Below are positions 1 to 64,000 of a DNA stretch of 64,000 bases, one piece after another. Each line of letters starts with the position of its first letter. Position 1 is the stretch's first letter. The stretch spans positions 15,750-79,749 of the forward strand of contig JBMNOL010000001.1 in NCBI GenBank assembly GCA_050943055.1. The letters run 5' to 3'. The position numbers were made by a program, and so were the translations under genes. The notes below the pieces were generated by a model. That model saw only the letters and a list, made by a program, of their open reading frames with translations, did no database searches and was not told the origin of the DNA. This DNA is from Patescibacteria group bacterium. GTDB lineage: Bacteria; Patescibacteriota; Patescibacteriia; Patescibacteriales; UBA12465.

Positions 1-201
1 TTTAAAATTACTCAAAAAGTATCAGCCCCAAGGCAACTTCCGTTTGGCGCAAACCTCTTTACAAAAATCAGAAACTAACGAGAAAACTTTAGAAAAATAT
101 TTAAACACTCTTAAACAAGAACTAACTACTTGGTTGACGCGCTAAAAATATTTTTTCTTGATTTGTCAGCCCATGAATGATATATCTATAAAGAAGATTA
201 A

Positions 202-277
202 GCGCCCATGGCTCAGTGGTTAGAGCACCGCTCTTATAAAGCGGGGGTCGATGGTTCGACTCCATCTGGGCGCACCA
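202..277 (+). tRNA. tRNA, probable tRNA-Ile with anticodon UAU (CCA encoded)
   Basis: Cloverleaf folds by hand: acceptor GCGCCCA/TGGGCGC, D-arm GCTC-AGTGGTTA-GAGC, anticodon stem CCGCT/AGCGG with loop CTTATAA (anticodon TAT), T-arm GATGG-TTCGACT-CCATC, discriminator A, 3' CCA. The D-loop resembles the Ile2/Met type. The minus-strand ORF 122-397 across it is spurious. Confidence 0.7.
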
Positions 278-346
278 AGGCGAAGCGCAAAGCTTCGTTT
301 TTACTAGGGGAGGAAAAACTAAAAAAAGCGTACTAATATATAGGAG

Positions 347-916
347 ATGGTTAATCTTTACGACCCCAATGAGGTTCCAGATGCCAGTCTGGTCCAAGCC
401 GCTTTAAAAAAAAGTGATGATTTTGTTTTTTTACTTAACCGCTATCAAGAGCCTATCGCCCGTTTTGTCGCTCGACTTAATAATTATTCCTTGGAAGATA
501 ATGAAGATTTATTACAGCAAATTTGGCTAAAAGTTTATTTAAATCTTAATTCCTACAAACCAGAAAAAAAGTTTTCTTCTTGGCTCTACGCTATCGCTCG
601 CAACCAAACCATAAGTTATCACCGAAAAAGACAAACGCGGGCTGAAGGCCACCAACAAAGTTTAGAAGATTTGGTTGACTCCCAATTAGCCGCGGCTCTT
701 AATTTAGAAGATGATTTACACCTCCGCCTGGAGCAAGACCGAGTTAAGGAGGCTTTAAAAACTATTAAACCTAAGTTCCGGGAAATCCTAATCTTAAGTT
801 TTTTGGAAGAAAAAAATTACCAGGAAATTTCAGAAATTTTAAAAAAACCAACCGGAACGGTCGCCTCCCTGTTAAATCGGGCCAAAAAAAGTTTAAGAGA
901 AAAATTAGAACTTTGA
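347..916 (+). CDS. ECF-type RNA polymerase sigma-70 family factor
   Basis: Sigma-70 region 2 and region 4 signatures, the latter with an HTH (ILILSFLEEKNYQEISEILKKPTGTVASLLNRAKKSLREKL). A conserved promoter-like motif lies at 305-345, and the -10 sits so close to the ATG that the mRNA may be leaderless. Confidence 0.85.
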   Translation: MVNLYDPNEVPDASLVQAALKKSDDFVFLLNRYQEPIARFVARLNNYSLEDNEDLLQQIWLKVYLNLNSYKPEKKFSSWLYAIARNQTISYHRKRQTRAEGHQQSLEDLVDSQLAAALNLEDDLHLRLEQDRVKEALKTIKPKFREILILSFLEEKNYQEISEILKKPTGTVASLLNRAKKSLREKLEL

Positions 917-920
917 AAAT

Positions 921-1688
921 ATGGAAATAAACCCTCAAAAATTTAAAAACAACGTAATTCAGGAAATTAAAGAAAAAAATCTTAAGCCACTTCCCGGCTG
1001 GTTCTTTGTGCTCAAAAACATTTTGCTTTGGATATTAGGAATACTGGCAGTTTTGGCCGGAGGCTTAACCCTTGCCGGCGCCTCTTTTATTAAACCTTTT
1101 GCCGTTTGGCAAGAGGCCTCCTCTATGGAAACCAGCCCCGTCTTTTTCTTAATTAACAGTCTCCCCTTAATTTGGGTTATAGCCATGATTGCTTTTACTC
1201 TTCTTGCTTATTCCCACATTAAAAAAACTGAAAACGGCTACCGCTTTTCTCCTCTCTTAATTTTAATATTAATTGTCGTCGCTACCTTAGCTACCGGTGG
1301 CGTGATGCGAGCAGCCGGAATAGATGAAAAAGTTGATGATGTTTTAAGCTATAATCTGCCTCAATATGAAACCATCATTAACCCCAATGTGAGATTGTGG
1401 TCCGATCCTCAAGCGGGGCGCCTGTGGGGCAAGGCGATTAGCCCCGAAGAAAATGGCTACCAAAAATTTTTAGATGCCAAACAAAAAGTCTGGAAAGTGA
1501 AGGCGGACAATTCCGACCACACTTTACCAATTGGCGAAACAATAAAACTTAAAGGCGAGAAAAAAAATAATGATACTTTTCATTATAAAACGAGTGCTCC
1601 TGGTGGTGCCGGGAAGGGATTTTTAGATCGCCTCTACCACAATCAGACTCAAGGGCGAGGTCAAGGACGAGGCCAGCGTAACCAATAA
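921..1688 (+). CDS. polytopic membrane protein, putative anti-sigma factor partner
   Basis: Starts 4 nt after the sigma-factor stop. It has about four predicted TM helices and a C-terminal QGRGQGRGQ tail. The anti-sigma role is inferred from position only. Confidence 0.4.
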   Translation: MEINPQKFKNNVIQEIKEKNLKPLPGWFFVLKNILLWILGILAVLAGGLTLAGASFIKPFAVWQEASSMETSPVFFLINSLPLIWVIAMIAFTLLAYSHIKKTENGYRFSPLLILILIVVATLATGGVMRAAGIDEKVDDVLSYNLPQYETIINPNVRLWSDPQAGRLWGKAISPEENGYQKFLDAKQKVWKVKADNSDHTLPIGETIKLKGEKKNNDTFHYKTSAPGGAGKGFLDRLYHNQTQGRGQGRGQRNQ

Positions 1689-1712
1689 AAACGGCTAAAA
1701 AAGCCGTTTTTA
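1689..1712 (+). terminator. rho-independent terminator
   Basis: ACGGCT-aaaaa-AGCCGT hairpin followed by TTTTTATT. Confidence 0.7.
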
Positions 1713-1865
1713 TTATAAACGAAGAGCTTAGATAAAATTAATTTTTACTTTTTTAAAGAAGACGCAAGAATGGAAGAATTATTTTTAAAAAGCGTACTAA
1801 TAAGTATAGGGCCCCTCAAATTAATAATTAACTAGCCAAAGGTTTAAAAAACCGGCTCAAACCTT

Positions 1866-2540
1866 ATGTTAAATAAAAATATAATCAAAGGTAGTACTCT
1901 TATCGCAGCTATCGCCTTAATCGGCAGCGCGAGTTCAGTCTTAGCAGCCAACGATAATAATTTTAAATTGTGGCAAAAAAATCAACCGCCGAGCAGCCTT
2001 AACACCAACCAAAGACCGGCCCACCGGGGAAATATGGGCTTAACTTTAGGTAAAATAAAACCTGCTAATTTTTCACAACTAACCACCGCTGAGAAGGAAG
2101 CGGTCCGAGTAAAAATGGAGGCAGTTAGAAACGCTTTAAAGACCGCTAATTATCAAGAGTGGGTAAAGGCGGTTAAGGCTTTAAGCCCAAATGCGCCCCA
2201 ACTCCAAACCGTCACCGCAGCCAACTTTCAAGATTATGTTAATCGCTTCCAAGCTAATAATGAAAACAGAGATCTCCACTTAACTAATATGGCCACGCTC
2301 CGAACGGCCATTAATAACAATAATTACGAAGCTTGGAAAGTAGCAGTGAAAAAAATTAATCCTGACTCGCCTTTACTTAGCAAAGTTACTGCTGAAAATT
2401 TCTCCCGTTTAGTCGCGGCCCATAAAGCCGGCACTCCGGCCGAAAAACAAGCGATTTTAAAAGAGTTAGGGGTTGAGCAAGGCCAAGGCCTAAAAGCCGG
2501 GCCAGGACACAGTCAAAAAATGAAGATCCAGCGCAATTAA
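1866..2540 (+). CDS. secreted protein with two internal ~38-aa repeats
   Basis: N-terminal signal peptide (MLNKNIIKGSTLIAAIALIGSASSVLA). Two repeated blocks: NYQEWVKAVKALSPNAPQLQTVTAANFQDYV and NYEAWKVAVKKINPDSPLLSKVTAENFSRLV. The ECF-promoter-like motif at 1769-1810 sits upstream. Confidence 0.6.
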   Translation: MLNKNIIKGSTLIAAIALIGSASSVLAANDNNFKLWQKNQPPSSLNTNQRPAHRGNMGLTLGKIKPANFSQLTTAEKEAVRVKMEAVRNALKTANYQEWVKAVKALSPNAPQLQTVTAANFQDYVNRFQANNENRDLHLTNMATLRTAINNNNYEAWKVAVKKINPDSPLLSKVTAENFSRLVAAHKAGTPAEKQAILKELGVEQGQGLKAGPGHSQKMKIQRN

Positions 2541-2570
2541 AAAAAAGTTAACACCCCCCTTAATCCTAAA

Positions 2571-2602
2571 AGCGGAGAAATTAATCTCCGCTTTTATTTT
2601 TC
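2571..2602 (+). terminator. rho-independent terminator
   Basis: AGCGGAGA-aattaa-TCTCCGCT hairpin then TTTTATTTTT. Confidence 0.7.
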
Positions 2603-2765
2603 CCCTGCTAACAAAATTTTGAACAAGAAAACCTGTTTTTATTTAAAACCTCACCGGCCGAGACCGATCCAAAATTAATATCTCGACAATGGAGCGGAAT
2701 AAATTTATCATTATTAACTAAGCCTTTCCAAATTTATCTTAATATAATATAATGGGCTTATTGAC

Positions 2766-2841
2766 GGGCTCGTAGCTCAGTTGGTTAGAGCGCTACGTTG
2801 ACATCGTAGAGGTCTGCAGTTCGAGTCTGCACGAGCCCACC
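2766..2841 (+). tRNA. tRNA-Val (anticodon GAC)
   Basis: Acceptor GGGCTCG/CGAGCCC, anticodon stem CTACG/CGTAG with loop TTGACAT, T-arm TGCAG-TTCGAGT-CTGCA, discriminator A. A TATAAT-like -10 sits just upstream. Confidence 0.85.
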
Positions 2842-2854
2842 GTAATTTTTTCTT

Positions 2855-3277
2855 ATGCTCAACAATTTATTCAATCGCCCCAATAAAGCGACCATCCAAG
2901 AAAATAGTCGACCAGCTATTAGCGATTGGTCTGCCGATCAAAATAATTACCAATTAGCCATTGATGTTTACCAAACCCCCAGTCAAATAATTATTCGAGC
3001 GATCGTTCCAGGAGCGGAACCGGAAGATTTAAAAATTTCTTTACATAATGACTTGCTCACCATCAAGTACCAAAAAATTGATGAGTTAGCAGTTCCTGAA
3101 GAAGACTACTTTTATAAAGAGTGTTTTTTTGGACCTTGTCACCGCTCTTTAATTTTACCGGCCGAGGTTGATAATCGAGAAATTAGCGCGAATGTTGAAA
3201 ATGGAATCTTAACCATCGCTCTCAAGCGCTTAAACCACGGCCCCGAACTCGGTCAAGAAATTAAAATTGATTATTAA
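2855..3277 (+). CDS. Hsp20/alpha-crystallin family small heat-shock protein
   Basis: 140 aa. Alpha-crystallin domain pattern: AIDVYQT...IIIRAIVPG...LKISLHNDLLTIKYQK...LILPAEVD...ANVENGILTIAL. Confidence 0.85.
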   Translation: MLNNLFNRPNKATIQENSRPAISDWSADQNNYQLAIDVYQTPSQIIIRAIVPGAEPEDLKISLHNDLLTIKYQKIDELAVPEEDYFYKECFFGPCHRSLILPAEVDNREISANVENGILTIALKRLNHGPELGQEIKIDY

Positions 3278-3397
3278 TCTTAATTATGAGTACACCCGAT
3301 TTATTTGAGCTCCTAAATAGTCAAACCTCGGAAGAAGATTCGGCTCCAAAAGATTTGCTTAATGACTTATTGACGGCCTAGGAACCAACAAACAAAT

Positions 3398-5293
3398 ATG
3401 AAAAAAATAGAAAAGCGCCCGCCAAAGAAAAATTTTTTTATCTTCTTGGGGGCATTTTTATTAATCTTATTATTAACCAGCGGCGCGATTTTTTTCTTCA
3501 CTTGGAAACTCAACGCTAATAAAATTAACCCGGGCACCAGTGTCGGCCCTATTTTAGTCGGCAATTTAACAATCGGTGAGGCCCAGCAGTTAATAGAAAA
3601 AAATCTGCAGGCTTGGGAGCAATCAAGATTAGTAGTCCGACATAATGATACCCGCTTAGAAATTCCGGCCGCCATCCAAGTCAACGTCGAGGCCAGTTTG
3701 CCAATTTTTACTTGGCAACCGGAACTAATAAATCAATTTTTAACCAACAATCTTGCAGCTAATTCTTGGCAACGTTATTTAGTTAGTTACTTTACCCCCG
3801 CCCACTTAGATATTCCTTATTTCTTAGATGAGGCCTTGCTTAAAAGCTATTTAACTGAAGCTCTTCCCGATCTTACCATCACCCCTCAGGACGCTAGTTT
3901 CATAGTTCATGAAGACTTAAGCACTGATTGGGAATTTACGATTCGGCCGGAACAGATTGGCCGACAAATTAATTTTGAAACGGCTCTCAAAACAATTCAT
4001 AAAAATTTAGCCACCCTAAGCAATGAAGAGGCTGTTCTTACAACCAAATTAGTTCGCCCCCAGGTTTATCAAGCTGATTTAGAAAATTTAAGACCAGCCG
4101 CTCAAGCCTTGATTAATCAAGGTGGTCTAACCTTAACTGTCGCCGCCGATGCAGAAACCGCCACGAGCACTTGGATAGTGCCAAAAAGCACCGTGGCGAC
4201 CTGGATTGTTCCTAAGTTTAATAATCAATCGCAAACGGTCGGTTTGGATTCTAAAAAAATTGCCGCTTATTTAAACGAACTAGTTGCCCCCGATATTAAT
4301 CGCGAACCTCAAGCACCTCGCTATGAACTAGCAGAAAATCGTTTAACTGATTGGTCGCCGGCCGTAATCGGAAAAAAATTAGACACGGAAAAAAGTGTTA
4401 CTGATATTTTAGAAAATTATTTAGAAAATAAAATTACGGAAACGGAGTTAAGTGTCAACCTAATCTTACCGGAAATAAAAAGTGGCGATAACCCCTTAAG
4501 AATTGAAGAACTAATCGGAACTGGCCACTCCAATTTTTCCGGCTCTTCTAAAAACCGACGTCACAACATTAAGGTTGGCGCCGATACTCTACATGGCTTA
4601 CTAATTGCTCCCGGTGAAGAATTTTCTTTAATTAAGGCTCTTGGGGATATGGATGCCAGTGGCGGCTACTTACCGGAATACGTAATTAAAGGTGACAAAA
4701 CCCAACTTGAATATGGTGGCGGCCTATGTCAGGTAGCAACGACCATCTTCCGTTCCGCCTTAGGCTCCGGCCTGCCAATCACGATGCGCCAAAATCATTC
4801 TTACCGCGTTAGCTACTATGAGCCAGCCGGTATGGATGCCGCTATTTATGATCCGCTCCCCGATGTCCGCTTTATCAATGATAGTCCCGATTATATATTG
4901 ATTCAGGCACGCATTGACGGCGATGATCTTTACTTTGATTTCTGGGGTAAAGAGGATGGCCGTGAAGCTACGACCACCACGCCGGTAATTTTTAACATTG
5001 TTAAACCGGCGCCAACAAAAATTATTGAAACCACCGATCTTAAACCCGGCGAAAAAAGATGTACCGAGAGTTCACATAATGGGGCTGATACTTATTTTGA
5101 TTACACTGTTATCTATCCTGACGGTGAAGAAAAAGTGAAGCGCTTTAAATCTCATTATGTTCCTTGGCAAGCAGTTTGTTTAGTCGGCGTCGACCCGGAA
5201 GCGAAAGCGGAAGAGGCAGAACAGACTGAAGCCGAAACAGATTCTTCTAACACTGCTAGCTCTACTCCAGAAACAGAGACGAAGCCGGAATAA
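3398..5293 (+). CDS. VanW-domain membrane-anchored protein with G5-like C-terminal region
   Basis: N-terminal TM helix. VanW signature GGGLCQVATTIFRSALGSGLPITMRQNHSYRVSYYEPAGMDAAIYDP. Contains the near-tandem duplication TWIVPKSTVA/TWIVPKF and an acidic T/E-rich C-terminal tail. Confidence 0.7.
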   Translation: MKKIEKRPPKKNFFIFLGAFLLILLLTSGAIFFFTWKLNANKINPGTSVGPILVGNLTIGEAQQLIEKNLQAWEQSRLVVRHNDTRLEIPAAIQVNVEASLPIFTWQPELINQFLTNNLAANSWQRYLVSYFTPAHLDIPYFLDEALLKSYLTEALPDLTITPQDASFIVHEDLSTDWEFTIRPEQIGRQINFETALKTIHKNLATLSNEEAVLTTKLVRPQVYQADLENLRPAAQALINQGGLTLTVAADAETATSTWIVPKSTVATWIVPKFNNQSQTVGLDSKKIAAYLNELVAPDINREPQAPRYELAENRLTDWSPAVIGKKLDTEKSVTDILENYLENKITETELSVNLILPEIKSGDNPLRIEELIGTGHSNFSGSSKNRRHNIKVGADTLHGLLIAPGEEFSLIKALGDMDASGGYLPEYVIKGDKTQLEYGGGLCQVATTIFRSALGSGLPITMRQNHSYRVSYYEPAGMDAAIYDPLPDVRFINDSPDYILIQARIDGDDLYFDFWGKEDGREATTTTPVIFNIVKPAPTKIIETTDLKPGEKRCTESSHNGADTYFDYTVIYPDGEEKVKRFKSHYVPWQAVCLVGVDPEAKAEEAEQTEAETDSSNTASSTPETETKPE

Positions 5294-5302
5294 TAATTAA
5301 TT

Positions 5303-5340
5303 AAAAAAGAAAGCGCCCCCACAGAGAGGGCGCTTTGATT
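5303..5340. terminator. bidirectional rho-independent terminator
   Basis: GCGCCC-ccacagaga-GGGCGC hairpin. It has a T-run on the plus strand (TTTGATTT) and a U-rich run on the minus strand (complement of aaaaaagaaa), so it serves the VanW gene on + and the candidate sRNA on -. Confidence 0.6.
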
Positions 5341-5521
5341 TAAAAAAAAGATCGTCTGAAACGGGCAGGCAAGAAAATCTCTTCTAGGAATCCCCGAGCC
5401 TATGAGAGAATACCATTTCTGATATTATCTCACAGGCCCAAAAAACCCTAGTAAGAAAATCCCCATGCTTGTCGTGCCTAACCCGTTTCAAACGACCTTA
5501 GTAAAAAGAACTGAAGCGCTA
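5341..5521 (-). ncRNA. candidate structured small RNA (~180 nt, 6S-RNA-like architecture), identity unverified
   Basis: The minus strand carries a canonical sigma-70 promoter: -35 TTGACA at 5552-5557 and -10 TATATT at 5529-5534, with a 17-nt spacer. The predicted transcript forms a 16-bp closing stem (5482-5497 with 5350-5365), perfect on the minus strand with two G-U pairs, enclosing about 110 nt of partly self-complementary sequence. It is followed by U8 and a second terminator hairpin. No ORF is present. Confidence 0.45.
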
Positions 5522-5580
5522 ACGATTCAATATAGCATACCGTTAATTCTTTGTCAAGCCCCTTGGAGTTAGTAACTTTA

Positions 5581-6414
5581 TTAGGGGGTCATTTTTAAAT
5601 AAATTTCTTTATTATTAGCAAATATATTTATAGTACCAAGCTCATCGGTGCGAAAAATATTTCCCGTTATCAACGCTAACCTTTTTAAAGTTTCCGGATG
5701 TGGATGAGAAAATTTATTATCCTTCCCTACTGAGATAATGGCGACAAGCGGCTTAACAGTTCTTAAAAAATTTTCCTGACTAGCACTTGAAGCCCCATGA
5801 TGAGAAATTTTTAAAACATCATAGGTGCTTAAACCGCCCACCAACAAATCAGTCTCGATTTCTTGACCAGCATCACCAGTAAATAAAAACTGACGCTGGC
5901 CGCAGACTAATTCACTGACCACCGACTGGTCATTAACTTCTTTACTGGCGGCGGCGCTCAAAATATTAATCCGACAATACTCCCCAAGCGGAAAAGAGTC
6001 AGCAGCAGTAATTTTTTGTTTAGGAATTTTATTTTTTTCTAAATTACTAAACCACTCTTTAATTAAAATATTATCCTCATCTACTTCTCCATAAAAAACT
6101 TGTTTAATTTGATAGCGCTCACCAAGCTCAATCAAACCGAACAAATGATCGCTGTGTTCATGAGTTAGTAAAACAAAATCTAACTGGCGCTGCCACCAAG
6201 GTAAGACGGTGCTCAATTCTTCTAACAGACGGTTATCGGGACCACCGTCAATTAACAAAGTTTTTTTGTCCGGAGTCACAATTAAAATTGCATCGCCTTG
6301 CCCGACGGAAAGAAAAGAAACCTTAACCGAACCCCGCGGATAAAGTGACTGAGGGAGAAAAACCGTCAGACCAAGTGAAAAAAATAAACTACTGACTAAA
6401 AGTAAGCGTTTCAT
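5581..6414 (-). CDS. secreted MBL-fold metallo-hydrolase, ComEC/Rec2-type beta-lactamase-like domain (stand-alone)
   Basis: Signal peptide. HxHxDH motif (LLTHEHSDHLFGL). C-terminal ISHHGASSASQENFLRTVKPLVAIISVGKDNKFSHPHPETLKRL matches the ComEC C-terminal MBL domain pattern. Confidence 0.75.
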   Translation of the reverse strand: MKRLLLVSSLFFSLGLTVFLPQSLYPRGSVKVSFLSVGQGDAILIVTPDKKTLLIDGGPDNRLLEELSTVLPWWQRQLDFVLLTHEHSDHLFGLIELGERYQIKQVFYGEVDEDNILIKEWFSNLEKNKIPKQKITAADSFPLGEYCRINILSAAASKEVNDQSVVSELVCGQRQFLFTGDAGQEIETDLLVGGLSTYDVLKISHHGASSASQENFLRTVKPLVAIISVGKDNKFSHPHPETLKRLALITGNIFRTDELGTINIFANNKEIYLKMTP

Positions 6415-6515
6415 ATTTTTAGTCTAACACAGCGAGTATCAAGTTTTCCTCAATTACAAAAATCGCCCGGAAACCGGACGATTTTTGTATAATTTTCAAA
6501 TGGCTTAAAAAAGAA

Positions 6516-6740
6516 TTATTTTTTCTTTTTTGGAGCGGCCTTTTTAACTGCTTTTTTAGGAGCAACTTTTTTCGGGGCGGCTTTTTTAACCATCTTTTTC
6601 ACTGCTTTTTTAGGAGCAGCCATCTTTACAACTTTTTTAGGAGCTGCTTTTTTAACCACCTTTTTAACTGCTTTTTTAGGAGCAACTTTTTTCGGGGCGG
6701 CTTTCTTCACAACTTTTTTAGCCGGTTTATTTGCGGGCAT
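6516..6740 (-). CDS. histone H1-like / KAAPKK-repeat basic DNA-binding protein
   Basis: 74 aa from the second Met. AGGAGGTG lies 6 nt upstream of that ATG; the first Met of the track ORF includes the SD. The protein is almost entirely K/A/P/V repeats (KKAAPKKVAPKKAVKKVV x3), and the DNA is a tandem repeat. Confidence 0.6.
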   Translation of the reverse strand: MPANKPAKKVVKKAAPKKVAPKKAVKKVVKKAAPKKVVKMAAPKKAVKKMVKKAAPKKVAPKKAVKKAAPKKKK

Positions 6741-6853
6741 ATTTTCACCTCCTTTCAATTGGAACTAATTTAAAATTTTTTTTAAAAAAAATTACATCGA
6801 CCGAAAAACTTATTCTAATTATACATCCAGATGAAAACGATAGCAATGCTTTT

Positions 6854-8233
6854 TTATTTTTTTAAACGTGCAAAAAAATATTTTTCCAATTCTGAAATTT
6901 TAATTCTCTCTTGAGTCATCGTATCACGATCACGAACAGTTACCGTCTCATCTTCCAAACTATCAAAATCAACGGTGATGCAAAACGGTGTACCAATTTC
7001 ATCTTGACGCCGGTAACGCTTGCCCACATTGCCATTATCATCAAACTCACAAGAAAATTGTGAGCGTAAATTATTATAAATTTTTTGAGCCGCTGCCACT
7101 AACTCCGGTTTATTTTTGAGAAGGGGAAAGACCGCAATCGTGACCGGCGCTAAATCGGCCGGCAATTTTAAAACCACTCTAGTTTCTTTTTCCGAAACAG
7201 TTTCTTCGTGATAAGCAGAAAGTAGGGTCACTAAAAAACAGCGATCTAAACCAAAGCTGGGTTCTAAAACATGAGGCGTGACATGACGATTAGTAGTAGC
7301 TTCAAAATATTCCAACTTTTGATTAGAAAATTCACTGTGTTGTTTTAAATCAAAATCGCCGCGATGAGCTAAACCACACAGTTCTTTAAAGCCACCAAAA
7401 GGCATGTCATACTCTAAGTCAACCGTCTTGCGGGAGTAGTGCGATAATTTTTCTTGGGGATGTTCATAGCGCCGAATTTTTTTAGAGTCAACCCCTAAAT
7501 CATCAACAAAAAAATGTTCCTGCTCCGCCAAAAGAGAAGCAAACAGTGGCTGCCAGTCTTTTTCCGGATCAATAAAATATTCTAATTCCATTTGTTCAAA
7601 TTCGCGAGTTCGAAAAATAAAATTACCGACAATAATCTCATTGCGAAAGGCTTTACCAATTTGCGCAATACCAAAGGGCAGCTTCGGACGCATCACATCA
7701 ACAACATTTTTAAACTCGGCAAAAATAGCGCCCGCTGTCTCCGGACGCAAATAGACCATTTCTTCAACACCATTCATCTCCGTTTTAAACATCATGTTAA
7801 AAAATCTGACCGCGCTCCAATTCTTTGCTCCGCAAGCGGGACAAGCAATTTCTAGCAACGCCTTATTTAAAGCGTCTAAATCACCTTCTAAATCTTGACC
7901 AGTGGCTTCTAAAACTAAATGATCAGCGCGCCAACGCTTACGGCATTTTTTACAATCAACCATGGCATCATTAAAACCACCGACGTGACCGCTGGCTTCC
8001 CATAACCGTGAGGGTAAAATAATCGGACCATCTAAACCATAAACTTCATCCCGACTAGAAACAAAACGATTCCACCATTTCTGTTTTATTTTATTTTTTA
8101 GAGTTACGCCGTAAGGGCCATAACTATAAGCCCCGGACAAACCGCCATAAATTTCCCCGGCCGGAAAAACAAAGCCGCGCCGCTTACAAAGAGAAACAAT
8201 TTTTTCCATTAAATCATTAGTAGCTTCTTTCAT
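6854..8233 (-). CDS. glyQS: glycine--tRNA ligase (class II, alpha2 homodimeric type)
   Basis: 459 aa. The N-terminus MKEATNDLMEKIVSLCKRRGFVFPAGEIYGGLSGAYSYGPYGVTLKNKIKQKWW is diagnostic of dimeric GlyRS. Confidence 0.9.
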   Translation of the reverse strand: MKEATNDLMEKIVSLCKRRGFVFPAGEIYGGLSGAYSYGPYGVTLKNKIKQKWWNRFVSSRDEVYGLDGPIILPSRLWEASGHVGGFNDAMVDCKKCRKRWRADHLVLEATGQDLEGDLDALNKALLEIACPACGAKNWSAVRFFNMMFKTEMNGVEEMVYLRPETAGAIFAEFKNVVDVMRPKLPFGIAQIGKAFRNEIIVGNFIFRTREFEQMELEYFIDPEKDWQPLFASLLAEQEHFFVDDLGVDSKKIRRYEHPQEKLSHYSRKTVDLEYDMPFGGFKELCGLAHRGDFDLKQHSEFSNQKLEYFEATTNRHVTPHVLEPSFGLDRCFLVTLLSAYHEETVSEKETRVVLKLPADLAPVTIAVFPLLKNKPELVAAAQKIYNNLRSQFSCEFDDNGNVGKRYRRQDEIGTPFCITVDFDSLEDETVTVRDRDTMTQERIKISELEKYFFARLKK

Positions 8234-8236
8234 ATT

Positions 8237-9925
8237 TTACATTTCTTCTAAATAAATAAGACCCAACAAATCAAAACCATTTTTTAAAACTTGACTGCAA
8301 GCGCGCACTAACTGCAAACGCCCCGCCGCCACTCCCGGCGCCGCCTTCAAAATCGGTCGCTGTTGGTAGTAATCATTAAACGCCTGCGCGAGCTCAAATA
8401 AGTAACGAGCAATTACCGACGGATCGCGCTCATTCGCCCCCTTGATAACTGTTTCTAAATAGCGCTCTAATTTTAAAACCAAGATTAATTCGGGTTCTTC
8501 GTAATTAGGCGCCTCCTTAGTCTCTAAAATTTTTCCGCTTTTACTCAGTAAGCTAGCAACGCGGGCGCCGGTATATTGCAAGTAAGCGGCCGTGTAACCA
8601 TCAAAACGCAAAGCTTCGGTAATATCAAAAGTGATAATTTTATCGGCGGACACTTTAATCATTTCAAATTTTAAAGCACTGACCGCTAAACCGCGCGCTG
8701 TGGTAGCAACTTTTTCCGCCGACCAATCTTCGTGTCGTTTGATAATTTCTTCACGGGCTCTGGCCTCGGCTTCATCTAAAACTTCTTGAAAAGTAATAAC
8801 ATTGCCGGTGCGCGAAGACATCATGCCATTTTTCAAAGTCAAAAAATCATAACCCAGGTGTGTCATTTTTTCTTGATACCCCATCCGCTTTAAGATGGCA
8901 AACAGTTGCTGAAAGTACAAACCTTGACGAATATCCACGACATAAATTGATTCGGCTAGATCATACTTGGCAAATTTAGCCGAAGCTAAAGCCAAATCAG
9001 CAACGGCATAAAGAGCGGTGCCATCAGAACGAATAATGGGCAGAACACCTAGACCTTCGGGCTCTAAATCAGCAATAATAGCGCCTTCGCTTTTTTTCAG
9101 AATCCCCTTAGCCAGCAACTCATCTTTTATTTTTAAGCCTTGATCAATGAAATCACTCTCATAAAAAGTATCATCGAAGTGAATGTTTAAAATCTGATAA
9201 ACAGAGGCAAAATAATCAAGGCTCCACTGGCGAGTCTCCTGCCAGAGCTGATAGACCTCTCCCTGACGACTCTCAATGGCCTTCATGATTTCACTGACCT
9301 CCTGCTTGGCAGTTTCATCGTCGCCAATTAACTGAACAGCTTCACTATAACAACGGCCTAATAAGTAGCCCTTCGGCTCCGTCGCCGTTGCGTATTTTTC
9401 TTGGCGTTGCCAATTCCAAATAGTTTTAGCCGTATGAATACCAAAATCATTAATATAGGAAACAGGGATAACCTTTTCGCCCGCCGCCGCTAAAATCTTA
9501 GCCACCGCCGCTCCGTAAGAAATATTGCGCAGGTGACCAACGTGTAATTCTTTATGCGTATTCCCATTTGAATATTCAATCATGATCGCCGGCGTCTCGC
9601 GCTCGGGCACAGATCCAAAATTTTTACCACCACTAATAATCTCCGTTGTGGCCGTAGTCGTAAAAATATCGGGCTCTAAAAAGAAATTTAAATAAGGCCC
9701 CACCGCCCGCACCTCTTTAATTGCGGCCGGTAAATCCGGGGCCGTGTTCGCTGTGGCCGCTAATTTAGCAGCTAACTCCGGCGCGCTAATTTTTTGTTTG
9801 GTGGCTTCAGTAAAGAGGGGCCAACTCAAGTGCCCCATTTTTGTCTCGGGTGGATAAACAAAATCCGTTGCCGCACAATTAAATTTTTTTGCTAGTTCTT
9901 CTTTTAACTTTTCCAAGTAAACCAT
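8237..9925 (-). CDS. argS: arginine--tRNA ligase
   Basis: 562 aa. Class I HIGH motif (HVGHLRN), KMSK-like MSSRTGNV, and an anticodon-binding DALR-type C-terminus. Confidence 0.85.
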   Translation of the reverse strand: MVYLEKLKEELAKKFNCAATDFVYPPETKMGHLSWPLFTEATKQKISAPELAAKLAATANTAPDLPAAIKEVRAVGPYLNFFLEPDIFTTTATTEIISGGKNFGSVPERETPAIMIEYSNGNTHKELHVGHLRNISYGAAVAKILAAAGEKVIPVSYINDFGIHTAKTIWNWQRQEKYATATEPKGYLLGRCYSEAVQLIGDDETAKQEVSEIMKAIESRQGEVYQLWQETRQWSLDYFASVYQILNIHFDDTFYESDFIDQGLKIKDELLAKGILKKSEGAIIADLEPEGLGVLPIIRSDGTALYAVADLALASAKFAKYDLAESIYVVDIRQGLYFQQLFAILKRMGYQEKMTHLGYDFLTLKNGMMSSRTGNVITFQEVLDEAEARAREEIIKRHEDWSAEKVATTARGLAVSALKFEMIKVSADKIITFDITEALRFDGYTAAYLQYTGARVASLLSKSGKILETKEAPNYEEPELILVLKLERYLETVIKGANERDPSVIARYLFELAQAFNDYYQQRPILKAAPGVAAGRLQLVRACSQVLKNGFDLLGLIYLEEM

Positions 9926-10081
9926 AAAAATAAATCTACTCCCAAACCACCAAGAGCGACAGCTTGGAATACTCCCGTTAAATATGCTACAATGTTAACA
10001 AATCTGTCAGTGTTTTTCAATCTTTAAACGCTGTCTTAAAATTTTATTTTTTGCTAAATTTTAAAAAATATTTTTAACTCT

Positions 10082-11152
10082 ATGTCTATCCATCGACCCA
10101 TTTTGAGCGCCTCCTGGCGCTTGGCAACGCGCCGAAAAAAACTCTGGGTTTTTGGTTTTTTTGCCCTCCTGGTTTTTATCGGTGGCGAATACCAGATTAT
10201 TAATCAATCTTTAAATAGTGGCTGGGGCGCTAATATTTATGAACGTCTTCTTGCCAGTAGCAGCTTTTCACCGGAACTCTGGAGCGCACTTCTTGAAGCT
10301 CTAAGCGTTGACTGGCGCACCAGTTTAGCGGTTATTATTTTGATTCTTCTGGTTGCCGGTCTCTTATTCGCGGTTCTTTGGCTCGCGGTTAAATCGCAAA
10401 TTGCCTTAATTCGTTGGGCCAAAAAAGATCACGCGGGCGAAGGCGATGAGGAAATTAGTTTGTGGGATGCCTTCACAGTCAAAGATGGTCGGTTTTGGCG
10501 CGTTTTAGCGGTCGGTGTTTTGGTAGAAATTATTATTTTTGCGGTCGGCGTCTTTTTAAGTCTGCCTTTAATTTATCTGTATTTTAAAAACTCTCTCTGG
10601 GCTATCGCCGCTTACTCCTTATTCTTCTTAATTTTGATTCCGGTCGCCGTTTCCTGCTCACTCTTAGCTAAATACGCCATGGCCGAAATAGTTTTAAACA
10701 AAAAAGGGTTCACTGCCGGCGTCATTAGTGCTGTTGAGCTATTTAAAAAGAATTGGTTGGTTAGCTTAGAGATGGCTTTGATTCTTTTCTTTATCAACTT
10801 TACCGTTAGCTTTATAATTCTCTTCCTCTTAACTTTTGTAGCCTTCCCAATTATGCTAACTTTGATGATCTTTGGCCTAGCCCTCCCGCTGGCATTACTG
10901 ATTCTTACTTGTTTTCTCCTGATAGTTTCCGTCGCTTCTTTCTTGATGACTTTCCAAACTACCGCTTGGACCAATCTCTACTTGGAAATTAAAGAACACG
11001 GTGCGCCCGCTAAAATTGAAAGAATTTTTGAAAAAGGTAAAAGCCCTAAAAAACCTAAGGCGGACAAGGCTCCTGACAAAACTACCAAAGAACCCGCTTC
11101 TAAAAAGCCCCGCCTTACCACCAAAAAAACTACTCCTAAGAAAAAATCCTAA
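10082..11152 (+). CDS. polytopic membrane protein with Lys/Pro-rich C-terminal tail (function unknown)
   Basis: 356 aa with 6-8 hydrophobic helices and a C-terminal KKPKADKAPDKTTKEPASKKPRLTTKKTTPKKKS tail. It is immediately upstream of the tandem ATPase gene (4-nt gap). An extended -10 TGcTACAAT sits upstream. Confidence 0.5.
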   Translation: MSIHRPILSASWRLATRRKKLWVFGFFALLVFIGGEYQIINQSLNSGWGANIYERLLASSSFSPELWSALLEALSVDWRTSLAVIILILLVAGLLFAVLWLAVKSQIALIRWAKKDHAGEGDEEISLWDAFTVKDGRFWRVLAVGVLVEIIIFAVGVFLSLPLIYLYFKNSLWAIAAYSLFFLILIPVAVSCSLLAKYAMAEIVLNKKGFTAGVISAVELFKKNWLVSLEMALILFFINFTVSFIILFLLTFVAFPIMLTLMIFGLALPLALLILTCFLLIVSVASFLMTFQTTAWTNLYLEIKEHGAPAKIERIFEKGKSPKKPKADKAPDKTTKEPASKKPRLTTKKTTPKKKS

Positions 11153-11155
11153 GCT

Positions 11156-14100
11156 ATGAGTCTGAGCTCCATTGACAATTTAATTACCGACGAGGAGCCG
11201 GAAGAAGGCTCACCTTTAGATAACTTTTCTCGAAAACAGAAAGAAATTAAAGTGCGCGAAATCGAACGCGAAGCGGAAGGGCGAGCCCGACTCCTCGGGC
11301 TTCCTTATATTAATCTAGATAGTTTTCCGATTAGCGGCGATGCTTTAGGTTTAATAGAGGAAATGAAGGCTCGCGATTTAAACTTGGTTTGCTTTTTTTA
11401 TGACGGCAAAGATTTTAGATTAGGGACCACTAACCCCACTACCGAAGTAAAAGAATTTGCCGAAGAGCTCCAAAAAAAATTATACGCCAATGGGGTTTTA
11501 TTTTTTATTTCCGAAAATAGTTTACAACACGCTCTTGAGCTTTACAAAAACCTGCCAAAAGTCACCCCTTACACGGGAACGGTCGAAATCAGCCCCCAAA
11601 AATTAGTAGAGTTCCAGGAAGACCTGGCTGATTATCGCAAGCTAAACGAACGGATCAACGAAGTTAATATCAGTGATGTTATTACTTTAATTTTGGCGGC
11701 TGCTATTCGTTCCGGATCTAGTGATATTCATATTGAAGCGGAAGCTCGCGGCTCGGTTATTCGCCTCCGCATTGATGGTGTTTTACACGAAGCGGCAGTT
11801 ATTACTGGTGAGAAGTGGCGACGAATAGCTACCCGTCTAAAAATTCTCGCTAAAGCAAAAATTAATATCACCGACCAGCCTCAGGATGGTCGTTTTAGTG
11901 TTCGCTTTAACGATCGCAAGCTTGATGTCCGCTGCTCTTTTTTACCAACAGCTTTTGGTGAGAGTGTGGCGCTGCGCCTACTCGACTCCTCCGCCCAATC
12001 TTTATCTTTTGAGCGCCTCGGTTTACGAACGGAAGTTTTAAAAATACTGAAAGCGCAAATCAAGAAACCAAACGGCATGATTTTAACCGCTGGTCCGACC
12101 GGCTCCGGAAAAACGACGACTCTTTATGCGATTTTAAACGAATTAAATAAGCCGAATATAAAGATTATTACTCTAGAAAACCCGATTGAATATCAGTTAC
12201 CGGGGATTAACCAGAGTCAAATTTCTGAAGATAAGGGCTATACTTTTGCCGAGGCCTTACGCTCGGTCTTGCGCCAAGATCCAAATATTTTAATGGTTGG
12301 CGAAATCCGCGATTCGGAAACAGCTAAGATTGCTTTACAATCTTCAATTACTGGCCATTTAGTTTTATCAACCATACATACCAATGATGCCGCGGGCGTG
12401 ATTCCGCGCTTACTAGATTTAGAAGTTGAACCTTATCTACTGCCACCGGCTCTAAACGTCGTTATCGGTCAACGTTTAGTGCGCCGGCTCTGTCCGCACT
12501 GCCGCGAATCTCACGAATTGAGTAATCTAGAAAAAGAACAAGTTAATAAAATTATTGGGGTCATTTCACCAAAGTCGGGCATAAGCGTCCCCGACCAGTT
12601 GCCTCCTCTCTGGAAAGCAGGCAAAGGTTGCCCAGAATGCAGTTATACCGGATACCATGGCCGAATTGGAATTTACGAACTGTTTACGATGGATGAAAAA
12701 ATAAAACAGTTAACCATTGATCGGGCGCCGTCTTTTAAAATTCTGCAACAAGCCATTGAGAATGGAATGATCACCATGCTTCAAGATGGTATTTTAAAAT
12801 GTTTTGAAGGTATTACTTCAATTGAAGAGGTTTATCGTGTAGTCGGTGATTTTGATTATATCAACGAAATCTACGATATCGTTATTTCTCAAACTATTGG
12901 TCGCGGTCTAATCATCAAGGAGGCTGACCTTACCCAAGCGAAAGAAACCCCGGTTGATGTTAAGACGCTTTCAGAACAGGTTAAAGTAATATCGCCCCGA
13001 GAAATTGTTAATTTGATTATGTCGCTAGCGATTGTTAAAGACGCGGGCGATGTTCACATTGAACCAACCGATAATTTAGTTAAAGTTCGTTTTCGAATTG
13101 ATGGCGTCTTACACGACATTGTTAATCTCCCCAAAACTTCCTATTTGCCGGTTTTAGCGGAAATGAAGATTTTAGCCGGCTTCGAAACCAACGTTAAGCG
13201 CGCCACTCTTGATGGCCGCTTTAGCTTGCATCTGCCCCAACAAAAAATGGACTGCCGCATTTCTATTATCTCTGGCGGCTACGGGGAAACGATTGTAATT
13301 CGTTTATTATCGGCGGCCGCGGTGAATTTAGATTTAGAAAAACTAGGTGTCAATGGTCCTTCTTTTGATTATTTGACTAAGGCGATGTCTAAGACTAAGG
13401 GCATTATTATTACCACCGGACCAACCGGCTCCGGTAAAACCACCACCCTCTACGCAATTTTGAATAAGTTAAATCGGCCCGATATTAAAATTATCACTGT
13501 TGAAGATCCAATTGAGTATCAACTACCAGGGACCATTCAAACTCAGATTGATACCGAACGGGGCTACACTTTTGCCTCGGCCATGCGCTCCTTGCTACGT
13601 CAAAATCCAAACATCATGATGATTGGCGAAATCCGCGATGCGGAAACCGCCAAAATTGCGATTGAAGCGGCCTCAACGGGGCACTTAGTGCTCTCGACGA
13701 TTCACGCTAATTCGGCGGCAGGAGCGATTTCTCGTTTCTCCGGTTTAGGAGTTGAGCGCCAAGCGCTGGCTAACACCTTAGAGTTTTCTATCGGCCAACG
13801 CCTGGTCCGTCGTCTTTGTAAATATTGCCGCCAGCCCGCACACATCGACGAGGAAACTCTCAGCCACGTACGCAGCATTTTATTACAAATTAAAAATCCT
13901 AAAATTAAAATCCCCCAAGATTTAATATTTTATACCGCTCCTGGTTGTCCGCACTGCAACCATATTGGCTACAAAGGAAGAGTGGGGATCTATGAGACTA
14001 TCACTACTACACCCACCATCATGAAACTGATTCAAGATAACCTCATTACCGATTATGAAATTGAGCAAGCGGCGATTGCGGAAGGAATGGTGCCAATTGT

Positions 14101-14167
14101 AGTTGATGGCATTTTAAAAGCTTTAGCCGGAGAAACCAGTTTAGACGAAATTTTTAGAGTAATTTAA
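11156..14167 (+). CDS. tandem-duplicated PilB/GspE-family secretion ATPase (two complete T2SS-E ATPase modules fused in one 1003-aa protein)
   Basis: Module 1 has a GSPII_E N-terminal domain, Walker A GPTGSGKTTTLYAILNEL, Walker B/Asp box LMVGEIRDSETA, His box GHLVLSTIHTND and a tetracysteine CPHC...CPEC. Module 2 has an N2-like domain, Walker A GPTGSGKTTTLYAILNKL, IMMIGEIRDAETA, GHLVLSTIHANS and CKYC...CPHC. Confidence 0.85.
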   Translation: MSLSSIDNLITDEEPEEGSPLDNFSRKQKEIKVREIEREAEGRARLLGLPYINLDSFPISGDALGLIEEMKARDLNLVCFFYDGKDFRLGTTNPTTEVKEFAEELQKKLYANGVLFFISENSLQHALELYKNLPKVTPYTGTVEISPQKLVEFQEDLADYRKLNERINEVNISDVITLILAAAIRSGSSDIHIEAEARGSVIRLRIDGVLHEAAVITGEKWRRIATRLKILAKAKINITDQPQDGRFSVRFNDRKLDVRCSFLPTAFGESVALRLLDSSAQSLSFERLGLRTEVLKILKAQIKKPNGMILTAGPTGSGKTTTLYAILNELNKPNIKIITLENPIEYQLPGINQSQISEDKGYTFAEALRSVLRQDPNILMVGEIRDSETAKIALQSSITGHLVLSTIHTNDAAGVIPRLLDLEVEPYLLPPALNVVIGQRLVRRLCPHCRESHELSNLEKEQVNKIIGVISPKSGISVPDQLPPLWKAGKGCPECSYTGYHGRIGIYELFTMDEKIKQLTIDRAPSFKILQQAIENGMITMLQDGILKCFEGITSIEEVYRVVGDFDYINEIYDIVISQTIGRGLIIKEADLTQAKETPVDVKTLSEQVKVISPREIVNLIMSLAIVKDAGDVHIEPTDNLVKVRFRIDGVLHDIVNLPKTSYLPVLAEMKILAGFETNVKRATLDGRFSLHLPQQKMDCRISIISGGYGETIVIRLLSAAAVNLDLEKLGVNGPSFDYLTKAMSKTKGIIITTGPTGSGKTTTLYAILNKLNRPDIKIITVEDPIEYQLPGTIQTQIDTERGYTFASAMRSLLRQNPNIMMIGEIRDAETAKIAIEAASTGHLVLSTIHANSAAGAISRFSGLGVERQALANTLEFSIGQRLVRRLCKYCRQPAHIDEETLSHVRSILLQIKNPKIKIPQDLIFYTAPGCPHCNHIGYKGRVGIYETITTTPTIMKLIQDNLITDYEIEQAAIAEGMVPIVVDGILKALAGETSLDEIFRVI

Positions 14168-14170
14168 TTT

Positions 14171-14746
14171 ATGCTTAATAAGAAATTTTTTGCTGATTTA
14201 ATTGCTAATTATCGTGACCAATCCGAATCACGACGAGAGATTATCGCCGCCACCGCTCCAGTGTTATTTGCGGCCAAAACAGCCATCTTCTCTCTACACC
14301 GAGGCGAAGAAGAAAAGGCGCGCCAATATTTAGAAACGGCCACAACCACTCTAAAAACTTTACAAACAGACTATTCGATTAAACGACTAGAAGAAGAAGG
14401 TACTTACCGAGCGGCGGTTGAAGAATTTGCTGAAGCCTCCTTCTTGGAACAAGTAGTTTTAAAAAATACTTTAAGTGCTAATCCTGAAGTCACCTTAAAC
14501 CACGAAGCTTACTTGGGTGGCTTATGTGATTTAGTTGGCGAGTTAGTCCGCTTGGCAACCAACAGGGCCGCGGCCGGACAACTTGAAGCGCCCGCGGAAT
14601 TAAAAATCTTAGCTGACGAAATCCTGGCGACTTTAGCGCCGGCAAATTTTACCAGCTATTTGCGAACAAAATACGACCAAGCTAATAGCCACCTGCGCAA
14701 ACTTGAACAGATGGCTTACGAAATTCGTTTACGTCAAAACACATGA
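14171..14746 (+). CDS. translin-family protein (bacterial homologue)
   Basis: 191 aa. The segment NHEAYLGGLCDLVGELVRLATNRAAAGQLE matches the conserved translin/TRAX core (compare human YLLGVADLTGELMRLAI). The protein is all-helical and sits 4 nt after the ATPase gene. Confidence 0.6.
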   Translation: MLNKKFFADLIANYRDQSESRREIIAATAPVLFAAKTAIFSLHRGEEEKARQYLETATTTLKTLQTDYSIKRLEEEGTYRAAVEEFAEASFLEQVVLKNTLSANPEVTLNHEAYLGGLCDLVGELVRLATNRAAAGQLEAPAELKILADEILATLAPANFTSYLRTKYDQANSHLRKLEQMAYEIRLRQNT

Positions 14747-15237
14747 GCTTAGTAGCAATTTTTTCCGATCTCCATGACAATCTAAGTAACTTAGATTTAT
14801 TTTTAACTAAGGCCCGCGCCCAAAAAGTCGCGGCCCTTATTTTTACCGGCGACCTAACCAGTGCCGAAACCTTAGATTATCTCGTCTCGCAGTGGGACAG
14901 GCCGCTCTATTTAGTTAGTGGCAATGCTGATTTTTTTCGAAGTAATGATGTTAAAAAACACCCCCACCTTATTTATGCGGAGAATTATTTAGATTTTACT
15001 TACGAGAATTTTCACTTCTTAATTGCTCACAAGCCAACAGATTTAAAAAAAATTCTCGTCACTAACACTGTTTACGATTTCGCTTTTTATGGTCACACGC
15101 ACCGGCCCTGGATTAAAAATGAAGGCGGTGTAATTATCGCCAACCCCGGCAACTTAAAAGATGGCTTTGGCCAAGCCACCTACGCTCTTTTAGACACAAG
15201 GAGTGGTCACTTAAAATTAAAAAAACTGAGCGATTAA
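14743..15237 (+). CDS. metallophosphoesterase (YfcE/MJ0936-like calcineurin-type phosphoesterase)
   Basis: Motifs DLHDN, GDLTS, GNAD and GHTHRPW. The ATGA start overlaps the translin gene stop. Confidence 0.8.
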   Translation: MSLVAIFSDLHDNLSNLDLFLTKARAQKVAALIFTGDLTSAETLDYLVSQWDRPLYLVSGNADFFRSNDVKKHPHLIYAENYLDFTYENFHFLIAHKPTDLKKILVTNTVYDFAFYGHTHRPWIKNEGGVIIANPGNLKDGFGQATYALLDTRSGHLKLKKLSD

Positions 15238-15243
15238 CAAAAA

Positions 15244-15270
15244 CGGCTCCAGTCAGGAGCCGTTTTTTTA
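15244..15270. terminator. bidirectional terminator
   Basis: CGGCTCC-agtc-AGGAGCCG hairpin flanked by A-run and T-run. It serves the + operon and uvrA on the minus strand. Confidence 0.7.
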
Positions 15271-17727
15271 TTTCAATTTTCGTAGATATTGACCGGTATA
15301 GCTTTCTTTTACTTTCGCTACTTGAGCAGGAGTCCCGGCAGCAACCAGGTAGCCTCCCGCCTTCCCGCCTTCTGGTCCCAAATCAATCAACCAATCACAA
15401 GTTTTAATCAAATCTAAATTATGTTCAATCACCAAAACGGTATTCCCTTGCTCAACTAAAAGATTAAGAACTTTTAAGAGGCGATCAATATCGGCAAAAT
15501 GCAGGCCGGTGGTGGGCTCGTCTAAAATATAAAGAGTTCGGCCGGTTGAACGTCTCGCCAGCTCTGTCGCCAGTTTAATTCGTTGAGCTTCACCGCCAGA
15601 AAAAGTAGTCGCAGCTTGACCCAGTTTTATGTAACCCAAACCAACTTGATCTAAGATTTCTAACTTATGATGCAACGCGCTTTGATCACGAAAAAAAGAA
15701 AGCGCTTCTTTAACTGTTAAGTTGAGGACTTCAAAAATATTTTTTCCCTGGTATTTAACGGCGAGAACTTTAGGTTTAAAGCGCTTACCACCACAAGCTT
15801 CGCAATTCAAATAAACATCGGCCAAAAATTGCATCTCTACTTTTATCAGGCCATCACCGCGGCAGGTTTCACAACGACCACCGGGAACATTAAAAGAAAA
15901 ATCTCCCGCCGTTAAACCGCGGGTTTTCGATTCTGGTAAATTCGCATAGAGGTCGCGAACATAACTAAAAATACCCGTATAGGTAGCCGGATTAGATCGA
16001 GGTGTCCGCCCAATTGGTGACTGATCAATAGCGATCACCTTATCAATATTTTCCAGGCCGATGATTTTTTTATGTTTACCTGGGACTGCCTTAGCTCGAT
16101 AAAAATGACGATTTAAAGCCTTGGCCAAAATATCATTCATTAAAGTAGATTTCCCCGACCCCGAGACTCCGGTAATCGCCACTAATTTACCGAGGGGTAA
16201 GCTCACATCAATATTTTTTAAATTATGTTCGCTCGCACCAATAATCTCTAAGAATTTACCCGTCCCTAAATGATCGCGACCGCGCGGTTGAATTTTTTTA
16301 CGACCGGCTAAATAATCGCCGGTTAAAGACTTCGGGCAGTTAACAATCTCACTGGGAGGGCCGGCATAAATAATCTCACCGCCATACTCACCTGCCCCAG
16401 GGCCAATATCAATTAAGTAGTCCGCTGATCGCATCATTTGCGCATCATGCTCGACGACAATCACAGTATTACCGTTATCACGCAGGCTCTTCAAAATTTC
16501 AATCAGTTTCTGATTATCCCTTTCGTGCAAACCAATTGAAGGTTCGTCTAAAATATAGATGACGCCACTTAGCCCGGCTCCGGCTTGAGTGGCCAGGCGT
16601 AAACGTTGAGCTTCGCCACCAGAAAGACTTGCCGCCCCGCGAGATAAACTTAAATAGCCTAAACCAACGTGTTGTAAAAATTTTACCTTTTTTAAAACCT
16701 CGGTTAGAATTGGCTGGGTTACGGCCGTTAAGCCAGTTTTCGCCGCTAACCATTTATTGAGTACTTCAGAAAAAGAATCAAGATCTAAATCGGTTAAAGC
16801 GGCTAAATTATAATTATGAAATTTTACTGCTAAGGCTTCGGGGTTTAAACGCGCGCCCTGACAAGCGCGGCACGTAAAAGACAACATCGCTTTTTCAAGC
16901 TCCTGTTTAACAAAGTTAGATCGCGTTTCTTGATAACGTTTATTTAAGTAAGCAATTACGCCGTCAAATTTAGAGTCGCCATACAATAAAGCTTTTTTTT
17001 GCTCTTCTTTTAAATCTTTGATTTCCGTATCCAAAGTAAAACCCTCTCGAGCGGCCAGTGCCGCCAGGTCTCGAAGTAATTCTTGCTGACGGTTAGAATT
17101 ATTGAAAGACAAAACTTTAATTGCTCCTTGAGCCAAACTTAATTTTTGATTAAAAATTAAACTTTCTTCCACCAATAATTCTGTTCCCAGTCCGGTACAA
17201 GTTGGGCAGGCCCCGGCTGTAGAGTTAAAAGAAAAATCGCGAGCTTCAAGCGGTAAACGGCAATAGCCGCAAGTCGGACACTCCCAACTGCCATTAATCT
17301 TAGTGACATCTGGACTATCTTTTTGGCACTTAACTTTTTTTAATTTAGCGCCACAATGAGGGCAAAAAGGAACGCCGGCCCGAGCATAGAGCAGGCGCAG
17401 ATAATCATAAATTTCAGTAATAGTCCCAACGGTTGAGCGCGGATTATTGCCTATTGTGCGCTGATCAATAGAAATTGCGGGTGATAAACCCTCAATAATA
17501 TCCACCTCCGGACGATCACTTAAATTCATAAATTGACGGGCGTAAGAAGATAGTGATTCAACATAACGACGCTGCCCTTCAGCATAAATCGTGTCAAAAG
17601 CCAATGAGGATTTGCCGGAACCAGACAAACCGGTAATCACCGTTAATTGATTACGCGGAATCGTTAGGCTTAAATTTTTTAAATTATTCGCACGTGCCCC
17701 TTTTATTTTTATAAAATCAACCGCCAT
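15268..17727 (-). CDS. uvrA: excinuclease ABC subunit A (UvrA), short 819-aa form
   Basis: Two ABC modules: Walker [10 protein letters not shown] and GVSGSGKST, signature LSGGEAQRL and FSGGEAQRI, Zn-finger cysteine pairs. It is about 120 aa shorter than E. coli UvrA in the first half. Confidence 0.9.
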
Positions 17728-17840
17728 AAAGTCGAAATTTAGAAAATTATTAGCCTAGATTATAAATGTTATTAACCAATAAATCAAGAGCCGGCCAATC
17801 AAAAAACGGCCTTAAGGCCGTCCTGACTGAATCTTTTCTC

Positions 17841-18881
17841 TTAAAAAAGTGGTTCTAAAAACTTGATTACGGTCAATAAGAAGCGATCTGAGCAATTTAT
17901 TTTTTTCTTCTTCTTGTAATTAAACGGGGTGCTGGTTTTTTTCCAATTATCAAAAATTCTGAGTAGATTTCGCACTGCCTCTTTTTGAGAAAAGAAAATA
18001 CCGGCTTCAAAATTTATACCAAAAGAAAAAATATCCAAATTTTGCGACCCCACCACCGCCTCCTCGTCGTCAATAATCATTATTTTAGAATGATTCATGA
18101 CAGGGAGAAAATAACAGCGGGTGCCGAGAGCACTTAACCGCCCAGCATTTAAATAATTAACTTTATTTAAGGAGCGATGGTCAGTATTTTTTGGTATTAA
18201 AATTTCCACCCGGACGCCCCGTCTTAGGGCGCTATCAATAAGAGCCATTAGCCAACGTGGGGGCGCTAAATAAGGAGAAGTCATCTTGACGCTTTTTTGA
18301 GCATTAGCGATTTTCTCTCGGTAATAATTGTCTAGATAATAAGTCTTGCGCGAACGTGGCCAATTATCAACTAACCACGCCTTAATTTTTCTTGATAAAG
18401 CCTGTTCTGAGTAGGCTAAAATTTGCGGATTCTTGCCACCCGAAATTTTATAAGTATAAGCAAAGCTTTTTAGAATCGGTTTTACGACTACTCCCGAAAC
18501 TTGCATTGTTAAATCATTCCACTGCTGAGTATTTTTCTTGATGTTCGCCCCGCCAATAAAAGCTAATTTTTTATCAATAACCAATATTTTTCGGTGACTG
18601 CGATAAAGGAGATGGCTAAAAAAATGTAAGTCTACGCCGGCAGTTCTCAGTCTTTTAATCGCCTTTTTTGATAAGTTATGACTACCGAAGGCATCTAAAA
18701 CTAAAACAACTAAAACGCCAGCCTCGGCTTTGGCAACCAATAGCCCCACAAAGTCATGAGTCTCGCGCGTATCTTCTAAAAAAATATACATTTCCAAAAA
18801 AACAGATTCCTGGGCCTGACTGATGGCTTGATACATGCCTGACCAAACGCTAGTGGATTTTGTATAAAAACGATAAGACAT
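17841..18881 (-). CDS. phospholipase D / cardiolipin-synthase-like protein with two HKD motifs
   Basis: HRKILVIDKKLAFIGGANI and HSKIMIIDDEEAVVGSQNLD. There is no N-terminal TM segment. Confidence 0.8.
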   Translation of the reverse strand: MSYRFYTKSTSVWSGMYQAISQAQESVFLEMYIFLEDTRETHDFVGLLVAKAEAGVLVVLVLDAFGSHNLSKKAIKRLRTAGVDLHFFSHLLYRSHRKILVIDKKLAFIGGANIKKNTQQWNDLTMQVSGVVVKPILKSFAYTYKISGGKNPQILAYSEQALSRKIKAWLVDNWPRSRKTYYLDNYYREKIANAQKSVKMTSPYLAPPRWLMALIDSALRRGVRVEILIPKNTDHRSLNKVNYLNAGRLSALGTRCYFLPVMNHSKIMIIDDEEAVVGSQNLDIFSFGINFEAGIFFSQKEAVRNLLRIFDNWKKTSTPFNYKKKKKINCSDRFLLTVIKFLEPLF

Positions 18882-19747
18882 TAGGCAGCTAAAAGACGTT
18901 TAAGTTTAGGAAGTTGTTTTTTTGTTTCTTGATAGCCAATTGCCATCATCTCCGCCAGGTTTTTAGGGGTAAGCAGCTGGCTGGGTTTTTTATTAATATA
19001 AGCGGAAAGGTCGGGACTAATTATTAAGTCCGCGCTTTGAATTGAATGCTTAGCTAAATGATAAAGAGCAATCCGCGAGGTCCGTAAAGCGGCTTTAACT
19101 AAATTCAATTCTTCGTTAACAAACTCATGACGATGATATAAATTAACGGCAATGATAATTTCGGCGCCCGCCTCTTTAAGAGTCTTAACTGGCACCGGAT
19201 TACTTAAGCCGCCGTCAACAAAATAACGATTTTTTAATTTCAGCGGTTCAAAAATTAAAGGCACTGAACAACTAGCACAAACCGCACTCGCTAAAGAACC
19301 GCTTTTAACAATTTTGCCGGTGCCACCACTTAAATCCGTCACCGCGACTCGCAAAGGGATTTTAGTGTTAGCAAAAGTTTCTGTCTTAAAAATTTCTTTT
19401 AAAATGTTTTCTAAGGTCTTGCCTTTAATCAACCCCGGTGATAGGCGTAAATCAGACAAGCCAATTCTTTTTAAAGATCGTGCCCGCTCCAGCAAGTATT
19501 CGGTAGTCGCGTTCGCCTCTAGAGACAGCGCGTAACAAGCCGCCACCAAAGAACCAATCGAGGCGCCACTAATAAAATCTATTTTTATCTCCGCCTCTTC
19601 TAAAGCTTGTAAGACCCCTAAAAGAGCAAAACCACGTTGACCGCCACTACCTAAAGCAAGGCCGATTTTTTTAGGATTATTTTTTGTTTTCATAATTGAA
19701 TTATATCTTAGCCTGAGGGAAAAAACAAAAAGAGTACACTCTGACAC
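18881..19747 (-). CDS. patatin-like phospholipase
   Basis: Gly-rich oxyanion loop LGSGGQRGF, nucleophile elbow GASIGSL and the DGG catalytic Asp motif. Its stop overlaps the PLD gene start by 1 nt. Confidence 0.85.
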   Translation of the reverse strand: MSECTLFVFSLRLRYNSIMKTKNNPKKIGLALGSGGQRGFALLGVLQALEEAEIKIDFISGASIGSLVAACYALSLEANATTEYLLERARSLKRIGLSDLRLSPGLIKGKTLENILKEIFKTETFANTKIPLRVAVTDLSGGTGKIVKSGSLASAVCASCSVPLIFEPLKLKNRYFVDGGLSNPVPVKTLKEAGAEIIIAVNLYHRHEFVNEELNLVKAALRTSRIALYHLAKHSIQSADLIISPDLSAYINKKPSQLLTPKNLAEMMAIGYQETKKQLPKLKRLLAA

Positions 19748-19759
19748 ACTTTTTTTATG

Positions 19760-19776
19760 TAGTCCCTAGGGGAATT
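19760..19776 (-). repeat. 17-nt direct duplicate of the tRNA-Glu 3' end (att-like remnant)
   Basis: GTAGTCCCTAGGGGAAT occurs at 19760-19776 and again at 19984-20000, inside tRNA-Glu. Between them lies a 208-bp GC-rich segment unlike the surrounding AT-rich DNA. Confidence 0.5.
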
Positions 19777-19940
19777 ATCGCGCTCGCCCGCCGCCGTTAT
19801 GCGGCGAGCTCACTTGTCCAGAGTTGGCGTCCGAATATCCCCCGGATATTCGTCCGACGCTCGTCCGCTCGTTCCGGCTTCCGCCGTCTCTCGCATCTCG
19901 CTTCCAACTTGTTCGATTCCCCAGCCTAACGGCTGTCTAA

Positions 19941-19975
19941 CTAAAAAGCGCCCAGTTTGCACTGGACGCTTTTTA
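19941..19975. terminator. terminator hairpin downstream of tRNA-Glu
   Basis: GCGCCCAGT-ttgc-ACTGGACGC. On the minus strand this is a perfect 9-bp stem with one G-U pair, followed by a U-run. The + orientation has a C-A mismatch but also a T-run. Confidence 0.6.
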
Positions 19976-19984
19976 GTTAGCTAG

Positions 19985-20056
19985 TAGTCCCTAGGGGAAT
20001 CGAACCCCTGTTACCAGGATGAAAACCTGGTGTCCTAACCACTAGACGAAGGGACC
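19985..20056 (-). tRNA. tRNA-Glu (anticodon UUC)
   Basis: Reverse complement GGTCCCTTCGTCTAGTGGTTAGGACACCAGGTTTTCATCCTGGTAACAGGGGTTCGATTCCCCTAGGGACTA. Anticodon stem CCAGG/CCTGG with loop TTTTCAT. Closely resembles E. coli tRNA-Glu. Confidence 0.85.
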
Positions 20057-20185
20057 AAATTTTTTAGACAAAAAAGCGCTGCAAACGGCGCAAATTCAAT
20101 CTCAATTTTACCTACAAAGATTTTTAATGTCAAGAAAGACTAGACGGAATTTGGCCTTTAGGCTAGAATCACTTAAAATATATTT

Positions 20186-21217
20186 ATGAAAATACTAGGC
20201 ATTGAAAGTAGCTGTGACGAAACTGCCGCTTCAGTTGTAGAGGTGGATGAAATTAGCGGTGGCAACAAAACCTTAAGTAATGTCATTTCTTCACAAATTG
20301 CTATCCATCAAAAATATGGCGGCGTTATCCCCGAAGTGGCGGCGCGCGAGCATGTTTTAAATATCTTACCCGTAATTACTGAGGCTTTAGAGACTGCCAA
20401 AGTGAGCCCCGAGGAACTTGATTTATTAGGAGTCACTGCGGGCCCCGGTCTAATAACTTCCCTAATTTCTGGAGTCGAAACCGCCCGGACTTTAGCCGCG
20501 GTTTGGCAAAAACCATTAGTTGGCGTTAACCATATTGCCGGCCATATTTATTCGGGCTTCCTCGACCAAAATATCCCGCCCCAATTTCCTGTCATTATTT
20601 TAACTGTTTCTGGAGGGCATACTAATTTAGTCTTAATGAAAGATTGGGAAGACTTTGAAGTGATTGGCGAAACCTTAGACGATGCGGCCGGCGAAGCCTT
20701 TGATAAAGGAGCAAAAATGCTGGGACTCGGCTATCCCGGCGGACCAGCGATAGGAAAGGCGGCCGCTGATTTTATCGCTAGCGCCCAAAATACTGATCTC
20801 AAATTTCCTCGTCCTCTGCTAGGCAAAGGCTTTAATTTTTCTTTCTCCGGCCTAAAAACCGCTCTTCTTTATAAATTACAAAAAGATCCCACTTGGTCCA
20901 AAAAAGTTTCAGAATATGCCTTTGCCTACCAAGAGGCGATTATTGATGTTTTAGTGGCTAAGGTTTTAGCGGCGGTAAAAAAATATCAACCTCGAGCCGT
21001 TACTCTTTCTGGTGGCGTTAGTGCTAATACTCGCTTACGCGAAGTTTTAAAAAATAAACTTACTGAGCAGCACCCCGACTTAACTTTAAGAATTCCGGAT
21101 TTTGCCTACACCACCGATAACGCCGCGATGATTGCCTTAGCTGCCTACTATGCCAACCGGGCGGGAGCTCCTAATGCTTGGCAAAATTTACAAGTTAAGG
21201 TAAACTTCTCCTTGTAG
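20186..21217 (+). CDS. tsaD: tRNA N6-adenosine threonylcarbamoyltransferase TsaD (Kae1/Gcp family)
   Basis: MKILGIESSCDETAASVV..., GVIPEVAAREH, and the metal-binding HxxxH region GHIYSG. Confidence 0.9.
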   Translation: MKILGIESSCDETAASVVEVDEISGGNKTLSNVISSQIAIHQKYGGVIPEVAAREHVLNILPVITEALETAKVSPEELDLLGVTAGPGLITSLISGVETARTLAAVWQKPLVGVNHIAGHIYSGFLDQNIPPQFPVIILTVSGGHTNLVLMKDWEDFEVIGETLDDAAGEAFDKGAKMLGLGYPGGPAIGKAAADFIASAQNTDLKFPRPLLGKGFNFSFSGLKTALLYKLQKDPTWSKKVSEYAFAYQEAIIDVLVAKVLAAVKKYQPRAVTLSGGVSANTRLREVLKNKLTEQHPDLTLRIPDFAYTTDNAAMIALAAYYANRAGAPNAWQNLQVKVNFSL

Positions 21218-21222
21218 CTTCG

Positions 21223-21296
21223 GGTTCGGTGGTGAAGCGGTCTAACACAGCAGTTTGCAAAACTGCCATTCGTGGGTTCAAATCCCACCCGAACCT
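21223..21296 (+). tRNA. tRNA-Cys (anticodon GCA)
   Basis: Acceptor GGTTCGG/CCGAACC, anticodon stem GCAGT/ACTGC with loop TTGCAAA, T-arm GTGGG-TTCAAAT-CCCAC. Discriminator U is typical of tRNA-Cys. Confidence 0.8.
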
Positions 21297-21310
21297 CAAG
21301 AAGCGAAAAA

Positions 21311-21345
21311 CGACTCAAACGGAATCTTGGGTCGTTTTTTATTTT
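21311..21345 (+). terminator. rho-independent terminator after tRNA-Cys
   Basis: CGACTCAA-acggaatc-TTGGGTCG hairpin then TTTTTTATTTT. Confidence 0.65.
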
Positions 21346-21913
21346 ATAAAATTAAAAAATGATATCTTTTATTTTAATGAAAATTGTGGATAAGTTGTGA
21401 TTTTCCCAGTGGAGAAATAAAGTTAAGTCCACTCTGCAGTGGACTCTACCTTGGGGAAAGGGACTTTTTTATCCCCTTGTCAAATAAATATATTTATTTA
21501 ATATTAGTTAAAAATTATTATTTTTGCCCAAGTTTTCAACATTTTACGCTTGAGGCTTGCTACTAGTTTTGAAAAATGTTAGAATATACACATAAATAGT
21601 TCTTTAATTTATTTACTGCAACCCGTTACTTTATCAGCGTCAGAATGATAAACGCTTATAGAGCCAGTCTATTCAATAAAGATTTGATCAATTTCTCGGA
21701 TTAAATGTTTATTAAATCACTTGCTAAGTTACGGTAAATAAAAAGTTTCTTAATCTGACCAGAAACAAAAAAACGCTAAGCAATTTAGCGCCAAAAAACA
21801 ATCAGAGGCTCTCGGCCACGAAATCATTTTATGCCCAATGCATAGCCGGTCTTACGAGCCTCTTTTTATTTTTACTAAAGTCTGCTTAAATAGAGTTTAA
21901 TAGTTTTTAGTTT

Positions 21914-22981
21914 ATGTCTTTATCGATTGGCATTGTTGGTTTACCTAATGTTGGTAAATCATCCTTATTTAATTTATTGACCCAGAAAGGCGTAGAGGCG
22001 GCCAACTATCCCTTTTGCACGATTGATCCGAATGTCGGCATTGTTAAGGTACCCGATGAGCGTTTAGAAAAATTAGCCGCCATTTCCAAGTCTCAACAAA
22101 TAATTCCCACAGTTATTGAGTTTGTTGATATCGCCGGCTTGGTAGCGGGCGCTAGTCAAGGCGAGGGTTTAGGAAATAAATTTCTCGCCCATATCAGAGA
22201 ATGCGATGCCATCTGCGAAGTAATTCGTGATTTTAAAGATGAGAACATTATTCATGTCGCCAATAAAATAGACCCCGAAAGCGATAAAGAAACAATTAGC
22301 TTAGAATTAATTTTAGCTGACTTAGCGACTGTTGAAAAACGTTTAGCCTCGCTTAAAAGAGAAAGTCGCAGTGGCGATAAAGAAATTGTCGCTCAAGTGG
22401 CCACTTTAGAGAGAATTTTTGAACATTTAAGCGCTAGCCGCGCGGTTCGCGAACTGGAATTTAGCGACGCCGAGGCCCCTTTTGTCAAATCTTTATGCTT
22501 ATTAAGCGCTAAACCAATTATTTATTTATTAAATATTGATGATGCTTACAGCGGCGAGCCCCGCCTGAAAGGAACTAACGAGCAGATTTTAAGCATTAAT
22601 ATTAAAACGGAAGAAGAAATTGCTGCTCTACCTGCCGCCGAACAAGCTGAATTCATTGAGGAATTAGGTTTAAAAAATAGCGGTCTTAATCGCTTAATTG
22701 CCGCCGCTTATAAACTTCTGGGCTTAGAAACCTTCTTTACCACCGGTCCGGATGAAACCAGAGCATGGACAATTAAAAGCGGTACCAAGGCTCCTGAGGC
22801 AGCCGGCGTAATTCATACCGATTTTATTAAAGGTTTTGTTCGTGCCGAGGTTATCCAATGGGATAAATTTATTACCAGTGGCGGCGAAGTAAAAGCTCGT
22901 GAAGCCGGGCTAATTCGTACCGAAGGTAAGGATTACGTAGTAAAAGACGGCGATGTTTGTCATTTCTTAATCAATCGTTAA
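21914..22981 (+). CDS. ychF: redox-regulated ATPase YchF (Obg-family GTPase-like)
   Basis: MSLSIGIVGLPNVGKSSLFNLLTQKGVEAANYPFCTIDPNVGIVKVPDERL plus a C-terminal TGS domain. Confidence 0.9.
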   Translation: MSLSIGIVGLPNVGKSSLFNLLTQKGVEAANYPFCTIDPNVGIVKVPDERLEKLAAISKSQQIIPTVIEFVDIAGLVAGASQGEGLGNKFLAHIRECDAICEVIRDFKDENIIHVANKIDPESDKETISLELILADLATVEKRLASLKRESRSGDKEIVAQVATLERIFEHLSASRAVRELEFSDAEAPFVKSLCLLSAKPIIYLLNIDDAYSGEPRLKGTNEQILSINIKTEEEIAALPAAEQAEFIEELGLKNSGLNRLIAAAYKLLGLETFFTTGPDETRAWTIKSGTKAPEAAGVIHTDFIKGFVRAEVIQWDKFITSGGEVKAREAGLIRTEGKDYVVKDGDVCHFLINR

Positions 22982-23000
22982 CTTTTTAAACAAAGCCAAA

Positions 23001-23026
23001 GCCCCGCTCCGCGGGGCTTTTTTTTG
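23001..23026. terminator. terminator
   Basis: GCCCCGC-tcc-GCGGGGC followed by T9. Confidence 0.75.
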
Positions 23027-23035
23027 TGAATTCAT

Positions 23036-24217
23036 TTATTTCTTCTCCAAAACAACAATTTCTCGGAAAACTTTTTGTCCGGCCCGACCATAGATCACGG
23101 TTCCGCGTGAGGTTAATTTTATTTCCGGCCATTTTTGCCAATCTTCGGGTAAAAAATTAACAATTTTAAAAGCGCCGTAATTCGGTTTTAAGAGTTGATT
23201 GCCAAAAAAACTAGGCCAAACCATAACTACTCTTCCTTGAGGCGCAATAATCTTAGAAAATTCCATTAAACTAGCCGTATATAAAGCCTCTAAATCTTCT
23301 TTTACCGTCCTTAAATCATGCCAACCACGCTGGGGCCCCAAATAAGGCTCGCTCACAATTACCGCTATTTCCTTGGGCTTAAAAGATTCGCTTAACCGGG
23401 TGGCATTTTTTAGAAAAACTCGGACCGTCCTTTTTTCTAAATGGTATTTTTCTTTAATCCAAGCTAAATTTTCTTTAGTGTCAGAAATTGCCTTAGGCGA
23501 AATATCGGTACCAATAACCTCTTTTGCTCCTAAAAGTAGGGCTTCTTGTAAAATTGTTCCGGAGCCACAAAAAGGATCAAGAACTGGACCGCTATTTTCA
23601 TTTACCCCGGCTAAATTAAGCATGATTTGGGCTAATTTTGGCGGTAACATGCCAGAGGCGTCATCGCGCGCCGGACGACCATAATCCCTTTTTGACAGGT
23701 CTTTAAAAGCCTGAACCGCCAAAGTCTGACCAATAAACAACTTGCCCCCATCGGAGGCCAGCACTAATTCACAGCCCTTAGTTAATAATTTATTCTGCTC
23801 AACAACCACACTGGACAAATTAGGCTCTTTACTAGTTACCAGTCGCGAACTAACGCCTTCAGCCTTCAACTTTTTCTTTAATTCCAACCCCCAAGGCAGA
23901 AGCGGTAATTTATGTGGACCATAACTAGAAAGGCCAAAATTAAATTTCCCAGTTAAATCTGGGTTCTGGCTAGCTTTTTTTAAAATATTAAATAAAGCCG
24001 GCTGAGAATCTTGTTGCGATGGTAAAGTTTTCTTAATTACCCCAATCTTAATCACACCTCCTAATTTTTTAATCAGCGTAGCGGGCTGAAGCTCGTGCTC
24101 ACTTTCCCAAAGCAAAAAATCCTTGCCCAAAATTTGAGCTTGATGATCAGGTAAAATGGCCGCCAACTCCATTAAGGAGAGGCTGGGGTTATTTCCTAAA
24201 ATGAAAAAATAAGTCAT
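23036..24217 (-). CDS. class I SAM-dependent RNA methyltransferase (UPF0020 / Trm11-RlmL-like)
   Basis: SAM-binding motif I VLDPFCGSGTILQEA and a (D/N)PPY-like VIVSEPYLG. The N-terminal half may be THUMP-like. Confidence 0.6.
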   Translation of the reverse strand: MTYFFILGNNPSLSLMELAAILPDHQAQILGKDFLLWESEHELQPATLIKKLGGVIKIGVIKKTLPSQQDSQPALFNILKKASQNPDLTGKFNFGLSSYGPHKLPLLPWGLELKKKLKAEGVSSRLVTSKEPNLSSVVVEQNKLLTKGCELVLASDGGKLFIGQTLAVQAFKDLSKRDYGRPARDDASGMLPPKLAQIMLNLAGVNENSGPVLDPFCGSGTILQEALLLGAKEVIGTDISPKAISDTKENLAWIKEKYHLEKRTVRVFLKNATRLSESFKPKEIAVIVSEPYLGPQRGWHDLRTVKEDLEALYTASLMEFSKIIAPQGRVVMVWPSFFGNQLLKPNYGAFKIVNFLPEDWQKWPEIKLTSRGTVIYGRAGQKVFREIVVLEKK

Positions 24218-24455
24218 ACCCTGCTAGCTTACCGCAAGCTTTTAACTATTGCAATTATTTAGTATCTATGTTAGATTAAGTGGGTAAAATGAATAGCAAT
24301 ATCTTTTCCATGATTCCTTTATAGGAATCGGCTTTCCGGCATTAGCGACAGGAAAGCCAAAGGTGTTCTAGGAAACCTCTCGGCTTTTTTAGGATACCGG
24401 GAGGATTTTTTTTAACTGAGCCCCCTTCATCAAAAAAGGCGCTCCTAAACAAATT

Positions 24456-24962
24456 ATGTCAAAAAGTAAAGCGTCGGGTTTAACCCGTTACGAAATCATG
24501 TTCATTGTTCCCAATAAGTACACCGAGGTTGAGGCAAAAACCATTATTGGTCAGGTGGAAAAAATGATTATGGATAATGGCGGTCAAATTATTTCCGGTG
24601 AATATTGGGGCAAGAAAAAAATGGCTTACGAGATTAAACACAATTCTTATGGTTATTATCAGCTCTACCAGTTTGATTTCCCTAGCACTAATTTAAGCAA
24701 GCTAAACAACGACTTGCGTCTCTCCACCGAAATTTTACGCCATCAAATTTTAAAGATTAAGGTAAAAAGTGAAGAACAATTAGCTAAGGAGCAAGCGGCT
24801 CGTGATCGTTTGATCGCTAAAGAGGAAGAAGTTAAGGCCGCTGCTGCTAAATCCGCAAAAAAAACCACTCCTCGCAAAAAGAAGGATGAGGATAAGACAG
24901 AATTGAAAGATTTAGACAAAAAATTAGATGGTATTATTGAAGACGCCGAAGGGTTGGTTTAA
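24456..24962 (+). CDS. rpsF: 30S ribosomal protein S6 with Lys/Glu-rich C-terminal extension
   Basis: LTRYEIMFIVPNKYTEVEAKTIIGQVEKMIMDNGGQIISGEYWGKKKMAYEI matches the S6 core. It heads the rpsF-ssb-rpsR block. Confidence 0.9.
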   Translation: MSKSKASGLTRYEIMFIVPNKYTEVEAKTIIGQVEKMIMDNGGQIISGEYWGKKKMAYEIKHNSYGYYQLYQFDFPSTNLSKLNNDLRLSTEILRHQILKIKVKSEEQLAKEQAARDRLIAKEEEVKAAAAKSAKKTTPRKKKDEDKTELKDLDKKLDGIIEDAEGLV

Positions 24963-25013
24963 GAGATGTAAATAATATTAATTAAAGCGACCCCCTACTC
25001 GCTTACTAAAAAT

Positions 25014-25454
25014 ATGACTTTAAACAAAGCAATGATCATCGGCAATCTTACTCGAGACCCAGAATTACGCAACACCGCCTCCGGAGCAAATGTGGCTTCT
25101 TTTTCGGTGGCGACCAGCTTAATCTGGAGCGATGCTAATGGTCAAAAACAACAAAAAACCGAGTTTCATAATGTCGTGGCCTGGCGCCGTTTAGCTGAAA
25201 TTTGCGGACAATACCTGCGCAAAGGCTCTAAGGTTTTTATTGAGGGACGGCTACAAACTATCGACTGGACTGGTCAGGACGGAGTAAAGCGTTATCGCAC
25301 CGAAATTGTTGCCGAAAATCTAATCATGTTAGATTCAAAAAATTCTAACCGCGGCGATTCAGTTGACAATAATAATTTGCGCGAAGAATTAAAGGAAATC
25401 CAAGTTGAAGAGGAGCCCGAAGAAGAAATTCGCGTGGAAAACATCCCCTTCTAA
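25014..25454 (+). CDS. ssb: single-stranded DNA-binding protein
   Basis: OB-fold signature MIIGNLTRDPELRNTASGANVASFSVAT...FHNVVAWRRLAEICGQYLRKGSKVFIEGRLQT and an acidic C-terminus ending IPF. Confidence 0.9.
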   Translation: MTLNKAMIIGNLTRDPELRNTASGANVASFSVATSLIWSDANGQKQQKTEFHNVVAWRRLAEICGQYLRKGSKVFIEGRLQTIDWTGQDGVKRYRTEIVAENLIMLDSKNSNRGDSVDNNNLREELKEIQVEEEPEEEIRVENIPF

Positions 25455-25470
25455 AATTAAAAAAATATAA

Positions 25471-25692
25471 TTGTTAATTATGACTACTAAAAAAAGTAAG
25501 GAGTGCTATTTTTGCGCCAATGATATTGAGGTTGATTACAAAGATACCCGATCATTACGTAAATTTGTAAACTTCTATGTTAAAATTTTACCGGGAAAAC
25601 GCACCGGTGTTTGTGCTTGGCATCAACGCAAGTTAGCGGAAGCTGTTAAGCGCGCCCGCACGATGGCTTTGATGAGCCACACCCATCGTTAA
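25471..25692 (+). CDS. rpsR: 30S ribosomal protein S18
   Basis: CYFCANDIEVDYKDTRSLRKFVNFYVKILPGKRTGVCAWHQRKLAEAVKRARTMALM. Confidence 0.9.
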   Translation: MLIMTTKKSKECYFCANDIEVDYKDTRSLRKFVNFYVKILPGKRTGVCAWHQRKLAEAVKRARTMALMSHTHR

Positions 25693-25703
25693 TTTATTAG
25701 CCT

Positions 25704-26261
25704 ATGTTAAGTATCAGCGAAATCAAACCGGGACGAGTGATTAAAATCAATAATCAACCCTACGTCGTCACCAAAACCGATCATCATAAAATGGGTCGTG
25801 GCGGGGCCGTTTTAAAAACTAAACTTCGCAACCTTATTGACGGCCGTGTCCTCGATCAAACCTTTCAGGGCGTTCAACAAGCCGAAGAAGCAGAAACGGA
25901 AACTAAAAAAGCCAACTATCTTTATAAAGATGCCGAACAAGTTTTTTTCATGGACAATGAATCGTTTGAGCAGTTTAGTTTAGATCTAGAGTCAATCGGC
26001 GACCAAGCCAAATTCTTAAAAGATGGCACCGATGTCTCTGTTCTTTATTTTGAGGGTAAACCAGTGACCATTGAATTGCCAATTAAGATGGAGTTTAAAG
26101 TTGTTTCCGCCCCTCCTGGTGTTAAAGGTAATTCAGCCGGCAACGTTAATAAACAAGTAGAGATTGAAACTGGTGCCACCATCTCTGTACCGATGTTTAT
26201 CAATGAGGGTGATATTATTAGAATTAATACGGAAAGCGGCGACTACGTTGAACGCGCTTAA
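25704..26261 (+). CDS. efp: elongation factor P
   Basis: 185 aa. N-terminal KOW-like MLSISEIKPGRVIKINNQPYVVTKTDHHKMGRGGAVLKTKLRNL with the conserved loop region. A terminator follows at 26282-26306. Confidence 0.9.
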   Translation: MLSISEIKPGRVIKINNQPYVVTKTDHHKMGRGGAVLKTKLRNLIDGRVLDQTFQGVQQAEEAETETKKANYLYKDAEQVFFMDNESFEQFSLDLESIGDQAKFLKDGTDVSVLYFEGKPVTIELPIKMEFKVVSAPPGVKGNSAGNVNKQVEIETGATISVPMFINEGDIIRINTESGDYVERA

Positions 26262-26338
26262 AAATTATCCCAACTTAAAAAGACCGCCTCACTGGCGGTC
26301 TTTTTGCTATTTTTAGCCCCGTGCTATAATAATTATCT

Positions 26339-27718
26339 ATGATTTACTTACTGTTAGCGAGCCTGGCCTTTCTTATTTTGGCCTGGAAGCGCTTAGATCT
26401 AGCCGTATTACTAATTATTGCCGGCACTCCGCTTTATTTGTGGCGTGGTCAGTTAGCTGGCCTACCGCTGACTTTTTTAGAGATTATGATTTTAGAGGCT
26501 TTTGCTGTTTGGCTTCTAAAAGATGGTCCTCATTTTAAAACTCTCTTAAAAAAAGATTCGGAACGAACACCCTACCCATTCCGCTGGGAAATTATTGCCA
26601 TCCTTTTGGTTTCTTTTGCTGGGGTGATTGTCGCTCAAGTTAGCCCGGCGGCGCTGGGCATTTTTAAAGCTTATTTTTTTGAACCGCTCTTACTTTTCAT
26701 TTTAATTATTAATTTATTTTCTTCCCCGGCCGGACGAAAAAAAATTATCGGCGCCTTAGCAATTTCCGCTTTAGCAGTTTCTCTCTTTGCTATTTTTCAA
26801 CAACTGACTGGTCTTTTTATTGACAATCCTTTTTGGCAAGCAGCAGGCAGTAGACGGGCTACTTCCTTTTTCCCTTATCCCAATGCCGTCGGTTTATTTC
26901 TAGCGCCCTTAGTTCTAATTTTTCTCGGTCACTTAATTAATTATTGGCAGGAACGTTCTTGGGCTTGGAAGGTTTTTTATATTTTAACAATCCTAATCGC
27001 TGTAACTGCGATGGTGGCTGCTCAATCCGAGGGCGCGCTCGTAGGGCTAATTGCCGGGCTCGGAATTTTTGCGCTTCTGGTTAATAAAAAAGTACGCTTA
27101 ATCACAATTATCTCCGGAATACTTTTAGCGCTAATGATTTGGTTCACGCCACCGGTAAAAGATTTTGTCTTAACTAAAGTTTTATTAAAGGATTTATCGG
27201 GTCAAATTCGGCGCCAACAATGGAGTGAAACGATATTAATGTTAAAAGATGGCCGCTTAATTACCGGCGCTGGATTAAGCGCTTATCAAGAAGCAGTTGC
27301 CCCTTATCATCAAGACGGAATTTGGATTAAAACCGATGACCCCAACTGGTTACATGACATCATGTTTACTCCCGGCTTCCGAGAAAAAATGTGGCAGCCG
27401 ACGGAAATCTATCTCTATCCTCATAATATATTCTTGAATTTTTGGAGTGAACTTGGTATTCTTGGCGCTCTGATATTTCTTTGGCTAATTGCTAAAACTC
27501 TGGGTTCGTCGCTAAAATTATTCCGCGAAAAAGATAATTCGGAGCGGTATTTAGCTTTAGGCCTTTTCGGTGCGCTCGTAACCTTAACTATTCATGGCTT
27601 AGTTGATGTCCCCTATTTTAAAAATGATCTCGCTGTCCTTTTTTGGATTTATTTAGCCCTAATTGGCGGCTTAACCTTAAAATCAAATGGAAAAAATCTT
27701 ACAAAAAGTAATCGCTGA
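26339..27718 (+). CDS. O-antigen ligase/polymerase (Wzy_C)-family polytopic membrane protein
   Basis: 459 aa, about 10-12 TM helices, with a large periplasmic loop typical of the O-antigen ligase family. Confidence 0.5.
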   Translation: MIYLLLASLAFLILAWKRLDLAVLLIIAGTPLYLWRGQLAGLPLTFLEIMILEAFAVWLLKDGPHFKTLLKKDSERTPYPFRWEIIAILLVSFAGVIVAQVSPAALGIFKAYFFEPLLLFILIINLFSSPAGRKKIIGALAISALAVSLFAIFQQLTGLFIDNPFWQAAGSRRATSFFPYPNAVGLFLAPLVLIFLGHLINYWQERSWAWKVFYILTILIAVTAMVAAQSEGALVGLIAGLGIFALLVNKKVRLITIISGILLALMIWFTPPVKDFVLTKVLLKDLSGQIRRQQWSETILMLKDGRLITGAGLSAYQEAVAPYHQDGIWIKTDDPNWLHDIMFTPGFREKMWQPTEIYLYPHNIFLNFWSELGILGALIFLWLIAKTLGSSLKLFREKDNSERYLALGLFGALVTLTIHGLVDVPYFKNDLAVLFWIYLALIGGLTLKSNGKNLTKSNR

Positions 27719-28400
27719 ATCTGGTTTTTGTTCCCGCCGGCAAGCGGAAGCGGCCATAAAACGTGGTGAAGTAAAAGTCAACGGAACTTTGGCTAAGCCT
27801 GGAGATTTAGCTTCGCCGACTGATAAAATTACCGTTCGCGGAAAAAAAATTGGCGCTCCGCAAGAAAAAATTTATTTAAAACTTAATAAGCCCAAGGGGT
27901 ATATCTGTACTAATCGCACCTTTGCTAATGAAAAAAATATTTTCTCACTTCTACCTGATAACATTAAGGGTTTATTTGCTGTCGGCCGCTTAGATAAAAA
28001 TAGCCAAGGTTTAATTATCTTAACTAATGATGGCGACTTAACCTTAAAGCTAACGCATCCGCGCTCCGGTCATACCAAGATCTATGAAGTAAAAACCCGA
28101 CCGAACCTGGAAGAAAAAATTATTAAAAGAATTCAGAATAATTTTATTAGCGGTATTCCTTTTGAAGAAGAGGAAGCTATTGCTAAAGCCCAAAAGGTTA
28201 CTTATTTAGGCGAAGGTGCTTTTGAGGTAGTCTTAGCCGAAGGGAAAAAGCGCCAAATCAGAAGAATGTTTGAAGCTTGTGGCGTAAAAGTTTCCAACCT
28301 TAAAAGAACAACTTTTGCCGGCCTGAAATTGGGCGGTTTAGCGGAAGGACAATGGGGCTACTTAAGCAAAGATGAGGTTGCCAAACTGCGCGGCTTATAA
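27687..28400 (+). CDS. pseudouridine synthase, RsuA/RluB family (S4 domain plus catalytic domain)
   Basis: S4 domain MEKILQKVIAESGFCSRRQAEAAIKRGEVKVNG. Catalytic motif GRLDKNSQGLIILTNDGDL with the conserved Asp. Confidence 0.85.
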   Translation: MEKILQKVIAESGFCSRRQAEAAIKRGEVKVNGTLAKPGDLASPTDKITVRGKKIGAPQEKIYLKLNKPKGYICTNRTFANEKNIFSLLPDNIKGLFAVGRLDKNSQGLIILTNDGDLTLKLTHPRSGHTKIYEVKTRPNLEEKIIKRIQNNFISGIPFEEEEAIAKAQKVTYLGEGAFEVVLAEGKKRQIRRMFEACGVKVSNLKRTTFAGLKLGGLAEGQWGYLSKDEVAKLRGL

Positions 28401-28418
28401 TAAGATAAAGGCGCTTAA

Positions 28419-28512
28419 GGAGGAGTCGCATAGCCCGGTTGATTGCGCCGCATTCGAAACGCGGTATACCCGTCAAAAGGTATCAAGGGTTCGAATCCCT
28501 TCTCCTCCGCCA
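28419..28512 (+). tRNA. tRNA-Ser (anticodon CGA), long variable arm, CCA encoded
   Basis: Acceptor GGAGGAG/CTCCTCC, anticodon loop TTCGAAA, variable-arm hairpin, T-arm AGGG-TTCGAAT-CCCT. Discriminator G is typical of tRNA-Ser. Confidence 0.8.
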
Positions 28513-28819
28513 AATTAAAACCTAATAAAATAAGAGTCTTTACCAGTTGACCAATGAGCATCAGAATAAGCGACCAGCTAATTCTGGTTTTCAAAATATG
28601 CGCATTTGGGATATACCAACAAAATCACTGTGCCATAAACATCTTTTCGCCGAACCAGCCGGAAGCAAAGACAAACAAGATATAAAAATTGATACCATCG
28701 CCAAACAAAAAGAACTCCTCAATAACAAGCCCTGCACTTGTAAATTTATCCCTCACCAAAAAAATAGCCACTAACAAAGGCCGAGCTAGTATTTAAATTA
28801 TTATTTAATATTTAAAAAT

Positions 28820-29137
28820 ATGAAAAAAAATACCCTTATTAAACAAGGCCTTCTCTACGCCTTCGGGGTTGTTGTCTATGTTTCACTCTTAAGCCTCTTT
28901 ATGGAAAATGCTTCCGGCTGGTTCGGCGAAAAGGATGTTAGGGTAATAACTCCAGTGGCCGTTCTTTTGCTCTTTATTTTCTCCGCCTTAATCACTGGCG
29001 GCCTGGTTCTCGGAAAACCAATTTTACTTTATCTTGAGGGAAAGAAAAAAGAGGGCCTCGGTCAATTATTATCTACCGGCCTGAGCCTGTTTATCTTTCT
29101 CCTAATTGTTTTTTTGCTATTGTGGCTACAAAAATAA
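28820..29137 (+). CDS. small membrane protein (3 predicted TM helices)
   Basis: 105 aa, ATG start, hydrophobic helices, no homology recognised. Confidence 0.45.
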   Translation: MKKNTLIKQGLLYAFGVVVYVSLLSLFMENASGWFGEKDVRVITPVAVLLLFIFSALITGGLVLGKPILLYLEGKKKEGLGQLLSTGLSLFIFLLIVFLLLWLQK

Positions 29138-29364
29138 ACATTAATCCTATTTTTTAATAACCCCTAAAAAACACCCTCAGTAGTGTTTTTGTTTTTGTAA
29201 AAACGCCTTAAGTGCGATACAATTTAATTAGAGCTAGAGGCGGCACTAATCTTTTGAGGATGTTACTTTCAGAAATAACTAGAGCCTACTATAATATCAC
29301 AACCCCTTGTGAGCGCTGGACGCTTCAATTAACAAAAATTTTACAAATTATAAAAAATAAAAGT

Positions 29365-30252
29365 ATGAAAAAACTAGGCACTCTCCTTATTTTATTGATT
29401 GTTTTTTTAGTTGCCTCTTTTATTATTATCCAGCAAAAAAACAACAGTAGTATAACTATTCTCTGGCCTAACGGTGGAGAAACTATCGAGGCGGGATCAA
29501 CTCAAATAATTAATTGGGGAACAAAAAACATCCCCGAAGGAAACAAAATTTCAATTTCCATCAAACGGGTTCTTACCGCTGATGAGGTGGTTGAAGAGCA
29601 AGAATTTGATCCGCTACTTTTTGTCGGCCTAGAAAATACTGGCACTATCGAATGGGAAGTGTCTGAGAGTTATCCTGAAGGTGATTATATATTAGAAATT
29701 AACAGCTACGAATCCTTACCGATGACTAACCCAATTAGCGATGAAAGTGACGCTGCTTTTAAAATTACTAAAAGTAATACCGTCGCCGATGACAGCTGGC
29801 TAACTTACAAAAACGAGAATTTTTCTTACCAAATAGATTATCCCCACAACCTGACCTTAAGAGAGTTTTCAGAAACAGGAACAGGGGCGGGTTTTATCAT
29901 CACTGATCAAGATCCAATTGACTGCCTGACGGTCTCGGCAAGAACCGCAGTCGGCCCGAAAGCTGAATTAACTTTTGACGATTATGTTAAGGAGGCGGCG
30001 ATTCAAGAAATTCAAGGCGTAACTGAATTAAATTCCATTGAAACTATTACTACTAATACTGGCGATTCGGTTTACAAAACCACCTGGAATTATAAAATGA
30101 CCGGTGACAATCAAGATAAAAATTTAGCAATTACTTACCTTGAAGGCCCAGGAATAGTGGGCGCTGAAAACTACAAGACTATTCAGTTAACTTTAAATGA
30201 TTCTCGCTGCGAAGATATCTATAACCAAATGTTGTTAACTCTTAGCAAATAA
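29365..30252 (+). CDS. secreted/membrane-anchored protein of unknown function
   Basis: Start moved to the ATG at 29365 (MKKLGTLLILLIVFLVASFIIIQ signal anchor). The track ORF began at a GTG at 29212. A bidirectional terminator sits at 30272-30302. Confidence 0.55.
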   Translation: MKKLGTLLILLIVFLVASFIIIQQKNNSSITILWPNGGETIEAGSTQIINWGTKNIPEGNKISISIKRVLTADEVVEEQEFDPLLFVGLENTGTIEWEVSESYPEGDYILEINSYESLPMTNPISDESDAAFKITKSNTVADDSWLTYKNENFSYQIDYPHNLTLREFSETGTGAGFIITDQDPIDCLTVSARTAVGPKAELTFDDYVKEAAIQEIQGVTELNSIETITTNTGDSVYKTTWNYKMTGDNQDKNLAITYLEGPGIVGAENYKTIQLTLNDSRCEDIYNQMLLTLSK

Positions 30253-30271
30253 AAACGTCAACGACAGATAA

Positions 30272-30302
30272 AAAACCCTTCATATTATATGAAGGGTTTT
30301 TG
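30272..30302. terminator. bidirectional terminator
   Basis: AAAACCCTTCATAT/ATATGAAGGGTTTT perfect palindrome between convergent genes. Confidence 0.75.
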
Positions 30303-30305
30303 TGT

Positions 30306-31109
30306 TTACAACACTGTTTCACCGTCCCACTCTTCGATCACATCAAAAGTGATTTTAGCACCGCCAAGATCCGAGCCATCACTGTTACCGCCGAGGAGTT
30401 TAGTAATTACTTTATATCTCCGGTTTGGTTGGATATTAACAGTGCGAGAATAGCGATCATAATCTTGGTTAGATAAATTAGAGTGAAGAGTAACCTCAAT
30501 CTTTACGTTTTCCGCCGGAAAAACGAAATTAAAGTTGTTATCACCGGTAACTGCTGTCCATTTTTTAGACGAGGAAAAATTCCAGGTGGTTAAATCTAAA
30601 GAAGTTGGTGAAGAAACACTCGCTTTAATCGTAATCCAGGGAAATAATTTTAAGCCGTCACTTTTGATAATTTCAATTGCCGAAACCATTCTTTTTAACA
30701 CTACGGTGACTTCCGTGCCTGTTTCTAAAACATTAAGGGCGTAATCGGTGTGGTAAAAATGTTGAGAGCTTAAATCTGTAATTAGCAAAGGGTTTTTATA
30801 GGTTTCTGAACAAACAAACCGGCAATTATAATTGCCTGGGAAAAGCTCCAAATTCAACCCCTGGCTTCTTTGGCAATCACCTTCTAGAGCAATTTTTCCA
30901 GAAGTAGCCTCAGTAATTACATAATGCAAGTTTTGTGGAGCAGCTGTTTCGCTCATAGCCGAACGTAAACCGCCTTCTTCCACCACCAATCCACTGAAAC
31001 TAAATTTAACAGGAACCTTTTTAGTCAACTCTGGAATCTCATCTTTAGAACAAGACACCAAAAATACTAAACAAACTAATAATACATTTCTTGCATTGTT
31101 TTTTTTCAT
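30306..31109 (-). CDS. lipoprotein of unknown function
   Basis: Lipobox MKKNNARNVLLVCLVFLVSCSKD with a Cys after LVS. Beta-rich mature domain. Confidence 0.55.
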   Translation of the reverse strand: MKKNNARNVLLVCLVFLVSCSKDEIPELTKKVPVKFSFSGLVVEEGGLRSAMSETAAPQNLHYVITEATSGKIALEGDCQRSQGLNLELFPGNYNCRFVCSETYKNPLLITDLSSQHFYHTDYALNVLETGTEVTVVLKRMVSAIEIIKSDGLKLFPWITIKASVSSPTSLDLTTWNFSSSKKWTAVTGDNNFNFVFPAENVKIEVTLHSNLSNQDYDRYSRTVNIQPNRRYKVITKLLGGNSDGSDLGGAKITFDVIEEWDGETVL

Positions 31110-31351
31110 TTCTTAAATTATTTTTTTTCTAGACCAGAATTAGTCGTAGCTAAAAAACCTCAAATACTTCAGGCCTTATAGCTACTACCAAGGGTCTAGC
31201 GCTTGTTAAAGAACTAAAAAACCTTATTCAAGATAGCAAAATAAAATGATTTAGTCAACCCCCACGGTTGCTTTCAAGCACCCTTAATTTAACTGCACAG
31301 CAGCAAGAACCAAAAAACACTCCCGTTTGGGGAGTATTTTAATTATTATTT

Positions 31352-31969
31352 TTAATAGCCCAAACTTTCCTTAACAATTAAGACACGCACCTTTCGGCCC
31401 ATAAAATTAGGTTCTCGATTTAAGAGCAAGACTTTAGAAGGATAAGTGCCAACTCCTTGAGTGGCTTGCATCCGCTCTTCCTCTAAAGGAATTACATGTT
31501 CCTCTAAGCGCTTCCAAGCCTCCGAGACTGTGGGTACAATCTTTTGAGAGCCAACTACTAAAATTAAATTATTAGAAGTGGAAACTAGGTGTGGTAATTG
31601 GCTGCCGGAATTAGAAGCAATTAGAAGCTCCCCATCTTCGGTTAGAGCGTGAACTGAGCCTAAATAAAATTCGGACACCAAGGCTTGTTTTCTCATTTCC
31701 TGCTGTTCGGTGGGATCGCTAATCGCTAAAATATCGGCATGTAAATTTTTCCAACCATGCTCACCACTTTTTAAATAATCAACAAAACCGATTTCTTCCA
31801 AAGTGCGGGAAGAGCCATTCATCACTGAAGATTCAGGAGTAATTAATTCTTTAATTCTTTCAAGAGCCGCCTCCTTGGTGTTTATTAATTCTGGTAAAAA
31901 TCCGCGCTCCTTCAAAGCGCCCATTGTTTTTTCAACTACCTGCGGAGAAGCTAAATTATTATAAGTCAT
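31352..31969 (-). CDS. LUD-domain (YkgG/LutC-like, DUF162) protein
   Basis: 205 aa with LUD-domain-like blocks (GSVHALTEDGELLIASNSGSQL...LILVVGSQKIVPT). A terminator follows on the minus strand at about 31318-31350. Confidence 0.5.
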   Translation of the reverse strand: MTYNNLASPQVVEKTMGALKERGFLPELINTKEAALERIKELITPESSVMNGSSRTLEEIGFVDYLKSGEHGWKNLHADILAISDPTEQQEMRKQALVSEFYLGSVHALTEDGELLIASNSGSQLPHLVSTSNNLILVVGSQKIVPTVSEAWKRLEEHVIPLEEERMQATQGVGTYPSKVLLLNREPNFMGRKVRVLIVKESLGY

Positions 31970-32095
31970 ATTTGTTTTATTTTAAATTTTTCTAAAGACT
32001 GTCTTTCAGTATATACCCCCTGGGGGTATTAGTCAAGAGAAAGACTTCTAATCGGCCCTTAATAAAAGCTCAGGAATAAATCCTGAGCTAAAGGG

Positions 32096-32169
32096 CGGAA
32101 TGGACGGGACTCGAACCCGCGACCTCCTGCGTGACAGGCAGGCGCTCTAACCAGCTGAGCTACCACTCC
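32096..32169 (-). tRNA. tRNA-Asp (anticodon GUC)
   Basis: Reverse complement GGAGTGGTAGCTCAGCTGGTTAGAGCGCCTGCCTGTCACGCAGGAGGTCGCGGGTTCGAGTCCCGTCCATTCCG with discriminator G. A terminator hairpin GCTCAGGA-ataaa-TCCTGAGC lies downstream on the minus strand. Confidence 0.85.
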
Positions 32170-32331
32170 TAATTTTTGAAAAAAGGCCGCCTTCTTAGAA
32201 GTCGGCAAAGAAATGATAGCAAAAGAATCTTTGCCTTGTCAAACCCCTTTTTTTATCCTACAATAATTTTGTTCTTGATCTAACTCTTTTTATAATAAAA
32301 GCGATTTTTTCAAGAACTTAGTCTAAAATAT

Positions 32332-32715
32332 ATGGAAAAAGAACTGACTCCACAAGAGATTGAAAAAATCAAAAAAAACCTAAGCGCCCGACGCGCCGAG
32401 TTGATGGCGGACATGGAGGAAAAATCTCGACTAAACCCCAACGAGGCCGATAATTTGAGCTCTAAATTTCCGGAATACGGCGACAAACCGGATGAAAATG
32501 CCCAAGAGATAATGGATTATTCCACTGATTTAGCGACTGAGCAAATTTTAGAAAAAACTTTAATTGAAATTGATGGTGCTTTAAAGAGAATTGAAAATGG
32601 AACTTATGGCATCTGCCGTTACTGTAAAAAACCCATTGGCGCTAAACGTCTAATGGCTCGTCCAGTAGCTAGTTCTTGTATTTCCTGCAAAACCGAGCTC
32701 CAAGAAAATGAATAA
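32332..32715 (+). CDS. DksA/TraR-family C4 zinc-finger protein
   Basis: CRYCKKPIGAKRLMARPVASSCISC, a C-x2-C-x17-C-x2-C finger at the C-terminus, with an N-terminal coiled-coil. Confidence 0.7.
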   Translation: MEKELTPQEIEKIKKNLSARRAELMADMEEKSRLNPNEADNLSSKFPEYGDKPDENAQEIMDYSTDLATEQILEKTLIEIDGALKRIENGTYGICRYCKKPIGAKRLMARPVASSCISCKTELQENE

Positions 32716-33187
32716 AATACTCGCTAGAGATAAATTTAGCCATATAGCCTGGTTTCTAACCTTGGCTATATTTTTTTTAAGCGACCGGTGGTTTAAGCGT
32801 TTAAGCTTGAGCGAAATTGACCTTGTTTTGATTCCTGAATTTTTAAATTTTAAATTTTTCGCTAACAAAAACATCGCCTTTTCTCTACCCCTTGAGGGCG
32901 CCTGGCTTACTTTTATTATTACCTTAATTATAGGCTTTTTACTTTTTTATTTTCTCCGTTTTTACTGGGACTTAAATAAGACAACATTTTTTGGCTTAGA
33001 AGCTGTGATTACTGGCGCCTTAAGTAATTTAATTGACCGCTTTACCCATGGTTTTGTGATTGATTATCTCAATTTAAGGTACTTTACCATCTTTAATGTA
33101 GCCGATATTTTAATTGTGAGCGGAACAGTTCTTATCTTTTGGGGGCTAATAAAAGAAAATCGACAAAACGCGAATCAACTTAAATAG
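32708..33187 (+). CDS. lspA: lipoprotein signal peptidase (signal peptidase II)
   Basis: Four TM helices with conserved NLIDR and FNVADILIVSG motifs. Confidence 0.8.
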   Translation: MNKILARDKFSHIAWFLTLAIFFLSDRWFKRLSLSEIDLVLIPEFLNFKFFANKNIAFSLPLEGAWLTFIITLIIGFLLFYFLRFYWDLNKTTFFGLEAVITGALSNLIDRFTHGFVIDYLNLRYFTIFNVADILIVSGTVLIFWGLIKENRQNANQLK

Positions 33188-33611
33188 TTTGTTTTTTTTG
33201 ATAAATTTTGAGCTCTCGTCCCGCGGCCGTATTTTTAAATTTAACCTTTATTGCTCCGCGCGGTTTTAAATCAACAACCAAGTCGGCCCATTCAATAACC
33301 GTGACGGTTGTTGGTGAATTTAAATAGTCTTTAATTCCCAGATCTAATAAATCTTGAGCGGACTGTAGACGATAAGCATCAACATGGCATAGATTAAGAC
33401 GACGCCCCTCATAAATCTTCATGATATTAAAGGTTGGGCTAGTAACCACACTCTTAACACCAAGGCCGCGGGCCAACCCCTTAGTTAAGTAGGTTTTGCC
33501 GGCCCCTAATTCACCAACTAATAAAAAAACCTCGCCTCCACGACAAGTCGCCCCCAGGCGCCTCCCCAAAGATTCTGTCTCCTCGGGGGTTTTGGTGATT
33601 ATTTTCTCCAT
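33180..33611 (-). CDS. tsaE: tRNA threonylcarbamoyladenosine biosynthesis protein TsaE (YjeE ATPase)
   Basis: P-loop GELGAGKTYLTKGLARGLGV and SPTFNIMKIY. Confidence 0.85.
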   Translation of the reverse strand: MEKIITKTPEETESLGRRLGATCRGGEVFLLVGELGAGKTYLTKGLARGLGVKSVVTSPTFNIMKIYEGRRLNLCHVDAYRLQSAQDLLDLGIKDYLNSPTTVTVIEWADLVVDLKPRGAIKVKFKNTAAGRELKIYQKKQTI

Positions 33612-33662
33612 AATTAATGTTACTTTTAGAAACAGTCTCTGTCTATTATAATAGAATAAGTT

Positions 33663-34199
33663 ATGGCCAGCAACTTTAATTCAACCACGACTACCGCCGC
33701 TTTTGACAAGCTGTACGCGGATTACATTGAAGCTATTTACAACTTCTTGTTTTATAAAACTTTAAACCGCGAGACGGCCGCTGATTTAACCCAAGAAGTA
33801 TTTTTAAAAGCCTGGCGGAGTTTAGAAAAAGCTCAAGTTAAAAATCCTAAGGCCTGGCTCTACACTATCAGCCGTCACACCGTAGCTGATTACTACAAAA
33901 ACTTAAAACCCCAAGCAAATATTGATGATTTTTGGGACCTGGCTGATTCTAACGACCTTTTAGAAAAACTTGATCAGAAATTAGCGGGGGAGAAAGTCGT
34001 TCAGACTTTAAAAAGTTTATCGAGCAGTGATCGCGACCTTCTAATTATGCGTTTTTGGTTGGACTTACCCTTTGCCGAAATTGCACTTCATTTAGACAAG
34101 AAAGAAGGAGCGGTTAAAATGGCTTGCGCGCGTGCCCTTAAAAAAATGCAAGCCGAGGTGCCGCTGATTTGTTTCTTACTCTTAGCGACTCAACTATGA
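33663..34199 (+). CDS. ECF-type sigma-70 family factor
   Basis: Region 2 (DLTQEVFLKAWRSL) and region 4 HTH (DRDLLIMRFWLDLPFAEIALHLDKKEGAVKMACARALKKM). Confidence 0.85.
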   Translation: MASNFNSTTTTAAFDKLYADYIEAIYNFLFYKTLNRETAADLTQEVFLKAWRSLEKAQVKNPKAWLYTISRHTVADYYKNLKPQANIDDFWDLADSNDLLEKLDQKLAGEKVVQTLKSLSSSDRDLLIMRFWLDLPFAEIALHLDKKEGAVKMACARALKKMQAEVPLICFLLLATQL

Positions 34200-35824
34200 A
34201 ATCTATGACTACAAAAAAAATAAGCCAATGGTTGGAAGAATTATATGAATTTGACCCGGGCCTAAAAGAACACGAAACGGCTTTACGCCGATTAATTCCC
34301 GAAATGATTGCCGCTAAACCTGAATCTGGTTTTAGCCCCGAATTAGCTCAAAAAATTAAAACTCGCCTCGAGCGAGACCTTAAAAAAATTAATTATAAAC
34401 CTATGCCCGAAAAAAGAATGCCTATTTGGCGGCCAATCTTAGTTTGGTCAACCGGGGTAATGGCGATGCTCTTTTTAGCCATCACCATCTACCAAGTTAT
34501 ACCTAGTAGTAATATTCAGTTAGCGACCAAAAATCCAGAAACGGGAATTAAGAAAGTGGCCGCCTCCGCTTTTGGCCCTTTAAACTCTCAAGGAGGTTCT
34601 ACTGTTGCCGATGCCCGAACCGTCGGTGGTTTAGGTGGTAACAATAATGCTGTTAGTCAAAGTGCCCCTCTAACAAAAGAATTATTGGTAACCACTTCAG
34701 AGACCCTAATAACTGCTGCTGAGCCGGTAGCAACCATGGAAGCCGATGCGCTCACCTCCTTAGATGCGGTGGGGATGGGTAGTGGCGGTTCAGAATTTAG
34801 TCAAGAAAAAATGATGATCATGCCGATTACTAATTATCGCTTTAGCTACCAAGGCGAACCTTTGGACTTAAGTAATATTAGTAATACTGTTTATAAGCGT
34901 ATCAAAGGCCAAAATGGTTTTGCTGTAGCCGGTCTACTTAGCGGTTTAAAAATTGACACCATCAATTTAAACTCTTTAACTAACCTTAAAGCAACCTACC
35001 TTTCCTTAGCTGAAGATAAGCCTTTTGGTTTAACCGCTTCTTTTGATTTTAATGAAGATTCTGTTTCTCTTTATTCAAATTGGGAGAGATGGAGAAATCC
35101 CGAGAGAGATAATTGTCAGGACGAAACCTGCTGGAACCGTTTTCGAGTTAAATATGAAGATATCCCGGAAGATTCAGTCGCTATCGCCGCTACTACAGAA
35201 TTCTTAAATAATCTCGGTGTTGATCTTAGTCATTACGGGGAACCGAGTGTCAATAATTATTGGCGCCAGTGGTACGATCAGACTGAAGATAAAGCTAATT
35301 ATTATTTCCCGGAAACAGTAAGTGTGACCTACCCCTTATTAATTGAAGGGCAAGAAGTAAGCAACTCTTCCGGTGAACCAGATGGTCTTTTGGTTAGTTA
35401 CAATATTTTAGAAAAGAGAGTTTCTGATGCGGGCGCTTTCACTCCTTATAATTACGAAGCCTCGGAATACACCACTGAAACTAACTCTGATCGTTTAATT
35501 GGCTTAGCCGAAGCTGGGGGTTGGAACCAATCCGGTTATTACTTTGATCAAGGGGCAGAAGGGGTAGAAGTGATTAATAAAGAATTAGGTTTAGGTACTC
35601 CTCGGACAGGGCTGATTCGCTTCTGGAGCTATCAGAATAATACCAGTCAGGAATTATTTGCTCCCGCTTTAATCTTCCCTGTTCTTAATGCTCCGGCCGA
35701 CTACTATGGCTCAAAAAATATTGTTGTCCCGCTAACTGAAGACCTAATCACTGAAGTAGAGGAAAGAAACAACCAATACAATAATGTCGTAAAACCAATG
35801 CCGGCAATTGACTTGGCTCGTTAA
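34196..35824 (+). CDS. putative anti-sigma factor: single-pass membrane protein with ~460-aa extracytoplasmic domain
   Basis: The ATGA start overlaps the sigma-factor stop. The track ORF began at a TTG at 34169. One TM helix lies at residues ~80-100, followed by a large Ser/Thr/Asn-rich ectodomain. Confidence 0.5.
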   Translation: MKSMTTKKISQWLEELYEFDPGLKEHETALRRLIPEMIAAKPESGFSPELAQKIKTRLERDLKKINYKPMPEKRMPIWRPILVWSTGVMAMLFLAITIYQVIPSSNIQLATKNPETGIKKVAASAFGPLNSQGGSTVADARTVGGLGGNNNAVSQSAPLTKELLVTTSETLITAAEPVATMEADALTSLDAVGMGSGGSEFSQEKMMIMPITNYRFSYQGEPLDLSNISNTVYKRIKGQNGFAVAGLLSGLKIDTINLNSLTNLKATYLSLAEDKPFGLTASFDFNEDSVSLYSNWERWRNPERDNCQDETCWNRFRVKYEDIPEDSVAIAATTEFLNNLGVDLSHYGEPSVNNYWRQWYDQTEDKANYYFPETVSVTYPLLIEGQEVSNSSGEPDGLLVSYNILEKRVSDAGAFTPYNYEASEYTTETNSDRLIGLAEAGGWNQSGYYFDQGAEGVEVINKELGLGTPRTGLIRFWSYQNNTSQELFAPALIFPVLNAPADYYGSKNIVVPLTEDLITEVEERNNQYNNVVKPMPAIDLAR

Positions 35825-35852
35825 AAGGTATTAGCAAAATAGTTAACAAAAA

Positions 35853-35879
35853 AGACAGATTATTAATCTGTCTTTTTTT
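35853..35879. terminator. bidirectional terminator
   Basis: AGACAGATTA/TAATCTGTCT palindrome with flanking A-run and T-run. Confidence 0.75.
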
Positions 35880-35884
35880 ATAAG

Positions 35885-35958
35885 TGGGCGCACAAGGACT
35901 CGAACCCTGGACCCCTTCGGTGTAAACGAAGTGCTCTAACCAACTGAGCTATGCGCCC
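35885..35958 (-). tRNA. tRNA-Val (anticodon UAC)
   Basis: Reverse complement GGGCGCATAGCTCAGTTGGTTAGAGCACTTCGTTTACACCGAAGGGGTCCAGGGTTCGAGTCCTTGTGCGCCCA. Confidence 0.85.
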
Positions 35959-35969
35959 TTAAATAAGGG

Positions 35970-36053
35970 TGGGCGAAAGAGGATTTGAACCTCCACGGCC
36001 TTGCGGCCACAAGCCCCTCAAGCTTGCGTGTCTACCAATTTCACCATCCGCCC
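35970..36053 (-). tRNA. tRNA-Leu (anticodon GAG), long variable arm
   Basis: Reverse complement GGGCGGATGGTGAAATTGGTAGACACGCAAGCTTGAGGGGCTTGTGGCCGCAAGGCCGTGGAGGTTCAAATCCTCTTTCGCCCA with discriminator A. Confidence 0.8.
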
Positions 36054-36075
36054 CCTCGCCCTTTCTTATTAAAAA

Positions 36076-36435
36076 CTAACGAAGAGTTGTTTCTTTTAAC
36101 TTTTTCTTGTAAGGCTTCTTTAGGTAATTCAACTTAGCCCGATTAACTTTAGCGATTTTTTTCACCTCAATTTTTGTAATCGTCGGCAAGTTAAGGGGAA
36201 AAATCTTTTCCACGCCCACGCCGTCCGAAACTTTACGAACAGTAATGGTCGCCCCTTTTTCCTTCTGATGTTTACGCGCAATAATAATGCCTTCAAAATA
36301 CTGAACGCGTTCTTTTTCTTCACCCTTAGAATTAAGTTCTTTAATTTTTTGATATATCCGAACCGTCATTCCTGGTTTCAGTTCTAAATCTTGCTCCATT
36401 GCCTTCTCGGCTAAAGTCGCCTTTTTTTCTACCAT
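36076..36435 (-). CDS. rplS: 50S ribosomal protein L19
   Basis: [10 protein letters not shown]...[50 protein letters not shown]. Confidence 0.9.
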
Positions 36436-36504
36436 ATTACTTAAAATTAGAAACGAAGCTAATGAGCCTCGCTTTGATTTTACAACTTAAAATCTCGCTT
36501 TATC

Positions 36505-37086
36505 TTATAATTTACTATTTGAATTGTCAATGCCTGCTCTTTGGGCCTGTTCTTTTTTTATTAGGGCGTAAACTTCAGCAAAAACCTCAGCTTCATTTAA
36601 ATTAGTGGTATCAACAACATAATCAAAATTATCCGGATTATAAGCATCAATGCCAAAATATTTCTGATAACGAGTTTGATCACTGAGCTGACGGCGGCGG
36701 GTACTCGCCAAAACTTCTTCTAAGGTGGACATTTTATCATCTTCACCTTGGCGCTGAGCTAAAAGAATGCGCCGCGCCCCCTCAGTTTCCTCTACCTTTA
36801 GGAAAATTTTTAAAGAATGGGGAATAAAATACCAAGAAGTGCGCCCCTCAATGATAAAATTATCCTCGGTTTGACCAAGTTTCTTTTGATATTCATCAAC
36901 CTCCAAGTCGGTTGTCGGGTCTATTTCTCCTAACTTATTGTATTCAGCCAGGGTTAGCCCGCGCCGCGCCGCGGCTTCCCGTCTTAAGCCGCCCATATAA
37001 TAATGAGGCCAACCTAAAGCAGCAGCTAATTTTTCCGCTAAAACGCTTTTTCCTGAACCTTGATTACCGCTTAAAGAAATAATCAT
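36505..37086 (-). CDS. cmk: cytidylate kinase, archaeal/Cytidylate_kin2 type
   Basis: MIISLSGNQGSGKSVLAEKLAAALGWPHYYMGGLRREAAARRGLTLAEYNKLGEIDPTTDLEVD closely follows the archaeal-type CMP kinase pattern. Confidence 0.75.
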   Translation of the reverse strand: MIISLSGNQGSGKSVLAEKLAAALGWPHYYMGGLRREAAARRGLTLAEYNKLGEIDPTTDLEVDEYQKKLGQTEDNFIIEGRTSWYFIPHSLKIFLKVEETEGARRILLAQRQGEDDKMSTLEEVLASTRRRQLSDQTRYQKYFGIDAYNPDNFDYVVDTTNLNEAEVFAEVYALIKKEQAQRAGIDNSNSKL

Positions 37087-37174
37087 GTTGTCTTTTACTT
37101 AATAAAAGTCTATTATATTATAAGCTAAGCCGGCTCTAGATGCAAAGAGATGGCCGGAATTTTCTTTTTTTATT

Positions 37175-40100
37175 ATGTATTTAGAAAAATTAGACATTCA
37201 AGGTTTTAAATCTTTTGCTAACAAAAACTCTCTAGTTTTTCCGGGAATTATTTCCGGTTCCAAGCGCGGTCTAACCTCTATTGTTGGCCCTAATGGGTCA
37301 GGAAAATCAAACATTGCTGATGCTGTCCGCTGGGTTTTGGGCGAACAAAGCCTAAAAACTTTGCGCGGTAAAAAAAGCGAGGATGTAATTTTTTCTGGCT
37401 CTGATAAAAAAAGCCAGCTTAGTTTTGCTGAAGTTTCGCTAATTTTAAATAATGAAGATCTTAAAACACGCCCAATTTTTGACAAAGAAATTGCTCCCCA
37501 AACCAAAGAAGAGGACACGCCTTTAAATTTTGATATTGTCCGAGAATTCCTAAAGTCTCCCAAAATTACTATTACCAGGCGCCTGTTTAGAAGTGGGGAG
37601 AGTGAATACTTAATTAACGGTAAGCGCGTTCGTCTGACTGACGTCCAAATGTTGCTAGCTAAAGCTAATGTTGGCCAAAAAACTTATAGCATTATTGGCC
37701 AAGGAATGGTCGAAAATTTTTTAAACACCAGTGCTAGTGAGCGAAAAGATTTTTTTGACGAAGCGACCGGAATTAAAGAGTTTCAAATTAAACGCGATTT
37801 GTCTATTAATAAACTGGAAGGAAGTTACGAAAATTTACAGCAAGTAGAGATGCTTTTAACAGAAATTAGACCGCGATTAAAAAGCCTAACTCGCCAAGTT
37901 GATAAATTAAAACGTCGCGATGAGCTGGAAAGCGAATTAAAAACCCATCAATTAAATTATTACGGTTATCTCTATAAAGAGGCGGAACAAAAACTTAAAG
38001 AAGCAAATACTAATTACTTAAAATTGGAAAAAGAGCGCTTTGATGAGAATGACCGCCTGATAGAACTTGAAAAAACCATCGAACAAATGCGCGCCAGCAC
38101 TGATCGCCAAAAACTTAACACCTGGCAACTTGAATTAGCTAGCTACCAAAAAGAAAAGGACCAAGCCTGGCGCGAATTGACTAAACTCCAAGCTGAGCTT
38201 GAACACCAATTAGATGCTCAAGGTCAATATGATATTTCTTGGCTAAAAACTAAAGACCAAGATTTAGTCAGCGCTATTAGTGCCGCCCAAGAAGAGTTGC
38301 GATCTTTACCCTTAAGCTCAACAACTGAAGCTTTGGTGGCCAGCCAAGAAGAATTAGTTTTAGTAAATAAAGAGCTCGCCGCGGCCAAAGAAGCCCTCAA
38401 CGCCGTTAAAAAACAAGAAGCAGAAAAAAGCCGCTGTTTACAAGAAATTGCCCGCCTGGATGCCGTTTTACAGGTCAGCCGAGAATTTCTAAATTTTGAC
38501 CCGAAACTTAAAGCCGAAGAAAAAAAGACTCTTACAAAAAGAGTTTCTGATTGCGACGCTTTACTTAAAGAGGCAGAGGCCGAAGTAGCGCGCCTAAAAG
38601 ATGAAGAGAGAAGGGCAACTGAAAAAATTAACTCCTTAAACAATTCCCTCAACGAAACGCGCGCCGAAGTGGAGCGTCTAAAAAATAAATTAAAACAAAG
38701 CGAATTAAAAAGCGGTAAATCAGTAATTAGTGCTGCTGTGGATCGCTTTCTTGAGGAATTGGCGCAACTGGAAGAAGAGACCGACAGTAAACGTCTTAAG
38801 TCTAGACTGAAAGAGAGTCAAAAAAAGTTTGCCGCCGAGATTAAAGAAATTTTAGATTACGGCGCGGAAGCGGAAACTGAACAATTAAAAGATTTACAAG
38901 AACGCTTAATTGCCTTGGGACAAGAAAAACAACTAGCGAGTGATTCCTTAATGGATTGTCGCCTTAAGGTTGCGGCCGCCGAAGAAAAATGGCGCTTAGC
39001 GGTTTCCGCCCACAAGGACGCGGAACGGGATTTAAAAAATAATCAAGAAGAAATAACGAGAGCCCGAGAAGCGCAAGGCGAAGCTAGTTCGGCGCAAGAA
39101 AAAAAAGATTTACTGATAAAAGAAGTAGAAACTTTAGAGCAAAAGATTAAAGCTGTTTACGAGGCTAATAAGTACCAAACCTTGGAGGAGAGTCGGCGTG
39201 AAGCGGAGAAGCGCTTAAACGCTAAGCACTTGGAATTAAATTCTTTAAATGAAAAAAAACGCTTAATAACTACCCGCCTAGAAAGTCTGACCCGAGAACA
39301 AACAGAAATTCAGAATAAGATTAAGCGTAGCGAAATAAAATTTGATGCTGCCGAACTAGAGAAAAAAATTGCCAGTGTTCAGTCCGAAATTAACCGGAGT
39401 CAAGAAAAAATTACTGCCGTTCAAGAAAAAATAAAGGTTTATTCAGACGCTAAAGAGGCGGAAACGGCGCAGCTTTTTAAACTCCAACGCCAAGCTGATG
39501 AAAAGCGTCGCCTCATTAATCGCCTAGCGACAGAACTAAATGATTGGCGTGTCGTTGCCGCTAAAGAAGAGACTCGACTGGAAAACCTGGAAAGCAATAT
39601 TCGCGACGCGGATTTGGATCTACTGCTTATTAAAAAACATGTTTTAGAAACTGAAGAAATTGAATTAGAGCGCTGGCGCGAAAGAATAAACCAACTCCAA
39701 AATCAATTAGAATTAATTGGTGGAATTGACCCAGAAACTGAAACTGAATTTAATCAAACCAAAGAGCGCTTTGATTTTTTAAGCGCGCAGACAGCCGATT
39801 TAAATCAAGCGATTGTTTCTTTAGAAAAAATTATTACCGAATTAGACACCAATATCAAAGAACGCTTTGACCAGGAGTTCGCAATAATTTCTGAGAAATT
39901 TAGTGAATATTTTAAAATTTTATTTAATGGTGGTGAAGCTAAGATATTTAAATTGTCAGAACCAGAAACCTCGGAAACTGAAGAGGAAAACTCTAGCCAA
40001 AGCCTTAGCGAACGAAATCTCCGTAAAGTTAAACGCTTAAAAAGAAATAACTCTTTAGGTTTATCAGGAATTGAAGTTCAAGCCACGCCGCCCGGGAAAA

Positions 40101-40414
40101 AAATTAAAACCGTTTCCATGCTTTCCGGCGGCGAGCGCGCCTTAACGGCAATTGCTTTAATTTGCGCTATTATTAGTGCTAATCCTTCACCATTTGTGAT
40201 TTTAGATGAAGTTGATGCCGCCCTAGATGAAGCTAATTCGGAGCGCTTAGCTCAAATCTTAGACGATCTCTCCAATCAAACCCAATTTATTGTTATTACC
40301 CACAACCGCGCCTCAATGAAACGCTCCCAAATTTTATACGGCGTCACTATGCAAGCTGATGGCGTCAGCCAACTCCTTAGTATTAAGTTAGAAGACGCCC
40401 CACTTCCTCAGTAA
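37175..40414 (+). CDS. smc: chromosome segregation protein SMC
   Basis: N-terminal Walker A GPNGSGKSN, long coiled coils, C-terminal signature LSGGERALTAIALI and Walker B ILDEVDAALD. A terminator palindrome lies at 40438-40464. Confidence 0.85.
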   Translation: MYLEKLDIQGFKSFANKNSLVFPGIISGSKRGLTSIVGPNGSGKSNIADAVRWVLGEQSLKTLRGKKSEDVIFSGSDKKSQLSFAEVSLILNNEDLKTRPIFDKEIAPQTKEEDTPLNFDIVREFLKSPKITITRRLFRSGESEYLINGKRVRLTDVQMLLAKANVGQKTYSIIGQGMVENFLNTSASERKDFFDEATGIKEFQIKRDLSINKLEGSYENLQQVEMLLTEIRPRLKSLTRQVDKLKRRDELESELKTHQLNYYGYLYKEAEQKLKEANTNYLKLEKERFDENDRLIELEKTIEQMRASTDRQKLNTWQLELASYQKEKDQAWRELTKLQAELEHQLDAQGQYDISWLKTKDQDLVSAISAAQEELRSLPLSSTTEALVASQEELVLVNKELAAAKEALNAVKKQEAEKSRCLQEIARLDAVLQVSREFLNFDPKLKAEEKKTLTKRVSDCDALLKEAEAEVARLKDEERRATEKINSLNNSLNETRAEVERLKNKLKQSELKSGKSVISAAVDRFLEELAQLEEETDSKRLKSRLKESQKKFAAEIKEILDYGAEAETEQLKDLQERLIALGQEKQLASDSLMDCRLKVAAAEEKWRLAVSAHKDAERDLKNNQEEITRAREAQGEASSAQEKKDLLIKEVETLEQKIKAVYEANKYQTLEESRREAEKRLNAKHLELNSLNEKKRLITTRLESLTREQTEIQNKIKRSEIKFDAAELEKKIASVQSEINRSQEKITAVQEKIKVYSDAKEAETAQLFKLQRQADEKRRLINRLATELNDWRVVAAKEETRLENLESNIRDADLDLLLIKKHVLETEEIELERWRERINQLQNQLELIGGIDPETETEFNQTKERFDFLSAQTADLNQAIVSLEKIITELDTNIKERFDQEFAIISEKFSEYFKILFNGGEAKIFKLSEPETSETEEENSSQSLSERNLRKVKRLKRNNSLGLSGIEVQATPPGKKIKTVSMLSGGERALTAIALICAIISANPSPFVILDEVDAALDEANSERLAQILDDLSNQTQFIVITHNRASMKRSQILYGVTMQADGVSQLLSIKLEDAPLPQ

Positions 40415-40526
40415 TAAAAAAATAATCCTATTTTAAAAGAGCGCTACTAGTAGCGCTCTTTTTAGTTTTAGCATTTTTTTGTTATAATAATTATGTTTAA
40501 GAGATTACTAATCGCGCTTTGATTTT

Positions 40527-41897
40527 ATGTTAAAAAAACCTCTTTTGCTCGCATCTTTATTAATTTTTTTTGTAGGAGCTGGTTTCGGCTGTCAAACAAA
40601 AATAGACGAAGCCACTTTAAAAGCTTCAGAGCCAATCAAAATTGTTTTTTGGCAAGCTTTTGATGATTCGGATGCTTTTTCAGAAGCAATCAAAAAGTAC
40701 CAAGAGCTACACCCCAACGTTACCATTGAATATAAAAAATTCCGTTACGAAGAGTATGAAAATCAGCTTTTAAACGCTTGGGCTGAGGACCGGGGGCCGG
40801 ATATTTTTGCCATCCATAATACTTGGGTCAAAAAATACCAACCAAAAATTACCCCCTTACCAGAATACACTTCAATTGCTTTTTTCGTAGAAAGTACGGG
40901 TTTTAAAAAAGAACTGGTTCCCGAATTAAGAAGTATTAGAAGTTTAAGCACTAGAGAACTTAAAAATAATTTTGCCGATGTTGTGGCTACAGACGCTATT
41001 TTAGAAGATGGCTTAATTTATGGCTTACCTTTATCGGTAGACACCTTAGCTCTTTATTACAATCGCGATCTACTAAATAGTGCTGGAATCGTGGAGCCGC
41101 CCCGTTACTGGAACCGAGAATTCCAGCAAGCCGTTAAAAAGATGACTAAACAGGATCCTAAAAAAGGTTTAGTCCAATCAGGAATTGCTTTAGGAACGGC
41201 GAATAATATTAATCGGGCCAGCGACATTTTGGCGGTCTTAATGCTACAAAATGGCGCCACTATAATTGATAACAATCGAGTCGTCTTTAACCAGGTCCCC
41301 CCTTATATTACTAGCGGCTACAACCCCGGACTAGAAGCCCTTCGTTTTTATACCGACTTTGCCAACCCCAACAAAGAAGTTTATTCCTGGAATGCTGACC
41401 AAGAGAATGCTTTAGATGCCTTCACTAGTGGCAATCTGGCGATGATGCTGGGCTATTCTTTTAACTTGGAGCAAATTCGCTCGCAAGCGCCAAAATTAAA
41501 CTTCGGCGTCGCCAAACTGCCGCAAATAGAGGGTAATCAGCTCCAAATAAATATGGCTAATTATTGGCTCTTAACCGTTTCTAAAAAAAGTGAACATAGT
41601 GATGTGGCCTGGGATTTTATCCAGTTTTTAACTAAAAAAGAAAACGCCGATGTTTACTTAGAAAAAACTGGTAAACCGACTGCTTTAAAAGCTAGTATTA
41701 ATGACCAGAAAAATGATGAATATCTTGGTCCTTTTGCGGAACAAGTCTTAAGCGCTAAAAGTTGGTATCGTGGCCTTAGTGCTCAGGATGCCGAAGCGGC
41801 CATGGGGGAAATGATTAAAAACGCCTTAAATCCTAATTTTAAGATAATAGACGTTTTAAATGATGGGGCGATTAAAGTTCAACAAACAATCCGCTAA
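40527..41897 (+). CDS. ABC-transporter extracellular solute-binding lipoprotein (family 1, sugar-type), orphan
   Basis: Lipobox LLASLLIFFVGAGFGC and SBP_bac_1-like fold features. No permease or ATPase genes are adjacent. Confidence 0.65.
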   Translation: MLKKPLLLASLLIFFVGAGFGCQTKIDEATLKASEPIKIVFWQAFDDSDAFSEAIKKYQELHPNVTIEYKKFRYEEYENQLLNAWAEDRGPDIFAIHNTWVKKYQPKITPLPEYTSIAFFVESTGFKKELVPELRSIRSLSTRELKNNFADVVATDAILEDGLIYGLPLSVDTLALYYNRDLLNSAGIVEPPRYWNREFQQAVKKMTKQDPKKGLVQSGIALGTANNINRASDILAVLMLQNGATIIDNNRVVFNQVPPYITSGYNPGLEALRFYTDFANPNKEVYSWNADQENALDAFTSGNLAMMLGYSFNLEQIRSQAPKLNFGVAKLPQIEGNQLQINMANYWLLTVSKKSEHSDVAWDFIQFLTKKENADVYLEKTGKPTALKASINDQKNDEYLGPFAEQVLSAKSWYRGLSAQDAEAAMGEMIKNALNPNFKIIDVLNDGAIKVQQTIR

Positions 41898-41901
41898 TTA
41901 T

Positions 41902-42300
41902 ATGAAGTTAAAAAAAATTATTCCCCCTCTTCTTTTTCTTGGTTTTATAATCGTCGGGCCAGGGCTTACTCACGCCCAAAGCTTGGTTGATACCACCGAT
42001 CCGGCTTATGCTACCGGAGGTTACACCCTAGATCATATTCGCAATTATTTAATTTATTTAATGTATTTTATTTTAGGTCTCGTAGGCACCCTCTCCTTAG
42101 CAGCTTTTGTTTATGGTGGTATTGTTTTTTTAACTTCGGCCGGCTCCGATCAGAAAGTAAAAAAAGGGAAAGACATTTTAGGAGCAGCGGTAATTGGTTT
42201 ACTAATTGTCTTTTCCAGTGTTTTAATTATTCAAACCCTATTTAATGGCTTAGGAATTAAATGGGACGCCACCAAAGGAACTCTTCCTGATATAAAATAA
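41902..42300 (+). CDS. T4SS-pilin-like (TrbC/VirB2-like, CPR 'pilin') small membrane protein
   Basis: Start moved to the ATG at 41902. Signal peptide, TM helix and the motif GGIVFLTSAGSDQKVKKGKDILGAAVIGLLIV, related to the array at 44410-46972. Confidence 0.6.
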   Translation: MKLKKIIPPLLFLGFIIVGPGLTHAQSLVDTTDPAYATGGYTLDHIRNYLIYLMYFILGLVGTLSLAAFVYGGIVFLTSAGSDQKVKKGKDILGAAVIGLLIVFSSVLIIQTLFNGLGIKWDATKGTLPDIK

Positions 42301-42306
42301 AGGGTT

Positions 42307-42969
42307 ATGGCTGAATTTACCAGAAAATCCTTAAACAATAAAAGCAGTCTAGGGACGCGCTTAAGAGAGACTCGCGAATTAAAGCAAGTAGATGTCGCTC
42401 TGGCCGCCAAAAAATTAGGCATCCGTTTAGAATATTTATTAGCCTTAGAGGAAGATCGCTTTGACCGCTTGCCGGCCGGTTTATATGGCCGCAATTATGT
42501 AAAAAAATATGGCCGCTGGTTGGGTTTTCCCAGCTCCGAAATTAATAAATGGTTGATTGAACAGGAAAAAAATGCCGGCCCGGGAGTTGATCCATTTTCT
42601 CAAAAAATTGTCGCTAAAAAAGAGTTTGCCAATTTTCCTAAACTAATCCGCAACCTTGTTCTAATTTTAATTCTTTTAGCTTTTCTGGGATACTTAGCTT
42701 TTTATCTAACCAGAATTGTTTCCGCCCCGGAATTAGTAATCTTTGAACCAGCCAATAATTTAAAAACTACCAGCACTGTTTGGGAAATTAGCGGACACAG
42801 TGAACCGGAAGCGGAAATTAGAATTAATGGCGAGGAAGTATTAAGCATGAAAAATGGCGATTTTTCTTTAGTGGTTAATTTAAAAAAGGGGCTGAACAAT
42901 ATCACTGTTAGCGCCAAAAAAAAGCATAGCAGCGAAGCTGTGGTTGAACGCCAAATTTTAGTAGAATAA
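42307..42969 (+). CDS. RodZ-like HTH/XRE membrane protein
   Basis: N-terminal HTH (LRETRELKQVDVALAAKKLGIRLEYLLALEEDRFDRLPAGLYGRNYVKKYGRWLGF), one TM helix, and a C-terminal DUF4115-like beta domain. Confidence 0.65.
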   Translation: MAEFTRKSLNNKSSLGTRLRETRELKQVDVALAAKKLGIRLEYLLALEEDRFDRLPAGLYGRNYVKKYGRWLGFPSSEINKWLIEQEKNAGPGVDPFSQKIVAKKEFANFPKLIRNLVLILILLAFLGYLAFYLTRIVSAPELVIFEPANNLKTTSTVWEISGHSEPEAEIRINGEEVLSMKNGDFSLVVNLKKGLNNITVSAKKKHSSEAVVERQILVE

Positions 42970-42985
42970 ATTAAATACTACTTAT

Positions 42986-43537
42986 ATGAGCGAACTTTCT
43001 TTTAGAAAAACTTTAGACATGGATTTGATTTTTGAAAAAATGCCAATTCAGGAGGGGCAAGTAGTCGCCGAATTAGGCTGCGGTCATTTAGGTCATTTTG
43101 TTTTCCCTCTCGCTAACCGAGTTGGCAGCACTGGTACTCTTTATGCTGTCGACATTATTCCGGAAATTTTAGATGATATTAAAAAACGCGCTCACCTGGA
43201 GAATCTACCACAAATAAAAACCATCTGGACTAACTTGGAAGTATTTAAAGGCGCCGCTATTAAATCTGGAACTGTGGAAACTGCTTTTTTAATTAATGTT
43301 TTACATCAATCCGAAAAAAAGCTGGACATTCTCCGCGAAACTGCTAGGCTACTAAAAGTAGGTGGCCACTTAGTTTTAGTTGATTGGAAGCTAGACGCCC
43401 CCAGTTTTGGCCCCCCACCTGAAAATCGCCTGGCTCCAGCCAATCTCCCCGATTTAGCCGCTAAAAGCGGTTTAGCGATCAAAGAGCAATTTGCCGCCGG
43501 TGATTATTATTATGCCTTTATTTTAAAAAAACTTTAA
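42986..43537 (+). CDS. class I SAM-dependent methyltransferase
   Basis: Motif I VAELGCGHLGHF and motif II LYAVDI. Confidence 0.6.
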   Translation: MSELSFRKTLDMDLIFEKMPIQEGQVVAELGCGHLGHFVFPLANRVGSTGTLYAVDIIPEILDDIKKRAHLENLPQIKTIWTNLEVFKGAAIKSGTVETAFLINVLHQSEKKLDILRETARLLKVGGHLVLVDWKLDAPSFGPPPENRLAPANLPDLAAKSGLAIKEQFAAGDYYYAFILKKL

Positions 43538-43543
43538 TTTTTT

Positions 43544-43930
43544 ATGTGGTCAGAATTACTCTCTCTTTCTTTTTGGTTTAATCTACGTCCCGGCAGCTTT
43601 TCCGATGTCGAGCGCTATTCTTTATTAGGCTTTATCGGCTTACTCTTAATTGTTTCAGTCATTTCCTTTATTATTAAAAAACGCGCGGGCAAAAATCGTT
43701 TTACCGCTCGCCTTTTTTATGATTTTAGCTTTACCAATGCCTTAATCGGTCTCATTCTGCTTTTCTTTAACTATGAAATAATCCCTTTTTTATCGGCTCA
43801 TTTTTGGTACTTACTGTGGCTGATAGCGATGATTTGGTGGCTTATTTCAATTATTAAAAAAATTAAGGCGGTTTCCAAGAAGCGCTCCCAGGAGCCCAAT
43901 GGTCCAGATTTAAAAAAATATCTGCCTTAA
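43544..43930 (+). CDS. small membrane protein
   Basis: 128 aa, 3-4 TM helices. A terminator lies at 43959-43985. Confidence 0.45.
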   Translation: MWSELLSLSFWFNLRPGSFSDVERYSLLGFIGLLLIVSVISFIIKKRAGKNRFTARLFYDFSFTNALIGLILLFFNYEIIPFLSAHFWYLLWLIAMIWWLISIIKKIKAVSKKRSQEPNGPDLKKYLP

Positions 43931-43985
43931 AATAAGATCTTAACAACTTGAATTTATTAAAACCCCTCATAAAAAAGGGGTTTTT

Positions 43986-44336
43986 ATGACTAATAAAAAA
44001 ATTTTAGGTAACTGGGGCGAGGATCAGGCTTTAAAATATTTACTAAAACACGACTATCGACTTGTGGCCCGTAATTGGCGCTGCCAAAGACAAGAACTTG
44101 ATTTATTAGTAGCTACCCCCCAGCTACTGGTGGCTATTGAAGTTAAAACGAGGCGTTCTCCTTTAGCCGCCGATCAACCCCTTTTAAGCCTGGGGCAAAT
44201 TACAAGACTGCGCCGAGCCTTAAAATCTTTTTGTTTTTTGCATCATTACCCCTACCAAAAGACCCGTCTTGATCTAATCACAGTTATTGCCAACTCCAAA
44301 CAATCTTTTACTTTAAATCACTACCAAGACTTGTAA
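43986..44336 (+). CDS. yraN: YraN-family (UPF0102) endonuclease
   Basis: ILGNWGEDQALKYLLKHDYRLVARNWRCQRQELDLLVATPQLLVAIEVKTRRS. Confidence 0.8.
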   Translation: MTNKKILGNWGEDQALKYLLKHDYRLVARNWRCQRQELDLLVATPQLLVAIEVKTRRSPLAADQPLLSLGQITRLRRALKSFCFLHHYPYQKTRLDLITVIANSKQSFTLNHYQDL

Positions 44337-44343
44337 TTTTTTG

Positions 44344-44381
44344 TTGTCTTGAAGTCTGGTTTATGCTAAAATCTTAGCATA
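44344..44381 (+). promoter_or_regulatory. sigma-70 promoter with overlapping perfect palindromic operator
   Basis: -35 TTGTCT at 44344-44349, a 17-nt spacer, and an extended -10 TGcTAAAAT at 44364-44372. The palindrome TATGCTAA-aatc-TTAGCATA (44362-44381, 8-bp arms) spans the -10. An RBS GGTGGTG precedes the ATG at 44410. Confidence 0.55.
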
Positions 44382-44409
44382 ATATATAAAACTAGAAAGG
44401 TGGTGAATT

Positions 44410-44793
44410 ATGAAAAAATTGACAAAACACTTATTGTCTTTGGTGTTACTGCTCTCATTGGTAGCGATCCCAATGACAACCTTGGCGAGTGGCGGATTAA
44501 ATGTAAACGATCTCGGCGTTGATGAAATTGATAACACCTTAGATTTAGGGAGACGCAGCCCAATTGAAACTGTAACTAGATTAATTAACTCAGCTATGAT
44601 CTTCTTAGGCATCATTGCTGTCGGGATTATCTTGGTTGCTGGCTTTAAGTGGATGACAGCTGGAGGTAGTGAGGATAAGGTTAGCGAAGCTCAAAAGTTA
44701 ATGTCCTCTGGTGTTGTTGGCTTAATCATCATCTTAGCCGCTTGGGGTATTGCCTACTTCATTTTGGAAATGGCAGTTGATGTTACCCAATAA
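44410..44793 (+). CDS. T4SS-pilin-like protein, paralog 1
   Basis: Signal peptide, TM helix and the motif GFKWMTAGGSEDKVSEAQKLMSSGVVGLIIILAAWGIAYF. Confidence 0.7.
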   Translation: MKKLTKHLLSLVLLLSLVAIPMTTLASGGLNVNDLGVDEIDNTLDLGRRSPIETVTRLINSAMIFLGIIAVGIILVAGFKWMTAGGSEDKVSEAQKLMSSGVVGLIIILAAWGIAYFILEMAVDVTQ

Positions 44794-44898
44794 AAAAATT
44801 TTCAGAAATCGATTCTTGAAAAACGGTCCCTCATTTTTTTATGGGGGGTACCGCCGCGAGCCGGAAATAGTTGCGACTCGCAGCCGTAATTAGTTTTT

Positions 44899-45318
44899 AT
44901 GAAAACTTTTCGCATTTTTTTGCTACTTGCTATTTTCTCTTTTGTTGGCCTGTTTTTACCGGCGACTTCTGGAGCGACCAATAAAGGGATAGAAAAAACC
45001 TTAGAGGGTTTAAATGAGACTGTTAAGGGAGAAGGGGCGGATGGTGGAATTGGTGCCTATAAATCGCAAGTAGATGAAGATCCTCAGAATATTTTAACGA
45101 AACAAGTCACTGATATTATCTCCTTGATTCTTTCTTTTCTTGGGGTTATTTTCTTAGTCATTACTATTTATGCCGGTTTTCTCTGGATGACGGCCAACGG
45201 CAATGACACTCAAATTAAGAAAGCTAAAGATTTATTAATGAATGCTATTGTTGGTCTAGTTATTATTACCGCCGCCTACTCACTAACCGCCTTTGTCGGC
45301 AATCAGCTAACTCGTTAA
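44899..45318 (+). CDS. T4SS-pilin-like protein, paralog 2
   Basis: GFLWMTANGNDTQIKKAKDLLMNAIVGLVIITAAYSLTAF. Confidence 0.7.
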   Translation: MKTFRIFLLLAIFSFVGLFLPATSGATNKGIEKTLEGLNETVKGEGADGGIGAYKSQVDEDPQNILTKQVTDIISLILSFLGVIFLVITIYAGFLWMTANGNDTQIKKAKDLLMNAIVGLVIITAAYSLTAFVGNQLTR

Positions 45319-45319
45319 C

Positions 45320-45736
45320 ATGAAGCGCTTTATCACCACCATTCTTATTGTCAGTTCTTTATTTTTTGGCTTAAGCACCCAAGCTTCTTATAATTTTATC
45401 AGTGATAGTGGCCTAAAAAAAACTGGCGAAAATTTAGGCTATCAAACCGACCAAAACACCGACACTTTTATTGAGTCTTACATTGGTCAAATACTTACCC
45501 TTGTTTTTTCGATTTTAGGCTTAATTTTCTTTGTCTTAATTATCTATGCCGGCTTTTTGTGGATGACCGCCCAAGGTAACGATAGTAAGGTCAGTGAAGC
45601 AAAAAAGATTTTGACTAATGCGATTATTGGTTTGGTTATTGTTCTCGCCTCCTACGCTATCAGTTATTTCGTCTTTAGCGCCTTAACCCCAGCGGTGGAA
45701 ACAGCCACCGAAACGACAGCAGTGGTTGGAGAATAA
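45320..45736 (+). CDS. T4SS-pilin-like protein, paralog 3
   Basis: GFLWMTAQGNDSKVSEAKKILTNAIIGLVIVLASYAISYF. Confidence 0.7.
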   Translation: MKRFITTILIVSSLFFGLSTQASYNFISDSGLKKTGENLGYQTDQNTDTFIESYIGQILTLVFSILGLIFFVLIIYAGFLWMTAQGNDSKVSEAKKILTNAIIGLVIVLASYAISYFVFSALTPAVETATETTAVVGE

Positions 45737-45743
45737 TTATTAT

Positions 45744-46148
45744 ATGCTTAAGAATCAAAAAATTTTCACCCTTTCTCTGGCTTTGCCCCTTTTACTGAAT
45801 AGTCTTTTATTTTTAGCCCCGGCCAGCGCGACTACCACCACTACTGGCGTCAAGGGCGCTTTTTCTTCCGAAGGAAAATTAGGAGACTTTGCTAAAGATG
45901 TTGGTTATAATCAAGAACCACAAACCCCCGAATACTATGTCGGTTTGGTTATCAATATTATCTTCTCACTTTTGGGAGTTATTGCTATCACCTTAATAAT
46001 CTTTAATGGTTTTAAGTGGATGACGGCGGGCGGTAATGATAATAAAGTTAAGGAAGCCCGGGGGGGATTAACTAGCTCAATTCTCGGATTACTAATTATT
46101 TTGGCTAGTTATGCTATCACCTTTTTTGTCTTTAATATTTTTACTTAA
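45744..46148 (+). CDS. T4SS-pilin-like protein, paralog 4
   Basis: ATG at 45744; the track's TTG start at 45726 overlaps the previous gene. Motif GFKWMTAGGNDNKVKEARGGLTSSILGLLIILASYAITFF. Confidence 0.7.
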   Translation: MLKNQKIFTLSLALPLLLNSLLFLAPASATTTTTGVKGAFSSEGKLGDFAKDVGYNQEPQTPEYYVGLVINIIFSLLGVIAITLIIFNGFKWMTAGGNDNKVKEARGGLTSSILGLLIILASYAITFFVFNIFT

Positions 46149-46157
46149 AAACTGTTT

Positions 46158-46562
46158 ATGAAAAAAATTCCTTCTTGGTTAATAGTTATTTTTTTAACCA
46201 CCATCCTGATTATCCCGGGTTTAGTTTTTGCCGGTAACAATATTATTAAAGACAGTGCCTCGCCCCTAGAACGCCTTAACAATGCGGCCACCAATTATGG
46301 CCCTTTTTCTCAAACTGCTACTGAAACCTCGGCGGCCTCCATTATCGGCTTAGTAATTAATGTTATCTTGGGAATACTAGGAGTTATTTTCCTCGTTCTA
46401 ACTATTTTAGCGGGTATTCAATGGATGACGGCCGGCGGCAATGATGCCAAAGTAAAGGAAGCTCAAGGATCAATCACCAGAGCGGTTACAGGATTAGTCG
46501 TAGTTGTCTCTTCTTACGCTATCTGGCTTTTTATTCAAATGGCTTTTTTATCAAAAATATGA
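46158..46562 (+). CDS. T4SS-pilin-like protein, paralog 5
   Basis: GIQWMTAGGNDAKVKEAQGSITRAVTGLVVVVSSYAIWLF. Confidence 0.7.
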   Translation: MKKIPSWLIVIFLTTILIIPGLVFAGNNIIKDSASPLERLNNAATNYGPFSQTATETSAASIIGLVINVILGILGVIFLVLTILAGIQWMTAGGNDAKVKEAQGSITRAVTGLVVVVSSYAIWLFIQMAFLSKI

Positions 46563-46972
46563 AACATCTTTTTTATTCCTTTATTGGTACCACTCTTCTT
46601 ATTGTTCCAAGCATTGTCCTGGCCTCAACAACACCCGCCTCTGGTCTTAATACTGAAAAAATGGATGCTCAGACCCAAGCTCTTACTCAGGCAGCCGGTT
46701 TAGGACAAAACACTAGCTTAAGCTTTATTATTGCTACTCTTATTCAGGTCCTATTAGGATTTTTAGGAATAATTTTTTTAATCCTGACAATTGTTTCCGG
46801 TTTTAAATGGATGACTGCTCAAGGCAATGAAGATACAATTAAAAAAGCCCAAGGAACTTTAATGAATGCTATTATTGGCTTAGTAATTGTCCTTGCCGCT
46901 TATATTATTACCACTACTTTATTTAAATTACTGCCTTTTTCGGGCGGTAGTGGCGGCGTTACCGGCGGCTAA
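46559..46972 (+). CDS. T4SS-pilin-like protein, paralog 6
   Basis: GFKWMTAQGNEDTIKKAQGTLMNAIIGLVIVLAAYIITTT with a Gly-rich C-terminus. ATGA overlap with paralog 5. A bidirectional terminator lies at 46995-47025. Confidence 0.7.
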   Translation: MKHLFYSFIGTTLLIVPSIVLASTTPASGLNTEKMDAQTQALTQAAGLGQNTSLSFIIATLIQVLLGFLGIIFLILTIVSGFKWMTAQGNEDTIKKAQGTLMNAIIGLVIVLAAYIITTTLFKLLPFSGGSGGVTGG

Positions 46973-47029
46973 GAATAATTATTTTTTAAAAAATAAGGAC
47001 TATCTTTAGGATAGTCCTTTTTTTATTGT

Positions 47030-47638
47030 TTAAAAATCTGCTAGGGTCTTTTCGGCCCAAAAATAACACTTTTGGCCATCAGCATATTTGATATTGGCCG
47101 GATCGACCTTGCAAACTACATGGCCCATAAAGCGGCTGCCCATCGACACTTCTACTAAGTAATCGCCAGCCGGTAATTTTACCCATAACCTCTCTTCCGG
47201 AGCCAAATTATAGATTTGTGGAGGGAACTCCTTAAAACCACGACGAGTGATTTTAAAAGTAACATTCTCCCCCAAACCTCTTTTATTGTTAATGAGTAAG
47301 CCGGGCAAACCATAACCAAGTAGATCTTGACTCGCCAAAGGATCATCATAGTCATAAAAGAAGGCCTCCCCTTTGGCTTGACGGATGGCTTGTTGGGCTA
47401 GAGCTTCATTAACTTTAAATTGTTGTGCCCTGGTGCGACGCTTAAATTCATAATGCCCCATCTTGTCCGGAAGTTCAGCTTCTACATCAGTCGCTTTAAC
47501 AAAATCAAGTTGAGCTTTTAATTCTTCAATCTCTGTTTTAAGTTCAATAATCTTTCGTTGTGCTGAAATTAGATCCGCTTGAGCAATAAGAGAAAAACTG
47601 CTGACAAGAAATGCTGTTAGAAATAATACTTTCTTCAT
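47030..47638 (-). CDS. secreted protein with N-terminal coiled-coil (function unknown)
   Basis: Signal peptide MKKVLFLTAFLVSSFSLIAQA. No family recognised. Confidence 0.5.
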   Translation of the reverse strand: MKKVLFLTAFLVSSFSLIAQADLISAQRKIIELKTEIEELKAQLDFVKATDVEAELPDKMGHYEFKRRTRAQQFKVNEALAQQAIRQAKGEAFFYDYDDPLASQDLLGYGLPGLLINNKRGLGENVTFKITRRGFKEFPPQIYNLAPEERLWVKLPAGDYLVEVSMGSRFMGHVVCKVDPANIKYADGQKCYFWAEKTLADF

Positions 47639-47809
47639 TTTTTATTGTTTTTATTGTTAATGTTCTAAAGGCATTTTACCATTTTTATATAAAAATGTCA
47701 ATGGCTTATCCACAGTCTTACTATTGACTAAAATCAAAGCTTATGATAAAAAGATCAGTCGCGAAATAAACCAGTCCTCTGGTTTTTGTTTTGAGGCTTA
47801 AAATAATTT

Positions 47810-48487
47810 ATGAAAACTAAACTCCAAAAAATCGGCGAGGACATTGTTCCTCTTAGTAGACGGCAAAGCTTTTTGCTTTATTTGTTGATTGTTTGCGTCT
47901 TTGAATTCCTCTTCTTTTTTACTCCCGCCCTCGCTAGCGCTAGTGTGGCGGCCACCGAAAATCCAACTAACGAAGACGACTTGATTAGTCTAACAGCGCC
48001 TTTAAAAAGTTCTGAATTAGACCCCAGCGCCCAAATAATCGTCAACCATCTATTGGCTAACCCGGACAAAACTCCGGCGCCAGTAGAGGAAGAAAAAACT
48101 TTGCGCTTAAGTAATCCTCAAGTTATTTCTGGACCAGAAGATCACCTTACTCAGGAAAAATCCCCAAAATACCGCGTTGTCAGAACCAGTGAGCATGTTA
48201 TCACTGCCTACAATTCGGAAGCCGCCCAAACTGATAGCTCTCCCTGTATCACCGCTAGCGGCTTCAATGTTTGCGAGCATGGCCTTGAAGATACAATTGG
48301 CGCTAATTTCTTAAAACTAGGCACCAAAGTCCGCATCCCCGAGCTATTTGGCGACCAAGTCTTTGTTGTTCGCGACCGAATGAATAAGCGTTATTCTAAT
48401 CGCATTGACGTCTGGATGGTGAAAAAAGAAGATGCTCTTAAATTCGGTGTGAAAACCGCCAAAATTGAAGTTTTAGAAGAAATTTAA
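47810..48487 (+). CDS. 3D-domain protein (MltA/YuiC-like cell-wall-binding domain), membrane-anchored
   Basis: The C-terminus CITASGFNVCEHGLEDTIGANFLKLGTKVRIPELFGDQVFVVRDRMNKRYSNRIDVWM matches the 3D domain with its conserved Asp residues. A terminator lies at 48511-48549. Confidence 0.6.
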   Translation: MKTKLQKIGEDIVPLSRRQSFLLYLLIVCVFEFLFFFTPALASASVAATENPTNEDDLISLTAPLKSSELDPSAQIIVNHLLANPDKTPAPVEEEKTLRLSNPQVISGPEDHLTQEKSPKYRVVRTSEHVITAYNSEAAQTDSSPCITASGFNVCEHGLEDTIGANFLKLGTKVRIPELFGDQVFVVRDRMNKRYSNRIDVWMVKKEDALKFGVKTAKIEVLEEI

Positions 48488-48617
48488 GGAAATATTTTTT
48501 GAAAAATCCACCTTACCCCTTTTTCTTTGAAAAAGGGGTAAGGTTTTTTAAATCACCAAATTTTCTTGACTAATCTTACTTCACATTTAAGTAAATATAG
48601 TTTAAAATGATTAAGTC

Positions 48618-48700
48618 GCGGACATGGCGAAACTGGTAGACGCACTAGCCTTAGGAGCTAGCGGGGCAACCCGTGAGAGTTCGAGTCTCTCTGTCCGCAC
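48618..48700 (+). tRNA. tRNA-Leu (anticodon UAG), long variable arm
   Basis: GCGGACATGGCGAAACTGGTAGACGCACTAGCCTTAGGAGCTAGCGGGGCAACCCGTGAGAGTTCGAGTCTCTCTGTCCGCA with discriminator A. Confidence 0.85.
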
Positions 48701-49546
48701 ATGTTTTATTTTTTACATAATTTTGAACCCCAGCCTATTTTTTTATCCCTCGGTTTTCTAAATATTCGCTGGTATGGAATTTTTGTTGTCCTAGGAATCA
48801 CCGTTGGTCTAGTGCTAACCATTTATCTGGCGAAAAGGTTTCAAAAAAAACTAGACTTGGTTTGGGATCTACTTTTCTATTTAGTGATTTGGGGCTTAGT
48901 TGGCGCTCGCCTTTATGAGGTTTTTTTATTTTGGCCTTATTACCAGAATAATCTATTACAAATTTTTCAGATTTGGAAAGGGGGGTTAGCGATTCATGGC
49001 GCTCTCATTGCCGGAGTTATTGTTTTGTGGTGGTGGACCAAAAAACACCAAGACAGTTTTTGGCACTGGGCGGCAATTCTTAGCCCCGGACTCGCCTTCG
49101 GGCAAGCCATTGGTCGTTTTGGTAATTGGTTCAATCAAGAGTTATTTGGACAGCCAACCAATTTACCTTGGGGAATACCGATTACATTTCAAAATAGACC
49201 CCTTGCCTATCAAGACTTTTCCTTTTTTCACCCCACCTTTCTTTATGAAAGCCTGGGACTCCTAATTCTGGCCACTGCTTTGTTTTTTTTATTAAAAAAA
49301 ACAAAAACTCTAAGCGAAAAAAAATCTGTCTCTATTTTAGCCCTCTACTTAATCGGAGCATCACTACTGAGGTTTTTTCTAGAATTTATCAAAATTGACT
49401 CCGCGCCACTAATCTTTTCTTGGCGTTGGCCTCAATTTTTTTCTTTTATTTTAGTTATTATTACCCTTATCGGCTATCTAATTTATTTATACCACCATGA
49501 GAAACATTCTTCACTCCGACCAGTTTGGAACTCCAAAAAAAGTTAG
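48701..49546 (+). CDS. lgt: prolipoprotein diacylglyceryl transferase
   Basis: N-terminus FEPQPIFLSLGFLNIRWYGIFVVLG and the Lgt signature GRFGNWFNQELFG. It starts 1 nt after the tRNA-Leu. Confidence 0.9.
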   Translation: MFYFLHNFEPQPIFLSLGFLNIRWYGIFVVLGITVGLVLTIYLAKRFQKKLDLVWDLLFYLVIWGLVGARLYEVFLFWPYYQNNLLQIFQIWKGGLAIHGALIAGVIVLWWWTKKHQDSFWHWAAILSPGLAFGQAIGRFGNWFNQELFGQPTNLPWGIPITFQNRPLAYQDFSFFHPTFLYESLGLLILATALFFLLKKTKTLSEKKSVSILALYLIGASLLRFFLEFIKIDSAPLIFSWRWPQFFSFILVIITLIGYLIYLYHHEKHSSLRPVWNSKKS

Positions 49547-50717
49547 TCAAAAAAAAACACGACAAAAAACATTAATAATTTTTGGCTTATTTGCTTTTTT
49601 GTTGTCTCTCGCTGATGCTTTACCCGCTTATATCCGCTCCAGCTATATGGAGAGTTTTGTTGGTGTTTCCGCGGTTAGTTGGTTTTATATTGCATCCAAT
49701 TTTGTCTCCATAGCTGCAATTTTAATCTTTCCTAAAATAATCAAGCGCTTAAGTAATTATTTAAGCGCTGGAATTATTATTCTTATTTTTATTTTTTCCT
49801 TACTTGGGCTCAGTTTTAGTAGCACCGCTCTTTGTGTATTTTTATTCTTTATTATCATGCAGATGGCCTCATATCTACTTTGGATTAATTTAGATATTTT
49901 TCTAGAATCAGCCTCTGATAATGAAACAACCGGACAAACACGCACAATCTATCTAACTTTTATGAATTTAGCTTGGGTTCTTGCCCCAGCTATTTCAGCT
50001 TGGCTGGTAGAAATCAAGGGATATGAAATAACTTTTTTTGTTTCAGCCTTAATCATGATTCCTTTTTTAATCATTTACCTGCTTACGCGTCAAAAACTAA
50101 AAAACACCACCATTGACGTCCCGCAAACTTCTCTAAAGGTAGCCCTAAAGGAAACCGTCAAAAACAAAAATTTACTGGCTATCTTTGTTGCCGCTGGACA
50201 ATTGACTGTTTTTTTTAATGCTGCCGTTGTTTTTTTACCAATTTACCTTAATCAAAATTTAGGATTTTCCTGGAGCGAACTTAGTATTGTCTTTTCTATT
50301 ATGCTCATTCCTTTCTTGCTTGTAGAAATTCCCGCCGGCATCTTAGCTGATAAATATATTGGCGAAAAAGAATTACTCACCCTGGGGTTCTTAATCATTA
50401 TCACTTGCCTAGCAATTTTCTTTATGAGCACTTCAAGGAATATTTGGTTTTGGGCGACGATTCTTTTTATTTCCCGAATTGGAGCTGCTTTAATTGAAGC
50501 AATGAAAGAATCTTATTTTTTTAAAAATGTTGACGCTCACGATATTGAAAAAATAAACATTTTTAGAATTGCCCCTCCTTTGGGTTATTTGGTGGCCTCT
50601 TTTATATCCTTAATTATTTTACTTTACCTGCCTTTGGAGTATATCTTTATTATAACCGCTCTTTTTATTTGCTTATTTACCTTTCCGGTGTTAATAAGCA
50701 TGAAAGACTCTCTTTAA
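49497..50717 (+). CDS. MFS-type transporter
   Basis: 406 aa with about 12 TM helices. Its 5' end overlaps lgt by 50 nt. Confidence 0.65.
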   Translation: MRNILHSDQFGTPKKVSQKKTRQKTLIIFGLFAFLLSLADALPAYIRSSYMESFVGVSAVSWFYIASNFVSIAAILIFPKIIKRLSNYLSAGIIILIFIFSLLGLSFSSTALCVFLFFIIMQMASYLLWINLDIFLESASDNETTGQTRTIYLTFMNLAWVLAPAISAWLVEIKGYEITFFVSALIMIPFLIIYLLTRQKLKNTTIDVPQTSLKVALKETVKNKNLLAIFVAAGQLTVFFNAAVVFLPIYLNQNLGFSWSELSIVFSIMLIPFLLVEIPAGILADKYIGEKELLTLGFLIIITCLAIFFMSTSRNIWFWATILFISRIGAALIEAMKESYFFKNVDAHDIEKINIFRIAPPLGYLVASFISLIILLYLPLEYIFIITALFICLFTFPVLISMKDSL

Positions 50718-50782
50718 GGCTAGCCTAAAGTTAAGATTAGGCCGTTGACGGGGACTTAAATTATGTTATTATAATAACATTG

Positions 50783-50854
50783 GCGGGTATCGTATAATGG
50801 CTTTTATATCAGCCTTCCAAGCTGAGGATAGGGGTTCGATTCCCCTTACCCGCT
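50783..50854 (+). tRNA. tRNA-Gly (anticodon UCC)
   Basis: Acceptor GCGGGTA/TACCCGC, anticodon stem TCAGC/GCTGA with loop CTTCCAA, T-arm AGGGG-TTCGATT-CCCCT, discriminator U. A terminator follows at 50860-50887. Confidence 0.8.
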
Positions 50855-50892
50855 CTAAGAGCGCCGCTAACAGTGGCGCTTTTTTTAAGTTT

Positions 50893-51987
50893 ATGAAGTA
50901 TTTATTTTTTGTTCAAAGTGAGGGACGTGGCCATTTAAACCAAGCTTTAGCGGTGGCCGCCGGCCTCCGGCGCCATGGCCACGAAATTTGTGGAGTGGTA
51001 ACTAATTATTTACCGACCCGCCCGATACCTGAATATTTTATTAAGGAAATTGATGCCCCCTTATATTCAGTTGATAGCCCCTACTTTTTAATCACTAAAG
51101 ATCAAAAGGGGGTTGCTTTTGGACGTAGTCTAGTTTTTAATTTTTCCCGTCTCCATGCCTATTGGCTGAGCTTAAAAAAAATAAAGAATTTAATCAAAAC
51201 CTTGGAGCCCGATATTGTCATCAATTTTTATGAATCTTTATTTGGTTTATACCGCTTATTATTTCGCCCCCCAGTTAAAAGTTTCACTATCGGTCATCAA
51301 TTCTTTATTACCAACCCGGATTTTATCAGACCCCCAAAAAACCATTACTCTTTTTTATTATTAAAACTTTATAACTGGCTAGTTTCCTATGGCTCAACCG
51401 CTAAAATTGCCCTTTCTTTTTCCAACTCGCCCGACCAGCCTCAAAAAAAAATACTTGTTTGCCCACCCTTAATTCGCCAAAGTATTTTAGATCAAAAAAT
51501 AAAAACTGATAATTTTATTCTTTCTTACATATTAAACCCCGGTTATGCGGAGATAATTACTGACTTTGCGACTAAGAATAAAGAAATAAAAATTGAAGCT
51601 TTTTGGGATAAACTGGAAGCGGCCCCGAAAGAACAGCCTTTAGAAAATTTATGTTTTTATAAAATCAACGGGGATTTATTTATTGATCGCCTGTCTAAAT
51701 GCGGCGCTTACATCGCCACCGCCGGGTTTGAATCTATTTGTGAGGCCGCCTATCTAGAAAAACCAATTCTAATGATTCCCACCCCCAACCATTACGAGCA
51801 GTGGTGTAATGCTTATGACGCTAAACGCTGTGGCTTAGCTGAGTTTAGCGCTGAATTTGATTTTGATAAATTACTAGCCCTAACAAAAACCCAGTTTATT
51901 AAACCTGGGCAATGTTTCAAAAAATGGCACGACGAGAATAAGGACAAAATTTTTACAATTCTAGAGAATCGCTGGTATCAAAAATAA
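50893..51987 (+). CDS. glycosyltransferase (GT1/GT28 MurG-UGT-like fold)
   Basis: Start moved to the ATG at 50893; the track ORF read through tRNA-Gly. N-terminal Gly-rich SEGRGHLNQALAVAAGLRRHGHEI and a C-terminal nucleotide-sugar-binding region TAGFESICEAAYLEKPILMIP. Confidence 0.6.
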   Translation: MKYLFFVQSEGRGHLNQALAVAAGLRRHGHEICGVVTNYLPTRPIPEYFIKEIDAPLYSVDSPYFLITKDQKGVAFGRSLVFNFSRLHAYWLSLKKIKNLIKTLEPDIVINFYESLFGLYRLLFRPPVKSFTIGHQFFITNPDFIRPPKNHYSFLLLKLYNWLVSYGSTAKIALSFSNSPDQPQKKILVCPPLIRQSILDQKIKTDNFILSYILNPGYAEIITDFATKNKEIKIEAFWDKLEAAPKEQPLENLCFYKINGDLFIDRLSKCGAYIATAGFESICEAAYLEKPILMIPTPNHYEQWCNAYDAKRCGLAEFSAEFDFDKLLALTKTQFIKPGQCFKKWHDENKDKIFTILENRWYQK

Positions 51988-52990
51988 ATTTACCAATTTC
52001 CCAATACTCCGGATTACCATAGAGCTTCTGCCAGTACCACCACTCTACTCCCCAAACATATACATCTTTAAAACCGGTATTAATGGCAAATTGTAAATTA
52101 GCTTTAAATTGATCAATACTCATGGACTTATCAATCTCTGATTGGCTTAAGTAAATAATTTTTCCATTAGGCACCCAGGGTTCGGTTTGTAACTCAATAA
52201 TACTAGCTTCGCGATAATCAAGTCCTGACAATTTAGCTTTAGTGCGATAAAAACCGGGGGTGAAAAAATAATTAAAGAAACCCCAGCGATGATCATAAAC
52301 TACCCGGTAGAGAGTACTACCAAAAACATCCCCTAAAGCTACCTCTTTTTTCCAGCTACTAATCTCACCGGAGGCAGTAATTATAACCGGGCGAGAATCC
52401 AAACTCTTAACTAACTCTACCTCTTTATTCAAAAACTCCTCATCTAAGGGCGGGCAAACACCAAAAGAATTAAAGTAAGCTTCGTTTTCAACCTGCCAAG
52501 CAACAATTTGTGGATTATCTTTATAACGGTTAACTGTTTCGACAATTGCTTCAATTAGAGCATCCTGACGGTCTGATTTTTCTTTTAAAACTACCCAAGA
52601 GGGCGCATGACATTCCGGCCACCGGGGCTGCCGATGACCTAAAACAATAATAATTTCCACCCCCTCTTTACTAGCCAAATCTACCATCTCATCTAATTTG
52701 GTAAAATTATAAACGCCTTCCTCGGGATTAATTTCATCCCAATAAGCGGGAAGACGTAATTTTTTTACCCCTAAATCATAAATAATAGCCTGATAAACAT
52801 CGCGCCACTCCAAACCAAGTTCGGTTGCATATTTAGAAGAAAAGGTGGCACCAAAATAATTAGAATCATGCTCTAAATTAATGTCTTTAGGATAATAATT
52901 ACAAAACTTACTAGCATAAAAAAAGGCACCCACTAGTAATAATAAAAAACCAACAATAATATACAACCACATCTTTTTTTTCTTTCTCAT
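51953..52990 (-). CDS. membrane-anchored glycoside hydrolase, GH5-like TIM barrel
   Basis: N-terminal TM helix. Catalytic-acid-type motif WQVENEAYF (NE(P/A)) and the HRQPRWPECHAP region. Confidence 0.5.
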   Translation of the reverse strand: MRKKKKMWLYIIVGFLLLLVGAFFYASKFCNYYPKDINLEHDSNYFGATFSSKYATELGLEWRDVYQAIIYDLGVKKLRLPAYWDEINPEEGVYNFTKLDEMVDLASKEGVEIIIVLGHRQPRWPECHAPSWVVLKEKSDRQDALIEAIVETVNRYKDNPQIVAWQVENEAYFNSFGVCPPLDEEFLNKEVELVKSLDSRPVIITASGEISSWKKEVALGDVFGSTLYRVVYDHRWGFFNYFFTPGFYRTKAKLSGLDYREASIIELQTEPWVPNGKIIYLSQSEIDKSMSIDQFKANLQFAINTGFKDVYVWGVEWWYWQKLYGNPEYWEIGKFIFDTSDSLEL

Positions 52991-53003
52991 AATAATTAAA
53001 AAC

Positions 53004-53948
53004 TTAAAGCTGAAGAGCAGTTAAATATAAGCCGCCACTAATTAATAACAAGGCAATTAATTTTTGCCAAAAAACTCGCCAAACAAATTTTTCTTTATAT
53101 TGTTTTATAAAAAGACCCAAAACAAAAGACAAAACTATTAAAACACCGTATTGCACTCCTTGTAAAGCGGTGACCATTGCTACCGGCCCTAAAAAAATCG
53201 CATAATTTTGCAAAACCGAACTAAGCGCCCCTAAACCCTGATTAGCCAAAAACAGAAAATTATTATTTTTACTTTTCTTTTTCTTCTGCGGGAAAATTTG
53301 TTTAATAATTTCTTGACGGCTTTTAGGATCGAGAAGAAAAAGCATCGCCGTTAAAGCCGCTCCCAGTCGTAGCCACATAAAACCACTAACAAAAGATTGT
53401 TGCGTATAAACTTCTTTAGTTGCTACAAAAAAAGCGGCATAGAAAAAAGCCGACAAAGCCGTTAAACGCCAAGATCGTCGCTTGTATTTACTTGGATGAA
53501 AAGTTTGCCAAATTTTTTCCCAGAAAGAGGTTACGGTGGGTAAAAAAGCAATTAAAAAAATACCAGTAATAAGTAATAGTAAACCGCCTATTTGGTAAAT
53601 CGAGAAAATTTCCCTAAGAAAGGCAAAACTAAACAGAGCTGTAAAAACTGGCACCAAACCGCCAATAATAATAATCGTTTGACTGGCAGCACTACGGCGC
53701 AAAGCTTCATACATAAAAAATATCGCTGCCGTAAATAAAGATCCTGAGAGCAACGCTATTAATAAATTCCGCCAACCGGGAAATTCTAAAAACCAAGGGG
53801 CCCCAATAAAAATAATTAAACTAAGGACGCAGACCAAGAAAGTGTAGGTCTTTGAACTTTTAACGACATTGTCAATCAAAAACTTATCAGTGAGATTAAC
53901 CACCGCCATTAAAATATAAGAAACTATAGCAAAACTAAACCAAGCCAT
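53004..53948 (-). CDS. EamA/DMT-superfamily membrane transporter
   Basis: 314 aa with 10 TM helices in two 5-helix repeats. Confidence 0.5.
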   Translation of the reverse strand: MAWFSFAIVSYILMAVVNLTDKFLIDNVVKSSKTYTFLVCVLSLIIFIGAPWFLEFPGWRNLLIALLSGSLFTAAIFFMYEALRRSAASQTIIIIGGLVPVFTALFSFAFLREIFSIYQIGGLLLLITGIFLIAFLPTVTSFWEKIWQTFHPSKYKRRSWRLTALSAFFYAAFFVATKEVYTQQSFVSGFMWLRLGAALTAMLFLLDPKSRQEIIKQIFPQKKKKSKNNNFLFLANQGLGALSSVLQNYAIFLGPVAMVTALQGVQYGVLIVLSFVLGLFIKQYKEKFVWRVFWQKLIALLLISGGLYLTALQL

Positions 53949-53957
53949 AAGCCTTTC

Positions 53958-55229
53958 TTAATTAAATAAAGCTTCAATATTGTAGGTTCCTCTCGGATTA
54001 TCATTAAGATAAGCATCAAACGCCGCTCGGGCTAAACGACCAGACTTTAATAAATCCGGGAACCACTCATTAACATATTTTAAATCTAAAGAATCAATCC
54101 CGGCGCCACTTTTAAGTAAAGTTTCACGATTAAAAACCTCTTGCGAACCAATCACCGGTGACATAATAATTGGCAAACCTAAAGCGGCATAAAAAGATAA
54201 TTCTGAAGGCTTAGTCCACAAAACGTCAGTTGTTCTTAAAACCTGATTAAACTCTTTAAAATATTCAACCTTATCGGGATTAAAAACAACTCGAACATTT
54301 TTATTATCAGCCACCCCCGCCTCTTTTAGACAATTGTCAAAATAGTCTTTAACTTCTGGACGGTTACCGGCAATTAAATTTAAGCCTAAACGACCATCCT
54401 TAATCCAATCAATTAAACCGTTTAATATTTGCGCGCCAATTTCTTTTTGAGCACCAGCGCCACCAACGGCATAAGTAATTGTTGTTGGCCGATCAATATT
54501 TTCAGCGACCGGCAAATGCTCATCAATTAAAGCTTGATAATTCTTATGATAAATTCCATTCGGATCAAGATGAGACAAACGATTAGCTAAATCTTGTTTT
54601 AAAATTTCATTATTTTCGCCAATGTTTTCTTTAGGAAGTGGAAAACCGGTTACTTTTAAATTTTCCGGCTTCACGCCATACATCAAAAAGCGCTCACGAA
54701 CACGGTCGTTTGGTAGTAAATATTTAACGCGGGTATTTTTTGAGTCCATATTAACCCAAGCCCGGGAAACATCAGTGTCAGTAATTATACAATAAATATC
54801 ACCGGCGTAATTTTGCTCTTCGGCAAAATAAGCGCCAACAAAAAAAGTTGTTAAAAATGGTAAACCATTGGCGCGCAAACTATCTATCAAGTTTTTTCCC
54901 AAACCTTTTTTGACTTGGTAATAAAAAAATCTTTCCTGTACCGTCGGAGCGGATAAATCTCGCTTCGGATAGAAAGGTTGAATTTTTTGAAAAGCATCCA
55001 TAATTGAAAAAACCAACCCCCCTACTAGTGGCCATTTCTTTAAACGAGAAATTTGATTATAAGTTTTATTGCTGCTGGTCCAATATTTTTTTTCCCAAGC
55101 GGCAATACCCTCATAATTATTAATTGTGATAATTTTTTGACCAACGGCGATATCAAGTAATGGATAGGCGGCCCTTTGATGGCCATAGCCCATATCCACG
55201 GCGATTAAATTAATTTTTTCTTGTGACAT
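53958..55229 (-). CDS. glycosyltransferase, MGDG-synthase/UgtP-like (GT28 family)
   Basis: The N-terminus INLIAVDMGYGHQRAAYPL resembles the G-x-GH-xxAA motif of MGDG_synth/UgtP. C-terminal GT-B Rossmann half. Confidence 0.45.
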   Translation of the reverse strand: MSQEKINLIAVDMGYGHQRAAYPLLDIAVGQKIITINNYEGIAAWEKKYWTSSNKTYNQISRLKKWPLVGGLVFSIMDAFQKIQPFYPKRDLSAPTVQERFFYYQVKKGLGKNLIDSLRANGLPFLTTFFVGAYFAEEQNYAGDIYCIITDTDVSRAWVNMDSKNTRVKYLLPNDRVRERFLMYGVKPENLKVTGFPLPKENIGENNEILKQDLANRLSHLDPNGIYHKNYQALIDEHLPVAENIDRPTTITYAVGGAGAQKEIGAQILNGLIDWIKDGRLGLNLIAGNRPEVKDYFDNCLKEAGVADNKNVRVVFNPDKVEYFKEFNQVLRTTDVLWTKPSELSFYAALGLPIIMSPVIGSQEVFNRETLLKSGAGIDSLDLKYVNEWFPDLLKSGRLARAAFDAYLNDNPRGTYNIEALFN

Positions 55230-55237
55230 ATTGATAA

Positions 55238-56179
55238 TTAATAAACGACTTTTGATTTCTTTATTTGATTTCTAGTTTGTAAATATTTATAAGCGGACAG
55301 TGCGGCCGTGGTCGCTTGTCCAACAGCCACCGTTATTTGTTTGTATTCGCTTTTATTGGTAACATCTCCAGCCGCGAACAAGCCAGGAGTTTTAGTTTCC
55401 ATTAAATTATTAACAACAAGCTGTAAACTATCATCACGATCAACTAAATCAGCTACAACATCAGTGTGAGCAATGCGACCAATTTCAATAAAGACACCAT
55501 CGACTGCTAACTCTTTTACTTCACCACCTGGTAATTCATAAACAATTTTTTCAACCTTACTGTCGCCGGCAATTTCTTTAACCACCGCATCGGCAATAAT
55601 AGTAATATTTTCTCGTTCTTTAACCTCAGTGATTAGAGATTCAAAAGCCTTAAAGTTTTGGTTGCGGTGCACCAGATAAACCTGGTTGGCAATTTTGGAA
55701 AGCATCTCCGCTGAATCAAAAGCGGAGTTGCCACCACCAATCACCACCACCGTTTTCCCGCGATATAAAGGGCCGTCACAATTAGCACAATAGGAAACGC
55801 CGTGCCCCATAAGCTCCACTTCTCCAGCGACCGCTAAACGGCGCGGCGATAAACCGATAGTTAAAATAACCGTCTTTGCTAAAAATTCTTCTTTATTTGT
55901 ATAAACTTTAAAAGTTTCATCGGCCATTTTTTCTAAACGCACCACTTCCGCTGTTTTGAGTTCGGCACCAAAAGAAAGCGCTTGATCGTGTAAGCGCTCA
56001 ATAAATTCAAAATTACTAATATTTTTAAAACCAGGATAGTTTTCAATTTCGGAAGCCCAAACTACCTGACCCCCTAATTGCTTACCGATAATCAAAGTTT
56101 TCATTTCTCGACGAGTTGAAAAAATAGCCGCCGTTAAACCGGCTGGACCTGAGCCAACAATTATTGTGTCGTATAACAT
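55238..56179 (-). CDS. trxB: thioredoxin-disulfide reductase
   Basis: FAD site MLYDTIIVGSGPAGLTAA, redox-active CANCDG, and NADPH site VVIGGGNSAFDSA. Confidence 0.85.
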   Translation of the reverse strand: MLYDTIIVGSGPAGLTAAIFSTRREMKTLIIGKQLGGQVVWASEIENYPGFKNISNFEFIERLHDQALSFGAELKTAEVVRLEKMADETFKVYTNKEEFLAKTVILTIGLSPRRLAVAGEVELMGHGVSYCANCDGPLYRGKTVVVIGGGNSAFDSAEMLSKIANQVYLVHRNQNFKAFESLITEVKERENITIIADAVVKEIAGDSKVEKIVYELPGGEVKELAVDGVFIEIGRIAHTDVVADLVDRDDSLQLVVNNLMETKTPGLFAAGDVTNKSEYKQITVAVGQATTAALSAYKYLQTRNQIKKSKVVY

Positions 56180-56208
56180 AAAAGGAAAAGAATTATTTCT
56201 TTAAGTTG

Positions 56209-56239
56209 AAATTATAACCTTTTTTTAATTTCTTTTCAA
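56209..56239 (-). promoter_or_regulatory. canonical sigma-70 promoter for trxB
   Basis: Minus strand: -35 TTGAAA (56234-56239), 17-nt spacer, -10 TATAAT (56209-56214), about 23 nt 5' UTR before the trxB ATG. Confidence 0.6.
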
Positions 56240-56266
56240 ATTTAAGCCTTTATTTTTATTATTTCA

Positions 56267-56298
56267 CTAATATTAGCTATTCTTACTAATATTAGCTA
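56267..56298. repeat. two direct copies of a 13-nt motif, each containing a perfect 10-bp palindrome
   Basis: CTAATATTAGCTA at 56267-56279 and 56286-56298. CTAATATTAG is its own reverse complement. The centre-to-centre distance is 19 bp, and the motifs lie 30-60 bp upstream of the trxB -35. Confidence 0.4.
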
Positions 56299-57002
56299 AA
56301 TAATAAGTGTTCTTTGAAAAACAATATGATTAGAAAAAATTTAAGAATTTAAACCTCTTAAAAAATATTTAACTTAGAGAAAATTAGTAACAAAAAACTC
56401 TTTAAAAAATAATAATTTTAAGAAAAGTTTTTAAAGAAGAATCCCTCCCTTTTTTCTAAAGCCTAATAACTAAAAAACTAACTCACTTTTAAATTTTATT
56501 TTCAACAAAAAGCTTAACTCAAATATATTGTATTTTTAAACTATCTAATTTTAACCTTTTTGAGAAAATCCTTATCTAAATATATTTTAATAAATTACAA
56601 TTCTTTTTTGGGGAATTTTTAAAATCTATACCATTTTAATTAAAAATACTTTTTATGTTCCTTAAGGAACTTGACTATTTTTTAAAAGGGTAAAAATGTC
56701 TTTAAAAAAATAAAGAGATAAGTCCAGAGTGTTGTCGACTTATCTCCTTAAAAAATATTTTCTTTATTTTTTCTTTAGATTACCTTTAATTTAAAATCAA
56801 GAGATTATCTTAACTATCACCATCACCTTAGTCTGGGCATAAATCTATTTTTTAAATCAAAAAAGGGGAAAGATCAAAAAATAAATTAAACCAAACAATT
56901 ATTTATTAAACCAAAAAAGACTCTTAATTCTTAAAACCCACCCCTTAATTACCCAAAAAACTTCAACTTTTCTAAAATTATTTGCTAATATTAATTAAAT
57001 TG

Positions 57003-57076
<74 letters not shown>

Positions 57077-57155
57077 ATTTTAAAATTTAACACGACAATC
57101 ATAACTAATTTAATAAAATTAGTAAAGACTGCCTTTGTATTTTTTACAGGATCGG

Positions 57156-57227
57156 CGTCTTCGTCAGGAATCGAACCTGAATCTAGAACTTAGGAGGTTC
57201 TTGTTCTATCCATTGAACTACGAAGAC
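57156..57227 (-). tRNA. tRNA-Arg (anticodon CCU)
   Basis: Reverse complement GTCTTCGTAGTTCAATGGATAGAACAAGAACCTCCTAAGTTCTAGATTCAGGTTCGATTCCTGACGAAGACG with discriminator G. Confidence 0.75.
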
Positions 57228-57355
57228 CAGGAATTCTTTCTTTAGTATGCTTTTTTTATTATTTTAAGTCAATTATTTTTTGACAAATGACCACCTATCG
57301 CTTAGAATTAAGTTGTTATTAATAACAACCCGCGCACGCTTGGGTTTTTAAAATT

Positions 57356-57763
57356 ATGTTTAACAAAGAAATGAAACTAGAAAAATTTAAGGATGCCGAA
57401 ACCGTTATTGGCTCGTCAGTTTTTGTTAAGGGTGACTTCCATGGCACCGGAAACATTATCATTGAAGGTAGTCTTGAAGGTAGCTTAAAAACTGATGCTG
57501 ATGTCTATATCGGCGAAAAAGCCCAAGTTACTGCTACTATTGAAGCGGCCAATGCCACTATCAACGGCCAAATTAACGGTACGGTAAAAGTTAGTCAGTA
57601 TCTAGCCTTAGGAAGCACCGCCAAAATTACTGGTGATGTTAATTTTCAAGAACTTTCTGTTGTTAGGGGTGCTCTGATTAATGGTCGCCTAAGCAGTCAT
57701 GGTGCTGGTCGCAATAAAAAAAATGCCCCCGATAAAAAAGATGTTTTAGTAGAAGACGAGTAA
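57356..57763 (+). CDS. bactofilin-family cytoskeletal protein
   Basis: DUF583 beta-helical repeats: VIGSSVFVKGDFHGTGNIIIEGSLEGSLKTDADVYIGEKAQVTATIEAANATINGQINGTVKV. Confidence 0.85.
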   Translation: MFNKEMKLEKFKDAETVIGSSVFVKGDFHGTGNIIIEGSLEGSLKTDADVYIGEKAQVTATIEAANATINGQINGTVKVSQYLALGSTAKITGDVNFQELSVVRGALINGRLSSHGAGRNKKNAPDKKDVLVEDE

Positions 57764-57786
57764 TTTATTGATTAGAAGGGGCGCTT

Positions 57787-58539
57787 ATGAACATCTATAT
57801 TTACGATGATTATTTAAATAAACCAAAATACAGCCGCATTTTAAACCGGGTTGAGATTCGTTTGACTGATTTAAATTTAAACGGAAAGATTATTCGTTTA
57901 GGAACCATTAGAAATGTCTCCGATGTTATTCAAAATGAAATAAAAAACGGTGCTAAAACTATTGTTGCGGTTGGTAATAATCAAACGGTAAGTAAGGTGA
58001 TTGGAGCGATCATTGATAATGAGCTTTACGGCTTCTTTCAAAAAAATATTCTCTTTTCTATTATTCCTATTGGTGAAGATAACTCCATTGCCGAATCTTT
58101 AGGTATTAAAGCTGGTGAAGAAGCTTGTAATATTTTACTTGCTCGTCATATCAAAAAAATTGATATCGGGATTATTAATAACTATTACTTTTTAAATAAG
58201 GTTAGTTTGCCTAGTGCTGGTGCTGTCTTAGAGTTTAAAGATAATTTTTCTTTAAGCACTAATCAAAAAGGGATAATTGAAATTTTTAATCTTCGTAGCG
58301 CCACCGGTGATGATAAAAACTTAAAAGTTAACCCGGTTGATGGTTTGTTGGATGTTTACATAAAAACTGGTAAGGGGGTTAAAGATTTAACTCGTTTAAG
58401 TACCGACAATTTAAAAATCAGCGCCGCTGGCGCTGAACTGGTTGTTGATGGGGCTCTTAGTTTACCGGCACCGGCTAACATTAGTATTGTTCGCGGCAAA
58501 TTAAATGTCGTGGTTGGTCGCGATCGTAGTTTTGATTAA
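57787..58539 (+). CDS. DAGK_cat-like (YegS/BmrU lipid-kinase fold) protein with degenerate catalytic motifs
   Basis: TIVAVGNNQTVSKVIGAI aligns to the GGDGT block with GNNQT in its place. FSIIPIGEDNSIAESLGI aligns to the P-x-GTGND block. Confidence 0.45.
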   Translation: MNIYIYDDYLNKPKYSRILNRVEIRLTDLNLNGKIIRLGTIRNVSDVIQNEIKNGAKTIVAVGNNQTVSKVIGAIIDNELYGFFQKNILFSIIPIGEDNSIAESLGIKAGEEACNILLARHIKKIDIGIINNYYFLNKVSLPSAGAVLEFKDNFSLSTNQKGIIEIFNLRSATGDDKNLKVNPVDGLLDVYIKTGKGVKDLTRLSTDNLKISAAGAELVVDGALSLPAPANISIVRGKLNVVVGRDRSFD

Positions 58540-58571
58540 AAAAAACCGAACAGTCAAGTTCGGTTTTTAAA

Positions 58572-59324
58572 TTATTTTTCTTCAGAAACAGAGACAACTA
58601 CTCCATCAATAGGGCCTTGGTCCTGTTTTTTTTGAATTAAAAATTGCTGCAGTACAGTTAAAAGGCTAAAAATGAGCCAATAAAGAGTTAGTCCGCCCGG
58701 TAAATACAAACCAAAAATAATTGTCATTATGGGGAATAAATAAGAAGATTGTTTGCTCATTATTGCCGCCATATCCTCCATTCCTGAGCTTTTAGCAGTA
58801 GCCACTGTTTTAGTCTGATTCTTTAACATCATTTTACTTTGAATAAACTGAGCTGCCCCGGCTAAAATCGCTAAAACAACAACCGGTTGACCCAAATCAA
58901 CACCAAAAGAAATTGAACTAATCTCGGCCGCCGAACCAACAAAAGAATAAACTAAATTTAAATCCTCGGTTAGGCCCACTCGTAAAGATTGGAAAATTGC
59001 ATAAATAAAAGGAAGTTGAATTAAAAGAGGTAAACAAGAGGAAAAGGGATTTATTTTATGTTTCTTATACAATTCCATGGTTGCCCGACCTAAAGCCTCT
59101 TTATTGTCAGCATATTTCTTCTTTAATTCATTTAATTCAGCTTGAACTCCCTGTATCGCCAGTTGTGATTTAGTTGATTTTTGTGACAACGGCCAAAAAA
59201 TTAATTTAACAATAGTTGTTAATAAAATAATAGCAATCCCTAGATCACCCACCTGACCATATAAAAACACTAAAAGGTTGAGAATTGGTTGATAAAAGAT
59301 AACTTGAAAAAGGTTGCCAAACAT
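58572..59324 (-). CDS. yidC: membrane protein insertase YidC (short Oxa1-type)
   Basis: QPILNLLVFLYGQVGDLGIAIILLTTIVKLIFWPLSQKS and five TM helices of the 60 kDa IMP core. Confidence 0.85.
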   Translation of the reverse strand: MFGNLFQVIFYQPILNLLVFLYGQVGDLGIAIILLTTIVKLIFWPLSQKSTKSQLAIQGVQAELNELKKKYADNKEALGRATMELYKKHKINPFSSCLPLLIQLPFIYAIFQSLRVGLTEDLNLVYSFVGSAAEISSISFGVDLGQPVVVLAILAGAAQFIQSKMMLKNQTKTVATAKSSGMEDMAAIMSKQSSYLFPIMTIIFGLYLPGGLTLYWLIFSLLTVLQQFLIQKKQDQGPIDGVVVSVSEEK

Positions 59325-59336
59325 ATGTTTTATAAA

Positions 59337-59675
59337 TTATTTTAAACCACTTTTTACTAACAAATCATTGAGATTTTTATGTAAGTCTTCGTAAGATAAG
59401 TTTTTAATTTCCGGCTTAGTAACAATAACTAGATCGTAACCTTGCTTTAAGGTTTTATTTTCCTGATAAAATATCGCCCGCAGGCGACGCTTATAAAGAT
59501 TGCGAAGAACCGCTAATTTACTTACCTTTACCCCCACCAAAATACCCACACGATTAAATCCTAAATCATTATTAAAATATTTTAAACCTAAAGAACCGCT
59601 ATAAACAGAGCGGCCTTCTTTAAAAATGGAGCTAAACTCCCGGTTTTTTGTTAATCGATTTTTTGCGGGTAACAT
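59337..59675 (-). CDS. rnpA: ribonuclease P protein component
   Basis: 112 aa. Basic RnpA pattern LTKNREFSSIFKEGRSVYSGSLGLKY...RVGILVGVKVSKLAVLRNLYKRRLR. Confidence 0.8.
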   Translation of the reverse strand: MLPAKNRLTKNREFSSIFKEGRSVYSGSLGLKYFNNDLGFNRVGILVGVKVSKLAVLRNLYKRRLRAIFYQENKTLKQGYDLVIVTKPEIKNLSYEDLHKNLNDLLVKSGLK

Positions 59676-59693
59676 CCCTATTTTTGACTATCA

Positions 59694-59831
59694 TTATTTA
59701 GTCAAACTTTCTCTTCCTTTATCGCGTCGACGTTTCAAAACAGCCCGTCCATCCTTAGTCTCCATTCTACTCATAAAACCATGTTTTGTGCTGGCTCTTT
59801 TTTTATTTGGCTGATAGGTTCTTTTTGGCAT
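59694..59831 (-). CDS. rpmH: 50S ribosomal protein L34 (not in the ORF track, 45 aa)
   Basis: Hand translation of the minus strand gives [45 protein letters not shown], which matches the L34 consensus. It lies in the classic position upstream of rnpA. Confidence 0.85.
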
Positions 59832-60017
59832 AAAAAATGTTTGTTTCTACATTTAAAGTCTAATTCACTCTATCATTTTTATTTCGAACGGTCAATAATT
59901 TTTTTCTTTCTTATTTTTAACAATTATTAACAATTTACCCACATCTTGTAAACATTTTTCGCTTGTTAAAAAGTTTTTTATTAAATATAATGGAATCATA
60001 TTCTTACTCACCCCCTT

Positions 60018-61403
60018 ATGTCATACGAACAGATTTGGCAAGCCGTCTTAGGCGAAATTGAAATTGGCTTATCTCGAGCCAATTTTATTACTTGGTTTAA
60101 AAATACCTTTATCCATTCTCTTGAAGGTAATCATGTTGTTATTGGCGTTCCTAACACTTTTATTAAAAAGTGGTTAGAGGAAAAATATCATCGTAATATT
60201 GTCGCGGCTTTAGAAAATATTCTAAAAGAAAAAGTGGAGGTTTCTTATCAAGTTGAATTACGCCCAGCAATGGAAAAAGAAGCTACCCAAAAACCAACTA
60301 CCAACGAAACTATAAAAATACAACCAAACTTTTCCCCTTTACCTAATAATAACCCTACTTTTAATGGTGGGAAATCAAACTCCGGTTTAAATCCTAAATA
60401 TGTTTTTGAAAAATTTATTGTTGGTAAAAATAATGAACTTGCTTATGCTGCTTGTCAAGCGGTAGTTAATAATTTAGGCAAAGCCTACAACCCTTTATTT
60501 ATTTATGGCGGTGTTGGTTTAGGAAAAACTCATCTTTTGCAAGCAATTGGTAATGAGGTAGTAAAATTTAATAACCAACGGGTTTTATACACAACCTCCG
60601 AACAATTTACCAATGACTATATTCAAGCAGTGCACTCTGGAAAAGCGAAAGATTTTAAAAATTTATATCGCAATGTTGATCTTCTTCTAGTTGATGATGT
60701 TCAATTTATGGGTGGTAAAGACGGAACACAACAAGAATTTTTTCACACCTTTAATGAACTCCAGCAAGCTGATAAACAAATTGTTTTAAGTTCTGATAGA
60801 CCACCTAAATCTTTGCCGGCGATTGAGGCTCGCTTAATCTCTCGTTTTGAATCGGGAATGGTTGCTGATATTGGTAAACCAGATACTGAAACAAAAATTG
60901 CAATTCTAGAAAGACGAGCTGAAGAAAAAGGTTTTCCTTTAAGCCCAGAAATTCTAACTATGATGGCCGAGAGTGTTCAAAATAATATTCGTGAATTAGA
61001 GGGTTTATTAAATAAAATTATTGCTGTTCATCAACTTAAAGGTGTCCCAATTACAGAAAAAAGTGTTAAAGAAATTATGTCTGATTTTGTGGCCACCACT
61101 AAAACTAAATCTCTTTCTAATAAAGAAATTATTGATGCTGTTTGTCGCTACTATGATATTAATCAAAAAGATATTTTAGGTTCTAATCGAAAAAAAGAAT
61201 TTGTTTGGCCTCGGCAAATTGCTATTTATTTAATGCGCGAAGAATTAGAATCTTCTTATCCTACTATTGGCCAAGAAATGGGGGGTCGTGATCATACCAC
61301 CGCTATCCATGCTTATAATAAAATTCGCCATGAGGTTATTGATTTAGGTAATGAAAAAATAAAACAAGAATTAAATTCAATTAAACAACTGTTTTCTGTC
61401 TAG
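60018..61403 (+). CDS. dnaA: chromosomal replication initiator protein DnaA
   Basis: AAA+ Walker A GGVGLGKTHLLQAIGNE, Walker B LLLVDDVQF, and the C-terminal DNA-binding domain IGQEMGGRDHTTAIHAYNKI. Confidence 0.95.
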   Translation: MSYEQIWQAVLGEIEIGLSRANFITWFKNTFIHSLEGNHVVIGVPNTFIKKWLEEKYHRNIVAALENILKEKVEVSYQVELRPAMEKEATQKPTTNETIKIQPNFSPLPNNNPTFNGGKSNSGLNPKYVFEKFIVGKNNELAYAACQAVVNNLGKAYNPLFIYGGVGLGKTHLLQAIGNEVVKFNNQRVLYTTSEQFTNDYIQAVHSGKAKDFKNLYRNVDLLLVDDVQFMGGKDGTQQEFFHTFNELQQADKQIVLSSDRPPKSLPAIEARLISRFESGMVADIGKPDTETKIAILERRAEEKGFPLSPEILTMMAESVQNNIRELEGLLNKIIAVHQLKGVPITEKSVKEIMSDFVATTKTKSLSNKEIIDAVCRYYDINQKDILGSNRKKEFVWPRQIAIYLMREELESSYPTIGQEMGGRDHTTAIHAYNKIRHEVIDLGNEKIKQELNSIKQLFSV

Positions 61404-61647
61404 AGGATAAACTGTTCTTTAGGGGGTGATAGTTTGGGGTTAATTATCACTACTTGGGTATAATTTTAAAACTTTAAAAAGTTATCAATTTTTTATCAAT
61501 ACCTAATAAACTATCTACCCCTAGGTAATTAACAAGTAAAAACTATAATAATCTTAATTAATACCGACCTTTTTAAAAAATTCTTAAAATTATCCCCGCC
61601 CTTATTATTGTTTTTGTTTATATATATTATTATATAATTAATGTAAT

Positions 61648-62775
61648 ATGCGTTTAATAAGTACTCAAGAAAATTTAAAAAAAGCCCTTTCAATTACTAG
61701 TCATGGAACTGGTAAAAATATAAATTTACCCATCCTTAGTAATATTTTAATAAGAGCAAAAAATGGAATTATTGAATTAATAAGTACTAATCTAGAAATT
61801 GGTATTATTTATCAACTTCGTGGAAAAATTGAAGTTGAGGGTGAATTTACTGTTGATTCAAAGGTTATTACAGAATATATTAATTTATTACCAGGAGAGA
61901 ATATTTTATTAGAAGTTAATGATAATAGTTTGCAGGTAGAGTGTTTAAACTACCAAACAAAAATTAGAGGTGAATCAGCTCAAGAATTTCCTTTAATTCC
62001 TAATGTTAATCAGAGTAATTATTATTATTGTGAAGCTGATCAGTTGCGCCAAGCTTTAAATAGTGTTATTTTTGCGGCTTCAATTAGTGATAATCGGGTG
62101 GAGTTAGCGGGGGTTTTATTTAATTTTGAAGATAATGAGTTAACCTTAGCGGCTACTGATAGTTATCGTTTAGCCGAAAAAAAATTAGAAATTAAAGCAA
62201 AAAATGATTTTGTTAAACAAAGAGTAATTGTCCCCGCTAGAACAATTCAAGAATTGTTGAGAATTTTAAGTAATTATTCAACCGAAGGAGTTAATATAAA
62301 TAATAAAGAGGGGATAAAAATATCTGTTTCCGATAATCAAATTTTATTTTCTATTGATTCGGTGGAATTAGTTTCTCGTTTAATTAGTGGGCAATATCCT
62401 GATTATCAACAAATTATTCCTGATAAAACCCAAACTACAGTAAGAGTTAATCGTTCCGATTTTTTACGAGCCGCCAAAGCGACTGCAATTTTCTCCAAAG
62501 TCGGAATTAATGATATTAATTTAGAATTAGTTAGTGGAAAAATTATTATTTCCGCGTCTTCTGGTCAAACTGGTGAAAGTAGGGTGGAAATAAGTGCTGA
62601 TATTTCTGGTGATAATAATGAAATTGCTATAAATTATCGTTATTTAGTTGATGGTTTAAATAATTTAAATAGTGAGGAGGTAATAATCGGAATAAATAGT
62701 TCTAATACCCCCTGTGTTTTAACTAGTGATTCAGATCCGTCTTATTGTTACGTTGTAATGCCAATAAAACAATAA
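61648..62775 (+). CDS. dnaN: DNA polymerase III beta subunit (sliding clamp)
   Basis: 375 aa with three-domain clamp architecture, in conserved position after dnaA. Confidence 0.9.
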   Translation: MRLISTQENLKKALSITSHGTGKNINLPILSNILIRAKNGIIELISTNLEIGIIYQLRGKIEVEGEFTVDSKVITEYINLLPGENILLEVNDNSLQVECLNYQTKIRGESAQEFPLIPNVNQSNYYYCEADQLRQALNSVIFAASISDNRVELAGVLFNFEDNELTLAATDSYRLAEKKLEIKAKNDFVKQRVIVPARTIQELLRILSNYSTEGVNINNKEGIKISVSDNQILFSIDSVELVSRLISGQYPDYQQIIPDKTQTTVRVNRSDFLRAAKATAIFSKVGINDINLELVSGKIIISASSGQTGESRVEISADISGDNNEIAINYRYLVDGLNNLNSEEVIIGINSSNTPCVLTSDSDPSYCYVVMPIKQ

Positions 62776-62822
62776 TAAAAAATAAAAAAAAGAACCAGCC
62801 TATTAAGCTGGTTCTTTTTTTG

Positions 62823-64000
62823 TTACTCTTCAATTATTATATTATCAAGTGGAAAAATAATTGTACTGGTTGATATTACTTCAGTGGAGGTGGAAAATTC
62901 AGTATCTTCTAAGTCAGGAGGTGTGCTACTGCTAATAATTTCAATTAATGGTGGTGGTAAGGGTTGTTCAGGGGTAGACATAAATTCCCAATTCTTTTCT
63001 GCCCATTTTCTAATTCCTTCTTCCCATCTAACAAATTGAGGATCATTTTCTGGATTTTCTGGGGCTGGACCTAAAGGATCATCTTTATCAATATAAAATA
63101 AAATCGAGTGATTATCGCTTAACTGTTTTATCTCTAAAAATTCCTCAGGAGTATTAGGGCTGGCTGGCATTTTAGTGCGACTATCAAGATATAATTCACC
63201 AATTATTGGGCGTTCACCGTCTAAAATAGCTTTACCGGTTTTTTCTATTTTTGGTTGTTTAAAAACTTCTTTTGGTGTACCTTCTAAAGCCCGAGTCATA
63301 AATTTTTGCCAAATTGGAGCCGCAATTACACTTCCATCAGCACCAGTATTCATTTTGGTATTGTCGGTATTTCCAACCCAAACACCAGTAACTAAAGAAG
63401 GAGTATAGCCAATTGTCCAAGCATCTCTAAATTCATTAGTGGTCCCGGTTTTAGCGGCTACCTCACGATCATTTAAAGTTAAATAGTTTTTTGAGCCAAA
63501 AATAAAAGAACGCGCGTTATTATCAATTAAAATACTAGTTACCATTCGGGCGGTCTCTGAAGTTAAAATATTCCTCTTATTTGGTTGCCATTCTTCTAGG
63601 ATATTTCCATTCTTGTCTTCTACTTTTAAGATGACACTAGGGGTGCTAATTTCCCCATCACGAGCTAGGGCGCTAAAAGCATTAGTATGGTCCAATAAGC
63701 TAACCTCAGCGCCACCTAAGACCAAAGAGAGTCCAACTCCTTCACTTAAATTCTTATATCCTAAAGACTCTGCTAAAGAAATAACATTTTTTAAACCAGC
63801 TAAATATAAAACCTTAACAGCCGGAATATTTAAAGAACCAGCCAAGGCTTGTCGTAAAGTTACAGGTCCATACTCTTTTAAATTATAATTTTTTGGCGAG
63901 TAATTACCAAAATCCGTAACTGTATCAAAAACTAAAGTGTTGGGATTGTAGCCACCCTTTTCAAATAAAGCAGCATAAACAATCGGCTTAATAGAAGAGC
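62823..64000 (-). CDS. penicillin-binding protein (transpeptidase domain, C-terminal part; gene runs off the window end)
   Basis: KTGTT motif and a C-terminal Pro/Glu/Thr-rich tail. The frame stays open upstream of the TTG the track used as start (...YSPKNYNLKEYGPVTLRQALAGS...), so the CDS is partial. Confidence 0.75.
   Translation of the reverse strand, partial: SSIKPIVYAALFEKGGYNPNTLVFDTVTDFGNYSPKNYNLKEYGPVTLRQALAGSLNIPAVKVLYLAGLKNVISLAESLGYKNLSEGVGLSLVLGGAEVSLLDHTNAFSALARDGEISTPSVILKVEDKNGNILEEWQPNKRNILTSETARMVTSILIDNNARSFIFGSKNYLTLNDREVAAKTGTTNEFRDAWTIGYTPSLVTGVWVGNTDNTKMNTGADGSVIAAPIWQKFMTRALEGTPKEVFKQPKIEKTGKAILDGERPIIGELYLDSRTKMPASPNTPEEFLEIKQLSDNHSILFYIDKDDPLGPAPENPENDPQFVRWEEGIRKWAEKNWEFMSTPEQPLPPPLIEIISSSTPPDLEDTEFSTSTEVISTSTIIFPLDNIIIEE

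Follow-up and report, generated by a model that had tools for sequence, protein, structure and literature searches.

The gap between two convergent genes in the 64-kb window (the whole stretch of DNA analysed here, 64,000 nt) raises the question of what kind of product, if any, it encodes. An MBL-fold gene (5581-6414, minus strand, 277 aa), whose product resembles the ComEC C-terminal domain, lies upstream of the gap, and a VanW-like gene (3398-5293, plus strand, 631 aa) lies downstream of it and runs in the opposite direction. On the minus strand of this gap, the initial annotation had proposed a strongly promoted structured RNA of 6S type, and its placement between convergent genes was borne out. 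All features of the element described below lie on the minus strand unless stated otherwise.

The promoter named in the initial annotation was recovered at the same positions, with TTGACA at 5557-5552, a 17-nt spacer ending in TG (5537-5536) and TATATT at 5534-5529. In a promoter scan it is the top sigma-70-type match within 4500-6500, agreeing at 11 of 12 positions and carrying an extended -10 element. The -35 hexamer (5552-5557) is invariant among the syntenic relatives, and the extended -10, TGcTATATT (5529-5537), located 17 nt past the -35, is also seen in the family promoters described below. From the distance to the -10 and a conserved RGTY motif, we infer that transcription starts near G5523. 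The predicted transcript of approximately 184 nt begins with a leader of some 24 nt, continues as a hairpin of 152 nt (5499-5348) and terminates in a U8 tract (5347-5340). The 5' leader (5500-5523), placed by its distance from the -10 and by the family RGTY motif, is AU-rich and predicted to be mostly unpaired, and its sequence differs among relatives, with a 2-nt indel. The U8 tract (5340-5347) is predicted to form, together with the closing stem P1, the intrinsic terminator of the RNA itself, and a U run is found directly 3' of P1 in nearly all family members. It is followed by a second terminator hairpin (5336-5310) with a T run (5300-5336 in all), detected by a terminator scan in the interval that separates the RNA gene from the end of the VanW-like gene; the U8 tract and the second hairpin had both been expected, and both are present. 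The second terminator is retained in the closer syntenic relatives but absent from the distant locus L092, and it therefore lies outside the conserved RNA.

The predicted fold of this transcript is exceptional for the window. Region 5348-5499 forms a hairpin of 65 pairs, 15 of which are G·U, with a minimum free energy of -86.2 kcal/mol (z -11.3) on the minus strand versus -49.7 kcal/mol on the plus strand, the minus strand folding far better because of the 15 G·U pairs. Across both strands of the 64 kb, no other 160-nt segment is as stable; it lies 6.5 SD below the mean. The 16-bp helix between 5482-5497 and 5350-5365 was confirmed to be perfect only on the minus strand, where it includes two G·U pairs, as had been noted initially, and it represents only the base of the longer hairpin. 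For the interior, the expected rod-like pairing was found but the expected bubbles were not: instead of two-sided loops, the fold shows an almost unbroken helix, interrupted by one bulge of 10 nt on the 5' strand (5474-5465) with 0 nt opposite it on the 3' strand.

From base to tip, the hairpin can be divided into a closing stem, a basal module, a spacer helix, an apical module and a terminal loop. The closing stem P1 pairs 5480-5499 with 5348-5366 and is supported by covariation on both strands. It is continued by P2, in which the invariant AGGCA (5475-5479) pairs with UGCCU (5367-5371), and then by the invariant 10-nt bulge CGACAAGCAU (5465-5474), predicted to be unpaired with a probability of at least 0.97 in the ensemble. 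Adjoining the bulge is P3, a G·U-rich helix between GGGGA (5460-5464) and UCUUU (5372-5376), which is paired in the predicted ensemble and worth only about 3.9 kcal/mol. The 3' strands of P3 and P2 together, UUUCU-UGCCU or UUUCUUGCCU (5367-5376), are nearly invariant in the family alignments. Above P3, the spacer helix (5444-5459 with 5377-5391), identified by the fold and by the distances from P3 to the apical G·U across the family, is variable in sequence and fixed in length. The family alignment mapped onto the window then places the apical module at 5436-5443 (UUUU-G-GGC, with the invariant GG at 5438-5437) and 5392-5399 (GCU-C-GGGG), joined by G5438·U5397 and G5437-C5398. Finally, the terminal loop holds a lineage-specific expansion hairpin (5400-5435), treated as a 36-nt insertion by the family model, whose stem covaries in L089, L091 and L092.

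The element is also conserved in related genomes. The order MBL gene, gap, VanW gene is kept in the contigs that carry relatives of the MBL protein, from 97% down to 41% identity, and both the element and its promoter are present in the gap of all of these MBL/VanW syntenic contigs. The bulge CGACAAGCAU is identical in 9 of 9 syntenic loci, including those where the neighbouring protein has fallen to 41% identity, and the distant syntenic loci show compensatory substitutions in the apical and closing stems. At L086, the nucleotide identity of the RNA is 95%, versus 76% and 84% for the flanking genes, and at L091 it is 79%, versus 58% and 69%; the RNA is thus conserved above both flanking genes at the nucleotide level. 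The gap contains two 35-aa ORFs (5384-5491 on the minus strand and 5465-5572 on the plus strand), either of which might have been a small conserved coding sequence. Both are broken in relatives (L086, L087, L089 and L091), where the U run has lost 1 nt and the leader 2 nt, while the surroundings are conserved. The element is non-coding because these indels break both frames, and a small protein or type I toxin gene was rejected for the same reason. Conservation, covariation, a conserved promoter and the loss of ORFs in relatives all uphold the proposal of a structured non-coding RNA. Judged by these features, region 5340-5557 is an independent non-coding RNA gene, predicted to be highly expressed.

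To describe the extent of this RNA beyond the syntenic loci, metagenome contigs were scanned with the 18-mer GGCACGACAAGCATGGGG from the internal loop, and at least 120 metagenome stretches were matched. Among the matches listed, three are GC-rich chance occurrences; in all others, an AT-rich, CPR-like contig holds a hairpin built in the same way. A covariance model of 117 positions, R1, was built from 48 diverse members and gave at least 104 matches, comprising at least 97 distinct sequences in 100 sources. Against 5350-5497 of the window, R1 scores 97.8 bits with an E-value near 1e-31, the alignment spanning the full model (positions 1-117 of 117). The window copy carries all hallmarks of the family, namely AGGCA/UGCCU, CGACAAGCAU, GGGGA/UYYYU, the apical G·U and G-C pairs, the spacer of about 25 nt and the promoter, located at 5436-5479/5367-5399 and 5529-5557. 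For proteins encoded next to family copies, the source records give the names Falkowbacteria, Parcubacteria or 'Patescibacteria group'. The organism of the window itself falls within CPR/Patescibacteria, judged by its gene content and its closest GlyRS relatives. Since the 18-mer served as the search word, recruitment partly accounts for its invariance among the metagenome members, with unbiased support coming only from the nine syntenic loci and the tandem copies found by R1. In the tandem second copies, which R1 found without the exact word, the bulge CGACAAGCAU is kept and P2 covaries.

None of the known families that were searched accounts for this RNA. A scan with the 6S/SsrS models and then with all families of Rfam 15, as had been suggested with the initial annotation, gave no 6S or other family matching the RNA, neither at the gathering score in the window and 41 related loci nor at E<=10 in window positions 5200-5700 and in a typical member at L124; the searches returned only tRNA, rRNA, introns and generic microRNA-hairpin noise. 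In addition, the 18-mer had zero matches in 2.9 million viral contigs (IMG/VR), and the 13 matches of a relaxed pattern in IMG/VR were all rejected by R1. A GlyRS-anchored scan of GTDB reached relatives of 60-64% at best, whose loci are without a copy of the RNA, and a search of the available literature for 6S RNA, SRP RNA, structured RNA or RNA motifs in CPR/Patescibacteria found nothing relevant. As far as the recovered members indicate, this is an RNA family widespread in CPR/Patescibacteria and outside Rfam 15.

The pairing of the family is strongly supported by covariation, which the initial annotation had named as the evidence to look for in homologous regions. In the MAFFT alignment A3, 89.9% of the cells are paired versus 77.0% in shuffles, with 201 versus 70 double changes, values reached by 0 of 500 shuffles. 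In the model-fitted alignment A4, 94.3% are paired versus 82.0% in shuffles, with 350 double changes versus 115, and pairing falls to 29-58% when the partners are slid against each other. P1, of approximately 16-20 bp, is free in sequence and shows two-sided changes at all 7 outer pairs and most inner pairs. P2, AGGCA/UGCCU, is invariant except for the compensatory forms UGGCA/UGCCA, GGGCA/UGCCC and AGACA/UGUCU. P3 consists of GGGGA opposite UYYYU and is 97.5-98.5% paired; its 3' strand varies only by U<->C exchanges, that is G·U <-> G-C, which shows that the helix does form.

The apical module is built with similar regularity. It starts with a 1x1 mismatch, in whose place the window has a G-C pair. 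Next come an invariant G·U and a G-C pair, which are present in 89/90 and 89/90 members, respectively, and correspond to G5438·U5397 and G5437-C5398. Counted along the 3' strand, P3 and the apical G·U are separated by 25 nt in 70 of 89 members and by 24 nt in a further 16 of 89; along the 5' strand, the separation is 26 nt in 55 of 89, with a range of 23-27 nt. The segment from the apical G to the U of the G·U pair measures 10-86 nt across the aligned members, and three further members have their two halves about 225 nt apart owing to a larger insert. These are the apparent 'half copies' in L148, L161 and L123, which were reassigned as full members with terminal-loop inserts of roughly 165 nt. 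On the evidence of the members, the terminal loop tolerates inserts that range from a few nt up to about 165 nt. Taken across the alignments, the RNA is composed of two sequence-invariant modules, basal and apical, joined by a helix of about 25 bp that is free in sequence and fixed in length. The typical family hairpin is 113-125 nt long, and those at L097 and L098/L162 measure only 83-89 nt, with at least the L098 copy being without the apical module.

Conservation extends to the promoter. Among the matches listed, the pattern TTGACA-17-TGnTAnnnT is found in 79 of 90 distinct members, and these 79 recognisable promoters have the 17-nt spacer without exception (79/79), a perfect TTGACA in 78 cases and the TG also in 78. 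The stretch between the -10 and P1 is AU-rich, varies from 14 to 64 nt and contains the conserved RGTY 5-8 nt past the -10. Among the matches listed, the downstream gene is a convergent VanW-like gene at 51 of 96 loci and a gene for a 245-aa protein at 27 of 96, and the upstream gene encodes RNase J at 27 of 90 loci and an MBL protein at 19 of 90. That no one partner gene accompanies the RNA across the whole family speaks for a product acting in trans. It is common for the RNA and VanW to be unlinked in a genome. Tandem dimers of the RNA occur at three loci (L115, L134 and L194), and one promoterless copy lies between tRNA-Ile and tRNA-Gly within a 21-tRNA array, as stable RNAs do.

What, then, might such an RNA do? 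A spacer of free sequence and fixed length, combined with a tip that tolerates insertions, is the signature of a bipartite docking site. The reading that we prefer, with a probability of roughly 0.55, is that the RNA acts in trans by docking one conserved protein or other macromolecule at its two modules. One macromolecular partner would bind the two modules together, with their separation and helical phase fixed, and the terminal loop would point away from that partner.

The design was weighed against known RNAs, beginning with 6S RNA (SsrS; RF00013 and related families). The two share a separate transcription unit without an ORF, a rod with a closing stem made of 5'- and 3'-proximal sequences, an internal single-stranded region about one third of the way along, and an imperfect apical arm with a variable, dispensable tip (6S features from PMC8876501). 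The window transcript, at about 184 nt, falls in the 6S size range, has a strong promoter and is present as a single copy in the window. About 50 nt separate its 5' end from the single-stranded loop on the 5' strand, which is followed by a helix that could be transcribed. The conserved G·U/G-C step, held about 25 bp along the apical arm at the place expected for a '-35-like' region, may by analogy be the counterpart of that region. Canonical 6S RNA was also not found in approximately 440 kb from related contigs, although this test is a weak one. These points would fit a true but highly divergent 6S orthologue that sequesters sigma-A RNA polymerase and is freed from it by the synthesis of a product RNA; we nevertheless consider such orthology unlikely. 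The Rfam 6S models at E<=10 match neither the window copy nor the typical member. The bulge is confined to the 5' strand, so that a central bubble with an unpaired 3' side and a -10-like region is missing, and the pairing of P3 is backed by the U<->C exchanges. Most members are hairpins of 113-125 nt, down to 83-89 nt, that follow a 5' leader of widely varying length. The 15-20 nt of invariant sequence are, moreover, atypical of 6S RNAs, which have limited sequence identity among themselves. Of the proposed 6S likeness, the rod, the closing stem and the length of about 184 nt hold for the window copy, but the Rfam match and the two-sided central bubble do not, so '6S-like' appears to be a reasonable functional guess and an assignment to the 6S family is not supported. 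A signal recognition particle (SRP, 4.5S; RF00169) RNA, or the RNA of another universal ribonucleoprotein, in divergent form could likewise be a single long hairpin of about 85-190 nt with a strong promoter, a single copy in the window and two functional-looking sites held at fixed spacing by a constrained helix. The copy inside the tRNA array would suit it as well, and canonical SRP RNA was not found in the 440 kb (again a weak test). The invariant module of this family, however, is near the base and not at the apex, the symmetric/asymmetric loop motif is missing from the apex, and the terminal loop has no conserved GNAR tetraloop but varies freely, with inserts up to roughly 165 nt. Such an insertion-tolerant, variable tip is incompatible with the function of SRP RNA domain IV, and the Rfam SRP models gave no match at the gathering score or at E<=10. 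A regular-expression search for SRP domain IV in about 1.9 Mb of loci gave nothing convincing, an uninformative test. With no GNAR tetraloop, no domain IV loops and a hypervariable tip, the SRP reading was rejected and has very little probability left. Membership of both the 6S and the SRP families fails mainly because there is no two-sided central bubble.

Three further readings are less probable than the 6S one. The bulge CGACAAGCAU, predicted to be fully accessible and invariant across the family, might be the seed of a base-pairing regulatory sRNA, possibly extended into GGGG, with conserved targets among mRNAs or stable RNAs; the AU-rich, predictedly single-stranded leader would agree with this. 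In the 64-kb window, however, only 3 complementary sites with up to 3 mismatches were found versus 2.5 expected, one being the RNA gene itself, and the longest complementary match is 7 nt in one CPR 16S rRNA and in part of a 23S rRNA, with none in a 5S rRNA. A seed also leaves the second invariant module, at its fixed 25 bp, unexplained. Furthermore, Hfq- or ProQ-type chaperones are not known from these reduced genomes, which counts against an sRNA, and we regard this explanation as rather improbable. The presence of a convergent VanW-like gene at about half of the loci, even where upstream neighbours differ, could instead mean that the element is linked in cis to that gene, controlling its expression or termination by antisense or 3'-end effects. 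Against this, the RNA has a terminator of its own and a second terminator parts the two genes in the window, the VanW coding sequence is not overlapped, an unrelated 245-aa protein takes the downstream position at 27 of 96 loci, and other copies stand in the tRNA array or as tandem dimers, leaving a cis role highly improbable. Finally, a long inverted repeat between convergent genes could be a DNA-level feature, such as a MITE/REP-like element or an oversized bidirectional terminator. The element is, however, single-copy in the window, folds in a strand-asymmetric manner and has a dedicated, conserved promoter; its covariation keeps RNA pairs, including G·U <-> G-C exchanges, and the 18-mer is absent from the 2.9 million viral contigs. 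The strand asymmetry and the covariation all but refute a repeat, mobile element or plain terminator, whose probability is close to nil.

If the RNA is indeed a docking RNA, the strongest candidate for its partner is sigma-A RNA polymerase holoenzyme, although this identification is speculative and we hold it to be considerably less probable than docking itself. In this model, P1 and P2 (about 21-24 bp) would stand in for the downstream duplex, the 10-nt bulge would mimic the single-stranded template, the weak, meltable, G·U-rich P3 would represent the upstream edge of the transcription bubble, and the apical motif, 25 bp away, would take the place of the -35 element. The whole would be a miniature 6S-like mimic of an open promoter, which is geometrically plausible. 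The model predicts a product RNA starting with 5'-AUGCUUGUCGUGCCU, complementary to 5465-5485 and matching the plus strand as 5'-AUGCUUGUCGUGCCUAACCC. In vitro, a 6S-1 RNA trimmed to its central bubble and short arms can still go through the 6S cycle, with about tenfold less tight binding (PMC8876501), suggesting that small size alone is no bar to a 6S-like RNA. A comparable lineage-restricted RNA may be Ms1 RNA of actinobacteria, outlined in two reports (PMC4191392, PMC9130861) as a 6S-like rod that is missed by 6S sequence models and thought to dock RNA polymerase; the present RNA resembles it by description, polymerase docking being conjectural here. Counting against the polymerase model are the one-sidedness of the internal loop, with 0 nt on the 3' strand, while 6S recognition uses a -10-like region in the unpaired 3' bubble (PMC8876501). 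Sequence conservation far above that usual for 6S RNAs, in hairpins of only 113-125 nt, also counts against it, as do the few members of 83-89 nt, among which at least L098 is devoid of the apical module, and the lack of a match to the Rfam 6S models. Neither docking nor the polymerase model explains the convergent VanW-like neighbour at 51 of 96 loci, which hints at a local role. A somewhat broader form of the docking idea, which we put forward tentatively and at clearly less than even odds, is that the RNA is the core of a CPR-specific ribonucleoprotein, being either a miniaturised 6S-type decoy with a one-sided, 'template-only' bubble or a subunit of an unidentified housekeeping complex, under selection as strict as that on tRNAs.

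The genomes of CPR/Patescibacteria are tiny, and very few regulatory RNAs have been recognised in them. In this RNA, the promoter, the 15-20 invariant nucleotides, the conserved G·U and the fixed spacer point to an important RNA-protein machine that annotation has missed. The covariance model R1 could be used to annotate the RNA gene in CPR genomes, and the specific product RNA predicted from the sequence could be searched for in existing metatranscriptomes. If the RNA binds RNA polymerase, 6S-type regulation would be extended to the CPR superphylum in a stripped-down form that shows the minimal needs of a decoy; if it is bound to something else, it would mark a so far unrecognised ribonucleoprotein. 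In either case, the finding would be of interest for both RNA biology and the physiology of CPR bacteria.

The genes upstream of the RNA, the structured non-coding RNA gene at window 5340-5557 (-) that belongs to the CPR hairpin-RNA family described by model R1, differ across the family; despite this, a VanW-like gene lies convergent with the RNA gene in 51 of 96 metagenome loci (L093-L212). In a Falkowbacteria-like group, the RNA gene is flanked by a gene for RNase J and by a convergent gene encoding a 245-aa protein, and rRNA genes often occur within a few kb of it (L118, L124, L130, L142, L186 and L204). Group I intron interruptions are a typical feature of CPR rRNA genes, and on the CPR contig L204 the 23S rRNA gene (4432-6651, -) is split by three group I introns, as identified by Rfam matches.

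The region between the GlyRS gene and the 277-aa MBL-fold gene (window 6419-6850) contains only small ORFs, of 48 and 80 aa, and a gene of 61-91 aa is called at the matching position in relatives. In the nearest named relative, Peregrinibacteria UBA1369 (L003), GlyRS is followed by a single 803-aa ORF (7421-9832), which may encode a full-length ComEC. The window's lineage encodes its ComEC-like MBL domain as a separate protein, which has 1828 homologues (E ≤ 1e-20).

Another strongly structured, locally GC-rich stretch was found on the minus strand at window 19760-19990, immediately downstream of a tRNA gene (19985-20056, -) and upstream of an ORF (18881-19747, -). Its predicted multi-stem fold (-107.1 kcal/mol, z -7.9) includes a perfect stem of approximately 20 bp, and an Rfam search of this stretch at E ≤ 1 returned zero family matches. 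It may represent a further unannotated RNA in addition to the gene at 5340-5557.

Tandem dimers of the RNA are present in L115 (214-462), L134 (8136-8387) and L194 (8531-8869). The second copies in L115 and L134 have no promoter of their own and carry a compensatory variant of the basal helix P2, AGACA/UGUCU instead of AGGCA/UGCCU, with the same 10-nt 5' single-stranded bulge as elsewhere. In L148, L161 and L123, whose cores are located at reverse-complement positions 2745, 7096 and 192, respectively, the two halves of the RNA are approximately 225 nt apart owing to a large insert in the variable terminal loop, and this insert has its own hairpin (GAAACUUUUUU...AAAAAAGUUUC). A short promoterless member of 83 nt in L097 (2424-2528, -) is flanked by tRNA-Ile(tat) and tRNA-Gly(tcc) within an array of 21 tRNA genes in which most amino acids are represented. 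This promoterless placement between tRNA genes suggests that the L097 member is co-transcribed with the tRNAs and processed in the manner of stable RNAs.

Follow-up and report, generated by a model that had tools for sequence, protein, structure and literature searches.

In a tiny, uncultured Falkowbacteria-like Patescibacterium, four co-directional genes encode a polytopic membrane protein, a tandem ATPase of the GspE/PilB type, a TRAX-like translin, and a metallophosphoesterase. With about even confidence we favor the reading that the four open reading frames (ORFs) are a genuine, predicted co-transcribed operon, and that this operon is a composite of two modules with separate evolutionary histories. 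The older module would comprise a conserved DUF7544-like polytopic membrane protein followed by a hexameric motor ATPase of the GspE/PilB type, with a core of ftsH, the membrane protein gene, and a single PilB-like ATPase gene, located directly 3' of ftsH in many Patescibacteria. In the clade of the window the ATPase would have been duplicated and fused, with the catalytic motifs intact in both halves. The second module would consist of the translin followed by an MJ0936/YfcE-type phosphodiesterase, two closely coupled genes with a stop/start overlap in many genomes, and would have been added 3' of the ATPase gene in a single clade's ancestor, with vertical inheritance ever since. The gene combination, which the initial annotation did not recognize, is undescribed in the searchable literature, and it recurs in relatives; a literature search turned up no paper that connects translin with Patescibacteria or CPR.

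Gene structure and operon boundaries

The window is the whole stretch of 64,000 nucleotides that was analyzed. The features of the region are:

9926..10081, unstranded, 156-nt intergenic region that separates the operon from the divergent argS (- strand), with promoter-like sites
10082-11152, + strand, membrane protein ORF, 356 aa
11156-14167, + strand, tandem ATPase ORF, 1003 aa
14171-14746, + strand, translin ORF, 191 aa
14743-15237, + strand, metallophosphoesterase ORF, 164 aa
15239-15267, unstranded, bidirectional intrinsic-terminator-like hairpin, 12-bp stem (6 GC pairs) with A and T runs on its two sides

All four ORFs agree in position and strand with the initial annotation. The junctions agree in part: the 4-nt ATGA overlap of stop and start codon between translin and phosphoesterase is present, but the two gaps given as 4 nt are spacers of 3 nt, namely TAA-gct-ATG between membrane protein and ATPase and TAA-ttt-ATG between ATPase and translin. 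The short gaps had also been taken to suggest translational coupling, which overstates their weight, because 19 of the 44 same-strand neighbor pairs of the window (43%) have gaps of at most 10 nt. Close spacing by itself is thus no more than expected by chance and is generic in this compact genome. The operon is bounded by the divergent promoter region at its 5' side and by the strong bidirectional terminator hairpin at its 3' side, and the hairpin occupies the entire gap between the phosphoesterase gene and the convergent uvrA. Two sigma-70-like promoter candidates, both identified solely by their match to the consensus, are located at 9964-9993 (TTGGAA, 18 nt, TG-n-TACAAT) and at 10014-10042.

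The membrane protein and the tandem ATPase

The membrane protein (356 aa) is polytopic and all-helical, and in a profile search no Pfam or NCBIfam family scored above threshold. It matches DUF7544 weakly (9.5 bits, cut-off 27), as do 18 of 32 homologs (best E 3.5e-5), and three of the 32 weakly touch Choline_transpo (PF04515). An AF2 model (pLDDT 76) had hCTL1 and PNS1 as top Foldseek matches, both weak (E 0.07-0.3, TM-score 0.33-0.40). Its family may thus be DUF7544-like, and a remote relationship to the choline-transporter-like (CTL) fold is possible. The residues W22, F24, G25, E230, P256, and W296 are invariant across the 32 homologs. The Lys-rich tail noticed in the initial annotation is real (residues ~306-356; 18 of the last 51 residues are K or R), but it is confined to relatives of at least 53% identity and is not a conserved feature.

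The ATPase contains two PF00437 (T2SSE) stretches (749 bits in the Pfam profile search), which bears out its description as a tandem motor of the secretion/pilus type. Unit 1 (residues ~1-565) has an N-terminal T2SSE_N/MshEN-like region and a core, and unit 2 (residues ~570-1003) has N2 and core only. Walker A (residues 313-320 and 755-762), Walker B, Asp box, His box, and the four Cys of the tetracysteine Zn motif are present in both halves, and the catalytic residues of both are 100% conserved in 72 tandem orthologs. With the GspE/PilB/ComGA assembly ATPases it shares a match to the PilB and GspE profiles over the full length, the T2SSE_N-like N-terminus, and this set of motifs. In contrast to them, the window ATPase consists of two complete units fused in one 1003-aa chain, it lacks an adjacent PilC, PilM, PilT, or PilD, and its partner is a polytopic membrane protein other than PilC. 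Half 1 scored 462, 471, and 235 bits and half 2 scored 399, 412, and 234 bits against PilB (TIGR02538), GspE (TIGR02533), and ComGA (NF041000), respectively, each below the NCBIfam equivalog cut-offs (675.65, 630.25, and 300), which only the summed tandem score exceeds. Single-unit orthologs likewise remain below these cut-offs. The tandem form is rare: 1.84 billion clusters formed at 50% identity include only ~13-14 representatives of it. A trimer of tandem chains would bring together six ATPase units.

The translin and the phosphoesterase

The initial translin call is well founded: the protein scored 64.5 bits against PF01997 (gathering score 25.9) in an alignment that spans profile positions 3-204 of 205, and its catalytic tetrad E85, E88, D120, and E124 (E-E-D-E) is invariant in 20 homologs. 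The translin profile matches NEQ131 of Nanoarchaeum equitans (5jr9, 1.6e-16) and AfTRAX, and the tetrad aligns with the QEYVEA and GDIAGE motifs of NEQ131, i.e., with Glu82, Glu85, Asp117, and Glu121 of NeC3PO. These are the four metal-binding acidic residues, numbered Glu123, Glu126, Asp193, and Glu197 in HsTRAX (PMC5100593). The AF2 model (pLDDT 94.6) has the seven-helix translin fold, with Foldseek TM-scores of 0.79-0.82 to NeC3PO and 0.80 to AfC3PO. By profile and model the protein is a TRAX-like, C3PO-type predicted nuclease.

It resembles the archaeal homomeric C3PO proteins (NEQ131/NeC3PO, 5JR9; AfTRAX of Archaeoglobus fulgidus, 3ZC0) in the PF01997 domain, in its length of ~190 aa, in the all-helical fold (TM-score ~0.8), and in the four acidic metal-binding residues and the Arg that follows them. 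Also as in archaea, it is the sole translin-family gene seen in the region, which suggests, by analogy, a nuclease that forms homo-oligomers and needs no partner, whereas eukaryotes have a translin/TRAX heteromer. It differs from the archaeal proteins in being bacterial, in an identity of only ~22%, and in the location of its gene behind a PilB-type ATPase gene and overlapping a phosphodiesterase gene. Translins had initially been regarded as rare in bacteria; in the Patescibacteria lineage they are not rare, since the family forms 619 clusters at 90% identity and at least 326 species genomes encode a relative. Translin-superfamily proteins of Chloroflexi were noted earlier (Gupta et al. 2012, a study that PMC5100593 and PMC5424206 cite), and they are similar in that a bacterial genome has one translin-family gene, close to the archaeal proteins. 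The Patescibacteria are a different phylum, and here the family is widespread and the translin gene is part of a conserved operon.

The assignment of the fourth gene as a metallophosphoesterase was corroborated, with scores above the cut-offs of Metallophos_2 (PF12850; 90.6 bits, cut-off 27) and of TIGR00040, the YfcE family (61.5 bits, cut-off 56.25). The nearest solved relative is MJ0936 (2ahd), and the metal ligands D9, H11, D37, N61, H96, H118, and H120 are at least 95% conserved in 76 orthologs. By sequence, this is an MJ0936/YfcE-type enzyme with complete calcineurin-like metal ligands; it shares the family's small single-domain calcineurin-like fold and all metal ligands with MJ0936 of Methanocaldococcus jannaschii and YfcE of E. 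coli. We know of no description of translational coupling to a translin gene for either of the two. The junction between translin and phosphoesterase is the tightest of the operon (the gaps have a median of 3 nt, and many are overlaps of 4 nt), and short intergenic distances have been kept over ~70 species.

Conservation and modularity of the gene string

The four genes co-occur in relatives: the gene string is present in 49 of 50 Falkowbacteria-like species loci with full flanks. This is not specific to the operon, because GlyRS, ArgRS, and UvrA, which are encoded outside of it, are conserved nearly as well (44-47 of the same 50 loci), and therefore co-occurrence within the clade is mostly general synteny. 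A translin call below the HMM threshold or a lack of co-occurrence had been named as grounds for rejecting the initial proposal; since the translin passes the threshold and the four genes do co-occur, neither ground applies.

The similar conservation of operon and flanks would be expected if unrelated housekeeping genes simply shared a transcript and had remained neighbors through phylogenetic inertia, the genome being compact and its gene order strongly conserved. The translin and the phosphoesterase would then process and turn over RNA or tRNA, the ATPase would simply be the type IV pilus assembly ATPase of the organism, and the membrane protein would function together with FtsH. The general abundance of short gaps in the window and the aminoacyl-tRNA synthetase genes flanking the operon are consistent with this explanation. 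The most widespread link is that between ftsH and the membrane protein gene, with ftsH found in 22 of 46 loci no more than 400 nt upstream of that gene, and two solitary translin genes (loci L068 and L086) adjoin aaRS genes or yebC and ruvC. Archaeal TRAX homologs have translation and tRNA genes as neighbors, and an ancestral TRAX-SepRS operon has been proposed for archaea (PMC5424206); the Nanoarchaeota TRAX homolog that we examined also lies among translation genes. In one lineage with an FtsH context, unrelated genes (PGA_cap and an amino-acid permease) separate translin from phosphoesterase. However, ATPase, translin, and phosphoesterase stay together in locus L087 despite the change of both flanks (FtsK, ATP synthase), their link is also kept in the FtsH context (L030 and L056), where the translin is still found behind the ATPase at ~42-48% identity, and the persistently short intergenic distances also speak against mere inertia. 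This explanation, which we consider unlikely, overlaps with the composite operon and differs from it mainly by denying a selective value of co-expression.

The modularity of the string was quantified at 53 loci anchored on the membrane protein that had at least 2.5 kb downstream. A single ATPase was found in 25, a tandem ATPase in 14, and no ATPase in 14 of them. A translin is encoded downstream of 11 of 11 tandem ATPases and 8 of 25 single ATPases at the membrane-protein loci. In Magasanikbacteria-like genomes a conserved 380-aa bitopic protein takes the translin position (18 loci). Other tandem-ATPase lineages (40-46% identity) are devoid of translin and adjoin RuvC (6-nt gap), RuvB, PolX, and a DHH phosphoesterase. 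The ATPase occurs without the membrane protein in L087 and L176-L179, and the phosphoesterase is missing in one species (L045). Each link between the operon genes is facultative.

The membrane protein and the ATPase are adjacent in 39 of the 53 loci, down to 27% identity. This repeated pairing hints at a dedicated complex and is left unexplained by a composite operon.

A PilC-independent membrane machine would account for the pairing, with the polytopic protein in place of the PilC/GspF platform and the PilB-like ATPase energizing the transport of another substrate (lipid, small molecule, or protein). The third partners would be lineage-specific, i.e., the bitopic protein in the Magasanikbacteria-like genomes and translin plus phosphoesterase here. 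The conserved bitopic third gene and the weak resemblance to the CTL/SLC44 transporter-like family in fold and sequence are in accordance with such a machine, as is the absence of pilus genes from the neighborhoods examined. Yet, to our knowledge, every known GspE/PilB-type motor works with a platform of the PilC/GspF/FlaJ type. In addition, the fold match is weak, either partner occurs without the other, and a pilin gene has been inserted in two operons, so that we regard this machine as very improbable.

Pilus genes and nucleic-acid scavenging

No prepilin motif was found in the six frames of the window, and scans of the window proteins and of the annotated flanks of relatives revealed neither T2SSF nor PilM. 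PilC, PilM, PilT, and pilin genes are absent from the window and from the annotated flanks of the contexts examined, and ComEC, PilC, and DprA are not encoded near the operon. Type IV pilus genes of CPR bacteria usually co-localize (PMC6744442), and because none are co-located here, the ATPase may be a paralog with a non-pilus role. However, a type IV prepilin gene is located between tandem ATPase and translin in two species (L040 and L048; 2 of 176 sequences scanned, i.e., 175 loci and the window), which ties the motor to pilins. With the anti-phage models of PADLOC-DB, the ATPase gave short P-loop matches only and the other three proteins gave none.

The four genes might also have been co-selected as one functional unit, an integrated pathway of nucleic-acid scavenging, which we regard as possible but rather doubtful. 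The PilB-type motor, together with pilins and ComEC from elsewhere and perhaps the membrane protein, would power the uptake of DNA or RNA, and the C3PO-like nuclease and the phosphodiesterase would break the incoming single strand into nucleotides for salvage. DNA scavenging has been proposed for CPR bacteria on the grounds that most of them are unable to make nucleotides (PMC6744442), and NeC3PO cuts ssDNA in addition to RNA (PMC5100593). The adjacency of ATPase and translin in at least three different flanking contexts, the prepilin genes within two operons, and RuvC, RuvB, PolX, and the DHH phosphoesterase beside other tandem ATPases also argue for it. However, nucleic-acid genes appear to be abundant in the small genomes of Patescibacteria, and such neighbors are therefore expected by chance. 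Every link is dispensable in some lineage, the operon is conserved barely better than its flanks within the clade, uptake genes (ComEC, PilC, DprA) are absent from its vicinity, and the archaeal TRAX homologs are found beside translation and tRNA genes, not uptake genes (PMC5424206).

The gene structure, the family memberships, the intact active sites, and the distribution of architectures are what the analysis shows, and a physical or pathway link is required by no evidence so far. From the sequences we infer the enzymatic roles of the last two proteins in the composite operon: by homology to archaeal C3PO the translin would be a homo-oligomeric, Mg2+-dependent endonuclease that cuts single-stranded RNA or DNA to short pieces, and the phosphodiesterase would trim or dephosphorylate its products. 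The ATPase would drive a type-IV-filament machine with pilins and platform encoded elsewhere. Co-expression might serve a shared purpose, with an organism auxotrophic for nucleotides breaking down the nucleic acid that it imports. A common role of the operon in nucleic-acid scavenging is plausible but unproven, and uptake, processing, or export of nucleic acid, as put forward in the initial annotation, remains a putative role.

In its most integrated form, which seems improbable to us, the operon would encode one dedicated feeding line for nucleic acid, in which a trimer of the tandem motor, docked to the membrane protein, takes up extracellular nucleic acid and hands it directly to a cage nuclease of the C3PO type and the phosphodiesterase, which yield nucleotides. 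If true, this would represent a bacterial use of a translin/TRAX nuclease in nutrient acquisition, and it would reveal a PilC-independent partner for a PilB-type ATPase.

Organization of the operon

The four genes follow each other on one strand and end at a hairpin:

Features of the operon
10082-11152, + strand, membrane protein, 356 aa
11156-14167, + strand, tandem ATPase, 1003 aa
14171-14746, + strand, translin, 191 aa
14743-15237, + strand, phosphoesterase, 164 aa
15239-15267, terminator-like hairpin, 12-bp stem flanked by A and T runs

The ORF positions in the initial annotation were exact, with all four genes on the plus strand. It had also described an ATGA overlap, which is present, and 4-nt gaps, which are in fact 3-nt spacers, because the first two junctions read TAA-gct-ATG and TAA-ttt-ATG. 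Upstream lies an AT-rich region of 156 nt, which is shared with the divergent argS-glyS pair and contains two sigma-70-like promoter candidates. The hairpin occupies the entire 30-nt gap before the convergent uvrA, and no convincing internal transcription signal was found inside the operon. The layout is that of a predicted single transcription unit. Translational coupling had been suggested on the basis of the short gaps. We rejected spacing as a sign of coupling, because tight gaps are generic in this genome: 19 of the 44 same-strand neighbour pairs in the window are separated by at most 10 nt, and the coding density is 88%. Among orthologous loci the tightest junction of the operon is that between translin and phosphoesterase (median 3 nt, 4-nt overlaps in many), while the median at the ATPase-translin junction is 19 nt.

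The encoded proteins

The translin assignment holds in an HMM comparison (PF01997, 64.5 bits versus a cut-off of 25.9). With a profile of 20 homologues, NEQ131, the C3PO of Nanoarchaeum equitans (1.6e-16), and AfTRAX of Archaeoglobus fulgidus rank above eukaryotic translin and TRAX. The metal-binding residues of the Nanoarchaeum protein (NeC3PO) are Glu82, Glu85, Asp117, and Glu121 (PMC5100593); E85, E88, D120, and E124 of the translin align to them and are invariant in the family. The AlphaFold model (pLDDT 94.6) has a TM-score of about 0.8 to NeC3PO and the Archaeoglobus structure AfC3PO. By sequence, residues, and predicted fold, the protein belongs to the TRAX-like catalytic subgroup. The notion that translins are rare in bacteria was not borne out for this lineage. 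A first search yielded 619 clusters (90% identity) in MAGs of Patescibacteria and Falkowbacteria, almost all with a length of about 191 aa, and relatives were confirmed at 326 of 372 pattern-matching stretches in a scan with one genome per species. Chloroflexi are the sole bacteria named with translin-family proteins in PMC5100593 and PMC5424206, and full-text searches pairing the terms retrieved no description of a translin from Patescibacteria or CPR.

The ATPase contains two complete PF00437 (T2SSE) units (749 bits) and is matched along its full length by PilB and GspE profiles, which bears out the call of a tandem secretion/pilus-type motor. Its single halves score 399-471 bits, below the equivalog cut-offs of PilB (675.65) and GspE (630.25), and the same is true for single-unit orthologues in relatives. 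Judged by these profiles, it is a GspE/PilB-type ATPase that is not assignable to PilB, GspE, or ComGA at the equivalog level. Walker A, the Walker B catalytic residues, the Asp and His boxes, and all four cysteines are kept in both halves of 72 tandem orthologues. Such fusions are rare: about 13-14 proteins of roughly 1000 aa were found among 1.84 billion cluster representatives, counted from the 15,724 representatives matching at E <=1e-30. Four further tandem lineages (L176-L179) are 40-46% identical, and neither the membrane protein nor a translin was found near them. One of these ATPases is followed after 6 nt by RuvC, and another has PolX on one side and RuvB on the other. The remaining two are located behind a divergent PolI-TsaE pair, and one of this pair of ATPases has a DHH phosphoesterase directly upstream.

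The metallophosphoesterase passes the thresholds of Metallophos_2 and of the YfcE-family model TIGR00040, in agreement with the original call. Its nearest solved relative is MJ0936, and each metal ligand is kept by at least 95% of 76 orthologues. The protein is a member of the YfcE/MJ0936 family.

The membrane protein, which matched no family above threshold, is polytopic, helical, and conserved (predicted model, pLDDT 76). Its sequence weakly resembles DUF7544 and, more weakly still, the choline-transporter-like family; in fold comparisons hCTL1 and PNS1 reached TM-scores of only 0.33-0.40. Identity with PilC/GspF was rejected, since the protein does not match T2SSF and is made up of many helices joined by short loops. 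The Lys-rich tail is present here, but it is confined to relatives with at least 53% identity. It was thus dismissed as a conserved nucleic-acid-binding element, being absent from relatives below about 53%.

Conservation of the gene neighbourhood

In 80 loci kept from the translin scan, the tandem ATPase lies upstream of translin in 66, including two with a pilin gene in between; about five have a single-unit ATPase, two have translin alone, and the remainder end at contig ends. GlyRS, ArgRS, UvrA, a PLD-family gene, and a patatin gene are also kept in these loci. Retention was counted in the 50 loci whose flanks are complete:

Retention of operon and flanking genes
ATPase, 49/50
membrane protein, 49/50
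phosphoesterase, 47-48/50
GlyRS (outside the operon), 47/50
ArgRS (outside the operon), 44/50
UvrA (outside the operon), 47/50

The four genes therefore do co-occur in relatives, but the outside genes are kept nearly as well (44-47 versus 47-49 of 50), so that most of the co-occurrence reflects general synteny. Neighbourhood conservation within the clade was rejected as proof of joint function, and it discriminates only weakly between the readings considered below. The informative cases are loci with changed flanks. In one of them (L087, flanked by FtsK and ATP synthase), tandem ATPase, translin, and phosphoesterase are kept and the membrane protein is missing. A second lineage has the order FtsH, membrane protein, single ATPase, translin, with PGA_cap and/or an amino-acid permease inserted between translin and phosphoesterase. 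Many third-party MAG records with the Patescibacteria-type locus carry the title 'uncultured Gammaproteobacteria bacterium', which seems to stem from a default label and not to reflect their taxonomy.

An independent anchor was provided by a metagenome scan with a profile built from distant homologues (first sequence Magasanikbacteria-like) of the membrane protein. In the 53 loci that extend 2.5 kb or more downstream, the membrane protein is directly followed by a single ATPase in 25, by a tandem ATPase in 14, and by none in 14. Translin lies behind 11 of 11 tandem versus 8 of 25 single ATPases. In 22 of 46 loci the DUF7544-like membrane protein lies directly downstream of ftsH, at a distance of no more than 400 nt and often without an ATPase (L097-L174, e.g., L108, L111, L131, and L140), which suggests that its primary association may be with FtsH. 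In 18 Magasanikbacteria-like loci a conserved bitopic membrane protein of 380 aa takes the place of translin after the ATPase (e.g., L090, 8920-10062; 17 further loci within L095-L119). It has no Pfam family above threshold and a weak precomputed Baseplate_J match. Membrane protein, single PilB-like ATPase, and bitopic protein are thus an alternative three-gene unit. Overall, the locus is a stepwise string of ftsH, membrane protein, PilB-like ATPase, translin, and phosphoesterase, in which every link is optional somewhere.

Possible functions

We give an even chance to the operon being a composite, in which a membrane protein-ATPase module and a translin-phosphoesterase module were joined once in the ancestor of a Falkowbacteria-like clade and have been co-expressed since. 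The active sites of both ATPase units, the C3PO-type nuclease site, and the phosphodiesterase site are all intact. By analogy with their families, three ATPase chains would form a ring of six units powering a type-IV-filament-type machine. The translin would assemble into a hollow homo-oligomer that, like NeC3PO (PMC5100593), uses Mg2+ to cut single-stranded RNA or DNA, and the phosphodiesterase would then act on the ends or short oligonucleotides so produced.

A joint pathway, in which nucleic acid taken up by the pilus and competence machinery is degraded for nucleotide salvage, fits a nucleotide auxotroph; its support is circumstantial, and we consider it possible but rather doubtful. Pilus genes of CPR usually co-localise (PMC6744442). 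The window lacks a prepilin motif, and neither its scanned proteins nor the annotated flanking genes in relatives include PilC, PilM, or PilT. None of the partners that define a pilus or secretion system is encoded next to the ATPase. In two species, however, a gene whose product has a textbook prepilin N-terminus (KAFTLIELLVVIAIIG) and a Cys-rich C-terminal domain lies between tandem ATPase and translin (L040, 8902-9981; L048, 8669-9520), which shows that type IV pilins exist in the clade and gives the motor a loose connection to these pilins. That the membrane protein itself is the basis of a PilC-independent machine seems very improbable.

A search for an ancient translin-phosphodiesterase pair in archaea, made with a NEQ131 fragment, gave only five matches, all from Nanoarchaeota, and neither a phosphoesterase nor an ATPase lies beside the translin in the one Nanoarchaeota neighbourhood examined. 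Archaeal TRAX homologues sit with tRNA and translation genes (PMC5424206), in agreement with that neighbourhood, and this argues for a role of translin in RNA processing. The same context speaks for pure hitchhiking of unrelated housekeeping genes, which we regard as unlikely. An anti-phage defence system was rejected, because the PADLOC matches were P-loop noise only. Of the interpretation proposed at the outset, the family calls and the layout stand, and the joint nucleic-acid system is backed by circumstantial evidence only. The gene combination had not been recognised as a described system, and the literature searched contained no description of it. It is real and conserved, and every component comes from a known family.

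Other features of the window

202-277, + strand, tRNA-Ile, anticodon TAT (ARAGORN)
5581-6414, - strand, metallo-beta-lactamase-fold protein, secreted or anchored (Lactamase_B 59.7 bits, HEHSDH motif)
6516-6758, - strand, Lys/Ala/Pro/Val-repeat protein (AAPKKV and similar), 80 aa, between glyS and the metallo-beta-lactamase-fold gene
41860-42300 and 44410-46972, + strand, array of about seven small paralogous ORFs, 127-146 aa
58572-59324, - strand, YidC
60018-61403, DnaA
61648-62775, DnaN

A TAT anticodon is uncommon in bacterial tRNA-Ile, AUA usually being read by a lysidine-modified CAT anticodon. The metallo-beta-lactamase-fold gene is kept upstream of glyS in many relatives; its product presumably resembles the C-terminal domain of ComEC. 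The repeat protein resembles a histone H1-like DNA-binding protein. The array paralogues each have a signal peptide, two transmembrane helices, and the motif GF(K/L)WMTAGGN. Both ORFs tested matched PF18895, T4SS_pilin (38.2 and 30.1 bits), a family that a study of a Patescibacteria type IV secretion system may cover (PMC12102498). In the replication-origin region (56000-64000) the GC content falls to 0.30-0.34, and the cumulative GC skew has its minimum near 58-60 kb.

Implications

Patescibacteria represent a large share of bacterial diversity and are mostly unable to make nucleotides, and the locus bears on the question of how nucleic acids are obtained and processed in these bacteria. It offers three testable handles, i.e., a bacterial TRAX-like nuclease that is widespread and has an intact active site, a rare fused double PilB-type motor, and a conserved membrane partner other than PilC, usually associated with ftsH. 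Should the modules cooperate, the locus would connect motors of the pilus type with the breakdown of nucleic acids in the cytoplasm; otherwise the translin-phosphodiesterase pair would still be a candidate to stand in for RNases that these reduced genomes lack.

Follow-up and report, generated by a model that had tools for sequence, protein, structure and literature searches.

A Patescibacteria gene that encodes two PilB/GspE-family ATPase modules in a single polypeptide

Introduction

The locus described here raises the question of how a motor ATPase of the PilB/GspE family might be built when two of its cores are carried on the same chain. PilB-family motors are thought to be homohexamers that cycle through C2 states (CCOCCO), and the way in which the six subunits are coupled to the platform is debated. 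One ATPase core per polypeptide is usual in the PilT/VirB11-like homohexamers, whereas the protein analysed here has two, termed M1 and M2. A conserved covalent M1-M2 tandem is a natural counterpart of a linked-subunit experiment: it would make two non-identical sites alternate at a fixed 1:1 ratio, cap the symmetry at C3 and halve the number of N1D docking domains. The structure of such a tandem, combined with mutation of single sites, could show whether the motor needs every one of its six sites to fire, whether it can work in C3 or pseudo-C2 states, and whether it fits a 3x2 platform.

The episymbiotic lifestyle of the ultra-small Patescibacteria depends on surface filaments and on DNA uptake. 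The tandem ATPase gene is a widespread and unstudied core gene of these organisms. Patescibacteria have a broadly conserved type IV pilus (T4P) machinery, and the only CPR organism studied by experiment has its pilB inside pil clusters (PMC12206443). The genomic context of the tandem gene hints that it might lie outside canonical pilus loci altogether.

Results and Discussion

Two complete modules in one chain

The gene is found at positions 11156..14167 (+) of the window, i.e., the 64-kb stretch of DNA that was analysed. It encodes 1003 aa with the arrangement N1D-(N2D-CTD)-junction-(N2D-CTD) and displays two full-length matches to Pfam T2SSE (PF00437, cut-off 24.9 bits). The coordinates and length are the same as those in a preliminary description of this DNA, which had proposed that two complete PilB/GspE modules are covalently fused. 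When the two halves were searched separately, both matched T2SSE almost end to end. Residues 171-561 of M1 (11663..12844, +; N2D 170-290, CTD 291-563) cover profile positions 7-370 of 370, with 386 bits for half 1, and M2 (12992..14164, +; N2D 613-732, CTD 733-1003) covers positions 10-370 of 370, with 368 bits for half 2. Thus the second half, too, is a complete ATPase domain. An alignment of half 1 with half 2, also suggested there, shows 44% identity over 421 residues (E 4e-123). The sequence analysis confirms two full-length, apparently active PilB/GspE modules in one chain.

A probable N1D of the GSPII/MshEN type (11213..11560, +; residues ~20-135) is present in a single copy ahead of M1. 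The preliminary description had assigned a GSPII_E N-terminal domain to the first module only, and this stands with the reservation that the domain is sub-threshold in Pfam in this protein (PF05157, MshEN, 17.2 bits vs a threshold of 23.1). However, PF05157 matches are found in orthologues, the TIGR02538 PilB profile aligns over positions 34-562 of 564, and the alignment with Geobacter PilB from the PDB begins at query residue 45. The AlphaFold2 monomer predicts an alpha/beta fold for the N1D (pLDDT 80-88), and its pN/pS is 0.21.

The inter-module junction (12845..12991, +; residues 564-612) consists of a conserved motif followed by a variable helical linker. In alignment A1, columns G564, F566, Y568, Y573, V576, S578, Q579, T580, G582, R583 and G584 are invariant, giving the motif G.F.Y....Y..V.SQT.GRG. 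A recognisable form of the motif, YIEELY...L..RG, is found in divergent CPR tandems. The junction helix, residues 567-580, has low pLDDT in the AlphaFold2 monomer.

The fused gene recurs across Patescibacteria

The ORF is found in more than 120 protein clusters, drawn from assemblies of NCBI, JGI, ENA and Logan, and the best 120 of these are 1002-1007 aa long at 100% coverage. A species set of 80 GTDB species loci, all counted as full length, was kept out of 209 relatives. An uninterrupted ORF of 1003-1013 aa is present in 79 of these 80 independent species-level genomes, complete chromosomes included; the only short orthologue (L004, 929 aa) is at a contig end. Carriers are Ca. Falkowbacteria and other Patescibacteria, among them the complete genomes CP066698.1 (977 kb) and OW818634.1 (896 kb) and the contigs JBAZKQ010000001.1 and JBMNFV010000001.1, and the same tandem architecture is displayed by ~13 divergent lineages of the Parcubacteria group and Paceibacterota (P0121-P0133, 40-59% identity).

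An error in sequencing or assembly, or a stop or frameshift that was overlooked, could have merged two ordinary, adjacent pilB genes, and related genomes might carry the genes split. The recurrence of the intact fusion across species genomes and protein clusters, together with the invariant junction residues and the position of the one short orthologue, rules out such an artefact, to which virtually no probability is assigned. The gene is a true gene of Patescibacteria that has been inherited vertically.

Both catalytic sites appear to be active

The intact Walker A, Walker B, His box and tetracysteine site noted earlier for both halves were located at the residue level. Walker A (GPTGSGKT) is at residues 313-320 in M1 and 755-762 in M2, Walker B (GEIRD) at 382-386 and 824-828, and the His box (TGHLVLSTIH) at 399-408 and 841-850. 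The stretch GEIRDxETA had been labelled Asp-box/Walker B; it is the Walker B, but the Asp box is a separate element, LENPIE at 340-345 in M1 and VEDPIE at 782-787 in M2. The DGRF motif is at 244-247 and 686-689. All four of the Walker A, Asp box, Walker B and His box are found in both modules and are nearly invariant among the 80 species. The CxxC pairs (446/449 and 492/495 in M1; 888/891 and 931/934 in M2) form a CxxC...CxxC tetracysteine, putatively zinc-binding, site in each module, with cysteines 100% conserved. The N2D Arg is present in both modules and is kept in the 80 species and in the divergent lineages, and the catalytic motifs of both modules persist in lineages at 40-46% identity. 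The pN/pS values are 0.11 for M1 and 0.11-0.12 for M2.

The modules are not interchangeable at every position. There are 195 positions with at least 95% conservation in M1 and 163 in M2, and 19 fixed module-specific differences. These differences could be read to mean that ATP is hydrolysed in only one module, the other being a pseudo-ATPase with a regulatory or structural role. Divergence is slightly greater in M2, whose Walker A varies at non-essential positions in deep lineages (GPTGAGKT, GPTSAGKT); in addition, residue 342 of the M1 Asp box is N in the window protein but D in 90% of orthologues. That degeneration of this kind can occur is shown by M1 of an independent fusion, P0138, described below. 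However, the ENPIE variant of the Asp box is found in M1 or M2 of several orthologues and thus looks like a tolerated variant, and neither module has lost the Walker A Lys/Thr, the Glu of the Asp box and Walker B, the His box or the N2D Arg in any of the 80 species or the divergent lineages. With all catalytic motifs in both modules, and with purifying selection equal on the two, neither looks like a pseudo-ATPase, and a division of labour of that sort is considered very unlikely. Both ATPase sites would thus be expected to hydrolyse ATP.

Family assignment and known relatives

Taken singly, the halves fall under the cut-offs of all the equivalog and subfamily profiles examined. Halves 1 and 2 score 462.1 and 398.6 bits with TIGR02538 (PilB; cut-off 675.65, which the summed full-length score of 855 passes), 471.5 and 412.1 bits with TIGR02533 (GspE; cut-off 630.25), 234.6 and 234.0 bits with NF041000 (ComGA; cut-off 300), and 172.9 and 161.8 bits with TIGR01420 (PilT/PilU; cut-off 319.1). 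The PilT/PilU retraction ATPases have neither a zinc subdomain nor an N1D, whereas both tandem modules have the tetracysteine subdomain. The protein is placed in the GspE/PilB (extension) branch of the PilT/VirB11-like secretion ATPases, as a motor ATPase of the PilB/GspE family.

The best solved fold for each predicted module is Geobacter PilB (5tsh/5tsg/5zfr; TM 0.83-0.86, 44-45% identity), and the sequence match to Geobacter PilB in the PDB has an E of 1e-102. PilB of Geobacter metallireducens and G. sulfurreducens (5TSG, 5TSH, 5ZFR, 6OLJ) shares with each module the N2D and CTD fold, the tetracysteine site and all the ATPase motifs, and probably, with M1, the N1D. The tandem differs from it in having two modules per chain and in a gene outside any pil cluster. 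Similarity to GspE/EpsE (1P9R, 4KSR, 4KSS, 4PHT) is comparable (E ~1e-94) and extends to the putatively zinc-binding CTD subdomain and probably to the N1D, which in GspE binds GspL; the two-module architecture again sets the tandem apart. The tetracysteine site is a metal-binding feature of EpsE (PMC5061722). The envelope of Patescibacteria is reported to be single-membrane (PMC11809585), which makes a classical type II secretion system (T2SS) unlikely.

Two non-identical PilB-family ATPases for one filament system are likewise found in Acinetobacter baylyi, where TfpB is described as an additional, phylogenetically distinct extension motor of the pilus (PMC8213720). However, PilB and TfpB of that organism are separate genes and polypeptides, while the tandem modules are covalently fused at a fixed 1:1 stoichiometry. 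The PilC/GspF platform has a Cyt1-Cyt2 internal duplication and a predicted trimer, a precedent for 3x2 pseudo-six-fold symmetry within the same machine, and TadB/TadC are fission products of its duplicated units, a precedent for fusion and fission (PMC10191384). It should be noted that PilC/GspF is a membrane platform and not an ATPase, and that for the motor itself no duplication of this kind is described in the literature searched. Thermus thermophilus PilF (6F8L, 913 aa) is a PilB-family protein of similarly unusual length, but its length is due to repeated N-terminal GSPII domains before a single ATPase core; only residues 241-560 of the tandem align, to chain residues 576-884 of 6F8L.

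A tandem architecture was said in the preliminary description to be, as far as known, undescribed for T4P/T2SS motors. No mention of a tandem, fused or duplicated PilB was found in the literature searched, which includes reviews of PilB (2024) and of T4F (2023), and no chain with tandem PilB modules was found in the PDB. Within that literature the tandem PilB motor is thus an undescribed variant of the PilB/GspE ATPases.

Origin of the duplication

An ancient tandem duplication of the N2D-CTD core gave rise to the order N1D-M1-junction-M2. The ancestor was an "orphan" single-module PilB-like paralogue that already stood beside the same membrane-protein gene as the tandem: a homologue of the membrane protein encoded upstream of the tandem also precedes its closest single-module relative. 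In a neighbor-joining (NJ) tree of modules the backbone is unresolved and monophyly of M1 and of M2 is without bootstrap support; the M2 modules of most lineages group together. In P0129 and P0130, M1 and M2 are sister modules. Independent duplications in these two lineages were considered and set aside, because their loci are syntenic, with TsaE/PolA upstream and RuvB downstream; the sister modules are probably the result of gene conversion or of re-duplication at the same locus. P0189 and P0208, which nest among the modules and could be split forms of the gene, are on contigs of 1.9-2.6 kb without visible neighbours.

Only P0138 (1047 aa), from the non-CPR MAG GCA_964384625.1, is a clearly independent tandem PilB-like fusion. 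Its two T2SSE modules are each other's closest relatives (bootstrap 100/100), an N-terminal PilC-type T2SSF domain (78.5 bits) replaces the N1D, and the genomic context is different. In its M1 the Lys of Walker A and a Glu of the Asp box have been lost, whereas in the CPR family both modules still have that Lys.

Arrangement of the modules: one ring or two

The arrangement proposed here, at about even probability, is a PilB-family motor that assembles as a pseudo-hexameric trimer of tandem protomers and extends a type IV filament. Three protomers would join head-to-tail into one ring, (M1-M2)3, which would carry three copies of the N1D and active sites of two classes. In the working state of PilB, which is C2 (CCOCCO), the packing units are formed by N2D(n) and CTD(n+1) (PMC6858323), and in the tandem ring such units would alternate between intra-chain and inter-chain. 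A strict C2 homohexamer, as in PilB, is impossible in a ring of alternating M1 and M2. Since the C2 pattern of PilB rotates round the ring, no position can do without a competent catalytic site, and this would explain why neither module has degenerated. A predicted platform trimer of duplicated Cyt domains contacts six ATPase subunits (PMC10191384), and the 3x2 motor ring would match this predicted (Cyt1-Cyt2)x3 trimer. The motor would then drive extension of a pilus or of a DNA-uptake pseudopilus, the other parts of the filament being encoded elsewhere in the genome, away from the tandem gene.

The preliminary description went further and held that the fusion forces a trimer-of-dimers, which is an overstatement. 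Two homologous P-loop ATPase modules per chain, both often active, are also found in KaiC, p97/NSF and ClpB/Hsp104, which belong to other ATPase clades. KaiC, p97 and ClpB are tandem ASCE/AAA+ ATPases stacked as double hexameric rings, and stacking is the usual arrangement for tandem ring ATPases. By analogy, six protomers of the tandem could form coaxial M1 and M2 hexamers with 12 sites, of which only the N1D-bearing M1 ring would face the membrane machinery. The presence of the N1D on M1 only and the conservation of both modules are compatible with this stack, the ~45-residue junction (564-612) with its conserved motif is long enough to link stacked rings, and the AlphaFold2 monomer (pTM 0.47) favours no particular inter-module packing. 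However, no stacked ring is described for PilT/VirB11-like ATPases among the structures surveyed in PMC6858323, the packing of N2D on the next CTD in known structures can be met by a tandem chain within one ring, and a second ring would be without obvious access to the platform protein. Thus the double ring is judged unlikely.

Gene neighborhood and possible function

The single-ring motor proposed above would be a pilus motor, and several features of the locus argue against that role: no pil genes are nearby, the operon partners are not PilC, and the halves score below the PilB, GspE and ComGA cut-offs. The statement in the preliminary description that PilC, PilM or PilT genes are not adjacent is true of the entire 64-kb window, in which no pilC, pilM, pilT or pilin genes were found and a regex scan for type IV pilins was negative. 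The same genes were also absent within +/-10 kb of the gene in 89 tandem loci, and neither pilC, pilM nor pilin genes were found in the 91 loci covered (1.65 Mb in total). Upstream of the ATPase gene is that of a polytopic membrane protein (10082..11152, +; 356 aa, ~8 TM segments and a Lys-rich tail), whose stop codon is 4 bp before the ATPase start. Downstream are a translin-family gene (14171..14746, +; PF01997, 64.5 bits), which starts 3 bp after the ATPase stop, and a metallophosphoesterase gene (Metallophos_2, 14743..15237, +; PF12850, 90.6 bits), which overlaps the translin gene by 4 bp. The membrane-protein gene adjoins the ATPase gene on the same strand in 80/80 loci (median gap ~12 bp, mostly <=20 bp), the translin-family gene is present in 76/80 (gaps mostly <30 bp) and the phosphoesterase gene in 74/80. 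The four genes thus make up an operon-like row in this lineage.

These associations, the absence of pil genes from all 89 tandem loci, and the same membrane-protein pairing upstream of the closest single-module relative could point to a different role, in which the ATPase and its co-operonic membrane protein, perhaps with adjacent nucleic-acid enzymes, serve a membrane process independent of PilC and pilins, for example the import or processing of nucleic acids or of another substrate. DHH, TsaE, PolA, RuvB and RuvC genes adjoin the tandem in divergent lineages, which would also fit. However, the membrane-protein gene is absent beside these divergent tandems, so that its product does not accompany the ATPase everywhere. 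The membrane protein is also evolving far more rapidly than the ATPase, with a mean identity of 35% vs 64%. The probable N1D and the putative zinc site, typical of PilB/GspE, are retained, and where genomes are small and related, conserved gene order may reflect common inheritance and not function. On balance a role apart from pili is regarded as rather improbable. Its more specific form, an unrecognised PilB-powered, pilin- and PilC-independent membrane machine made up of the ATPase, the non-PilC membrane protein, the translin-like protein and the phosphoesterase (e.g., for the import or processing of nucleic acids, in organisms unable to make their own nucleotides), is a decidedly unlikely one.

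The upstream membrane protein has no match in Pfam or NCBIfam. It was also considered as a cryptic PilC/GspF platform, and this was ruled out, as there is neither a T2SSF match nor a GspF-like fold. Its predicted fold weakly resembles CTL/CysZ-type proteins, at a best E of 0.13, which is not significant. A small-ORF array at 41.8-47 kb of the window was likewise considered as a source of type IV pilins and rejected; its products are T4SS (VirB2-type) pilins.

Domain architecture of the tandem ATPase

An uninterrupted open reading frame at 11156-14167 (+) encodes a 1003-aa protein with two near end-to-end matches to the Pfam T2SSE profile (PF00437, 370 positions). The first spans residues 171-561 (profile positions 7-370) and the second half aligns with profile positions 10-370. 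Scored singly, the halves give 386 bits (first) and 368 bits (second), which bears out the preliminary description of two complete PilB/GspE modules in one protein. The motifs quoted there are all found in both the first (M1) and second (M2) module: Walker A at residues 313-320 and 755-762, Walker B at 382-386 and 824-828, the His box at 399-408 and 841-850, and two CxxC pairs in each. It should be noted that GEIRD, which had been labelled Asp-box/Walker B, belongs to Walker B alone, and that the Asp box is another element (LENPIE, 340-345; VEDPIE, 782-787). The N2D DGRF arginine is also present in both modules.

The GSPII_E N-terminal domain (N1D) assigned to the first half falls below the Pfam threshold in this protein (GSPII/MshEN, 17.2 vs 23.1 bits), but it is backed by alignments to the PilB equivalog profile (from profile position 34) and to Geobacter PilB (from query residue 45), and by orthologues that match GSPII/MshEN above threshold. 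The order is thus N1D-(N2D-CTD)-junction-(N2D-CTD), in which N1D is probable and the junction lies at residues 564-612.

An AlphaFold2 model from a 63-sequence alignment has well modelled domains (mean pLDDT 78.6) and a pTM of 0.47, such that the relative placement of M1 and M2 is not fixed. Among solved structures, Geobacter PilB chains match best (TM 0.83-0.86, normalised to target; 44-45% identity), ahead of Thermus PilF, GspE/EpsE and BfpD, with PilT and DotB more distant. No solved chain in the structure search covers more than about one third of the tandem model and a PDB sequence search returned single-core proteins only; neither search found a solved tandem PilB/GspE. Each half lies below the NCBI equivalog cut-offs for PilB, GspE, TfpB and ComGA. 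The protein is a member of the GspE/PilB branch, without an assignable named subfamily.

Recurrence of the fusion

A search of 5.8 billion proteins gave orthologues whose best 120 clusters are all 1002-1007 aa long, with 100% query coverage and 63-98% identity. Where names are given, they read 'GspE/PulE family protein' or 'PilB', and the source is Ca. Falkowbacteria or Patescibacteria group. When one genome per GTDB species was scanned, 209 relatives came up; each of the best 80 (59-85% identity) is full length, some of them being from complete chromosomes of ~0.9-1.0 Mb. With ORFs re-called, the intact frame of 1003-1013 aa is found in 79 of these 80 species loci, the lone exception being at a contig end, and the inter-module junction contains invariant residues. 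A frameshift or assembly origin is thereby excluded, and the fusion is genuine. Many of the MAG records (L001, L003-L005, L008-L010 and many others, from binchicken or SRP co-assemblies) are titled 'uncultured Gammaproteobacteria bacterium'; their loci are fully syntenic with Patescibacteria genomes, and the name looks like a placeholder or mislabel.

Conservation of the two modules

M1 and M2 alike show next to no variation, in the 80 species, at the residues of the Walker A, Asp-box, Walker B and His-box motifs, at the cysteines or at the N2D arginine, and the same catalytic, cysteine and arginine residues are kept in both modules of lineages at 40-46% identity. N342 in the first Asp box recurs as a variant in M1 or M2 of other orthologues. 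Uncorrected pN/pS, meaningful solely as a comparison between regions as pS is near saturation, is ~0.11 for M1, 0.11-0.12 for M2 and ~0.20 for N1D and the junction. At least 95% conservation is seen at 195 aligned positions in M1 and 163 in M2, with 19 fixed differences specific to one module. Residue invariance, equal pN/pS and these conserved positions point to ATPase sites that both work and are mildly specialised, and speak against a pseudo-ATPase.

Origin of the duplication

Among 1.84 billion cluster representatives (50% identity), 15,724 T2SSE-family proteins were found at E<1e-30, and two near-complete modules occur in only 14 of the top 150: the divergent tandems P0121-P0133 (978-1018 aa, 40-59% identity) and P0138. 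Ranked below are ordinary ~550-aa PilB-like proteins (40-47% identity). Named members of the divergent clusters are from the Parcubacteria group (KKU82539.1, 'General secretory pathway protein E') and Ca. Paceibacterota.

Mean M1-M2 identity (41%) is about that of either module to single-module PilBs (M1 44%, M2 41%), and the duplication is thus old. The alignment of half against half that had been proposed for dating it gives 44% identity over 421 residues (E 4e-123). In a neighbour-joining tree, a distance tree only, M2 of most lineages cluster, but the backbone is without resolution. In P0129 and P0130 the two modules are sisters, yet the locus is syntenic with other Patescibacteria (CPR) tandems; because of this shared context, gene conversion or re-duplication at the same locus is likelier. 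The closest single-module relative, P0142, is also outside any pil cluster, near TsaE, and directly 3′ of a membrane protein homologous to that of the window (23% identity over ~360 aa), from which it follows that an 'orphan' CPR PilB-like paralogue gave rise to the tandem at its own locus.

P0138 (1047 aa; L086, 8001-11144; non-CPR MAG GCA_964384625.1) is a truly independent tandem fusion. An N-terminal T2SSF (PilC/GspF cytoplasmic) domain (78.5 bits) precedes a degenerate T2SSE module, in which the Walker A lysine (GSGTT) and one Asp-box Glu are lost, and an intact one. Its neighbours are ECF sigma/anti-sigma, sulfatase and MoxR/BatA genes.

Genomic neighbourhood

The ATPase gene lies in a co-directional row, between a polytopic membrane protein gene (10082-11152, +) and genes for a translin-family protein (14171-14746, +; PF01997, 64.5 bits), with its start 3 bp beyond the ATPase stop codon, and a metallophosphoesterase (14743-15237). 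The membrane protein adjoins the ATPase on the same strand in 80/80 loci (median gap ~12 bp), the translin-like gene is next in 76/80 and the phosphoesterase is present in 74/80. Translin is mainly eukaryotic and archaeal; here it is encoded in a bacterium, at a position conserved in those 76 loci. ArgRS, class II aaRS, UvrA, PLD, patatin and TsaD genes flank the row. The UvrA homologue (15268-17727, -) has 819 aa, with UvrA DNA-binding and ABC domains detected; typical UvrA proteins are longer.

The upstream membrane protein has no Pfam or NCBIfam match, and its model is a helical bundle (pLDDT 76.8, pTM 0.69) with only a weak likeness to choline-transporter-like (CTL)/CysZ-type folds (E 0.13, TM ~0.36). 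A PilC-like identity is ruled out on these grounds. The family is fast-evolving and Patescibacteria-restricted, with 36 detectable homologues, and is always directly upstream of this PilB-like ATPase, tandem or single-module (also at L092, 6673-7986).

No PilC, PilM or PilT gene had been seen adjoining, and indeed none of these, nor PilD or type IV pilin genes, is found anywhere in the 64-kb window. A second T2SSE-like ORF beside the tandem gene, or a prepilin-like ORF, is absent from 91 loci (1.65 Mb). The divergent tandems neighbour TsaE, PolA, a DHH-family protein, RuvB/RuvC/YebC and DnaA/DnaN, never pil genes. TsaE and PolA upstream and RuvB/YebC/RuvC downstream recur in L081-L084 and L087-L089, and in L084 RuvC begins 6 bp beyond the ATPase stop; the place of the upstream membrane protein is taken in L081-L083 by a soluble DHH-family protein.

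Possible assembly and role

In PilT/VirB11-like ATPases, rigid packing units, each N2D(n) + CTD(n+1), make up a hexamer; PilB structures are all C2 with a CCOCCO pattern proposed to rotate, and C3 OCOCOC states are seen in PilT, FlaI, DotB and archaeal GspE2 (PMC6858323). Three copies of the tandem chain could make up a single pseudo-hexameric ring, (M1-M2)3, with packing units alternately intra-chain and inter-chain. Such a ring would bear three N1Ds, and its 3x2 organisation would mirror the platform protein, a predicted trimer in which an internal Cyt1-Cyt2 duplication provides six Cyt domains to meet six ATPase subunits (PMC10191384). A C2 operation would map M1 onto M2, so that no site could be inactive if the CCOCCO pattern is to rotate; the strict conservation seen in M1 and M2 agrees with this.

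We infer oligomeric state, site activities and partners, and the single ring, although preferred, is given about even chances as a whole. The tandem had been said to force a trimer-of-dimers; (M1-M2)3 is not compelled, and the AlphaFold2 model leaves module packing unfixed. A stacked double ring of tandem protomers is an unlikely arrangement of the same modules. It is likewise rather improbable that the ATPase works with its operon partners outside any pilus system. Saccharibacterium TM7x has been studied by experiment; there pilB1 and pilB2 belong to pil clusters that also contain pilC, pilM/N/O and pilins, whereas the tandem gene has no pil neighbours. Pilus machinery genes are reportedly well conserved across Patescibacteria (PMC12206443). 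The tandem is a natural linked-subunit PilB, on which the symmetry of the motor, the use of its sites and its stoichiometry with the platform become directly testable.

Sequences of the family have been public, with generic annotations, since at least the GW2011 genomes. The earlier view that such a tandem is not described for T4P/T2SS motors holds for the literature searched: no mention of tandem, fused or duplicated PilB/GspE was found in full-text searches, in a 2024 PilB review or in a 2023 type 4 filament review (PMC10191384).

Other features of the window

Seven paralogous small genes at 41860-42300 and 44410-46972 (+) encode products of 127-146 aa (mutual identity 24-57%) with a signal peptide, a hydrophobic helix and a 'WMTAxG' motif. 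All seven match PF18895 T4SS_pilin above threshold (28-45 bits vs 26.6). The array encodes VirB2/TrbC-type type IV secretion pilins, and a type IV pilin identity is rejected. GC content drops from ~0.40 to 0.30-0.34 across 56000-64000, which is probably the replication-origin region, since dnaA (60018-61403) and dnaN (61648-62775) are located there.
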